A stretch of 32,000 bases of DNA, from contig JAJRVL010000004.1 in NCBI GenBank assembly GCA_024277355.1, forward strand, positions 120,001 to 152,000, read 5' to 3'. The stretch comes from an archaeon (GTDB taxonomy: Archaea; Iainarchaeota; Iainarchaeia; Iainarchaeales; 1-14-0-10-31-34). Below the pieces are notes generated by a model. The model saw only the letters and a program-made list of their open reading frames with translations, was not told where the DNA came from and ran no database searches. Of this stretch, positions 1-32,000 are shown one piece after another. Made by a program: the position numbers and the translations under genes. Numbering within the stretch: the first letter of the stretch is position 1; each line of letters opens with the position of its first letter.

Positions 1-2387
1 GGAGTTGAGTCTGTTTTCATTTGAACTTCAATTGAAGCAGCTTCATAATTTGGTTCAACAAAAGTTCCTCCAAAAATTTCTTTTCCATCCGCATAACCTT
101 TTAAATCACATTTTCCGTCTCCGGTTTTATCCTGACAAACAAAAAACTGGAAAGTAGAATTATCCCAATTTTTTAAAATTATTCTTGGCTGAGCTGAAGA
201 AGAAAAAGATTCATAAGAAAAAGTCAATCCATTTTCTTTTGCATCAAGGAAATCAACTAAAACTGAAGTTCTAGGATAATAATTTAATGTTTTTATAGTG
301 CTTGGAATTTCACCGTGTTTTGTTCCATTTTCATCAAATACAATAATTGAAAAAAACCCTTTTTTACTTTTATCATATTCCTGTAACATAACTGAAAATT
401 GTTTGTCTGCTTTTGTTTCTGCTTTATCTAAATAAACTATATGTTCAGGAACTTTAGAACCTGGATTTCTTATTATTTTTTTTCCATCAACAGAAGCAAT
501 CTGCAAGTTTTTTTGTTTTCCGTCAGAAGTTTTTGGAGTTTCTGAAGAAATTACCGGAGAATCAAATAACAATGAATCACTTTTTCCAAAAAACTTGTTT
601 ATTCCGTTTTCACTAAAATCAATTATCCCAGTGTTTTCAGTTATTGGCTGAGGAAAAACTGCTCCAAACACACCATATATTATGTCTTTTAAATAATCAT
701 AATAATTAGTTGAATTTGAATCCTTAATAATTAAATTATATTTTTTTCCTTTAATTAATTCAACAGTAAAACGATCTTTTTTTGCTATATCAGGATTAAT
801 TACAATAATATCATTGTCTTCTTTTAATGCCTTAAAATCAATTATGTTTTCAAAGTTTTCTTTTGCAAAAACCTTGTAATTATCTTCTCCTAAAATTACA
901 GTTAAAGTAAATTTATTATCTGGTTTTGAAACAATTGTTTTAGCAGTATCTTTTGGAACAGTAATTTGAGTGTTTTCTGCAGAATTACTCCAAACCCATG
1001 CTTTAGTTGCAGTTGAATCAGGAATTTTAATTGTTATTTCTTCTCCTTGAGAAAATAAAACAGGCCAAGTATTTATTCCTTCAGAATCCACTCTTAAAGT
1101 AGTAAATGGAACAAAAACTTCTTTTCCAGTTGAATCTTCTACAATTGGAGTAACTGAAACTGAATCCATTGCATTAATTACTTCTTCTGGAATTAAAACA
1201 TCAATTTTTGCTGTCTGTTTTTTTATGTTAATTTTATTTCTTAAATCAATTACAGTATCAGAAGAAACAATAATTTTATCTGAAACCCAATCCTGCAATT
1301 CAGAGGAATTTGAAATTAATTTTAATTTATAAGAATTTTTTGGAACTTTACCTGAAAGCAAAGCAAAAGAATTCTGTGAAAGATAAATTGATTTTGCATT
1401 AATTGTATCATAAAAATCAAAAGTTAATTTTCCTTCATTTAAATAATCCATTACTTCTAAACCTAAATTTATTTTTAAATTAAATTCTTTTTCTTCATAA
1501 AGTTGTTTTGTTTTAACTTGTTTTAATAAATCATAACCATCTAAAATAGAAAATTCAATTGTGTTTGCCTGGCTTGCAATAACAGATTTCAGTATTTGTC
1601 TGTTGCTGATTATTAATTCAATCGAAGTTCTTTCAGGTACAAAAGAAAATTCTAATACAGGAGTAGTTTTATCAAAAGAATCTAAACCAAAAAAATAAAC
1701 AAATAAGGGAAGTCCTTCTAATTTATATAAAACAGGAGTTTTTGGATCCAAATTTTCTGTTTCAAAAGAATATTTTCCGTTTCCTAAACTTTTAGCTAAA
1801 GGAATTTCTTTCAGTGTATCTGTTTCATTATAAGTTATTGCTAAAGAAACAGTGTTATCTGAATTAACTGAAACTAATTCGACATCAACAATTGAACAAG
1901 AAGCAGTTCTATTTGATGCAGTTAATTCAATTGATGCATTTGAAAATAATCCTGTACCACAATCATATTCTATAAAAGGAAATTCTTTACTTTCCATAAA
2001 CCAGAAATAAGAAGGTTTGCTGACAGTTCCAATTGAAATTTTTGCAGCCTCAACTGAAGTTCCTATAAAAGAAGATCTAGCATTCTTTATTCCAATCCAA
2101 TAAGGAGAATATTCATTTCCATTAATTATCCTGTAAGTTCTCCCAACAGGAACATTTTCCAGAATTGTTTTTCCTGAATCAAAATAATATTTTTCTTTTG
2201 GGTTTGACTGAAAAGAAAGAGCAGAAACAGATGAATAATAATTGTTTAATAAAGTATCAGAAATTACTCCTGCACTCCAGTTAGAGTTAGCCTGAATTGC
2301 TCCTGAATTATCATAATAAAAGTTTTCTTCAGCTGAAACAAAAGAAAACAAAAAAATTAAAACCAAAAATAAAATTATTTTTTTCAT
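1..2387 (-). CDS. Secreted protein 'B2' (>795 aa); the C-terminus lies beyond the left window edge
   Basis: The minus-strand frame is open from ATG 2387..2385 to the window edge. I translated the 5' ~100 nt and the last 60 nt and found no stops. The supplied track lists no >=60-aa ORF anywhere in 1-2387, which fits one edge-truncated ORF. The N-terminus MKKIILFLVLIFLFSFVSAEE is a signal peptide. The start abuts the upstream stop (TAAATG), with GAGGGTG just upstream. Confidence 0.8.
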   Translation of the reverse strand, partial: MKKIILFLVLIFLFSFVSAEENFYYDNSGAIQANSNWSAGVISDTLLNNYYSSVSALSFQSNPKEKYYFDSGKTILENVPVGRTYRIINGNEYSPYWIGIKNARSSFIGTSVEAAKISIGTVSKPSYFWFMESKEFPFIEYDCGTGLFSNASIELTASNRTASCSIVDVELVSVNSDNTVSLAITYNETDTLKEIPLAKSLGNGKYSFETENLDPKTPVLYKLEGLPLFVYFFGLDSFDKTTPVLEFSFVPERTSIELIISNRQILKSVIASQANTIEFSILDGYDLLKQVKTKQLYEEKEFNLKINLGLEVMDYLNEGKLTFDFYDTINAKSIYLSQNSFALLSGKVPKNSYKLKLISNSSELQDWVSDKIIVSSDTVIDLRNKINIKKQTAKIDVLIPEEVINAMDSVSVTPIVEDSTGKEVFVPFTTLRVDSEGINTWPVLFSQGEEITIKIPDSTATKAWVWSNSAENTQITVPKDTAKTIVSKPDNKFTLTVILGEDNYKVFAKENFENIIDFKALKEDNDIIVINPDIAKKDRFTVELIKGKKYNLIIKDSNSTNYYDYLKDIIYGVFGAVFPQPITENTGIIDFSENGINKFFGKSDSLLFDSPVISSETPKTSDGKQKNLQIASVDGKKIIRNPGSKVPEHIVYLDKAETKADKQFSVMLQEYDKSKKGFFSIIVFDENGTKHGEIPSTIKTLNYYPRTSVLVDFLDAKENGLTFSYESFSSSAQPRIILKNWDNSTFQFFVCQDKTGDGKCDLKGYADGKEIFGGTFVEPNYEAASIEVQMKTDST

Positions 2388-2996
2388 TTAACACACCCTC
2401 TCTAATTCAGCTAAAACTGTTTCATTTTCTAATTTTGTTTCAGAAAAATCAGTTGTATCTGCAATAAAAGAATTTAAATTTGCTTTTTCTTCAAAGCCTA
2501 AATGAACTTCATTAAAAGCAAAAATTAATTCATTTGTTTTCATTAGTTTTTCATTTAATTTAATTGTGTTTTCTCCAATTAACTTTAATTCAGTTTTATT
2601 TGAACACAAATTACTTCCGGTTATTGTTTTTGAATTTAATTTATCTGAAATAATTTTTGTTTTTAAAGCTAAATTTAATTCATCAACTAACAATAAATGA
2701 ACTTCAACAAAATCAGTTAATGCTTCAGTGTCTTTTGTTTGCGTCATTTTAGAAAGAGAATTCTGAAATGAACTTAAATCATCATTTAATGCTTCCAAAT
2801 TAGATTCAGAGAATTCTATTTCAGTTGAATTATTTAATAAAAATGCAGAATTAACTTTATTTTTTGTCCATAAACCATTAATTTCTTTTATTCCGTCAGA
2901 AAAAGTCATTGATTGTGTTTGCTGATTAAAAAACAAAATATAGACAGCAGTTAAAACAATTATTACTCCTATTCCTGCAATAATTTTTGAATTCAT
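2388..2996 (-). CDS. Membrane-anchored helical protein 'A2' (202 aa), paralog of 4009..4614
   Basis: Track ORF. It has a single N-terminal TM helix (IIAGIGVIIVLTAVYILFF) and is otherwise charged and helical. It shares AVY..FFN, F..G..EIN.LW.K, an internal LCS and a C-terminal VC with 4009..4614. Its ATG overlaps the upstream stop (TAATG). Confidence 0.8.
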   Translation of the reverse strand: MNSKIIAGIGVIIVLTAVYILFFNQQTQSMTFSDGIKEINGLWTKNKVNSAFLLNNSTEIEFSESNLEALNDDLSSFQNSLSKMTQTKDTEALTDFVEVHLLLVDELNLALKTKIISDKLNSKTITGSNLCSNKTELKLIGENTIKLNEKLMKTNELIFAFNEVHLGFEEKANLNSFIADTTDFSETKLENETVLAELERVC

Positions 2997-4009
2997 TAAT
3001 TCACTCCCATAATCTTATTATATTGAATTAAAATTGAATTATTAATTTGTTTTTGCAATTCAGTTAAATTTGTTGGCACTGGTTGATCCTTTTTGTCATC
3101 AGGTTTGTCTTCTATTTTGTCAGCTGGTTTAACTTCTGCTTTTCCACCAACCAAAGCAGGATCTTTTGGAGTTAAGGCAACAGTAAAATAATATCTTAAT
3201 TTTTTATAATATTCTTTTGGATTACCTTCTTTTGCAGAAATTCTTATGTCTGCAATTCCATCACAATCAAAAAACTTACTACTAGGCATATAAATATCTG
3301 TTATACTGCTGCATAAGTCTTTCCCTGTTTCTGCATTAGTTAACCTAAATACTGCTTTTTCTTCTTTATAATTAACTGAATCAAGATTAAATTTAACTAC
3401 TGTATTAGAAATTAAATCTGAATTAATTTTTTCTTTTTCATATTCAAAATAAAATTCATGAAAAATGTTTCTTGAATCATTTGATTTAATAAATGAACTA
3501 AATCTTTTAGCAAGATATTTTTTTACTAAATTATCTGTGAATTTAGTCGTTATTTCTATTTTAACATCATTAAAAGGCGGCTTTGCATTTGAAACGTTTA
3601 TTGATAAAGTAATTAAAGGGTCAGTTAAACCCAAACCAAAAATTTTATCTTTAAAAGCACATTCTTGTTCATAAGGAAAAGAATCAGAATCACTTAAATT
3701 AAGTGTTTTTCCAAAATAATTACTGCATTTTAATTGAACTTCTTTTTTTAAATTAGAATCAAAAAAAGAATCCTCTAAAGCAATATAAACATTAACTGGA
3801 ATACTGAAATTAGTTGACGCAGCATAATACCCTTCGCCAATTTCAACTTTGATTTTTCCTTTATAATCTTCTAAAGGAATTTCACAAAAAGAATTAAAAG
3901 GAATATTTCCTGCAAAAACATTTTCTGATTGTTTAATACAATTAACTTCTTCAGCTGAAACAAAAGACAAAATCAAAACAAAAATTAAAGCAAATAAAAG
4001 TTTTTTCAT
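2996..4009 (-). CDS. Secreted protein 'B1' (337 aa from ATG 4009; the track ORF extends to a TTG at 4015)
   Basis: Signal peptide MKKLLFALIFVLILSFVSAEE. 21 nt of signal-peptide coding sequence (tcttttgtttcagctgaagaa) are identical to B2. It is Cys-containing, beta-rich by composition and has no C-terminal anchor. A GGGGG run lies 6-7 nt upstream of the ATG, and the ATG overlaps the upstream stop (TAATG). Confidence 0.8.
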   Translation of the reverse strand: MKKLLFALIFVLILSFVSAEEVNCIKQSENVFAGNIPFNSFCEIPLEDYKGKIKVEIGEGYYAASTNFSIPVNVYIALEDSFFDSNLKKEVQLKCSNYFGKTLNLSDSDSFPYEQECAFKDKIFGLGLTDPLITLSINVSNAKPPFNDVKIEITTKFTDNLVKKYLAKRFSSFIKSNDSRNIFHEFYFEYEKEKINSDLISNTVVKFNLDSVNYKEEKAVFRLTNAETGKDLCSSITDIYMPSSKFFDCDGIADIRISAKEGNPKEYYKKLRYYFTVALTPKDPALVGGKAEVKPADKIEDKPDDKKDQPVPTNLTELQKQINNSILIQYNKIMGVN

Positions 4010-4614
4010 TAACAAACCCCCTTTAAGGTTAAAACCATTGATTCTAAATCTGAAAGTTTTTGTTCAGAAGAAACTTCTAATGAAAGAACGCTTAAACCTG
4101 ATTTTTCTGCTTCGTCAGGGTAAGCTTCAGAAAAAGCTAAAACTTTTTCATTAAATGATTCAGCTGAATTTTTCTGCAATACAAGGTTTTCCTGTAAATC
4201 CTGTACTTTATTTGAATAAGAACATAAAACATCAAAATTATAGTTATTTGATTCAAAAAAATCAATTGAAACAAAATTTTCTTTCTGCAGTAAAGCATTG
4301 TTAATTAAATGAATTTGAGTTTCTAATAACAAATCTAATTTTTCTTTGTCTTCTGAATTTTCTTTTTCTTTTAAGGATTCCTTAAAATCAGTTAAATCTG
4401 ATTTTAATTCAATTAATTTTGTTTTTTCTGCTGCATAAACTTTTAATGGAGAAATTAAATATTCAGTTTTTAATCCTTGTTTTTCCCATAAAGAATTAAT
4501 TTCAGTTAAACCTGAATTAAAAGAAAAAGTTTCCTGGGTTTCATTAAAAAAAACAAAATAAACTGCAATAACTGCAATTAATGTAATTCCAATTAAAAAA
4601 TAATTTTTATTCAA
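4009..4614 (-). CDS. Membrane-anchored helical protein 'A1' (201 aa), apparent TTG start
   Basis: Track ORF. The first codon is TTG (rc of caa at 4612-4614), preceded by AGGGAT, and no in-frame ATG lies nearby. It has an N-terminal TM helix (FLIGITLIAVIAVYFVFF) and is a paralog of 2388..2996. Confidence 0.75.
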   Translation of the reverse strand: MNKNYFLIGITLIAVIAVYFVFFNETQETFSFNSGLTEINSLWEKQGLKTEYLISPLKVYAAEKTKLIELKSDLTDFKESLKEKENSEDKEKLDLLLETQIHLINNALLQKENFVSIDFFESNNYNFDVLCSYSNKVQDLQENLVLQKNSAESFNEKVLAFSEAYPDEAEKSGLSVLSLEVSSEQKLSDLESMVLTLKGVC

Positions 4615-4702
4615 TTAAATCCCTGAATATAATGCGTAATACAACAATATAAAGTTTTTCTATTTAAAGGTTTGTACAAAAAAATATTATGGGGATAAAA
4701 AA

Positions 4703-5209
4703 ATGCATGTAAGAGAAGCAATACAAAACAGAAGAAGTATAAGAAAATATAAAGACAAAGAAATTGAAACAGAAAAAATTGAATTATTAAAAGAAGCAGT
4801 TTTATGGGCTCCTTCTGCAGGAAATGTTCAGGCAAGAAAATTTTATTTTATTACAAAAAAAGAAATAAAAGAAAAATTAAAAGAATGTTTCAGAAAAGAT
4901 TTTATTACACAAGTTCCCTTGCTGATTATTGCATGTGGCAAAAAGAATTCAATTAATGAAAAGTTCGGCGAAAATTCTCATTTAAAATATAATCCAATTG
5001 ATGTTTCTGCAAGCATTGAAAATTTAATGCTGCAGGCAGTTGAATTAGAATTAGGTTCATGCTGGATTGGAAACATTAATGCAGAACAAACAAGAGAAAT
5101 CTTAAAAATTCCAGAAAACGAAAATATTATTGGAGGAATAACAATAGGTTACCCTGCAGAAAAAGGCGAAAAAAAAATAAGGGAAAAAATAATTGAGGAA
5201 ATGAAATAA
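4703..5209 (+). CDS. Nitroreductase-family FMN-dependent oxidoreductase (168 aa)
   Basis: The N-terminal R(R)S.R.Y motif (AIQNRRSIRKY), the APSAGN.Q motif and the C-terminal SCWIG/GYP pattern are typical of the nitroreductase fold. GGGGAT lies upstream of the ATG. Confidence 0.85.
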   Translation: MHVREAIQNRRSIRKYKDKEIETEKIELLKEAVLWAPSAGNVQARKFYFITKKEIKEKLKECFRKDFITQVPLLIIACGKKNSINEKFGENSHLKYNPIDVSASIENLMLQAVELELGSCWIGNINAEQTREILKIPENENIIGGITIGYPAEKGEKKIREKIIEEMK

Positions 5210-5695
5210 ATGGCAAAAAAAGATTTAAAATCCTTAAAGCCAAAAGGATTTATTGACGAAATAAGAGAAATTAAAAGAGAGCTAAGAGTTTACAACAGAG
5301 AAAAAGCAGATTATTATAAAACATTAAATAAAAACCCAAAACATTTTGAATTAAACCGGTATTCAAGCAGTGCAAATATTGCATTAAACAGAGCAAAAAA
5401 AACAGCTGAAACTGCATTAAGAAGAATGACTCAGTCAAGACACAAAATAGAATCAGAACAAAAAAATAAAGTTGAAGAATTATTAAAAGAAATTAACACA
5501 AACATTAAAGAAAGAAATAAAAGAAGAACAAGAGAAGTTTTTGAAAAAGAAGGATTAGAAAAAGTAAGACAAATTAAAAGAAAAAATGCAGAAGGAAAAT
5601 TCAGGAAAGTCTGGAAAACTAAAAGCGCTTATGGTTTAGGATTGCATTTAATTGGAAGAATGAAATCAGCTTCCATAAGAAAAAGAAGACCTTAA
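5210..5695 (+). CDS. Highly basic Lys/Arg-rich protein (161 aa), function unknown
   Basis: Track ORF. Its ATG directly follows the nitroreductase TAA. It is a paralog of 5733..6185 (shared KNP...L..[HY].S..N[IV]AL..A.K.AE core and a C-terminal HGL/YGLGLH patch). Confidence 0.7.
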   Translation: MAKKDLKSLKPKGFIDEIREIKRELRVYNREKADYYKTLNKNPKHFELNRYSSSANIALNRAKKTAETALRRMTQSRHKIESEQKNKVEELLKEINTNIKERNKRRTREVFEKEGLEKVRQIKRKNAEGKFRKVWKTKSAYGLGLHLIGRMKSASIRKRRP

Positions 5696-5732
5696 ATTAA
5701 ACAAAAATATTGACTAAGGAAAAATAATTTTT

Positions 5733-6185
5733 ATGACTTGGAAGCAGGATAAAAAAAAACTTGAAAAATTCATGCAGGTTTATGATTACAGAAGAATAAA
5801 GTTAGCTGACGAAAAACAAGAAAAAAATCCTGATAAAATAAAATTAAAACAGCATAATTCTGTTTCAAATGTTGCTTTAAGGCAGGCAGTAAAATTTGCA
5901 GAAGAAATGAAACAAAAATTAAAAAATCCTGTTTATTTTGAAAATAACCAAAAAATTAAAACTGAATTGCTTAGATTTTTTGCTAAAATAAAAGGACTTG
6001 AATTAATTCATGCACAAAAAACAGGAAGAAGTAAAATAAAATCAATAAGACAAAAACAAAAAATTGGATTAAAAAGATTTAAAGAAATAAGAAAAATAAA
6101 AAAAACACACGGATTGTTTCCTCATTCGCTTAAAGATAAAAAACCGCAAAGAAGAACCAGAATAATAATAAAATTTCCAAAATAA
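5733..6185 (+). CDS. Highly basic Lys/Arg-rich protein (150 aa), paralog of 5210..5695
   Basis: Track ORF, with the same conserved core as 5210..5695. Confidence 0.7.
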   Translation: MTWKQDKKKLEKFMQVYDYRRIKLADEKQEKNPDKIKLKQHNSVSNVALRQAVKFAEEMKQKLKNPVYFENNQKIKTELLRFFAKIKGLELIHAQKTGRSKIKSIRQKQKIGLKRFKEIRKIKKTHGLFPHSLKDKKPQRRTRIIIKFPK

Positions 6186-6193
6186 AAAAACCA

Positions 6194-6206
6194 TTTGCTT
6201 TGCAAA
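6194..6206. terminator. Small palindrome TTTGC-TTT-GCAAA between convergent genes
   Basis: A perfect 5-bp stem flanked by A/T runs on both strands, lying between the 5733..6185 stop and the ileS 3' region. Confidence 0.3.
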
Positions 6207-6226
6207 CAAAAAAATTAATTAAAAGA

Positions 6227-6270
6227 GAAAAAAAAATTAATTAAAACTCAAAAGAAAACTCTCTTTCAAT
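6227..6270 (-). repeat. Ghost copy of the ileS 3' terminus (last 10 codons, stop and 14 nt of flank)
   Basis: 43/44 identical to 6333..6376, an offset of 106 bp. The only difference is 6247 C versus 6353 T, which is GAG versus GAA (both Glu) in the ileS frame. Confidence 0.9.
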
Positions 6271-6332
6271 CAACTGTTTCGGCAGTTGAGTGCGATATGC
6301 TATCTGCGATAGCAGTGCAATAAACTTTTAAA
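6271..6332. other. 62-bp GC-rich insert with two hairpins between the 44-bp direct repeats
   Basis: The hairpins are CAACTG-TTTCGG-CAGTTG (6271-6288) and GCTATC-TGC-GATAGC (6299-6313). Both modules recur elsewhere in the window: 10637-10654 in inverted orientation and 9261-9284 in inverted orientation. Confidence 0.7.
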
Positions 6333-6346
6333 GAAAAAAAAATTAA

Positions 6347-9181
6347 TTAAAATTCAAAAGAAAACTCTCTTTCAATTAATTTCTTTTTTTCATTTGAATT
6401 AAAATCTTTTATTTTAGTGTTAGTTGAATCTTCAATTTCTTTTTTGTATTTTTCAAGAAAACTTTTATCTGAACAATTTAATTTAATTTCAATTACTTCA
6501 TTTGGATTAAATTTCTTGTTTTTTCTTTCAGACTGAATTAATCTTGTTAATTCAGCTAACTCCCATTTTTCTTTTAAATCTGAATCAGCTTCAAGATTTA
6601 AATGAATTTTAATTTCCTTTAATTCAGCTGAAATAAATTTTCCTTTTTGCTTTGAATTTACAACACTAACTTTTTCTACATTAGCCATAGAAGAAATTAT
6701 TTCTTTTGTGTTTTCAAATGACTGATTTGATTCAATTACTAATTCTTTTAGTTTCCATCTTAACCTTAATTTTTCTTTTTCTCTTAAAGACAACGCTGAC
6801 TGAACAATTTCTTTTACAAACGAAAATTCTTTTTCTAATTCTTTATTAATCATTTTTTCATTTGAGTCAGGAAAATCCAATAAATGAACTGATTCAGGCA
6901 TTTCTTTTGTTTTGAAATTTAAATAAACATATTCAGTTAAATGAGGCAAAACAGGAGACATTATTTTTAACAAATTAATTAAAACATAATTCATTGTATC
7001 TGAAGCAGTTTTGTCTTTTCTGTTTCTGATTAACTTAATATAAGTTCGACTGAATTCTTCTGTAATAAACCAATTCAAAGAAGAAATAATTTTTGGATAC
7101 AAATAATTTTCATAAAAATAGTCTGTTTCTTTAATTAAAGAATTTAATTTAGATAAAATCCATTTATCTTCTGCTTTTAAATTTTTTAATTCTTTTTCTT
7201 TAATTAAAGGATTTTTTTCTAAATACAAATTTAAGTAATTAAATGAATTGAAGAATACACTGAAAAACTTATTTATATCTTTAAATGCATTCCAGTTAAA
7301 GACAATGTCTTCGCCTTTAGATAAAGAACAAAAATAATACCTTAAAAAATCCCTGTTATATTTTTCTATTACTTCTTTTGGCTGAACAGCATTTCCTTTT
7401 GATTTAGACATCTTTTTTTTACTTAAATCCAATACCATTCCATGAACCATAATTGACTTGAAAGGAAGCTTGTCAAAACAAATAGTTGAAGTAATTAACT
7501 GCGAATTCCACCATCCACGAACTTGTTCTGTTGCTTCAATATTTAAATCTGCAGGCCAAAATTTTTCAAATAAATCTTTTTTTTGAGGAAACCTTAATGC
7601 AGCCCAAGATGAAACCCCTGCATCAAACCATACATCTAATACTTCAGGAACCCTTGTAAATTGTCCTCCGCATTTACAGTCAAATTTAACTTCATCTATT
7701 TCAGGTTTATGCAAGTCAAGTTTATCTGAAACTTTAGCTGATTTTTTTAATTCATCCAAAGAACCAAAAACTTTTCTTTCACTGCATTTACTGCAATTCC
7801 AGATTGGCAAAGGAGTACCCCAATATCTTGCTCTTGAAATAGGCCAGTCAGATAAAGATTCAATCCAGTTTTTCATTCTGTCATTCATCCATGAAGGAAC
7901 CCAGTTATTTTCTGAATTTAATTTTAACATTCTTTCTCTGATTGAAGAAACTTTAAAAAACCACTGAGGAACTGAAAGCATTAACAAAGGAGTTTTGCAT
8001 CTCCAGCAAACAGGATAATCATGAGTAAAAGAATGCTTGAAAACTAATGAATTTAATTCTTCTAAATCTGAAACAATTTCTTTATCTACAATTCTTGCTT
8101 TTTTTCCTTTATATTTTCCTGCTTCTTCAGTCATTTCTCCGTTTAATGCAACAGGAGAAAGTGATGGAAGTCCATTTTCTTTTCCTACTTCAAAGTCTTC
8201 TCTTCCATGTCCTGGAGCACAATGAACTAAACCAGTTCCTTCATCTAAATTAACATACCTTGAACTTAAAACAATTCTATAACCTTTACTCATGTCTTTT
8301 AACTTTAAATTTTTAAATAAAGGATTTTCATATTTCCAGTCTTTTAGTTCTTTTCCTTTCCAGACTTTTTTTTCTGTAAAACCTGATTCAATTAAATCCA
8401 TTAATTTTTGCACTAATTCTTTTGCAATAATCCAGTGTTCACCTGAACTTAATTCTATTTCAGAATACTCATAATCAGGATGAACCATTACTCCAGTGTT
8501 AGCAGGCAAAGTCCAAGGAGTAGTAGTCCAGATAACCAAAAAAGTATTTTTTTTGTCTTTTAACGGAAATTTAACATAAACTGAATTATCTGTCTGCTTA
8601 ATGTATTCAATTTCATTAAATGAAACTGCGGTTTCACATCTAGGACAAACATGAACTGAATATTTATCTAAATAAAGTAATTTTTTTTCGTCTGCTTTTT
8701 TAAAAGTCCACCAAATGCTTTCAATATATTCATTTGTTAAAGTAATATAAGGATCATTCCAATCCATCCATACTCCAAGATTTTCAAATTCAGAATTCTG
8801 CTGATCAATGAATTCTGTTGCATATTTTCTGCATCTTTCAATGAATTTTTTTATTCCATATTTTTGTATGTCTTGTTTTGATTTTGTTCCTATTTCTTTT
8901 TCTACTTGTAATTCAATTGGAGTCCCATGAGTGTCATATCCAGGCCGATCAAAAACATTAAATCCTTTAATTCTTTTGTATCTTATTGACACGTCTTTTA
9001 AAATTTTATTTAATGCTGTTCCCATATGAATATGACCGGTTGCATAAGGAGGACCGTCCATAAAATAAAAGTATTTTTTTTGTTTTGCACTTTGCTGTCT
9101 GGCTTTTTCAGGAATTTTGTTTTTAGTCCAATAACTTCTGATCTCTTCTTCTTGTTTCAGGGAAAAATTTTCTAAAGTCAT
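6347..9181 (-). CDS. ileS: Isoleucyl-tRNA synthetase (944 aa)
   Basis: Class I aaRS HIGH region (PPYATGHIHMGTALNK), a KMSKS motif (KKMSKSKGN), a large CP1 editing insertion and CxxC pairs. The length and architecture are those of archaeal/eukaryal-type IleRS. Confidence 0.97.
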   Translation of the reverse strand: MTLENFSLKQEEEIRSYWTKNKIPEKARQQSAKQKKYFYFMDGPPYATGHIHMGTALNKILKDVSIRYKRIKGFNVFDRPGYDTHGTPIELQVEKEIGTKSKQDIQKYGIKKFIERCRKYATEFIDQQNSEFENLGVWMDWNDPYITLTNEYIESIWWTFKKADEKKLLYLDKYSVHVCPRCETAVSFNEIEYIKQTDNSVYVKFPLKDKKNTFLVIWTTTPWTLPANTGVMVHPDYEYSEIELSSGEHWIIAKELVQKLMDLIESGFTEKKVWKGKELKDWKYENPLFKNLKLKDMSKGYRIVLSSRYVNLDEGTGLVHCAPGHGREDFEVGKENGLPSLSPVALNGEMTEEAGKYKGKKARIVDKEIVSDLEELNSLVFKHSFTHDYPVCWRCKTPLLMLSVPQWFFKVSSIRERMLKLNSENNWVPSWMNDRMKNWIESLSDWPISRARYWGTPLPIWNCSKCSERKVFGSLDELKKSAKVSDKLDLHKPEIDEVKFDCKCGGQFTRVPEVLDVWFDAGVSSWAALRFPQKKDLFEKFWPADLNIEATEQVRGWWNSQLITSTICFDKLPFKSIMVHGMVLDLSKKKMSKSKGNAVQPKEVIEKYNRDFLRYYFCSLSKGEDIVFNWNAFKDINKFFSVFFNSFNYLNLYLEKNPLIKEKELKNLKAEDKWILSKLNSLIKETDYFYENYLYPKIISSLNWFITEEFSRTYIKLIRNRKDKTASDTMNYVLINLLKIMSPVLPHLTEYVYLNFKTKEMPESVHLLDFPDSNEKMINKELEKEFSFVKEIVQSALSLREKEKLRLRWKLKELVIESNQSFENTKEIISSMANVEKVSVVNSKQKGKFISAELKEIKIHLNLEADSDLKEKWELAELTRLIQSERKNKKFNPNEVIEIKLNCSDKSFLEKYKKEIEDSTNTKIKDFNSNEKKKLIEREFSFEF

Positions 9182-9203
9182 AAAATCACAAATTGTTCTT
9201 GTT

Positions 9204-9309
9204 CAAACTTTTTGGAAAAAAGTTTGTGTTTTTGATAAACCTTTTTTTGAAAAAGGTTTTTGCAGTGCTATCGTTAGATAGCACGCGTGACTCGCGGACG
9301 CAACCGCGA
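9204..9309 (-). promoter_or_regulatory. Four consecutive hairpins in the spacer between tRNA-Ile and ileS
   Basis: The GC-rich hairpins are TCGCGG-ACGCAA-CCGCGA (9292-9309) and GTGCTATC-GTTA-GATAGCAC (9265-9284). The AT-rich hairpins are AAACCTTTTT/AAAAAGGTTT (9237-9259) and CAAACTTTTT/AAAAAGTTTG (9204-9226). Their function is unknown; processing signal, terminator or leader are all possible. Confidence 0.5.
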
Positions 9310-9310
9310 T

Positions 9311-9385
9311 TGGGCACGGGAGGATTTGAACCCCCGACACTTGGTGTATAAGACCAATGCTCTAACCAGGCTGAGCTACGCGCCC
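9311..9385 (-). tRNA. tRNA-Ile(UAU): tRNA-Ile with anticodon UAU (75 nt, CCA not encoded)
   Basis: The reverse complement folds as a cloverleaf. Acceptor is GGGCGCG/CGTGCCC (one G-U) plus discriminator A. D arm is GCTC-AGCCTGGTTA-GAGC. Anticodon arm is TTGGT-CTTATAC-ACCAA (U33, anticodon TAT, A37). Variable loop is GTGTC, and T arm is GGGGG-TTCAAAT-CCTCC. Confidence 0.9.
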
Positions 9386-9675
9386 TTAAATGTAAATAAA
9401 GTATTAATCCAAGAATATTTAAATAATTAATTAAATCAGTAAAAGAAAAAGTTTTGACGTATTTGTTCATCCCTTCTCATAAGCAACAATAAAAAATAGT
9501 TGAAATTTGTTTTTAAAGTTAATGCAAGAAAAATAAAACAGATAATTTGAATAGTATTCAATTAAATTAACTGAAAAAAAATTATACAAAGAATAAGCTA
9601 AAAAAATAAATAAAATATTTTTATTAAAAAAAAAGAAAAAAAAAGAAAAGAAAGAAAAAGTTGATTAATCCGAAA

Positions 9676-10356
9676 TCATTCTTTTTTTTCTGATTCTTCA
9701 GAATCTGCTTCTTTTGTTTCTTCTGTTGCTTCGCTTGTTTCTGCTGGTGTTTCGCTTGCTTCTTCAGTTGTAGTTTCTGCTGTTTCTTCTGCTGGAGCTT
9801 CTGATGCTTCTGTTGATGCGTCTGTGGTTTCTGTTTCTGCTGGAGCTTCAGTTGCTTCTTCAGTTGAAACTTCTTTTGTTTCTTCTGTTGCTTCTGTTGA
9901 AGTTTCTTCAGTTGAATCTGAACTTGAATCCTGGCTTGAGTCATCTGAATTGTCTTGTCTTGGTTTTCTGTTTCCAAAATCTCTGTTTCCGCCAAATCTT
10001 CTTCTTTGTTCAAATTCTTGGTCTGAAATATTGTTTTCTTTGTTTACTTCTGAAACTTCTTCTTCTGAATCAGTTAATTCACCATATCTTCCAATGTTTA
10101 ATCTTAAGCTGTTTTTAAACAATGAAGTATAGCCGTTTGCTATTTTGTAAGATTTGTCTACTTCAACTTTATCGATCATTTCATCCCATAAAGTCAAAAG
10201 AATTGCGCCTGAGTCATCTCCGACTAATACTTCTGTTACTTTGTGGCTTGAATTATCTAATTTTGAAGTAACTTCTCTTACTTCGTTTTTTTCAAGAACC
10301 TTTACAGCTAATTCTACTCTTTTCTGAAAAGGTCTTAGTTCACTTACTTTGTTCAT
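9676..10356 (-). CDS. ssb: Single-stranded DNA-binding protein: one OB fold, an RGG-like linker and a long acidic tail (226 aa)
   Basis: The N-terminal ~100 aa match the crenarchaeal-type SSB pattern (V.V.VLE...R.V......H.V.E.LVGD.SG.I.LTLW......Y.I.NGY...F...L.LN.G). This is followed by RRRFGGNRDFGNRKPR and a T/E/A/S-rich acidic tail. GGAGG lies 10 nt upstream of the ATG. Confidence 0.8.
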   Translation of the reverse strand: MNKVSELRPFQKRVELAVKVLEKNEVREVTSKLDNSSHKVTEVLVGDDSGAILLTLWDEMIDKVEVDKSYKIANGYTSLFKNSLRLNIGRYGELTDSEEEVSEVNKENNISDQEFEQRRRFGGNRDFGNRKPRQDNSDDSSQDSSSDSTEETSTEATEETKEVSTEEATEAPAETETTDASTEASEAPAEETAETTTEEASETPAETSEATEETKEADSEESEKKE

Positions 10357-10564
10357 ATACGTAAATCCTCCGGTTAATCAACGAGTTAAGCCTAAAAAAA
10401 TAGGTAATCGTTTAATCGTATATAAAAGTCAAAAAAAAGCTTTAAAAATAGATTTAATTTCGCGATTTTGATCTGGAGCCATGATACACGACTTCGTTGC
10501 ACTCAGTCCTGCTGTATTCAATAAAATAAATTATTTAAATAAACAAAAAAAGAAAAAAAATTAA

Positions 10565-10656
10565 GGCAGCACGGGCTTATCCCATGCCAGCGCCACTGAA
10601 AATGGTGCGTCGTTGCCACCAGCCGAAACTGGTGCTAAACTGCCGAAACAGTTTTT
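10565..10656. ncRNA. GC-rich cluster of four hairpins: a candidate small structured RNA (plus strand) or a structured 3' UTR of the 10655..11341 gene (minus strand)
   Basis: Stems are GGCA..GGG-CTTAT-CCC..TGCC (10565-10587), GCGCCA-CTGAAAA-TGGTGC (10590-10608), CACCAG-CCGAAA-CTGGTG (10617-10634) and AAACTG-CCGAAA-CAGTTT (10637-10654). On the plus strand, TTTAAATA sits ~23 nt upstream of G10565 and the cluster ends in T5. On the minus strand, the cluster starts right after the stop codon and is followed by a T-rich tract. I could not assign it to a known RNA family. Confidence 0.4.
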
Positions 10657-11341
10657 ACATGCCTTTTCTTAATTCCATGACAAAATTTTTGATGTCTTTT
10701 CTGAAAGACAAACCAAAAGCTACTCCAAAAAGCAATGCAACCACTATTACTAATACTGTGAATGCAATCCTAAATGCTTCAACTAAAATAGTTGTATCAA
10801 ATCCAATATTGGCTAAAGCCATTACTAAAACTAAATACATTATTACTATTTCGGCTAACATTCCGGCTAAATCTTTTTTTGGATAGTTGGTTTTGTTGAA
10901 TGTGTTTCTTACATATCTTGCTAAATAAAATCCCAATGCTAAGAACAATACTGCTGCTAAAACTAATGGAACTTTTTCAACAAACAATGTAACAAAGTCT
11001 GCAATTACATTCAATGACAGGAATCCTACAGCTTGAGCTAAGAATAGTATTATTACATACCATTTAACTAATTCTCCAATTAAAATAGAGAATGATACTC
11101 CGCCTACAGCCTGAGGTAAATCATGTGATTCCAAGAAGTGGTCAATTTTAAGATATTTAACGACTTCAACTGAAACCTTTTTCAGAACTAATGCAACAAC
11201 ATAACCGATAAATAAAAGAATTATTGCTATTGCTAATCCTGGAATTATTGAAACTCCTGTTTGAATTAATGCATCAATTGATTGATAAATTCCTCCGCCT
11301 ACTAGACTAAAGAAATCTATTGCACCATCACCTACTGCCAT
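10655..11341 (-). CDS. Multi-pass membrane protein (228 aa), possibly TM-helix-repeat / MscS-N-terminal-like
   Basis: Track ORF with at least five hydrophobic helices separated by short basic loops. GGTGA lies 7 nt upstream of the ATG. The functional assignment is weak. Confidence 0.8.
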   Translation of the reverse strand: MAVGDGAIDFFSLVGGGIYQSIDALIQTGVSIIPGLAIAIILLFIGYVVALVLKKVSVEVVKYLKIDHFLESHDLPQAVGGVSFSILIGELVKWYVIILFLAQAVGFLSLNVIADFVTLFVEKVPLVLAAVLFLALGFYLARYVRNTFNKTNYPKKDLAGMLAEIVIMYLVLVMALANIGFDTTILVEAFRIAFTVLVIVVALLFGVAFGLSFRKDIKNFVMELRKGM

Positions 11342-11371
11342 AAATAAATCACCTTAAATAATTCAGCTTTA

Positions 11372-11905
11372 CTATTTAAAAATGTTATACATTAAATCGC
11401 TTGTTTTTTGAAGTAAATCATCTAAAGAAGAATTATTTTCCAGTTTAAAGTCAGCTAACTCAAATAATTTATTCATTCCTTTTTTTTCTGCGTCAATTTT
11501 ATCTCTTTCAGAAAATTTTTCTAAAGAATTAGAATCTAATTCATTTCTTCTTTCAAAACGTTTTTCTTTTTCTGCTGTAATTAAAATTAATTTTAATTGA
11601 GGAAATTTTTGTTTAATTAATTCTACTTCTTCAACTGAACGGGCGCCAACAAAAACAATTTTTTGTTCATCAGAAACTTTCTCTAAAAGTTTTACTGCAA
11701 TAAAATTCATCCCAAATTTTTTTCTTAATTCATCTCCTAATAAAACCATGTTTTCTTTTGAAACTTTTTTTCCCTGCTTTATTAGTTCTTCTTCTAATAT
11801 AGAAGAAAAAACAAATTTTTTAAACCCAAATTCTTTAACTAAAAAATCAGCTATAGTATCTTTTCCTGAACGTGCTTTACCTAATAAAATTAAAATTTGT
11901 TTCAT
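11372..11905 (-). CDS. P-loop nucleotide kinase-like protein (177 aa; dNMP-kinase-like GxxRSGKDT loop)
   Basis: The N-terminal sequence ILILLGKARSGKDT is a Walker A of the variant I associate with dNMP/nucleoside-monophosphate kinase-like proteins. The size suits a small kinase. The substrate is unknown. Confidence 0.7.
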   Translation of the reverse strand: MKQILILLGKARSGKDTIADFLVKEFGFKKFVFSSILEEELIKQGKKVSKENMVLLGDELRKKFGMNFIAVKLLEKVSDEQKIVFVGARSVEEVELIKQKFPQLKLILITAEKEKRFERRNELDSNSLEKFSERDKIDAEKKGMNKLFELADFKLENNSSLDDLLQKTSDLMYNIFK

Positions 11906-11985
11906 AAGAAAACAATAAATAAAAAGAAATAAATAAACATTTAAATATCTTCAAAAACATAGTTTTTACTAAAAGAAGTGATTTA

Positions 11986-12273
11986 ATGCCAAGAACTCCT
12001 CAAAAATTCAGGAAACAAAGAGGGAAAAAGATTTCAAACAATAACAATAATCCTGCTAAACACACTCATATTAATAAATACAAAAAATCAAAAACAACAA
12101 CTCCAAAAACACCTCAGGAAATAAAAAGTCAAATAGAACACCAGGTTTATTCAGAGTATGCAGTAGGATTTAGATTTCTTTCTCCTAAAGAACAAATAAG
12201 AATTTCAAAACAAATTGAAAAAGAAGTTAACAGAAGAATCAATAATTATTTTTCAAGAAAAAGAAAAAATTAA
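11986..12273 (+). CDS. Small basic protein (95 aa), function unknown
   Basis: Track ORF, Lys/Arg/Asn-rich, in an otherwise empty intergenic slot. No recognisable motif. Confidence 0.55.
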   Translation: MPRTPQKFRKQRGKKISNNNNNPAKHTHINKYKKSKTTTPKTPQEIKSQIEHQVYSEYAVGFRFLSPKEQIRISKQIEKEVNRRINNYFSRKRKN

Positions 12274-12322
12274 AAAAATAATAAAAAGAATTAATAAAAA
12301 AAAATAATTAAAAATAAAAAAA

Positions 12323-12339
12323 AGGGAAATTGATTCCCT
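12323..12339 (-). terminator. Hairpin plus T-tract downstream of the thermosome gene
   Basis: AGGGAA-ATTGA-TTCCCT (6-bp stem) lies 4 nt after the stop. On the minus strand it is followed by TTTTTTTTATTTTT. It also faces the convergent 11986..12273 gene. Confidence 0.45.
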
Positions 12340-12342
12340 GAA

Positions 12343-13989
12343 TTACATCATGCCTGGCATTCCACCCATGCCGCCCATATCTGGAGGCATTGGAGGAGCT
12401 GAACCTTTACTGCTTCCTGCAATAATGTCATCAATTCTTAAAATCATTTCTGTTACTTCTGAAGCAGAAGTAATTGCCTGTGTTTTGACTGTTAATGGTT
12501 CAATTACTTTCTGGCTTTTTAAGTCAACTAATTTTGATTGATAGACATCTACTCCAATATATTTTCCTGAAGCTTTTGCATGTTTTGACCTTAAATTAAC
12601 TAAAGTGTCAATTGGATCCATTCCTGCAGTTTCAGCTAAAGTTCTTGGAATTATTTCTAATGTTTCAGCAAAAGCATCAATTGCTAATTGTTCTCTTCCG
12701 CCTACTGTTTTAGCGTATTCTCTTAATTTAACTGCAACTTCTATTTCGCTGCTTCCTCCGCCTGCAACAACTTTTCCGATTTTTATTGCTGAAATTACTG
12801 CTCCTAATGCGTCATTTAATGCTCTTTCTGCTTCATCCATTACATGGTCTGAACCGCCTCTGACTAAGACTGTTACTGCTTTAGGGTTTTTGCAGCCTTC
12901 AATAAAAACCATGTCTTCTCCAGAAACTTTTTTTGAGTTAACGTCTTCAGCAAAACCTAAATCGTCTTTGTTTAAGTCATTTGTTCTATTAACAATTTTT
13001 GCTCCTGTTGCTCTTGACAATAAAGTCATGTCTGATTTTTTGACTCTTCTTACTGCAAGAATTCCTTCTTTTGATAAAAAGTGCTGTGCTAAATCATCAA
13101 TTCCTTTCTGGCAGAAAACAACATTTGCTCCTGAAGCTTTAATTTTTTCAACCATGTTTTTTAACATGCCTTCTTCTTGGTCTAAAAAAGCCTGCAATTG
13201 GTCAGGAGAAGTAATTTGTATTTTTGCGTCTGTTTCTGTTTCTTTTACTTCTAAAGCTGAATCAATTAAAGCAATTTTTGCTTTAGCCATTTTTTTTGGC
13301 ATTCCTTCGTTTACTACTTCTTTGTCTATTACTACTCCTTTAATTAATTCTGAGTCAGTTAAACCTGCTCCGCCTTTTTTTTCTATTTTAATTTTGTCTC
13401 TGTTAATTGTTGTTCCGTTTTCTTCTTCTGAAACTGTTTTAATTGCTTCAACAACTAAATCAGCTAATTCCATTGAAGCTTCAGCTGCTTTTCCTGTCAT
13501 TGAAGTAACAGCAATGTCTTTTAGTGTTTTTGAATCTTTAATGCTGACTGAATCTGCTAATTCAGCATAATATTCTTTTGCTTTTTTTGCTGCCATTCTG
13601 TATCCATTAATTATAATTGAAGAATGAATGTCATCATCTAACATTTTTTCTGCTTTTCCAAGTAATCCGCCAGATAAAACTACAACACTAGTAGTTCCGT
13701 CTCCAACTTCATTATCTTGTGTTTTTGCTACTTCTACAAGCATTTTTCCTACAGGATGATCAATGCTCATTTCACTTAAAATTGTTGCTCCGTCATTTGA
13801 AACTGTTACGTCTCCTAAGTCATCTACAATCATTTTATCCATTCCTTTTGGACCTAAAGTAGATTTAACTGCATTAGCAACTGCTTTTGCAATTAAAATA
13901 TTAATTCTTTGTGCGTCTCTTCCTCTGGTTCTTTTAGAGCCATCAGATAAAAAAACGACTTGCTGGTTCATATTGTCTATTTGTGCCAT
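12343..13989 (-). CDS. ths: Thermosome subunit (group II chaperonin, 548 aa)
   Basis: Motifs [15 protein letters not shown] and GGG..E, plus the C-terminal [10 protein letters not shown] tail. GGAGG lies upstream of the ATG. Confidence 0.97.
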
Positions 13990-14100
13990 AAATTTAGCCT
14001 CCTAATTTAATTAAATAAATAATTAGTGTATAAATTATTGATAGATATAAATGTTTATAAACTTTTTTGATGGATATAAATGTCAATTAGAAAAAGCTTT

Positions 14101-14481
14101 TTACCTGTTTTTTTTAAATGATTCAACTTTATCTGTTCCGTAAATGTCTGTCATTTCTTTTAATACAAAAAACCCTTTAAGGAAACAGGCAGCAGTTAAA
14201 ATTCTCAGGAAATTGCTTAAATAAAACCAATAACCTAACGGCCCATAAACATATTCTCTTGAAAATTCAAACACTTTGTAAAGTAAATCAAGAAAAATAT
14301 TTATTGCAAAACTTGCACACATAAAAGCAGAAGCAATTAAAATCCATTTAACAAAATAACGAAATTTTCCTGAAGTAAATCTTTTATAGGCAATAAAGCT
14401 TATTGTTAAAGCTGAAATAATTAAAACAATAGCCAGAATTCCTTCAAGTAAAAGAATATGTTCTAGTAATCCAAAACTCAT
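14101..14481 (-). CDS. Small 3-TM membrane protein (126 aa), cassette 1, third gene
   Basis: Track ORF with an ATGA overlap to the upstream gene and GAGGGA upstream. It has three hydrophobic helices and a cytosolic tail LKEMTDIYGT. It is a paralog of 14478..14828, 21428..21751 and 21111..21428. Confidence 0.8.
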   Translation of the reverse strand: MSFGLLEHILLLEGILAIVLIISALTISFIAYKRFTSGKFRYFVKWILIASAFMCASFAINIFLDLLYKVFEFSREYVYGPLGYWFYLSNFLRILTAACFLKGFFVLKEMTDIYGTDKVESFKKNR

Positions 14482-14828
14482 TTTATTCCCTCTTTTGAAG
14501 CAAAACCATATTCTTTTGACATTTCATTTAAAATTAATCCTGCTTTAAGAAAAGCAATTCCTGTTAAAATTGCTATGCCTGAACGGACTAAGTCAAGAAT
14601 TAAGTCTATTTCTTCTGCTACTCCAACAGCATTTATGTAATGAATTACAGTCGAAGCAATTACATGAAATAAAGCTAAAGTTGCTGTTATAATTACCCAT
14701 TTAATAAAAGTTTTGTAATGTCCTAAAACAAATTTTTTACTTATATTAATTGCCCATAAAATAGCCACAGCAACAATAAGAATTACTACTGCAGAAAAGC
14801 CAATCAAAGCAAAGCCCATAGTATTCAT
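14478..14828 (-). CDS. Small 3-TM membrane protein (116 aa), cassette 1, second gene
   Basis: Track ORF with an ATGA overlap to the upstream gene and GAGGTGG upstream. It has three TM helices and the tail LNEMSKEYGF. Confidence 0.8.
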   Translation of the reverse strand: MNTMGFALIGFSAVVILIVAVAILWAINISKKFVLGHYKTFIKWVIITATLALFHVIASTVIHYINAVGVAEEIDLILDLVRSGIAILTGIAFLKAGLILNEMSKEYGFASKEGIK

Positions 14829-15385
14829 TTATCCACCTCTAAAACATTATCACAAAACTGAGAAATTTGTGCAATTATTTCTTTGTCTTCTTTTTTATCT
14901 AAAGCAATAATTACTCCGCTTAATCCCCATACTCTTAATTTTGTAATCAGGAAATGAAAAAACTTTGAAATCCTCGCAGAATCATTATGTATAAGTAAAG
15001 CTGAGAGTGAATCAAAATATACTAATCTGTTTTTTACATCAATTGATTGAGTTACCTGATTTAATGCAATTCCTAAGTCAGTTAAATTTCTTGGAGATTC
15101 AAGGAACATTACGTTGCTTTCTTTTGCAGGGTTTCTATTAGCTGTTTTTGTAATCATATCAACAAAGAAAATCTTTTTTGTTTCAATTTTAGTTTGTTCT
15201 AAAGAAGAAACCAAACTTAAATAAGGCTTGTTTATTGTAACATAAATCGGAACTAAATGTTTTTTTTCAATTAAAGTTTTAAAAAACTCAGTATTGCTTT
15301 GAGAATAATTTCCCGGATTAAATACAGCTATCAAAACAAATTCTTTTTGCAGTTTCTGCAAAGCTAAATCTAAATTTTTTATCAT
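14825..15385 (-). CDS. KaiC/RecA-fold-like protein lacking a Walker A loop (186 aa from ATG 15385; the track starts at TTG 15388), cassette 1, first gene
   Basis: Alternating strand/helix pattern with IYVTINKP, IFFVD, LESPRNLTDLGIAL, VYFDSLSALL and VIIALDKK, resembling COG0467/DUF835-type domains. The expected GxxxxGK[ST] position reads FNPGNYSQS. It aligns end to end with 21748..22305. Confidence 0.75.
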   Translation of the reverse strand: MIKNLDLALQKLQKEFVLIAVFNPGNYSQSNTEFFKTLIEKKHLVPIYVTINKPYLSLVSSLEQTKIETKKIFFVDMITKTANRNPAKESNVMFLESPRNLTDLGIALNQVTQSIDVKNRLVYFDSLSALLIHNDSARISKFFHFLITKLRVWGLSGVIIALDKKEDKEIIAQISQFCDNVLEVDK

Positions 15386-15406
15386 CAAAACAATAAAGGA
15401 AATTAG

Positions 15407-15416
15407 TATTTAAAAT
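15407..15416 (-). promoter_or_regulatory. TATA-box candidate for cassette 1 (leaderless or near-leaderless start)
   Basis: The minus strand reads ATTTTAAATA, 21 nt upstream of ATG 15385. There is no Shine-Dalgarno-like run in between. Confidence 0.4.
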
Positions 15417-15441
15417 AGCTTTTATTCAGGCATTGGAATAC

Positions 15442-15449
15442 TTTTAATA
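15442..15449 (+). promoter_or_regulatory. TATA-box candidate for the mae-fum-mtnA operon (leaderless or near-leaderless start)
   Basis: TTTTAATA lies 22 nt upstream of ATG 15472. There is no SD-like run in between. Confidence 0.35.
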
Positions 15450-15471
15450 GATTTCTTTCTTTAAAACTTAA

Positions 15472-16632
15472 ATGTTTTCAGAAGAATCCATTGAATTACA
15501 TAAACAATTAAAAGGAAAACTTGAAGTAAATTCAAAAATTAAAATTGATTCAAAAACTCTTTCTTTAGCTTATACCCCTGGAGTAGCTGAACCCTGTAAA
15601 AGAATTCAGGCTGACCCAAAAAAAGTTTTTGATTACACAATTAAATCCAATACAATTGCAGTAATAACTGATGGAAGCGCAGTATTAGGTTTAGGAAACT
15701 TAGGTGCAGAAGCTTCTTTGCCGGTAATGGAAGGAAAATGCGCTTTATTTAAGGAATTTTCAGGATTAAATGCTTTTCCTATTGCATTAAAAACACAGGA
15801 AACAAAAGAAATAATTTCAATAATAAAAAATATTTCACCAGTATTTGCAGGAATAAATTTAGAGGATATTTCTTCTCCAAGATGCTTTGAAATAGAAAAA
15901 GCATTAATGGATTTAGGAATTCCAGTAATGCATGACGATCAGCATGGCGCAGCAATAGTTGCTTTAGCTGGATTAAAAAACGCAATGAAAGTTCTTAAAA
16001 AAAATTTAAGTGAAAGCAAAGTTGTAGTAAGCGGAATTGGAGCGGCAGGAACAGCTATAACAAAATTATTAATTGCAAATGAAAAACCAGAAGAACTTGT
16101 TTTAGTGGATAAAGAAGGAATTTTATTTGAAGGAAAAACAGGAATAATAAAACATCATTCAGAGTTAGCTGAATTAACTAACAGAAAAAAAATTAAAGGA
16201 AGTTTAGAAGATGCATTAATTGATGCAGATATATTTATTGGCTGTTCTATAGGAAACACAGTTACCTCAAAAATGGTTGAATCAATGAACTCAAAAATAA
16301 TTTTTGCTTTAGCTAATCCAATTCCTGAAATTATGCCTGAAGAAGCAAGAAAAGCAGGCGCAGAAATTATTGCAACAGGAAGAAGCGATTATCCAAATCA
16401 AGTAAATAATCTGCTTGCATTCCCAGGAATATTCAGAGGAGCAATTGATGCAAAAGCAGTTAAAATAACAGAAGAAATGAAGTTATCAGCAGTAAAAGCT
16501 TTAGCTGAATTTATTGAAAACCCAACAAAAGAATTATTTATTCCTGATCCATTAGATAAAAAAGTTACAGTAAAAGTAGCTGAAGCAGTAAAAAAAGAAG
16601 CAGAAAATTCAGGTGTAATTAGAAATGACTGA
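15472..16632 (+). CDS. NAD(P)-dependent malic enzyme (386 aa)
   Basis: Motifs LAYTPGVAEPC, VITDGSAVLGLGNLG, PVMEGKCALFKEF, DDQHGAAIV and the GIGAAG Rossmann motif match the small prokaryotic malic enzyme. Confidence 0.9.
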   Translation: MFSEESIELHKQLKGKLEVNSKIKIDSKTLSLAYTPGVAEPCKRIQADPKKVFDYTIKSNTIAVITDGSAVLGLGNLGAEASLPVMEGKCALFKEFSGLNAFPIALKTQETKEIISIIKNISPVFAGINLEDISSPRCFEIEKALMDLGIPVMHDDQHGAAIVALAGLKNAMKVLKKNLSESKVVVSGIGAAGTAITKLLIANEKPEELVLVDKEGILFEGKTGIIKHHSELAELTNRKKIKGSLEDALIDADIFIGCSIGNTVTSKMVESMNSKIIFALANPIPEIMPEEARKAGAEIIATGRSDYPNQVNNLLAFPGIFRGAIDAKAVKITEEMKLSAVKALAEFIENPTKELFIPDPLDKKVTVKVAEAVKKEAENSGVIRND

Positions 16633-17494
16633 ATTAAATTCAGCAATACTTGAATTATACAAAAAAGCAAGTTTTTTTCTGCCGGAAGACGTAAAAGAAA
16701 AATTAATTAAAGCCAAAAACAAAGAAGAAAATGAATTAACAAAAAAAGTTTTTAATTCAATGTTTGAAAACATTAAGTTAGCAGAAGAAAAACAAACTCC
16801 TTTATGCGGTGATACAGGAACTCCTATTTTTTTTGTTTCTAATTCAAATAATTTTTCTCAAAAAGAAATAATTAAAGCAGTAAATAAAGCAACAGAAGAA
16901 GCTGTAAAAAAAAATTATTTAAGACCTAATGCAGTTGACTCTTTAACAGAAAAAAATTCAGGAAACTGTTTAGGAGAAAAAATTCCTTTAATTTATTTTG
17001 AAGAAAATGAAAAAGAAAAAGAATTGAAAATTGATTTAATTCTTAAAGGAGGCGGAAGCGAAAATATAGGAAAAACTTATTCTCTTCCAGATGAAGAATT
17101 AAATGCTGAAAGAAATTTAGATGGAGTAAGAAAATGCATTTTAGATTCAGTGATTAAAGCTCAAGGAAAAGGCTGTCCGCCAAACACATTAAATGTTGTT
17201 GTTGGAGGAACAAAAGATGCTGTTTCAGTTGAAGCAAAAAAATTAATTTTAAGAAAATTAAATGAAAAAAACCCTGTAAAAGAACTGCAGGAATTTGAAG
17301 AAAAACTATTAAAAGAAATTAATTCTTTAGGAATAGGCGCAATGGGAATTGGAGGAAATTCTTTTGCTTTAGGAGTTAAAACAAAATTTTTAGCAAGACA
17401 TCCTGCATCATATTTTGTTGAAATAAGTTTTGCATGCTGGAATGACAGAAGAAAAACAATGACTTGGAAAAACGGAGAAGCAAAATATGACTGA
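16625..17494 (+). CDS. Fe-S hydro-lyase alpha subunit (class I fumarate hydratase / tartrate dehydratase type, 289 aa)
   Basis: A CGDTGTP motif and GGGSEN, with later Cys residues, typical of the alpha-type domain. It overlaps the upstream gene by 8 nt. Confidence 0.85.
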   Translation: MTELNSAILELYKKASFFLPEDVKEKLIKAKNKEENELTKKVFNSMFENIKLAEEKQTPLCGDTGTPIFFVSNSNNFSQKEIIKAVNKATEEAVKKNYLRPNAVDSLTEKNSGNCLGEKIPLIYFEENEKEKELKIDLILKGGGSENIGKTYSLPDEELNAERNLDGVRKCILDSVIKAQGKGCPPNTLNVVVGGTKDAVSVEAKKLILRKLNEKNPVKELQEFEEKLLKEINSLGIGAMGIGGNSFALGVKTKFLARHPASYFVEISFACWNDRRKTMTWKNGEAKYD

Positions 17495-18065
17495 AAAAAT
17501 CAAATTAAAAATTCCTTTTAACGAAAAAGAAATCAAAGAATTAAACACAGGGGATTTTGTTGAATTAACTGGAACAATTTTTCTGGGAAGAGATAAAGTG
17601 CACAAAAAATTAAGTGAAAGAATTGATGAAAAACTGAAAGAAAAATTAAAAGGAAAAATGATTTATCATTGCGGTCCAATAGCAAAAAAAGAAGAAAAAT
17701 GGAAAATTATTTCAGCAGGACCAACTACAAGCATTAGAGTAGAAAAATTCATGCCAAAAATAATTGAAGAATATAAAATAAAAGGAATTATGGGAAAAGG
17801 CGGAATGGGAAAAAATACTCTTAAATCATTAAAAGAAAATAATGCAGTTTATTTTTTAGCAGTAGGCGGAACTGCTGCATTATTAGCCAAAAAAATAACT
17901 GAAGTAAAAAATGTTTTTTTTCTGGAAGAGTTTGGAGTTCCGGAAGCATTATGGGAAGTTGAAATAAAAGATTTTCCTGCAATAGTTTCAATGGATTCAA
18001 AAGGAAACAGTTTACATGACAAAATAAAAGAAAACTCCATTAAAAAATTAAGTGAACTAAAATAA
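17487..18065 (+). CDS. Fe-S hydro-lyase beta subunit (class I fumarate hydratase / tartrate dehydratase type, 192 aa)
   Basis: GTIFLGRD..H, HCGPI, GPTTS.R and GKGGMG motifs of the beta-type domain. It overlaps the alpha gene by 8 nt. Confidence 0.85.
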   Translation: MTEKIKLKIPFNEKEIKELNTGDFVELTGTIFLGRDKVHKKLSERIDEKLKEKLKGKMIYHCGPIAKKEEKWKIISAGPTTSIRVEKFMPKIIEEYKIKGIMGKGGMGKNTLKSLKENNAVYFLAVGGTAALLAKKITEVKNVFFLEEFGVPEALWEVEIKDFPAIVSMDSKGNSLHDKIKENSIKKLSELK

Positions 18066-18074
18066 TAAGAGACT

Positions 18075-19190
18075 ATGAAAGTAAACGGAAAACATTTCAG
18101 AAGCATTTGGCTTGAAGGAAAAAAAATTAAAGTAATTGACCAGAGAAATCTTCCTCATAAATTTGAAATCGAAGAATTAACTAATTTAGAGGAAGTTATT
18201 ACTGCAATAAAAGACATGCATGTAAGAGGCGCTCCATTAATTGGAGCAACAGCTGGTTTTGGAATGTATTTAGCAGTAAAAAAAGCAGAAGAAAAAAAAT
18301 CTGAGGAAATAATTGAAGAATCAGCAAAACAGTTAATTCAAGCAAGACCTACTGCAGTTGACTTAAAATGGACAGTAGAAAAACAACTGAAAGAAATTAA
18401 AAAAGGAAATTCATTTAAAGAAAAAAAAGAAATTGCTTTTAAAACCGCAAAAAAGATTACTGATAATTCAGCTGAACAATGCAGAAAAATCGGGGAATTT
18501 GGAGTTAAGTTAATTAAAGAAATTTCAGAAAAAAAGAAAGCAAAAACAGTTAATATTCTTACACATTGTAACGCAGGATGGCTGGCTTGCGTTGATTTTG
18601 GAACTGCAACTGCCCCTATTTATAAAGCACAAAAAAATGGAATTAAAATTCATGTCTGGGTTGATGAAACAAGACCAAGATTACAAGGAATGCTTACTTC
18701 ATGGGAATTAATGCAGCAAAAAATACCTCATACAATTATTGCTGATAATACTGGAGGCCATTTAATGCAGAAAGGATTAGTTGATTTATGTATTACTGGA
18801 GCAGATAGAGTTGCATTAAATGGAGATGCAGCAAATAAAATTGGAACTTATCTGAAAGCTTTAGCTGCAAAAGATAATGAAATTCCATTTTATGTTGCTT
18901 TGCCTTCTTCTACTTTTGATTTAAATTTAGAAAACGGAAAAAACATTCCAATTGAAGAAAGAAATGAAAATGAAATAAAATTTATTAAAGGATTAAATAA
19001 AGAAAAAATAACTGAAGTTTTAATTGCTCCTGAAAAAAGTTCAGCTAGAAATTTTGGTTTTGATGTAACTCCTGCAAGACTGATTGCCGGATTAATTACT
19101 GAAAAAGGAATCTGCAAACTAGATAAAAAAAGCATTTTAAAATTATTCCCTGAATTCAAAAAAAGATTAATTAATGATTTAAATGAGTGA
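18075..19190 (+). CDS. mtnA: Methylthioribose-1-phosphate isomerase-type protein (eIF-2B alpha/beta/delta-related family, 371 aa)
   Basis: Motifs IDQRNLPH, VRGAPLIGATAGFG, THCNAG and GADRVALNGDAANKIGTY match the MtnA pattern. I cannot exclude a ribose-1,5-bisphosphate isomerase role, which belongs to the same family. Confidence 0.8.
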   Translation: MKVNGKHFRSIWLEGKKIKVIDQRNLPHKFEIEELTNLEEVITAIKDMHVRGAPLIGATAGFGMYLAVKKAEEKKSEEIIEESAKQLIQARPTAVDLKWTVEKQLKEIKKGNSFKEKKEIAFKTAKKITDNSAEQCRKIGEFGVKLIKEISEKKKAKTVNILTHCNAGWLACVDFGTATAPIYKAQKNGIKIHVWVDETRPRLQGMLTSWELMQQKIPHTIIADNTGGHLMQKGLVDLCITGADRVALNGDAANKIGTYLKALAAKDNEIPFYVALPSSTFDLNLENGKNIPIEERNENEIKFIKGLNKEKITEVLIAPEKSSARNFGFDVTPARLIAGLITEKGICKLDKKSILKLFPEFKKRLINDLNE

Positions 19191-20346
19191 AGAATCCATT
19201 AAATTTCATTGTAAATTAATTAAAGGAAATTCTCCTGAAAAAATAAAGAAATTAAATCAATGGAGAAACAAACTTTTTTCTTTGAATTTAATCGGCGCAT
19301 ATTCTGATGGAATTGGCTTTGGTAATTTAAGCGAAAAAACAAAAAAAGGATTTATTGTTTCAGGAACTGCAACAGGAACAATAAAAGAATTAAAAGCAAA
19401 ACATTATGCTGAAGTAACTGGATTTAATTTAAATGAAAATTCTTTGGTTTGTAGAGGAAAAATCAAGGCTTCAAGTGAATCATTAACTCATGCAGCAGCA
19501 TATTCTTCAAGCAAAAAAATTAATGCAGTAATTCATGTTCATTCACTTAAAATGTGGAATGCATTAAAAGACAAAGTTCCAACAACAAAAAAAGGAATTT
19601 TATATGGTACCATTGAAATGGCAGAAGAAATCAAAAGATTAATGAAACAAAAAAAAATAATGCAGAAAAAAATTATTGTAATGAAAGGCCATAAAAAAGG
19701 AATAATTTGTTTTGGAAAAGATTTAGATGAAGCAGGAAATATTCTGCTTAATTATTTGAATGGAATTAATTCAGCTGAATTCCCAAAAAATTTAGTTAAA
19801 TTTCTGAAAGAAGAAAAATTAAAGTTAATTAAAAAAATAGCTAAAGGGCATTCAAGTGAAATTTTTTTAGTTAAAAAAAGAAAAAAAGAATTTGCTTTGA
19901 AAATAGAAAAAGTTAAGTCAACAAGAAATAAAATGGCTGAAAGAGAAACAGAAAATTTAATTAAAGCTAATTCTGTTAAAGTTGGACCGTTAATTTATGG
20001 TTTTGACTTAAAAAAAAGAATTATTTTAATGGAATTTATTAAAGGAAAAACTTTTAGAGAATGGCTTTTTGGATTAAAGAAAAATAAAAAAAACAAATTA
20101 ATTCTAAAAAAATTCATTAAAGAATTATTGCTTCATGCTGAAAAATTAGATGAAATTGGATTAGACCACGGCCAGTTAGCAGGAAGAGGAGTAAATATTT
20201 TAGTTAAAAGAAATAAACCTGTAATAATTGATTTTGAAAAAGCTTCATTAAACAGAAAAGTTCACAATCAAACAGTATTAGAATCTTTTTTGTTTAAAAA
20301 CCCTAATTCTATGATAACAAAAAAAGTAAAAGAAATTTTAAGTTAA
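19183..20346 (+). CDS. Two-domain fusion: class II aldolase/adducin-like N-domain plus protein-kinase-like (Bud32/RIO/APH-type) C-domain (387 aa)
   Basis: N-domain: GFGNLSEK..GFIVSGTATG, SSESLTHAAAY, NAVIHVHS and the late MKGHKKG..FG. C-domain: FALKIEK (beta3 Lys), ILMEFIKG hinge, HGQLAGRGVNILV catalytic-loop equivalent and IIDFEKA (DFG equivalent). It overlaps mtnA by 8 nt. Confidence 0.6.
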   Translation: MSEESIKFHCKLIKGNSPEKIKKLNQWRNKLFSLNLIGAYSDGIGFGNLSEKTKKGFIVSGTATGTIKELKAKHYAEVTGFNLNENSLVCRGKIKASSESLTHAAAYSSSKKINAVIHVHSLKMWNALKDKVPTTKKGILYGTIEMAEEIKRLMKQKKIMQKKIIVMKGHKKGIICFGKDLDEAGNILLNYLNGINSAEFPKNLVKFLKEEKLKLIKKIAKGHSSEIFLVKKRKKEFALKIEKVKSTRNKMAERETENLIKANSVKVGPLIYGFDLKKRIILMEFIKGKTFREWLFGLKKNKKNKLILKKFIKELLLHAEKLDEIGLDHGQLAGRGVNILVKRNKPVIIDFEKASLNRKVHNQTVLESFLFKNPNSMITKKVKEILS

Positions 20347-20402
20347 AAAAAACTATTAAATAACCGTTTATTAATTAAAAAAAAAAGAAAAAGAAAAGAA
20401 AT

Positions 20403-20909
20403 TCATTTTTTGCTTGGAATTTCTTCTGTGTATTTGTTAACAAAAGTTTTTCTTAAAACAAATTTTCTGTCAACTTCGCTGATTAAAACATCGCATGCTA
20501 TTTTGATTGCTTCCATTTCTTTAATTAAACGTTCTTTTTCTAATTCAATTTCTGAAACATTTTCATATGTTTCAATTGCATCCCAAAACATTGAACCATC
20601 AACATAAGTGTATGGATGAGAATTCATTTTTTTGGCTATTCTTTCAACCATTTTTCCTAGCCATAAATTCATTTCAACTTTAACTTGTCCTTTAATTTGT
20701 TTTCCTTTGTCAAGGTTTTTTCTTAACATATTGACAATAGTTGCTTTAGGAAAAGGAAGATTTAAATCATCAGAATCTTCTTCACTTATATCTTCTGGAA
20801 TTGCAACATCAGATTCTTCAGCTAAGTCTGCTGCCTGTTCTTCTAATTCCTGTTTTTCTTTTTCTTCAGCTTTTTTTTCCTTTATTTCGGATTTATGTTC
20901 TTTAGTCAT
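20403..20909 (-). CDS. Histone-fold-like protein with an acidic N-terminal extension and a helical C-terminal extension (168 aa from ATG 20909; the track starts at TTG 20915)
   Basis: The core LPFPKATIVNMLRKNL-DKGKQIKGQ-VKVEMNLWLGKMVERIAKKMNSH-PYTYVDGS-MFWDAIE fits helix1-loop-helix2-loop-helix3 of archaeal histones (compare ELPIAPIGRII...). GGGGGT lies 10 nt upstream of ATG 20909. Confidence 0.45.
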   Translation of the reverse strand: MTKEHKSEIKEKKAEEKEKQELEEQAADLAEESDVAIPEDISEEDSDDLNLPFPKATIVNMLRKNLDKGKQIKGQVKVEMNLWLGKMVERIAKKMNSHPYTYVDGSMFWDAIETYENVSEIELEKERLIKEMEAIKIACDVLISEVDRKFVLRKTFVNKYTEEIPSKK

Positions 20910-21029
20910 TAGCAATTTACCCCCTAAAAAAACAATAGTAAGTGCTACAAATTGTATATAACATTAAAGAAGAGTTTAGAATATAAAGCCTTTCTGTAAA
21001 GAAAAGATTAATACTTTAAAAACTTTTGG

Positions 21030-21105
21030 GTTTACTCATTGAATCCATATCACACATTGTCTTGCAAATAACAATACTTCTATTGCAGTAATAATAAAGA
21101 AAAAA
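21030..21105 (-). repeat. Degenerate tandem copy of the 3' end of gene 21111..21428
   Basis: The 76 bp match 21109..21177 (69 bp) apart from one substitution (21041 G versus 21120 A) and a 7-bp insertion (tcacaca, 21050-21056) that breaks the ghost reading frame. The two copies are separated by only 3 nt. Confidence 0.9.
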
Positions 21106-21110
21106 TTTGT

Positions 21111-21428
21111 TTACTCATTAAATCCATATTGTCTTGCAAATAACAATACTTCTATTGCAGTAATAATAAAGAAAAAACTAGCAATATAAGAAATCCATGC
21201 ACTAATTACTAATACAGGAATAGAAGAAAAATCATAAATAAACGAAATAAAATTAAATAAATGCAAAGAAAAAAACATTAATGAAGTTAAAAAAATCCAT
21301 CGCGTAATTGCCTTTAATTCAGTTGAATTAAATTTTAATGAACTTTGAAAAGAAACAACAACAGCAATTAAAATTAAAATCATGCTTGAAACATTAAGCA
21401 ATGAAGTAAAAGATAATTCTAATACCAT
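21111..21428 (-). CDS. Small 3-TM membrane protein (105 aa), cassette 2, third gene
   Basis: Track ORF with a TAATG overlap to the upstream gene, three TM helices and the tail LLFARQYGFNE. Confidence 0.8.
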   Translation of the reverse strand: MVLELSFTSLLNVSSMILILIAVVVSFQSSLKFNSTELKAITRWIFLTSLMFFSLHLFNFISFIYDFSSIPVLVISAWISYIASFFFIITAIEVLLFARQYGFNE

Positions 21429-21751
21429 TAAAACAACCTTTTATTTTTCATTCCAAATTTTTCTGAAAACCTTAATGCTTCAAATGAAGTTAAAATTAAG
21501 CCAATTGCAGTTGAAATAACAAAAAAAGAACGAATACCATAAATTAATTCAAGTTCATAATTCAAATAAACCATTATTAAAATAAAAAATTGACCTGAAA
21601 CAAAAATTAATAAAGAATAAAAAAAATGCCTTAAAACATTCTTTAATTTTCCTTCATTAAATCTACTCAATGCTCCAAAAAACAACGAAACAGTTAAAAA
21701 AGAAATAATAAAACTTATAAAACTTGAAGTAAACTCAAAGCCTATATTCAT
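21428..21751 (-). CDS. Small 3-TM membrane protein (107 aa), cassette 2, second gene
   Basis: Track ORF with an ATGA overlap to the upstream gene and GAGGT upstream. It has three TM helices and the tail LRFSEKFGMKNKRLF. Confidence 0.8.
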   Translation of the reverse strand: MNIGFEFTSSFISFIISFLTVSLFFGALSRFNEGKLKNVLRHFFYSLLIFVSGQFFILIMVYLNYELELIYGIRSFFVISTAIGLILTSFEALRFSEKFGMKNKRLF

Positions 21752-22305
21752 TTTTTTACCTCAATTATTTTGTCGCAGAATTGTGAAACCTGTGCAATTA
21801 AATTTTCATCAACATTTTTCTGCAAAGAAATTAAAACTCCTTTAATTTTCCATTCCCTCATTTTTCCTGTTAAAAAATGCGCAAACTTTGAAACACTTTT
21901 TGACTGATTATAAATTAATAAAGTGCTTAAAGAATCAAAGAAAATAAATCTGTCTTCTTTTTGTTTCATTGAATTAAATGCTTCACCTAAAGCAATACCT
22001 AATTCAGTTAAACTGTTAGGAGAATTAATAAACAAACAATTTGGAACTTCTTTTGCTTCCCCTGAAATAGTTAAAGTAATTGCATCAATAAAAAAAATGT
22101 TTTTTGTATTAATTTTATTTTTTTTTAGTACTTCATTTAAGCTTTCAAAAGGCCTGTTAACAGTAACATAAATTCCTTTTTCTTTAAATTTATTAGTTAA
22201 AATATCCAAAATTTTAAGGTTTGTCGCAAAATATTTTTTTTCATCAGACAAAATTAAAGCAATTTCCTTATCTGAAACCTTTGATAACTCTTTTTCTAAA
22301 TCCAT
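21748..22305 (-). CDS. KaiC/RecA-fold-like protein lacking a Walker A loop (185 aa), cassette 2, first gene
   Basis: It aligns over its full length with 14825..15385 (IYVTVNRP, IFFIDAIT, INSPNSLTELGIAL, IFFDSLSTLLIYN, SKFAHFL, IAQVSQFCD). The P-loop position reads LSDEKKYFA. An A/T-rich box lies ~30 nt upstream and there is no SD. Confidence 0.75.
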   Translation of the reverse strand: MDLEKELSKVSDKEIALILSDEKKYFATNLKILDILTNKFKEKGIYVTVNRPFESLNEVLKKNKINTKNIFFIDAITLTISGEAKEVPNCLFINSPNSLTELGIALGEAFNSMKQKEDRFIFFDSLSTLLIYNQSKSVSKFAHFLTGKMREWKIKGVLISLQKNVDENLIAQVSQFCDKIIEVKK

Positions 22306-22380
22306 TTAAAACACTTAAAAAGAAAAACTTAATACTTAAATAAAAAAGCTTTAAGAGTTAATAAACCTTACTAAAATTTA

Positions 22381-23058
22381 TTAAATGATTTTCAACAGTT
22401 CATTTACATCTTTTATTTCATAATCTGCTTTAACTTTTTTTGAAAAAAATTTCTGCCCATATTTAGCTAAACAGGTTTTCATTCCAACTTTTTTTGCACC
22501 TAAAATGTCTCTTTCAGGATTATCTCCAACAAAAAGAATTTCATTTGGATTAAATTTTAATTCTTTTAATGCTTTTTTAAAAGGGAGTTTACTTGGTTTT
22601 AATTTTCCTGTGTCATCTAAAGTAACCACAAAATCAAAATAATGAGTCATATTCATTTCAGCCAACCTTAACCAAGCCCTCATTCTTGGAGCATCAGAAA
22701 CAATTCCCAGCACTAAATTTTTTTCTTTTAATTTTACTAAAGTACTTCTTACATGAGGATAAGGGAACAAAAAGCCTGCCTGAACTCTTCTATAAGAAGC
22801 AATTCCATTGCTTAAAATCCTGTAATCAATTTTTTTAATTGTTTTTTCCAAAAACTTCTGGAAAATTCGCTGGTCTTCAATACCATATTCTTTAAATAAT
22901 TCAAACAAAATTTTTTCTGCTTTCTTTTCATTGATATTTAATCCTGAATCAATCATTGCCTGAATTGCAGCATTAGAACTTTCAGTTTTCATTCTCATAA
23001 AATCAATTAAAGTGTTATCCAAATCAAATAAAACTGCTTTAATCTTTTCTTTTTTCAT
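22381..23058 (-). CDS. HAD-superfamily hydrolase (225 aa)
   Basis: Motif I is FDLDNTLIDF (DxDxT), motif II is IVSDAP, and motifs III/IV are K...VGDNPERDILGA. Confidence 0.85.
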   Translation of the reverse strand: MKKEKIKAVLFDLDNTLIDFMRMKTESSNAAIQAMIDSGLNINEKKAEKILFELFKEYGIEDQRIFQKFLEKTIKKIDYRILSNGIASYRRVQAGFLFPYPHVRSTLVKLKEKNLVLGIVSDAPRMRAWLRLAEMNMTHYFDFVVTLDDTGKLKPSKLPFKKALKELKFNPNEILFVGDNPERDILGAKKVGMKTCLAKYGQKFFSKKVKADYEIKDVNELLKII

Positions 23059-23111
23059 TTTTCCAAATCCTGTTAAATTTTTCTTTATGTTCCCAGATCC
23101 TGTTAATTTTT

Positions 23112-23537
23112 TTATTTTTCTAAATCCAATAAAAATAATTCTGTTTCTTTATCTTTTTTTCTTTCAGTTTTTTCTTCAAATTTTTGAATAAAAATTTCCA
23201 TTGTTGCTCCTACAATTCCTGAAACAAAATGGCCTCCAAAAACACTGAAATCATTTTTTCCTAAAGTAATATGAACATGCATAAAAGGTTTTTCTTCTTT
23301 TAATGCAATGTTTCCAATAAAAGACAAAACTTCCAAGTCTTCTTCAAAAACTTTATTTATATATTTTTTTTCTGTTAAAGAAAAATGAGCTATTTCTGCT
23401 TTCTCCAGTGCTCCAATGCCTTTAACTAAACCAAAAAAAACTTTTTCTTTTTCACAAAATTCAGTTATTTTTTCAGCAATGTTTTCTCCTTTAATTAATT
23501 TTAAAATAAAACCAGAAGAAATTTTTTTGTATTCCAT
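23112..23537 (-). CDS. PPC (DUF296) domain protein (141 aa)
   Basis: The pattern L..GE.I.E.I..F......G...GIGA...A.I.........[FL]...LE[VIL]LS..GNI.......HVH..L......GGH...G.V..T.E matches the PPC/DUF296 fold. Confidence 0.7.
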   Translation of the reverse strand: MEYKKISSGFILKLIKGENIAEKITEFCEKEKVFFGLVKGIGALEKAEIAHFSLTEKKYINKVFEEDLEVLSFIGNIALKEEKPFMHVHITLGKNDFSVFGGHFVSGIVGATMEIFIQKFEEKTERKKDKETELFLLDLEK

Positions 23538-23592
23538 TTAAACCAACAACAAAATAGTAAAAAACTAATTAAAAATTAATTGCCTTAGTCTG

Positions 23593-23612
23593 CTGCCGGT
23601 TTTGTCCGGCAG
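23593..23612 (-). other. GC-rich hairpin CTGCCGG-TTTTGT-CCGGCAG
   Basis: A perfect 7-bp stem. It lies 3' of the C/D sRNA on the minus strand and 5' of a T-rich tract and the PPC gene start. Each of this hairpin and the AAGGATT/AATCCTT hairpin (23627-23651) is preceded on the minus strand by GTTACTG. Confidence 0.5.
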
Positions 23613-23667
23613 TAACGAAATATATAAAGGATTTCATTTTATTCAATCCTTCAGTAACATAAAAATA

Positions 23668-23725
23668 TGCCTCAGTCCGCCCATCTTTCATCATGATTCA
23701 GCGTCATCGTCAGATCATCATTGGC
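23668..23725 (-). ncRNA. C/D-box sRNA (archaeal 2'-O-methylation guide), ~58 nt
   Basis: The minus strand reads gcc-A-ATGATGA(C)-tctgacgatgacg-CTGA(D')-atc-ATGATGA(C')-aagatgggcgga-CTGA(D)-ggc-a. Box consensus is canonical. Spacers are 13 and 12 nt, and 5' GCC pairs with 3' GGC as the terminal stem. TTTTATTT lies ~22 nt upstream. Confidence 0.75.
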
Positions 23726-23894
23726 AAAAAAAACTAAGTGAAAAAACAAATAAAAAACAATGCAAAAAAGAATTACCCAAACTTTTTTTAATATAAGTTT
23801 ATTTCTTTAGTATAACTAAAAATAGTTTTTCATTTTTAAAGTCAATTACATTTAATACAAAAAGAATAAATAAATTAAAAACAAGTAATTAATT

Positions 23895-24464
23895 ATGCCT
23901 AAACCAAAAATAACAAGACAAGGAATTAAAAGAGTAATAAAAGGCTGGAAAGGAATTTCAAATAAAAATTTAAAGATAGCAGAAAAAAACATGCTTTATC
24001 TTGCAAAAAAAGAAAGTGCAATAAAAGCAATTAAAGAATTAGAAACTCAAACACAAAAGACTCCGGTAAATGAATTTAAAAAAAACATGGAAAAAATAAT
24101 TATAGAATCATTAAAAAAAGGAGAATCAATAAGTCAACCTCATTTTACTAAAGCAATAACTAACAAAGGAATAAAAATTATGATTAATCTAAGTTCAAAG
24201 CATGCTTTAGATTCAATAAATGAATTTAATCCTGAAAAAAGAAAACACATAAGAAAACAATTATATAAAATAGATACTGCTGCAAAATATGGCGGTGTTA
24301 TTTCAAAGAACTCAGCATTAAATGCTTATAAAGAAATTGAAAACACTCTGGGAAGAACCAAAATGAAAATATTTTTAATAAACTATAGTAAAACCGCAAA
24401 TAAATTAAGCAAAGTAATTGAAAAATTAATAGAAAATCCACCAATAAATGAATTACTTAAATAA
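23895..24464 (+). CDS. Lys-rich basic protein (189 aa), function unknown
   Basis: Track ORF. It begins MPKPK like 11986..12273 (MPRTP). No recognisable motif. Confidence 0.65.
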   Translation: MPKPKITRQGIKRVIKGWKGISNKNLKIAEKNMLYLAKKESAIKAIKELETQTQKTPVNEFKKNMEKIIIESLKKGESISQPHFTKAITNKGIKIMINLSSKHALDSINEFNPEKRKHIRKQLYKIDTAAKYGGVISKNSALNAYKEIENTLGRTKMKIFLINYSKTANKLSKVIEKLIENPPINELLK

Positions 24465-24515
24465 AAACACTATTTTAAATATAAAAAAAATAATTAAAAA
24501 AAAGAAAAGGAAAAA

Positions 24516-25592
24516 TTATTTTCCTTTTAATGCAAAGAAACCTATTCCTAAAATTGCTGCAATAACAACAACAACTGCAAGAGTTCCCTGAATATTATTT
24601 AAACCAAAAAATCCAGTTGAAGGAACAACAGGAGGCGCATTGTCTTTTGTTTCTTCAGTAATAGTTGAAATACATTCTCCTGCATTACAAACAGAATCTT
24701 CTCCGCAAGAAGTTCCATCTAATTGATTATTATAATTACATACTCCTTCAGAACAAGAATCAATAGTGCATGGGTTTCCGTCATTGCAGTCAACATCTAA
24801 ACATAAATTATCTGTTCCTGTTCCAAGAGTTTCTTCTGAAGTTTCATCTTCTTTTGGTTCTTCAACAGAACAATCAACTAAAGAAAAATCTTTTTTTACT
24901 TTTAAGTATCCAGGCTTGTAAACTTCAAGTTTGTATTCAATTGCTTCAGTTAAATTAAAATCAAAAATCCCATTAATATCTGTTGTACCTGAAATTAAAG
25001 ATTTATTTTCTTTAAATACAACTACAGTAGTATTACTTGCAGGTTTTTTATTTGAAAGTTTAACTTCAACTAAAGCATTAGAATTAATGCATTTATTAGA
25101 AATGGTTACGCCAAGGCCTCCGCCACCTCCGCCTCCACCGCCGCCGCCAGAGCTTCCTCCGGAAGGACTTCCAGTATCAGCAGGTGCAGGACAGTCAGCC
25201 GCACAAGAAGAAGAATTTTCGCTTCCATTACATACTCCATCACCGCAAAAAGGATCAATAGTTAAAGCTAAATTTAATTCAGTTAAACCATTATTCATAA
25301 AAGTTGATTCAGCAACTTTTGTTGCATTAACAAAAAATTCAATTGTTTCTCCCTGATTAACTCCATCTGGATCAGAAACAAAAAATAAATCAGGAGTAAA
25401 ACCATAAGTTCCATCAATAGAATTAATTGAACCAAACTCAACTCCATCAATTTGAGCACTAATAGTTGCATTATTTGCAGGATTGTCGTTAATAGTTACT
25501 TGTCCATAAAATTGATGCGGCCATCCAACCGCAAAAACTGAACTCAATAAAAATACTGAAAAAATAATTAAAATAAAATAATTTAACTTCAT
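24516..25592 (-). CDS. Cell-surface protein with signal peptide, Cys-rich modules, poly-Gly linker and a C-terminal PGF-CTERM-like anchor (358 aa)
   Basis: Signal peptide FILIIFSVFLLSSVFA. CGDGVCNGSENSSSCAADCP module. An uninterrupted run of 11 Gly within a longer Gly/Ser linker. A CarboxypepD_reg-like stretch (GTTDINGIFDFNL..YKLEVYKPGY). A Cys-rich C.D.NPCT.D.C repeat. C-terminal PSTGFFGL plus hydrophobic helix plus KGK. GGGGGA lies 8 nt upstream of the ATG. Confidence 0.85.
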   Translation of the reverse strand: MKLNYFILIIFSVFLLSSVFAVGWPHQFYGQVTINDNPANNATISAQIDGVEFGSINSIDGTYGFTPDLFFVSDPDGVNQGETIEFFVNATKVAESTFMNNGLTELNLALTIDPFCGDGVCNGSENSSSCAADCPAPADTGSPSGGSSGGGGGGGGGGGLGVTISNKCINSNALVEVKLSNKKPASNTTVVVFKENKSLISGTTDINGIFDFNLTEAIEYKLEVYKPGYLKVKKDFSLVDCSVEEPKEDETSEETLGTGTDNLCLDVDCNDGNPCTIDSCSEGVCNYNNQLDGTSCGEDSVCNAGECISTITEETKDNAPPVVPSTGFFGLNNIQGTLAVVVVIAAILGIGFFALKGK

Positions 25593-25655
25593 ATATAGTC
25601 CCCCTTAATTAACTAATTAATATATTCAGTTTTTATGTAAAAAAGAATAAAAAGA

Positions 25656-25679
25656 GTGGGTTTTAGTCAAAAAACCCAC
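25656..25679 (-). terminator. Hairpin straddling the stop codon of the 1687-aa gene, followed by a T-rich tract
   Basis: GTGGGTTTT (25656-25664) pairs perfectly with AAAACCCAC (25671-25679). On the minus strand the hairpin is followed by TCTTTTTATTCTTTTTT. Confidence 0.45.
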
Positions 25680-28600
25680 AATTTGTTGTGTATGCATATG
25701 TGTTATTTCCGCTGGAATCAATCCAATAACCTGCTCCTGGATCCAAATTGGCATAGTAGTCAAACTCTGACCACAAACTAGTGTTTGGATCGCCATCAGT
25801 GTTATATAGTTCCCAATAAGACACTAATGAAGTCCAGCCTTTGTCAAGATATGAATCTCCTAAAGAATACAAAGCACATCCTGCTTCTTTTCCATTTCCT
25901 TCTGGACCATTATATCCTTCCTGGCCTTCTAATCCATAATATCCAATTAAGTTCCATCCGTCTTTTAGATCTCTACTTGGAGGAGTTACTGCTGGACTAA
26001 ACAAGCTTCCACCTAACAACAAAGTATCTGCTTCATAAGCTCTAATCCAATAACCCCATCCTGGAGTAATTGAATCTAAATTGCTTAATTCAGGTTGACC
26101 TGGATGATAGACATACCATGAATCAGTAAAAGCATCATAAGTCCAAACTGATTCAACGTTATCCATTACATCACTGAATACATCTTCTATGTCGTCATTG
26201 ATTAAAACAAACGGAACTGAAACTAAATTCCATTTTTTGTTTAATTCAATTTCAAAGGTTGTTCCTTCAACTTTGAATTTTTCGTCATCTATTGTTCCAA
26301 TGTTTCCTAATGCGTCTTCACAATAATACTTTAAGTTGTGTTCTGTTTCTTCAGTGAAATAGAACTGCAGTTCTTTTTGATTTATATGACACCATCCATC
26401 ATCAGTCATTGTTCCTTCATATGTTTCACAATAATTTTCTGTAGTGTCATCTGCATCTAATTCAACTTTAAAGTAAATTGTTTCATGGTCAACTGGATGA
26501 GGGTCAAGGTCATTACATGCCATTGTAATTGGAGTAAGTAAAGTTACTTTCCAGCATTCCATTTCATTTCCTTGTCCATTCCAGCAAAGTTCTCCTATTT
26601 CAGGATAATAAGCTGAATCCATTCCATTCCATGGGTCGCTTGGTTCTCCAACTGTTTTAACTGTTTCAGGTGCAGTTTCGTCAACAAAGACACATTGTTT
26701 GTGTACAGAAAACTTGTCTACATTGTCTGTTGCTTTGATTTCAATTAAATGACAAGATTCTTCTCCTGCATAAAATCCTTCTTCAGAATATTCAGTCCAG
26801 TTTCCTGTTCCTTCTATTCCTTGGCATAATTCTATGTCTCTGCAGTTTTCTTCTTCAACCAAAGAAACTTTGTATTCAATTAAAGCTAATCCTGATGGAT
26901 GTGGTTCTGGATCATATGCTTCTGCATAAATTGGAGTTTGAGTTGTAATCCATTCTAATCCTTCTTCAGTGAAATAAGGGTCACCAAACCCTTTTTTTAT
27001 TACTGGAGGTGTTTTGTCTACAACAAATTCTGAATAATCACTGCTTGTATTTCCTAGTGCATCCCAGCAGGTAATTTCTAATTGGTGTCTTGATTCTTCT
27101 GGGAAGTTAATAACAAATGGCGGAGTTATTCCTGTTTCTCCTCCGCTTGCATTACCATCAAGCAAGGCATAAGACCAATCACATATAACTGAATCTACTG
27201 GGTGAGGTGTTGGATCAACTGCATCAACATGGATTTCTGTTACTCCATCAATAATACATTCATCGCCTTCTTCTATTGCTGGGCAAGTTCCAATTTGTGG
27301 TCCTTCAACTGTTTTGGTTATTACTGGTGGAACTGTTTCAACTGTAAAGTATTCTAAGTCTATTTCATTTGCATTTCCTAATCCGTCTGTACAATAATAT
27401 TCAAGGTTATGATAAGAGTCTTCCTGGAAATTAAATTCCATTGCGCCTCTTTCTGTACAGCACCAGCCGTCTTGATTTGGTTCACAGTAATTTCCTGTTA
27501 TGTCTTCATAGCCATTATCTTCTAATGAAACTTTATAACATAAAGTTTCTCTTTCAACTGGGTGAGGATATGCATCTTCGCAAGACAAAAAGAAAGGTGT
27601 GTCAGTTGTAACAAATTCTTCTGTGTCTTCACATTGAGGTGCTGGAGCTTGTCCGCCTAAACCACAAGTTCCTGATTCAATTGCATAAGCTCTTGCACTT
27701 CCATCATATGCATCCCTAATCCACATTACTTCTGTTGGGAAATAAGTTTGTGGATCGCATTCCATGTCTTCAATTCTATAATTAGTGTTAACAAAAGTGT
27801 CAAGAATTGTTAGATCATTTCTGTGAACTCTTAAAGTTGTTTCAAATCCATTTGTTCCAAGATAAAAGTTTTCTCCGCCAATTGCTATTCCGCTATTTTG
27901 TACTAAATCTGGATGGATTGCTGAAAGGTCAACTGTTCCAAGGAATGTTCCGTCTGAAGCCATGTGAACCATTATTGATTGTACGTCATCACTATACCAA
28001 ATGCTGTCATCAGTTGCATCAAATGCAATTCCATCGTCCAAACAATAAGAAACATATTGTGATGGAACTGAAAATTGATATGTTGCAGCTCCTGTTACTG
28101 GATCAATTAAGTAAACTGGTCCTCCTCCTGACTGGTCACAGCCATAAGTTCCAGTCCAAAGCATACCTCTAGTCGCATCAAAAGATAATGCTCCTAAACC
28201 TGATTCAGCAATTCCTGTTGTTGGAATAACTTCATGACCTGAACCATCTGGTCTTATTTTGTATAAATTTGTACTGTCAATATAAGTGTAGTACAAGAAT
28301 TCTCCGTCAAAAGCTACTCCTACTCCTGTTCCGCTTCCTTCAGGGAAATTCATTGTAAATACTTCATCTCCAACTGCATAAAGAGAATCTACTGGAGGAG
28401 CTTGGTCTCCTTGTACTTCAACATTACAATCTTGTCCTAATTTTATTACATAAGGTTCTCCGATTTCTTTTGTTCCTTGTGGAGGAGTATTGTCAACAAA
28501 AGGACACTGCCATTGTAATAGTTCTTCGTTTCCTAGTTTGTCTATTGAATAAAATTCAATTACATGACATGATTCTTCTGCTTTAAAGAATTCTGTGAAA

Positions 28601-30726
28601 TTTCCTGGAACAATATTCCAAGGTGACTCAAAATTATCTACCCATTGAGAATAGTAATCTGGAGTACAGAAATCAGCTGGATTATAACACGCATCCCATC
28701 CTTCTTCAGCTGAAATAACCATGTTTCTCCAGTAAATTTCTTCTACTCCTACTTTTTCGTCAACTGAATTCAACCAAACTGGAGTTAAAGAAGTAATCCA
28801 TTCTTCTGGACCTGAACCATAAACATATGGTTCACCGTAAGTTTTTGTTGTAACTGGTGGATTGCCGTCAACCAAAAAAGTTTCAACATCAGTAGCAGTA
28901 TTTCCTAATGCATCCCAGCATTCAATAGTTAATTCATGAGTTGAATCTTCTTCGAAAATTATTGTCCAGTCATTTGTTTTAGGATAATTCCATCCATAGA
29001 ATTCTCCTTCATAGTCATAACCCCATTTGCATGAAACATTATTCACTGCATGAATGCTTTGAACATCATTTACACTAACCTGAATTTCTGTTTCAAATGG
29101 AAGTATATAACAGTCATCTCCTTGTCCTGGAGGACAAATACCTTTGTAGTCTCCATTCATTGTTTTTGTAATTATTGGAGGTTCATTGTCAACTTTATCT
29201 ATTTCAAAAAAGTGTTCTGATTCTTTTCCTACTGCATCAGTACACCAGTATTCTAATTCATGCATTGACTGTTCAGGGAAAAAAATTGTTGTTTCTTCGG
29301 TTTGCTGTGAAAATCCCATCCAGTCTCCAAAATCTAAACCTTCATTAACTCTATATCTCCAAGATAATACAACGTCTCCTGAAGGGTGAGGTAATTGGTC
29401 TTCACAAGTTAAAGTAATTGGAGTTTCAGAAGTAATATAATAATCACAGTTATCTCCATCTTCGCATACATATTGAGGATCTCCTACAGTTTTATCAACT
29501 AAAGGAGGAGTTTTGTCAACAAAAAAACAATTTGTTTTAACGTCTTCAATGTTTCCTATTTTGTCAACTGAATAATATTCTAATACATGACATGCTTCTT
29601 CAATGCCTGCTAAAGGAGCAGTATATTCAGTCCATCCGTCTCCTGAAGCATTAGGAATTCCAGTTTGCCATCCTTCACAAGAATTCAAACAATAAGAATC
29701 ATCTACAGGACCAGAAAGATTGAAATAAGTTTTAACTTCTCCAATATTACAACCGTGTTCTGTTGGATCAGGGTCACTTGATTCAATTACAACAGTTGAA
29801 ATTCCATCAATCCATTCAACTCCGTTTTCTATTTTCAGTGGACCAGTAAAATGTTTATTTGAGTCAGGAGGAGTTGAATCAACTTTGTCTGTTTCAGTTA
29901 TTGTTGTTTTGTTTCCTGCAATATCAGTGCATTCTATTTCAATTAAATGCTCTGAATCTTCTGCAAAAGAAAAATCAAAATAAATGTCTCCGTCATTTGT
30001 ATAAGGTGCCCATTGACTGAAGTTTCCGCCGTCAAGTGAATATCTCCACTGGCATTGTTCTAATCCTAAATTACATTCATCATCTTTTATGGAATCAGAA
30101 CCAAAAACATCAATTACTGTGTCTTGGGTAATCCAGTAATCACATATTTCTGTTGCAGGATTACATTGATCATCAATTAAAATTTTTGGATCATTAACTG
30201 TTTTTTCAACAACAGGAGGACTGCAGTCAATTCTTACTTCAGGTTGTTTATATTCATGTTCTCCTACTGGTTGAGCATTATCTAAAGTTGAAATCAAAAA
30301 AGAACTTGCACAAGAACTAGGTTCCATTGCTGCAGTAAAATTAAAATCTTGGCTTGTTCCAGGAAGTATTCTGTTTCCGCCGGTTATTTGCTGAGTTTTA
30401 TATTCACAATAACCATAAATAGCAGTAAAATCAAATAGCTCCCAGCCTGCCGGAGCAGAACCGCATGAAAAATCTAAGTTTCCTACAGTTCCCTGATAAA
30501 TTCTTACTTCAAAAATATCATCAATACTTAAAGCATCGTTTGCAATTGTAACAACAAATTCATTTCCTGAGTCACTACAATTAGCTATGTCTGGACTTAA
30601 ACTTACTGTTGTATCATGCACAGCAAAAACAAGACTTGAAAACAAAATTAGTGATAAAAATAAAAGTGAAACTTTTCCCCCAAAAGAATTAATAAAAGAT
30701 TTTTTATGGTAAGATAACCAAGACAT
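25663..30726 (-). CDS. Giant secreted surface protein (1687 aa): signal peptide, ~9 Ig-like repeat modules, inserted beta-propeller-like region, duplicated C-terminal GWNL...PG.GYW module
   Basis: Signal peptide LLFLSLILFSSLVFA. The recurring module end H.[LI]E[YI].[CS].D.[LAV]GN......VD.[TNE][PA]P..[TK]K..G.P occurs about 9 times, with D..PHP motifs in between. Residues ~780-1030 are Gly/Asp/Tyr-rich blades (GVAFDG.FLYYT, GALSFDA, DGIAFDA, SGIAIGG). The C-terminal ~215 aa contain two W/Y-rich units. There is no C-terminal anchor. GGGGGG lies 9 nt upstream of the ATG. Confidence 0.9.
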   Translation of the reverse strand: MSWLSYHKKSFINSFGGKVSLLFLSLILFSSLVFAVHDTTVSLSPDIANCSDSGNEFVVTIANDALSIDDIFEVRIYQGTVGNLDFSCGSAPAGWELFDFTAIYGYCEYKTQQITGGNRILPGTSQDFNFTAAMEPSSCASSFLISTLDNAQPVGEHEYKQPEVRIDCSPPVVEKTVNDPKILIDDQCNPATEICDYWITQDTVIDVFGSDSIKDDECNLGLEQCQWRYSLDGGNFSQWAPYTNDGDIYFDFSFAEDSEHLIEIECTDIAGNKTTITETDKVDSTPPDSNKHFTGPLKIENGVEWIDGISTVVIESSDPDPTEHGCNIGEVKTYFNLSGPVDDSYCLNSCEGWQTGIPNASGDGWTEYTAPLAGIEEACHVLEYYSVDKIGNIEDVKTNCFFVDKTPPLVDKTVGDPQYVCEDGDNCDYYITSETPITLTCEDQLPHPSGDVVLSWRYRVNEGLDFGDWMGFSQQTEETTIFFPEQSMHELEYWCTDAVGKESEHFFEIDKVDNEPPIITKTMNGDYKGICPPGQGDDCYILPFETEIQVSVNDVQSIHAVNNVSCKWGYDYEGEFYGWNYPKTNDWTIIFEEDSTHELTIECWDALGNTATDVETFLVDGNPPVTTKTYGEPYVYGSGPEEWITSLTPVWLNSVDEKVGVEEIYWRNMVISAEEGWDACYNPADFCTPDYYSQWVDNFESPWNIVPGNFTEFFKAEESCHVIEFYSIDKLGNEELLQWQCPFVDNTPPQGTKEIGEPYVIKLGQDCNVEVQGDQAPPVDSLYAVGDEVFTMNFPEGSGTGVGVAFDGEFLYYTYIDSTNLYKIRPDGSGHEVIPTTGIAESGLGALSFDATRGMLWTGTYGCDQSGGGPVYLIDPVTGAATYQFSVPSQYVSYCLDDGIAFDATDDSIWYSDDVQSIMVHMASDGTFLGTVDLSAIHPDLVQNSGIAIGGENFYLGTNGFETTLRVHRNDLTILDTFVNTNYRIEDMECDPQTYFPTEVMWIRDAYDGSARAYAIESGTCGLGGQAPAPQCEDTEEFVTTDTPFFLSCEDAYPHPVERETLCYKVSLEDNGYEDITGNYCEPNQDGWCCTERGAMEFNFQEDSYHNLEYYCTDGLGNANEIDLEYFTVETVPPVITKTVEGPQIGTCPAIEEGDECIIDGVTEIHVDAVDPTPHPVDSVICDWSYALLDGNASGGETGITPPFVINFPEESRHQLEITCWDALGNTSSDYSEFVVDKTPPVIKKGFGDPYFTEEGLEWITTQTPIYAEAYDPEPHPSGLALIEYKVSLVEEENCRDIELCQGIEGTGNWTEYSEEGFYAGEESCHLIEIKATDNVDKFSVHKQCVFVDETAPETVKTVGEPSDPWNGMDSAYYPEIGELCWNGQGNEMECWKVTLLTPITMACNDLDPHPVDHETIYFKVELDADDTTENYCETYEGTMTDDGWCHINQKELQFYFTEETEHNLKYYCEDALGNIGTIDDEKFKVEGTTFEIELNKKWNLVSVPFVLINDDIEDVFSDVMDNVESVWTYDAFTDSWYVYHPGQPELSNLDSITPGWGYWIRAYEADTLLLGGSLFSPAVTPPSRDLKDGWNLIGYYGLEGQEGYNGPEGNGKEAGCALYSLGDSYLDKGWTSLVSYWELYNTDGDPNTSLWSEFDYYANLDPGAGYWIDSSGNNTYAYTTNCGFFD

Positions 30727-30743
30727 AAATATAGACCCCCCTA

Positions 30744-30768
30744 TATAGAAAAAAATTATTTTTCTATA
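30744..30768. promoter_or_regulatory. Perfect 10-bp inverted repeat TATAGAAAAA-aatta-TTTTTCTATA in the divergent control region
   Basis: Seen directly in the sequence. It lies 18-42 nt upstream of the giant gene's ATG, abutting its G6 Shine-Dalgarno run. It is a candidate operator, promoter element or 5'-UTR hairpin. It is AT-rich, so its statistical weight is moderate. Confidence 0.3.
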
Positions 30769-30917
30769 ATTATTAAACGCCTTATCTTTAAATACTTTAA
30801 GTTTTAGTCAAAAAATTATGTTTAAGTTAAAGGTTTGTTGCTACTTAACAGTTTATAAATTTTTTTTATCTGAATTACATCATATTACATTAGAGGATTT
30901 ATCAGAGAGTTGAAGTT

Positions 30918-31226
30918 ATGCCTTTTAAAAATGAAAAAAATTTAAATTCTTTAAATAATTACAATAAAACTATTGATAAAAATATTTTTCTTAAACTTTC
31001 TCCTTTGCAGCAAAAAATTGTTAACGAATTATCTTTTGGCCCTTTAACTTTAACTCAATTAAGTGAAAAAACTGAGTCAAGCATTTATACAATTGGAAAA
31101 CAATTATCAATGCTTCAAGGGAGAACAAAATGCAACTGCTTAAAAAATAAAGGAATTAATTGTCCTTTAATAAAAAAAAATAAAGATGAAAAAATAAAAA
31201 CAACTTACTGCCTTTGTTTTGAATAA
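30918..31226 (+). CDS. Small winged-helix-turn-helix protein with a Cys-rich C-terminus (102 aa)
   Basis: LSPLQQKIVNELSFGPLTLTQLSEKTESSIYTIGKQLSMLQ fits the ArsR/MarR-like wHTH pattern. The C-terminal sequence is C.C...........C..........YCLC. It is divergent from the giant gene, and TTTATAAA lies at 30854-30861 upstream. Confidence 0.6.
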   Translation: MPFKNEKNLNSLNNYNKTIDKNIFLKLSPLQQKIVNELSFGPLTLTQLSEKTESSIYTIGKQLSMLQGRTKCNCLKNKGINCPLIKKNKDEKIKTTYCLCFE

Positions 31227-31298
31227 AAAAAATCTTAGTTTAGTCTGCTAAATAACGTTCCAGAACTTCTTTTAATTGTTTTATTTTAAAATTAATTA

Positions 31299-32000
31299 AT
31301 GAATCATTTAACTGAACTTGAAAGTCAGAGCATTTATATTATTAGAGAAGCCTACAAAAAATTCAATAACCCTGCAATACTCTGGAGTATGGGAAAAGAT
31401 TCAACTACTTTACTTTGGCTTTGTAAAAAAGCTTTTTTTGGAAAAATTCCTTTTCCAGTAGTTCATATTGATACTTCATTTAAGTTTAAAGAAATTTATG
31501 ATTTCAGAGACAAGTATGCAAAAGAATGGAATCTTAATTTAATTATAGAAAAAAATAAGAAAGCATTAAAGGAAGGAATTAATCCTAATAAAGGAGTATT
31601 TGAATGCTGTAATAAACTTAAAACACAGGCATTTAAGGAAGTGATAAACAAACATAAATTTAATGCAGTTTTTCTTGGAATTAGAAGAGATGAACATGGA
31701 ATAAGAGGAAAAGAAAGAATTTTTTCTTTAAGAGGGAAAGACTTTAAATGGAATTATTCTGATCAGGATGCTGAAGTATGGGATTTATATTCTGATGAAA
31801 CCGGAAAAAAACAGCATATGCGAGTTCATCCATTGCTTAACTGGACTGAACAAGATATCTGGAAATACATTCAGAAAGAAAACATTCCAATAGTAAAACT
31901 TTATTTTTCTGATTACAGAGAAAAAGGAAAAAGATTCAGAAGCATTGGATGTGAAAGATGCTGTAATCCAATGAAAAGCAATGCTGATTCAATTAAAAAA
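31299..32000 (+). CDS. PAPS reductase / sulfate adenylyltransferase subunit 2 (CysD)-like PP-loop protein; the C-terminus lies beyond the right window edge
   Basis: The frame is open from ATG 31299 to the window end (234 codons) and is absent from the track because it is edge-truncated. It has the PP-loop ILWSMGKDSTTLLWL, then FPVVHIDT, GIRRDE and HPLLNWTEQDIW, typical of the CysD/CysH family. Confidence 0.85.
   Translation, partial: MNHLTELESQSIYIIREAYKKFNNPAILWSMGKDSTTLLWLCKKAFFGKIPFPVVHIDTSFKFKEIYDFRDKYAKEWNLNLIIEKNKKALKEGINPNKGVFECCNKLKTQAFKEVINKHKFNAVFLGIRRDEHGIRGKERIFSLRGKDFKWNYSDQDAEVWDLYSDETGKKQHMRVHPLLNWTEQDIWKYIQKENIPIVKLYFSDYREKGKRFRSIGCERCCNPMKSNADSIKK

Follow-up and report, generated by a model that had tools for sequence, protein, structure and literature searches.

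We analysed a window of 32,000 nucleotides, the whole stretch whose first lines are given above. Its genome belongs most probably to the Iainarchaeota (DPANN). Four genes, designated A1, B1, A2 and B2, are located in this order on the minus strand, and their coordinates, re-read from the sequence, agree with the original prediction. The genes and features are as follows.

4009..4614, minus strand: A1, 201 amino acids, TTG start; predicted membrane helix at about residues 6-23, outward helical bundle, Cys131 and Cys201
4009..4025, minus strand: overlap of the A1 stop and the B1 start (TAATG), with a G-rich ribosome-binding stretch within the last A1 codons
2996..4009, minus strand: B1, 337 amino acids, exported, signal peptide at residues 1-19, no known family
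2388..2996, minus strand: A2, 202 amino acids, paralogue of A1, Cys131 and Cys202
2385..2404, minus strand: junction of the A2 stop and the B2 start (TAAATG), with a G-rich ribosome-binding stretch within the last A2 codons
1..2387, minus strand: B2, residues 1-795 of 1,197; the gene runs on to G000:C2:118794, outside the window
1650..2195 (about residues 65-246), minus strand: N-terminal beta domain of B2, conserved Cys pair, candidate partner of A2
6..509 (about residues 627-794), minus strand: Ig-like domain of B2, Z 6-6.9 to several Ig-like domains
about C2:119061-119459 (residues 977-1109), minus strand: SLT domain of B2 with Glu994, outside the window
residues 1171-1197, minus strand: Cys-helix tail motif of B2, outside the window

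The three junctions, TAATG, TAATG and TAAATG, and the three G-rich stretches ahead of the starts are exactly as first described. Among the 415 co-oriented gene junctions of this genome, 16 have a -1 nt overlap and 10 a distance of 0 nt, and therefore three such junctions in succession indicate tight coupling, yet not an exotic arrangement. The match to the anti-Shine-Dalgarno complement is 6 nt for B1 and 5 nt for B2; of 677 genes, 40 and 156, respectively, have matches of at least these lengths. A promoter scan of bacterial type gave no excess over shuffles.

A1 and A2 are paralogues as predicted, with 27% identity across 189 amino acids (E 2e-17), and both have the F..G..EIN.LW.K motif, Cys131 and a terminal Cys. 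The A2 structure model (pLDDT 90) is all-helical, with predicted helices at residues 3-23 (membrane), 32-45, 64-82, 88-121, 131-164 and 184-201. The proposed extracytoplasmic location of A was supported by the charge distribution, since in 130 of 149 homologues the residues ahead of the N-terminal helix carry more positive charge than those that follow it, with the bias reversed in 3. A lipoprotein-type signal replaces this helix in 3 of 150 homologues. The two conserved cysteines held up as near-invariant (150 and 147 of the 150 homologues aligned), but the second is the very last residue in only 32. It had also been suggested that the last A codons double as the Shine-Dalgarno sequence of the next gene, and that the terminal Cys may thereby be constrained at the RNA as well as the protein level. 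The double role is plausible, within the genus, for the two to three codons before the Cys, but not for the Cys itself, because of its variable position relative to the end and because it is kept in stand-alone A copies lacking the G-rich stretch. The constraint is at the protein level.

As the original prediction had it, A belongs to no recognised family: Pfam, NCBIfam and PDB gave none, and no Pfam or NCBIfam family was common to more than 2 of 51 A members at E 0.01. Foldseek returned no match to the A fold at E 0.001, the best Z being 9.0, among generic helical bundles. In the ESM Atlas, A2 matched only unnamed clusters (0.81-0.84), and a genome scan with A1 as the sole query gave no matches. 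No description of the family or of the cassette described below was found in the open-licence literature searched. We regard the A proteins as a so far undescribed family, all-helical and marked by two near-invariant cysteines; the A tree is a quick tree, in which 45 of 90 branches are open.

The C-terminus of B2, missing from the window, was recovered from the flanking contig and lies 1,206 nt beyond the window, giving a protein of 1,197 amino acids in full. The absence of a known family, claimed for both B proteins, does not apply to B2, which carries an SLT domain in the part outside the window. The layout of B2 is a signal peptide, a beta-domain stalk, the SLT lytic transglycosylase and the Cys-helix tail motif. 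The SLT domain (PF01464) scored 45.7 bits against a cut-off of 21.3 (E 5.4e-12), and the catalytic Glu with its Ser (Glu994 in B2), G..Q and Tyr of the SLT motifs are invariant in 11 of 11 aligned domains. The lysozyme-like model of residues 933-1121 matched MltF with a Z of 11.0 (rmsd 3.3, 144 aligned), a Neisseria-type lytic transglycosylase entry with 10.4, MltC with 10.3, MltE with 9.6 and Slt70 with 8.6, although goose lysozyme (10.5) and a chitinase domain (8.4) scored close to these. By sequence and model, B2 ends in an intact-looking putative lytic transglycosylase, which would release 1,6-anhydro products from peptidoglycan if it acts neither as a muramidase nor as a chitinase. The C.DK..DG.C module in the Ig-like domain also occurs in cargoes without SLT from this family of genomes.

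The N-terminal domain of B2, modelled within the larger chain, resembled domain I of the flavivirus envelope weakly in fold (Z 7.1, rmsd 3.6, 105 aligned), with Z values of 6.3-7.1 over flavivirus-type envelope domains. It is known that the beta sandwich of the S-layer tile (DUF1608-like, Methanosarcinales) shares its fold with viral envelope beta sandwiches (PMC5744192). The modelled domain is possibly S-layer-tile-like; Pfam gave no S-layer match for B2.

B1 has six Cys conserved across its family, a low-complexity linker and a conserved C-terminal amphipathic helix, and had no match in the ESM Atlas. The signal peptides of B1 and B2 had been called nearly identical, but only 11 of 21 positions are the same. 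The run of 21 identical nucleotides that ends in SFVSAEE does exist, with two copies in the genome, but it is not conserved: the longest stretch common to the B1 and B2 starts is only 9-10 nt in three of three same-genus genomes checked. The B proteins do not form one family. BLASTP found no homology between B1 and B2 outside the signal peptide, and profile-profile comparison gave a probability of 0.6% for B1 against the B2 N-terminal domain and 19.8% against whole B2, from the signal only, so that a common N-terminal domain was rejected as not detected. We also dropped the notion of the B1 C-terminal helix as a form of the B2 tail motif without Cys, the two being alike by eye with no profile score. 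The recurrence of this helix on an unrelated cargo of genome G007 was the best non-seed match of 1,315, but with an E of 0.43.

The A family was found in 71 of 151 Iainarchaeota genomes, against 2 of 272 genomes from two other phyla. For the adjacency analysis, 98 A genes were divided into 12 of a stand-alone clade and 86 others (63 genomes), and a downstream cargo was defined as a signal-bearing protein of at least 150 amino acids. An exported protein lies directly downstream of 72 of the 86, as compared with a genome baseline of 83 of 719, and the spacing is mostly an overlap or at most 11 nt. The adjacency of A and an exported protein, expected for relatives, recurs in 18 of the 20 families examined. 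For the A proteins, the grounds on which the original prediction was to be given up, namely a cytoplasmic location, no such adjacency in relatives or a known family, were all found absent. In arrays, A and B alternate and the A copies are not clustered. The site of the cassette is common to different families, and many cassettes are flanked by what we take to be a thioredoxin-reductase-like gene. Genes for three conserved membrane-anchored proteins adjoin the cassette. None of the 12 stand-alone-clade genes has an adjacent cargo; this clade adjoins a Bud32-like gene, and two stand-alone homologues occur in another phylum. The existence of these copies indicates that A can work without an adjacent cargo.

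The cargoes that follow A include SLT proteins, amidases, subtilases and many of no known identity. Amidase_2 with SLT (locus L090) and Amidase_3 (L075) were found directly after an A, and M23 with SLT further along cassettes (L080). At the thresholds used, 85 of 97 scanned proteins had no wall-cutting Pfam domain, and most cargoes are without a recognisable domain. Their Cys content ranges from 6 to 58. None of 56 complete B proteins has a C-terminal membrane helix, compared with 16 of 64 signal-bearing proteins of at least 300 amino acids in this genome; the anchorless state fits free secretion equally well. Four cargoes start with a class III-like (pilin-type) signal and would self-anchor. 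Three cargo types carry their catalytic domain close to the N-terminus, unlike the stalk-then-tip order of B2, and the subtilase cargoes bring their own I9 propeptide.

The A copies were compared with the cargoes that they precede. Cross-family A pairs scored a median of 37 bits when their B proteins were homologous (14 pairs) and 16.5 bits otherwise (2,271 pairs), a signal dominated by two small groups. Where a genome has multiple A genes and the B homology is N-terminal, the best-matching A precedes that homologous B in 50 of 52 comparisons, a count dominated by six genomes of one genus; where the homology is only internal, it does so in 13 of 25. Paralogous A copies of one genome precede non-homologous B proteins in 19 of 20 pairs. 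On these sequence comparisons, A copies appear to track cargoes having a common N-terminal domain, although linked inheritance of neighbouring genes would yield the same co-variation. In G006 and G007, the A genes lie nearer to A1 though their cargoes share B2-type modules, and 9 of 10 comparisons there go against the rule. From the co-variation and homology comparisons, the N-terminal domain of B2 is a candidate partner of A2. The tail motif had been considered as a docking site for A. This idea is weakened because only 30 of 65 motif matches lie within 10 kb of an A match (8 of the 41 from non-seed genomes; with an A on the same contig, 8 of 10), and because the motif also stands without an A at several complete loci. 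Exported cargoes carry it with no A nearby at six loci with both flanks visible; the N-terminal domain is the better candidate. Two uncontrolled predictions of a complex between the A2 outer domain and the tail motif each scored 0.02, which bears on the idea in neither direction.

Each unit pairs a membrane-anchored helical A with a modular B that is exported, lacks an anchor and is coupled to A in translation, and the best model is still "anchor or chaperone plus cargo". We suppose, tentatively, that the four genes represent two units within a variable cassette for surface cargo in Iainarchaeota. Our main reading, to which we give a probability of about 0.4 from gene context, is that A acts as an anchor holding its cognate cargo at the cell surface. 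A would insert with its N-terminus inside, presenting a disulfide-clamped helical bundle outside; B would be exported, lose its signal peptide and then be captured by its own A, most likely via the N-terminal domain of B. The beta-domain stalk of captured B2 would keep the enzyme away from the cell. No peptidoglycan glycosyltransferase was found in this genome (96% complete), and therefore the transglycosylase would most likely cut the wall of touched bacteria, whether hosts, prey or dead cells. Lineages would swap cargo modules but keep A in first place and the cassette at its site in the chromosome.

A second reading, unlikely but worth serious attention, makes A a dedicated membrane-bound folding or export chaperone that binds B transiently and releases it. 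The all-helical fold of A suits this, as do anchorless cargoes of several hydrolase classes and a layout that is also that of the lipase foldases and CpaB (N-terminal membrane helix, outer domain, adjoining secreted hydrolase gene; PMC4713064). However, no sequence or fold link of A to these proteins was found (a single member out of 51 reaches the CpaB model, at E 0.006, the noise level), and A tracks the N-terminal and not the catalytic domain of its cargo and would have to serve many unrelated cargo folds with a single one; the subtilase cargoes, moreover, already possess a propeptide. We consider it rather unlikely that A and B do not bind at all and are co-expressed, fast-evolving surface proteins of one variable island, A alone being a spacer, receptor or adhesin; that tandem duplication and translational coupling maintain their order is equally doubtful. 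Stand-alone A copies, tail-motif cargoes without A, the G006 and G007 exceptions and linkage, which by itself accounts for the co-variation, all agree with the absence of binding. It is harder to reconcile with the alternation in arrays and with an A-then-exported order with overlapping stop and start in 18 of 20 families despite mostly unrelated B proteins.

Immunity proteins and their effectors are small, adjacent, cognate and fast-evolving pairs. Subtilase cargoes could damage their producer, and A could be such an immunity protein or an inhibitor silencing hydrolase cargo near the producer surface; this is improbable, because an archaeon with no peptidoglycan polymerase needs no protection from SLT or amidase, and A does not follow the catalytic domain. 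It is very improbable that A donates or shuttles disulfides to the Cys-rich cargoes, as its own two cysteines and the presumed thioredoxin-reductase-like neighbour might suggest: the pair is 70 residues apart with no CXXC, the helix order of the model would place it at one bundle end as a structural clamp, and a general oxidase needs no copy per cargo. SLT domains are common in phage tails, and phage entries occur among the matches of B2. We nevertheless give hardly any credence to the locus as the remains of a provirus with a lytic enzyme of the tail type, and disfavour this on base composition equal to the flanks, the lack of an A2 match in 50,697 phage records and only three short, weak SLT matches in viral contigs; the signal peptide on B2 and the site common to several families also speak against it.

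If the anchor reading is extended, the cassettes might form a so far undescribed, phylum-wide surface-display system, in which paralogous membrane adaptors are each specific to the N-terminal domain of an exchangeable cargo, within a variable island at a fixed site where several lineages carry enzymes that cut peptidoglycan (SLT, two amidase classes and M23); as a whole this is speculative and less likely true than not. Iainarchaeota are often described as possibly free-living. If the display system is true, bacteria are hosts or prey of part of the phylum. A membrane partner coupled to wall-cutting enzymes points to contact with bacteria and suggests that the cassette is a way of displaying tools for attacking or gripping them. 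If A is an adaptor, it would let archaea anchor surface proteins with no need for a C-terminal helix or a lipid. The A family is a marker for locating variable exported cargo, mostly of unknown fold, throughout the phylum, and the SLT domain, the A outer domain and the cargo N-terminal domain are small expressible parts.

The lipase foldases LipB/Lif and CpaB (PMC4713064) share with A the N-terminal membrane helix, the outer domain and the adjacent gene for a cognate exported enzyme. A differs in being archaeal, one family for many unrelated cargoes and equipped with a near-invariant Cys pair, and Lif and CpaB were not among the listed fold matches of A. In SlaA/SlaB of Sulfolobales, adjacent co-transcribed genes encode a membrane-anchored protein holding an anchorless exported one (PMC5744192); for A and B, the holding is our proposal. 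SlaB combines beta sandwiches with a coiled-coil stalk and is anchored by a C-terminal membrane helix (PMC5744192), whereas A is all-helical with an N-terminal anchor. The B proteins are variable enzymes with no conserved lattice, unlike SlaA. B2 has the Glu-Ser, G-L-M-Q and A/G-Y-N motifs and the lysozyme-like fold of Family 1 lytic transglycosylases (Slt70, MltC, MltE, MltF; PF01464), but its putatively active SLT domain sits at the tip of a long stalk of beta domains, and no wall polymerase was detected in this archaeon. The closest relatives in kind are the large extracellular DPANN transglycosylases (fam00969), of about 3,000 amino acids and deemed specific to Woese- and Pacearchaeota in PMC8204110. 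B2 is likewise an exported, modular, SLT-bearing protein of a DPANN genome, and it shares the signal peptide, large modular body, SLT/GH23-type domain and proposed action on bacterial walls. By that description, B2 differs in its host, Iainarchaeota, where SLT occurs in 41 of 151 genomes, in its length of 1,197 amino acids and in its coupling to an upstream A gene; its tail motif was not found in 151 genomes of the Woese- and Pacearchaeota phylum. Large DPANN transglycosylases had been published already; what seems to be new here is the A family and the A-cargo cassette.

Re-reading of the sequence gave four open frames on the minus strand, with the order and junctions of the original prediction.

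4009..4614 (minus strand): A1, small membrane-anchored helical protein
2996..4009 (minus strand): B1, exported protein encoded directly after A1
2388..2996 (minus strand): A2, second membrane-anchored helical protein
..2387 (minus strand): B2, exported protein running past the window

The predicted paralogy of A1 and A2 was borne out, with 27% identity over 189 aa (E 2e-17). The missing C-terminus of B2 was recovered from the flanking contig, giving a protein of 1,197 aa. The prediction had recognised no family for either B protein, and this does not hold for B2, in which residues 977-1109 matched the lytic transglycosylase (SLT) domain of Pfam (E 5.4e-12, cut-off passed). Its motifs are intact; across the 11 aligned SLT domains of these loci no variation was seen at the catalytic Glu-Ser, at G..Q (motif II) or at Tyr (motif III). 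The source genome (1.13-Mb, 28% GC, 96% complete), in which the window lies at G000:C2:120001-152000, most likely belongs to the Iainarchaeota (DPANN). Its closest thermosome matches share 84-90% identity; the one with a specific label is a Ca. Iainarchaeum archaeon (L164, 87%), and a second (L115, 90%) bears a Micrarchaeota label, other records so labelled reaching 55-61%. One A homologue carries the label Ca. Diapherotrites archaeon. The genome has one SLT domain. No peptidoglycan glycosyltransferase was found in it, and its single Mur-ligase-like match has counterparts in two control archaea.

The mature B2 was modelled from 13 sequences (mean pLDDT 63, pTM 0.32) as a chain of beta domains followed by a helical domain. 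The best fold matches of the latter were MltF (Z 11.0), goose lysozyme (10.5), MltC (10.3), MltE (9.6) and Slt70 (8.6), and Foldseek returned loose matches of the model to multi-Ig adhesins and pilins. The predicted N-terminal domain resembled flavivirus envelope domain I weakly (Z 7.1). The available text of one study describes the Methanosarcina S-layer sandwich as having this fold (PMC5744192), and that of another describes such tiles from several DPANN phyla (bioRxiv 2024.05.28.596244). Taken with the weak flavivirus likeness, these reports make an S-layer-like N-terminal domain of B2 a lead, not a result. B1 had no match in Pfam, PDB or Atlas, and no kinship between B1 and B2 was detectable by BLASTP or profile-profile comparison.

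By profile search, A was present in 71 of the 151 genomes of the phylum, and the family comprises 485 clusters at 50% identity. With a stricter E cut-off, it was found in none of 121 genomes of the phylum centred on a Micrarchaeota-labelled genome and in two of 151 around a Woesearchaeota-labelled one, both copies standing alone. No Pfam or NCBIfam family was common to more than 2 of 51 A members, and the PDB sequence search gave nothing below E 0.02. The A model (pLDDT 90) shows a membrane helix followed by a predicted five-helix bundle, for which no clear fold match was obtained. Among the best 150 representatives, Cys131 (A2 numbering) was present in 150 and Cys202 in 147, so that the predicted conservation of the pair stands; the expected position of Cys202 as the very last residue was seen in only 32. 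From this conservation and the helix order of the model, we infer a Cys131-Cys202 disulfide. The outward topology proposed for A agrees with the charge bias, by which N-in/C-out is predicted in 130 of 149 proteins. Lipoprotein-type signals occur in 3 A homologues. One long fusion was seen among the best 150 representatives (P0146), in which a hydrophobic stretch links the A-family domain to 360 more residues.

All three same-genus genomes whose locus is contiguous keep the A1-B1-A2-B2(SLT) layout, and pieces of it occur in two more. We examined 98 A genes from 63 genomes, a subset of the matches taken first from the head of the match list and later from its lower portion. Outside a clade of stand-alone copies, 72 of 86 A genes had as their next gene one for a signal-bearing protein of 150 aa or longer, as the predicted pairing implies, against a baseline of 83/719 obtained with a signal test window of 45 residues instead of 60. 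Among the remaining 14, contig ends truncate 2, one lies before another A, some 4 have starts that are probably wrong or gaps >400 nt, and some 6 are genuinely on their own. The coupling and the cassette are real. The 12 cargo-less copies separate from the rest as one clade (SH-aLRT 86 for the branch, quick tree). They include a third copy in the source genome (G000:C3:17385-17912; L094:2386-2913; 175 aa), which directly precedes what we take, by its motifs, to be a Bud32-like kinase gene and an rpS15-like gene, a layout recurring in 12 genomes.

A marker of one chromosomal neighbourhood was visible in 33 of 56 larger loci: on one side (25 loci) three conserved membrane-anchored beta-rich proteins with genes presumed to be CBS and MetK, and on the other (15 loci) a presumably thioredoxin-reductase-like or XPD-like gene. 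In the source genome the three exported proteins (266, 590 and 829 aa, with C-terminal membrane helices) lie at G000:C2:111066-116121 (L001:1-4122). They converge on the cassette in many families and are candidates for a cell surface scaffold. An FTR1 iron-permease gene (G000:C2:117920-118747; L001:5921-6748) sits between B2 and trmB, and is missing at the same-genus loci L022, L023, L024 and L091. Other features of the window are as follows.

5210..5695 and 5733..6185 (plus strand): very basic Lys/Arg-rich ORFs, no Pfam match; relatives (L022, L024, L037) have similar basic ORFs of variable sequence on the flanks of the cassette
14101..15388 and 21111..22305 (minus strand): similar triplets, a KaiC-like/DUF7504 gene then two small overlapping ORFs, no Pfam match
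19183..20346 (plus strand): fusion of a class II aldolase domain with a RIO-like kinase domain, possibly for methionine salvage; it follows genes for malic enzyme, two fumarase subunits and an IF-2B-family protein
24516..30726 (minus strand): 1,687-aa exported protein (weak Ig-like match), then a membrane-anchored protein (358 aa) that has a carboxypeptidase-regulatory-like domain

The cargoes are modular and anchorless. They form many mutually unrelated groups, with 27 components among 59 proteins. A C-terminal membrane helix is absent from all 56 complete cargoes examined, versus present in 16 of 64 comparable proteins of the source genome. In Pfam scans of 97 exported proteins of these loci, 10 had wall-cutting domains with E values of 1e-4 or better: 8 carry SLT, 1 Amidase_2, 2 Amidase_3 and 2 M23, with more than one of these in some proteins. 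One further match had E 0.002. Wall cutting is thus a recurring yet minority payload; three subtilases, one Lon-type protein and one phosphoesterase plus GDSL were also found, and the majority had no Pfam match. One single chain of 1,766 aa (L112:1278-6578), its start lost at the contig end, combines M23 peptidase, GH3 glycosidase, tail motif and Amidase_3. In one family (L204, L205, L208, L209 and L092; 3 of 5 Pfam-scanned), a 1,300-aa subtilase that carries an I9 propeptide is encoded after an A copy of its own. Class III-like (pilin-type) signals occur in cargoes following one A subgroup in three genome families (L027:10700-12658, L114:5799-7898, L218:2872-4950, L232:1222-2505).

The C-terminus of B2 consists of a Pro/Thr linker and a tail motif of 27 residues (consensus C..C.TI.ECL.C.D.KF), which is common to otherwise unrelated cargoes. 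Of the phylum's 151 genomes 52 have it, and none of 151 of the Woesearchaeota-centred one. Since the motif is mostly carried by the island's final gene and is also found without A, it appears to be a second, separate signal, perhaps serving oligomers or the neighbouring conserved surface proteins.

We favour A as a surface anchor for its cargo, with a probability of about 0.4. A would hold B at the cell surface via B's N-terminal domain, and the B2 enzyme would act on bacterial walls. Across families, A likeness had a median of 37 bits where cargoes were homologous (14 pairs) versus 16.5 bits (2,271 pairs), and all 8 pairs whose cargoes are homologous from the N-terminus on, which come from two groups, were at or above the 90th percentile of the rest. 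In multi-A genomes the A match tracked homology at the cargo N-terminus in 50 of 52 comparisons and internal homology in 13 of 25, these comparisons being non-independent. Two genomes (G006 and G007) contradict the pairing rule, and linkage by itself could explain the co-variation; that A and B make no contact at all is rather unlikely.

That A instead serves as a dedicated chaperone of the cargo is the foremost alternative, though a doubtful one. An inhibitor of the cargo seems improbable, a redox shuttle, even with the conserved cysteines of A, very improbable, and a provirus origin of the cassette scarcely credible.

In open-literature main texts no description turned up of the A family, of the tail motif or of the cassette, and the partner family A appears to be undescribed. 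In the available text of the reports concerned, large exported DPANN transglycosylases are published from Woese- and Pacearchaeota (PMC8204110, PMC9723730, PMC10936187), bacteria are killed by archaeal peptidoglycan hydrolases of other lineages (PMC12352652), and a Diapherotrites genome is noted to encode membrane-anchored proteins of large size (PMC5905446). Bacterial foldases are described there as following the logic of an adjacent membrane-bound partner (PMC4713064), and the cassette is like them in pairing a membrane-bound partner with an adjacent gene.

Follow-up and report, generated by a model that had tools for sequence, protein, structure and literature searches.

Two minus-strand cassettes in the window

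The window, which is the whole 32,000-nucleotide stretch of archaeal DNA that was analysed, contains six minus-strand open reading frames (ORFs), arranged according to the ORF listing as two same-strand cassettes with overlapping junctions. Each cassette consists of a gene for an inactivated KaiC-like protein (K1 or K2) followed by two genes for small membrane proteins (A1 and B1, or A2 and B2). The features are given below, the Shine-Dalgarno-like and TATA-like elements being readings of the sequence.

15407..15414, minus strand: TATA-like TTTAAATA, ending 21 nt 5' of the K1 ATG
15388: in-frame TTG, one codon 5' of the K1 ATG
14825..15385, minus strand: K1, ORF for a 186-aa inactivated KaiC-like protein (iKaiC, Pfam DUF7504)
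14834..14839, minus strand: Shine-Dalgarno-like GAGGTG within the last codons of K1, 5 nt 5' of the A1 start codon
14478..14828, minus strand: A1, 116-aa small membrane protein, three transmembrane (TM) helices, tail motif EYGF
14488..14492, minus strand: Shine-Dalgarno-like GAGGG within the last codons of A1, 5' of the B1 start codon
14101..14481, minus strand: B1, 126-aa small membrane protein, three TM helices, tail motif IYGT
21748..22305, minus strand: K2, 185-aa inactivated KaiC-like protein (iKaiC, Pfam DUF7504)
21758..21762, minus strand: Shine-Dalgarno-like GAGGT within the last codons of K2, 5' of the A2 start codon
21428..21751, minus strand: A2, 107-aa small membrane protein, three TM helices, tail motif KFGM
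21111..21428, minus strand: B2, 105-aa small membrane protein, three TM helices, tail motif QYGF

The coordinates, strand and start/stop overlaps given for both cassettes in the preliminary description of this DNA were all found as reported. Stop and start overlap as ATGA at the K1/A1, A1/B1 and K2/A2 junctions, while A2 and B2 have one base in common (TAATG). The Shine-Dalgarno-like runs previously noted before the internal genes were also present, located 5-7 nt 5' of the internal starts and reading GAGGTG, GAGGG, GAGGT and a weak AAGGT. The spacing from TTTAAATA to the K1 ATG is tentatively compatible with a leaderless transcript, the significance of this element being low, since G+C content is only about 24-30% near the cassettes (about 23-38% per 1 kb across the window) and TATA-like strings are common. 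K2 may be co-transcribed with the PCC and HAD genes 5' of it, the synteny of which is conserved.

The cassettes had been described as bracketing a mae-fum-mtnA operon. Metabolic genes do lie between them, encoding malic enzyme, fumarase alpha and beta, an IF-2B/MtnA-like protein and an Aldolase_II-RIO fusion, but this bracketing is absent in a close relative and is not a conserved arrangement.

K1 and K2 are inactivated KaiC-like proteins

K1 and K2 can be aligned over their full length with 42% identity (E = 1e-48), and every shared motif quoted for them earlier was recovered. Both are members of DUF7504 (PF24336) by the Pfam criterion, since their scores of 40.2 and 42.9 bits, respectively, exceed the gathering cut-off of 27, and nearly all their homologs have precomputed DUF7504 matches. 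The cut-off of the KaiC profile (PF06745, 26.6 bits) was narrowly missed, with borderline scores for K1 (24.9 bits) and K2 (25.7 bits) and a match spanning only profile positions 46-187, i.e. the part after Walker A. Similarity to DUF835 (PF05763) was weak, with E = 0.014 and 15.6 bits for K1 and E = 4e-4 and 20.7 bits for K2, below the cut-off of 33.1 bits. The ArlH/FlaH NCBIfam equivalog cut-off of 215 was not reached by K2 (21 and 16.8 bits), and K1 gave no match. Neither protein contains a TM segment.

The RecA/KaiC fold proposed from the sequence was borne out by structure prediction. The AlphaFold2 model of K2 (pLDDT 92.7) displays a RecA-like alpha/beta core with a central parallel sheet, and Foldseek retrieved 372 PDB matches at E <= 1e-3, the best being PH0284 (E = 8e-8, TM-score 0.73), followed by KaiC, FlaH and Sso2452.

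The loss of Walker A, also noticed in the preliminary description, is genuine and family-wide: GxxxxGK[ST] was not found in K1 or K2, nor in any of the 114 iKaiC family ORFs, whereas 66 of the 67 active KaiC neighbours have it. In the K2 model, strand 15-20 passes directly into helix 22-39, so that a P-loop would have no space between them. When the iKaiC profile was aligned with the active KaiC neighbours (hhalign, probability 94%), xAxxYxxTN fell opposite the Walker A position, and the catalytic EE (hYhoxEE, after strand 2) fell opposite N50 and [KR]51 of IYVTVN[KR]P, N50 being at least 90% conserved. Walker B (hhhhD then S/T) is kept as FFDSLS, with D124 invariant and S127 at least 90% conserved. 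K1 and K2 are inactivated KaiC proteins (iKaiCs), combining a KaiC-like fold with lost catalytic motifs, and these motifs predict that an iKaiC is incapable of canonical ATP binding or hydrolysis.

The protein class is an established one: the iKaiC concept has already been described (PMC5847659), and the family is in Pfam as DUF7504. The term covers inactivated KaiC-like ATPase domains of archaea, including DUF835 and MEDS, for which a role as signalling modules has been proposed (Makarova, Galperin and Koonin, 2017, as cited in PMC5847659; PMC5847659). DUF7504 is not mentioned in the literature searched and is a family without assigned function. The iKaiC class is already known; the novelty is the small membrane partner.

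The small membrane proteins form a rare family

As originally observed, A1, B1, A2 and B2 each have three hydrophobic helices, with a basic loop following TM1, and a [YF]G[FTM] motif in the tail; they constitute one family. Their mutual paralogy holds at the level of the family profile, matched by all four with 76-80 bits (A1 with 77.6 bits), but not for every pair. In pairwise comparison with composition correction, similarity was evident for A1-B1 (E = 7e-7), B1-B2 (2e-5) and A2-B2 (8e-5) and marginal for B1-A2 (E = 0.025), whereas A1-A2 and A1-B2 had no detectable similarity.

The family is rare and orphan: an exhaustive profile search of 1.84 billion cluster representatives yielded 36, all uncharacterised and 76-210 aa long, and the small 3-TM proteins gave no significant match in Pfam, NCBIfam, PADLOC or PHROGs. 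Nothing above 210 aa was retrieved, so the family has no detectable homologs in the TM regions of fused proteins. The B1 model (pLDDT 84.9) places helices at residues 5-34, 39-71 and 81-115 and resembles no PDB structure (best E = 2). Across the family, lysine and arginine residues are concentrated in loop 1 and the C-terminal tail, external loops are tiny (about 5-17 residues), and the tail motif is conserved, being present in 51 of 77 unique sequences.

Conservation of the gene pair across DPANN archaea

Conservation was assessed on 76 non-redundant DPANN iKaiC genes, chosen by iKaiC similarity only, from metagenomic and taxonomically unbalanced loci with flanks of +/-3 kb. A small-family gene lies at most 60 nt downstream on the same strand of 55 of these genes (72%), and in at least three further loci a gene for a protein of about 100 aa with three TM helices, undetected by the small-family search, occupies the partner position. 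The two genes overlap at 41 of 68 junctions and are separated by 1-15 nt at 19 more; the iKaiC gene and its small partner gene are translationally coupled. The pairing was also recovered reciprocally from two distant small-family members, the gene upstream being a DUF7504 iKaiC in one case and an end-truncated ORF bearing iKaiC family motifs in the other. About a quarter of iKaiC genes are without a small partner, some of them directly preceding a KaiC ATPase gene, occurring as tandem iKaiCs or standing alone.

The conserved unit is thus a KaiC-like gene with a small membrane gene (55/76), rather than the triad first proposed: 48 of the 55 paired loci have one small gene and only 7 have two. 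A heteromeric pair of membrane proteins is not a general feature, because one partner is the norm and the triad is lineage-specific.

The two cassettes differ in their relatives. K2 orthologs, at 78-89% identity, are accompanied by the same two small genes, with A2 orthologs at 70-82% identity (loci L001, L002, L023, L025 and L027) and B2 orthologs at 75-88%, and cassette 2 lies in conserved housekeeping synteny. For cassette 1 no orthologs of K1, A1 or B1 were found, K1 having none above 35% identity among 5.8 billion proteins. As K2 is nearer to iKaiCs of other lineages (up to 54% identity) than to K1 (42%), the cassettes did not arise from a recent duplication.

Active KaiC ATPases and type IV pilus genes as neighbours

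KaiC ATPases (26/150) and T2SSF proteins (14/150) were the leading neighbour families, the T2SSF and T2SSE identities in homologous loci being confirmed. Among the 48 loci of at least 4 kb, a KaiC ATPase gene occurred in 24, type IV pilus genes in 14 and both in 11. Two layouts recurred, namely iKaiC-3TM-pilinA-B-C-D and iKaiC-3TM convergent with T2SSF-T2SSF-T2SSE. Rather than ArlH, the active neighbours are KaiC-domain proteins of a generic kind, with scores far below the ArlH/FlaH cut-offs. An association of archaeal type IV pilus loci with KaiC ATPases is already known (PMC4858521). Neither kind of gene was found within the flanks of 21 of the 48 loci or of either window cassette, so the link is not obligatory or acts in trans. 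From the window sequence alone, the recurring association with these two kinds of gene could not have been seen.

A proposed membrane-tethered pseudo-ATPase adaptor and its alternatives

Our preferred reading, to which we assign a probability of roughly one half, is that each cassette encodes a pseudo-ATPase adaptor of KaiC-type signalling that is tethered to the membrane and in many cases connected with pili. A membrane-anchored adaptor is probable because the pairing is conserved across DPANN, often beside working KaiC ATPases and type IV pilus genes, and the non-catalytic subunit docked to membrane proteins that was guessed at the outset remains, by inference, the best reading.

In the proposed mechanism, the iKaiC retains the KaiC/RecA core with the P-loop gone, Glu-Glu replaced by Asn-Lys/Arg and only the Walker B Asp-Ser left, and translational coupling would supply the small partner in fixed proportion to it. 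The predicted topology of the partner (N-terminus outside, C-terminus inside) would put both of its conserved motifs, the basic loop that follows TM1 and the [FY]GF tail beyond TM3, in the cytoplasm, where they could dock the iKaiC at the membrane in a physical complex. The module would then act as a non-catalytic adaptor or regulator, presumably interacting with active single-domain KaiC-type ATPases, and in a sizeable fraction of DPANN genomes it may work at or near type IV pilus machinery (TadC/ArlJ-like platform, FlaI-like ATPase, pilins), possibly with a role in pilus control. In the window genome the module is present twice, away from KaiC or pilus genes, with the small gene tandem-duplicated each time.

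The module could alternatively be a dedicated structural or assembly part of a DPANN type IV pilus-like machine rather than a general signalling adaptor, with the iKaiC lying ArlH-like beneath a secretion ATPase and the small protein as stator or scaffold. ArlX has such a stator/scaffold role in the archaellum. ArlH/FlaH, an archaellum motor accessory, is likewise a single-domain KaiC-like protein (about 230 aa) and a structural neighbour of K2 (4yds, 4wia), and it is associated with an ATPase of the FlaI type and a membrane platform of the ArlJ/TadC type. Genes of this kind (T2SSF, T2SSE or pilin) within 3 kb of 14 of the 48 iKaiC loci, the recurrence of the two stereotyped layouts, the best conserved partner tail (GKEFGF) in the pilus-linked loci and the known service of KaiC-type proteins as accessories of archaella and type IV pili (PMC4858521) all favour this explanation. 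It is nonetheless considered unlikely: pilus genes are not near the other 34 loci or either window cassette, the window holds no T2SSE, T2SSF, pilin or archaellum genes and no prepilin-like N-termini, and both the neighbouring ATPases and the iKaiCs are far under the ArlH/FlaH cut-offs. ArlH moreover has a Walker A motif and binds ATP, unlike the iKaiC family, and locus L011, in which a multi-TM HAMP-PAS protein is followed by an iKaiC and then by a KaiC ATPase with an N-terminal extension, ties the iKaiC to a sensor instead.

The self-contained membrane sensor or scaffold first guessed at, in which the small proteins would detect a signal from the membrane or envelope and alter the oligomeric state of the iKaiC, which would in turn signal to unrelated targets with no KaiC ATPase needed, is decidedly improbable. 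It would suit the window cassettes and the 21 loci without a KaiC or pilus neighbour, as well as the standing of the iKaiC-small gene pair as the most conserved unit. The tiny external loops, however, leave little room for ligand sensing, there is no output domain, and no other neighbour is nearly as enriched as active KaiC.

By analogy with the regulatory rings under ion channels, the small proteins might oligomerise into a channel- or transporter-like pore gated by a cytoplasmic iKaiC ring. Architecture alone, that is short multi-helix membrane proteins beside a ring-forming fold family, speaks for this; yet neither their sequence nor their fold resembles that of any family of channels or transporters, the TM helices in the small-family alignment have no conserved polar or charged positions, and transport genes are not enriched nearby, making such a pore very improbable. 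A mobile defence or toxin-antitoxin-like cassette, which would account for the patchy distribution and the orphan cassette 1 (K1, A1 and B1) and has occasional reverse transcriptase, TIR and nucleotidyltransferase gene neighbours in its favour, is scarcely credible given the housekeeping synteny of cassette 2 and the absence of PADLOC or PHROGs matches, flanking repeats, integrases and nuclease or toxin domains.

The membrane-tethered adaptor favoured here shares with described iKaiCs the KaiC/RecA fold, the disrupted catalytic motifs, a predicted non-enzymatic signalling role and a genomic link to active KaiC ATPases. In Euryarchaeota and Thaumarchaeota, described iKaiCs are mostly parts of fusions with REC, PAS, HalOD1 or membrane regions, whereas those of the window type stand alone, are found in DPANN archaea and share an operon with a small membrane protein dedicated to them. 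Elongator Elp4/5/6 and Rad51 paralog complexes, both among the structural matches (4a8j, 9q25), similarly contain non-enzymatic RecA-like ring or scaffold subunits, but these are soluble eukaryotic complexes that act on nucleic acids and lack a membrane partner, so that the likeness is an analogy only. Many DUF835 proteins have N-terminal TM helices and would be iKaiCs tethered to the membrane by fusion, whereas in K1 and K2 the tether, if any, is a separate protein. DUF835 itself has been described as an iKaiC (PMC5847659). In one homolog, P0105, the iKaiC is itself fused to two TM helices.

Organisation of the two cassettes

All six ORFs of the two proposed three-gene cassettes were found, each on the minus strand:

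14825..15385, minus strand, K1, KaiC-like protein, 186 aa
14478..14828, minus strand, A1, small protein with three TM helices, 116 aa
14101..14481, minus strand, B1, small protein with three TM helices, 126 aa
21748..22305, minus strand, K2, KaiC-like protein, 185 aa
21428..21751, minus strand, A2, small protein with three TM helices, 107 aa
21111..21428, minus strand, B2, small protein with three TM helices, 105 aa

The start/stop overlaps are as previously read, with junctions ATGA and ATGA in cassette 1 and ATGA and TAATG in cassette 2, and SD-like runs (GAGGTG, GAGGG and GAGGT, together with a weak AAGGT) are embedded in the last codons of the preceding genes. An in-frame TTG lies one codon 5' of the K1 start. 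K1 and K2 align end to end, with 42% identity (E = 1e-48) and all the motifs quoted for them. The preliminary description also took the four small proteins to be mutual paralogs. This holds in that a single family profile matches A1, B1, A2 and B2 (76-80 bits), but some pairs cannot be recognised by direct comparison: with composition-corrected statistics, pairwise similarity was found for A1-B1 (E = 7e-7), B1-B2 (2e-5) and A2-B2 (8e-5), was marginal for B1-A2, and was undetectable for A1-A2 and A1-B2. The sequences of the small genes were too divergent for their duplication history to be traced.

K1 and K2 are inactivated KaiC-like proteins

Both K1 and K2 are members of the Pfam family DUF7504 (40.2 and 42.9 bits, respectively, cut-off 27); they fall just under the cut-off of Pfam KaiC (24.9 and 25.7 vs 26.6 bits), with a match starting only past the Walker A region, and match DUF835 weakly. 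An AlphaFold2 model of K2 was built from 45 homologs (pLDDT 92.7, pTM 0.89), and its best Foldseek match in the PDB was the KaiC-type ATPase PH0284 (E = 8e-8, TM-score 0.73), followed by KaiC, FlaH/ArlH, Sso2452, Elp4/5/6 and Rad51 paralogs. Profile search and structure prediction thus bear out the RecA/KaiC-like fold first suspected from the sequence.

The reported absence of Walker A extends to the whole family: GxxxxGK[ST] occurs in none of the 114 iKaiC family ORFs from all fetched loci, and in 66 of the 67 active KaiC ATPases encoded nearby. In the K2 model, a single residue joins the strand at 15-20 to the helix at 22-39, leaving no room for an eight-residue P-loop. When the family was aligned profile to profile with 40 active KaiC neighbours (94% probability), the Walker A of the latter (GxPGsGKT) fell opposite xAxxYxxTN and the catalytic EE of GlYITfEE opposite the N-[KR] of GIYVTVN[KR]P, while Walker B (hhhhDS) is kept as FFDSLS. 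Having a KaiC fold that has lost both Walker A and EE, K1 and K2 are inactivated KaiC-like proteins (iKaiC), and the automatic names "archaellum biogenesis ATPase FlaH" and "ATPase domain-containing protein" are misleading for proteins without an ATP-binding loop.

Several iKaiC residues are invariant or nearly so (Y25, Y46, N50, D74, D124, S127, H143 and D178). Y46, N50, D74 and D124 are located within or just past the strands of the K2 model, on the side where active relatives have their nucleotide site; from this location we infer that the former nucleotide pocket is still under selection to bind something.

A rare family of small membrane proteins

The small proteins had no match in Pfam, NCBIfam, PADLOC or PHROGs. 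The B1 model (pLDDT 84.9) consists of three long helices (residues 5-34, 39-71 and 81-115); helix 3 reaches past the membrane and bears the tail motif. The model had no fold match in the PDB (best E = 2). The family is rare: when 1.84 billion cluster representatives were searched exhaustively with its profile, only 36 relatives were recovered, all of 76-210 aa and none with a KaiC-like domain attached. As hmmsearch against these 1.84 billion representatives gave no match longer than 210 aa, homology to the TM region of fused iKaiC/DUF835 proteins was rejected. Longer relatives (140-210 aa) share the same core preceded by extra N-terminal TM helices; the partners of about 210 aa, considered as fused tandem duplicates of the 3-TM unit, each proved to contain a single HMM domain together with these additional helices. 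One homolog only, P0105 (293 aa), was found to carry an iKaiC domain fused to two C-terminal TM helices, which are unrelated to the small-protein family.

In the family alignment, the basic turn past TM1 reads A[RK]K.L..G..L[RK].Y, and [SG]x[EK][FY]GF is conserved immediately past TM3, the strict form [FY]G[FMT] being present in 51 of 77 unique sequences. Lysine and arginine are concentrated in loop 1 and the C-terminal tail, so that, by the positive-inside rule, both conserved motifs are predicted to be cytoplasmic and the N-terminus to lie outside.

Conservation of the iKaiC-partner pair

K2 has homologs in Micrarchaeota, Woesearchaeota, Nanohaloarchaea, Aenigmarchaeota and Nanoarchaeia. A single-protein scan gave 6 loci; the survey described here covered 80 metagenomic loci picked by iKaiC similarity alone (tighter alignment, metagenome contigs), plus loci from genomes and contigs, and all ORFs of the fetched loci were scanned with local profiles. 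The count took in 76 non-redundant iKaiC genes for which 400 nt or more was available downstream. In 55 of them (72%), a partner of the small family follows within 60 nt on the same strand, and at least three further loci (L007, L044 and L099) have a 3-TM gene of about 100 aa there that went undetected. The two genes overlap at 41 of 68 junctions and are separated by 1-15 nt at another 19. The pairing was also tested in the reverse direction, from two distant members of the small family: the gene directly upstream was a DUF7504 iKaiC at the loci reached from P0150 (L018-L020) and, at the locus reached from P0136 (L021), an end-truncated ORF with iKaiC family motifs.

Of the triad postulated as a unit, the iKaiC and one small gene are kept, but the second small gene is not: where a partner is adjacent (55 loci), one small gene was counted at 48 and two at only 7, so the conserved unit is the pair. 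The two-gene form is typical of the K2 lineage (L001, L002, L023, L025, L027 and L103), and three small genes were seen at a few loci (L009, L029).

In L014, a V4R-domain gene separates two KaiC-family genes (622-2997) directly upstream of iKaiC, and four pilin-like genes stand where the 3-TM partner would be. In L015 (1548-5188), iKaiC genes occur as a tandem pair, of which one seems truncated or frameshifted; the pair has two short bacteriorhodopsin-family fragments on one side and a photolyase gene on the other.

Relationship of cassettes 1 and 2

K2, A2 and B2 have orthologs with 70-89% identity in related genomes, where the order PCC-HAD-K2-A2-B2-170 aa is conserved. For K1, no ortholog above 35% identity was found among 5.8 billion proteins, nor were orthologs of A1 and B1 found among the fetched loci. 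K2 shares more identity with iKaiCs from other lineages (up to 54%) than with K1 (42%); the cassettes are homologous but not the outcome of a recent duplication.

Malic enzyme, fumarase alpha and beta, an IF-2B/MtnA-like protein and an Aldolase_II-RIO ORF are encoded between the cassettes. The bracketing of the mae-fum-mtnA operon is true of the window but is not kept in a close relative, which lacks cassette 1 and has an HTH gene after malic enzyme, the last gene of the operon; it is therefore specific to this genome and probably incidental. The Aldolase_II (MtnB-like) and RIO kinase domains form one 387-aa ORF in the window (19183-20346, plus strand) and separate adjacent genes in two close relatives (196 and 191 aa in L001, 204 and 190 aa in L103), the single ORF being either a real gene fusion or the result of a stop codon lost in assembly.

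Genes for a PCC-domain protein and a HAD hydrolase lie directly upstream of K2 (22381-23537, minus strand). As their order is kept in L001 and L103, cassette 2, first described as leaderless, may instead share a transcript with them. Directly after cassette 2 (20403-20915, minus strand) is the gene for the 170-aa protein, whose N-terminal half is very acidic and which matches no Pfam family; the gene in the same position is 92% identical in L001, and L103 has one of like size (168 aa) there.

Neighbouring KaiC ATPases and pilus genes

In a Pfam census of 150 neighbouring ORFs, the commonest families were KaiC ATPases (26) and T2SSF (14). Unbiased clustering of the neighbours, with cluster labels checked afterwards, returned KaiC ATPases at 32 loci, T2SSF-type proteins at 11, a secretion-ATPase fragment at 5, and four families with archaeal prepilin-like N-termini at 7-10 loci each. 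Among 48 non-redundant loci of at least 4 kb, 24 have an active KaiC, 14 pilus genes, 11 both and 21 neither. Two layouts recur: KaiC divergent from iKaiC-3TM-pilinA-B-C-D, and two or three KaiC genes divergent from iKaiC-3TM, the latter being convergent with T2SSF-T2SSF-T2SSE. An association of KaiC ATPases with type IV pilus loci is known in archaea (PMC4858521). The active neighbours found here are generic single-domain KaiC proteins, closest to KaiC_arch_3-type models, and their identification as ArlH was rejected accordingly.

One Nanoarchaeia genome (L011, 1046-4853) has three genes in a row, for a multi-TM HAMP-PAS protein, an iKaiC and a KaiC ATPase extended at its N-terminus by about 150 aa; the row resembles a complete sensor-adaptor-ATPase chain. 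A few kb from the module, L103 (3799-7104) has genes with TIR_2 and AAA_25 domains and L018 (3552-4630) genes with reverse-transcriptase domains, which may be defence or mobile islands.

Proposed function

KaiC-like proteins have been proposed as major signalling hubs in archaea; to our knowledge, almost none of the archaeal ones has been characterised, and DPANN archaea are especially poorly understood. In the best-supported model, the module serves as a pseudo-ATPase adaptor tethered to the membrane. Partner and iKaiC would be produced in fixed proportion and form a physical complex, in which the partner's cytoplasmic loop and tail would hold iKaiC at the membrane; iKaiC would then modulate or scaffold active KaiC-type ATPases, often near type IV pilus machinery. 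No active KaiC or pilus gene is present in the window, including ORFs running off its ends, and in this genome the link to either would act in trans. The module is similar to DUF835-type membrane iKaiC proteins, but its tether would be a separate, unrelated small protein.

A dedicated pilus component is a conceivable but rather unlikely alternative, and a self-contained sensor is less likely still. A gated pore appears very improbable, and a defence cassette slightly more so, the search for a defence or phage origin having given no PADLOC or PHROGs matches.

Within the adaptor model, it is an unlikely, more specific proposal that the former nucleotide pocket of iKaiC has been repurposed for the partner's [FY]GF tail, and that the anchored pseudo-ATPase ring recruits or gates active KaiC at the pilus platform. 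A conserved pocket is supported by the invariant Tyr, Asn, Asp, Asp and Ser within or near C-terminal strand ends. If the proposal were true, DPANN symbionts would have a KaiC-based switch for filaments possibly used in host attachment.

The iKaiC class and Pfam DUF7504 already exist, the former being named in PMC5847659, which cites Makarova et al. 2017. The literature searched, a set outside which Makarova et al. 2017 (mBio) falls, makes no mention of DUF7504 or the module; the family of small proteins, the conserved operon that these form with stand-alone iKaiCs among DPANN archaea, and the links to KaiC ATPases and pilus genes appear undescribed. A compact, widespread DPANN module with a clear sequence signature is thereby defined, in which a dead KaiC is paired with a dedicated small membrane protein, and it raises the questions of whether the [FY]GF tail binds iKaiC, whether iKaiC enters active KaiC rings and whether the module controls piliation.

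Other genes in the window

A four-gene run (3-4614, minus strand) encodes proteins of >795, 202, 339 and 201 aa that match no Pfam family and carry a signal or anchor helix at the N-terminus; to judge from their N-terminal sequences, those of 202 and 201 aa look like paralogs. At 5210-6185 (plus strand), two basic proteins (161 and 150 aa), also without Pfam match, are encoded next to each other; a similar motif in both, ..NSxxNxALxxAxKxAEE.., points to a tandem duplication. The thermosome gene (12343-13989, minus strand) is overlapped on the opposite strand by a 321-aa ORF (12605-13570, plus strand), which is almost certainly spurious, a shadow ORF. Surface proteins are probably encoded at 24516-30726 (minus strand), one of 1687 aa with a faint Ig-like match and one of 358 aa containing a CarboxypepD_reg-like domain; the G+C content of this stretch (34-38%) is above that of the rest of the window (mostly 23-33%).
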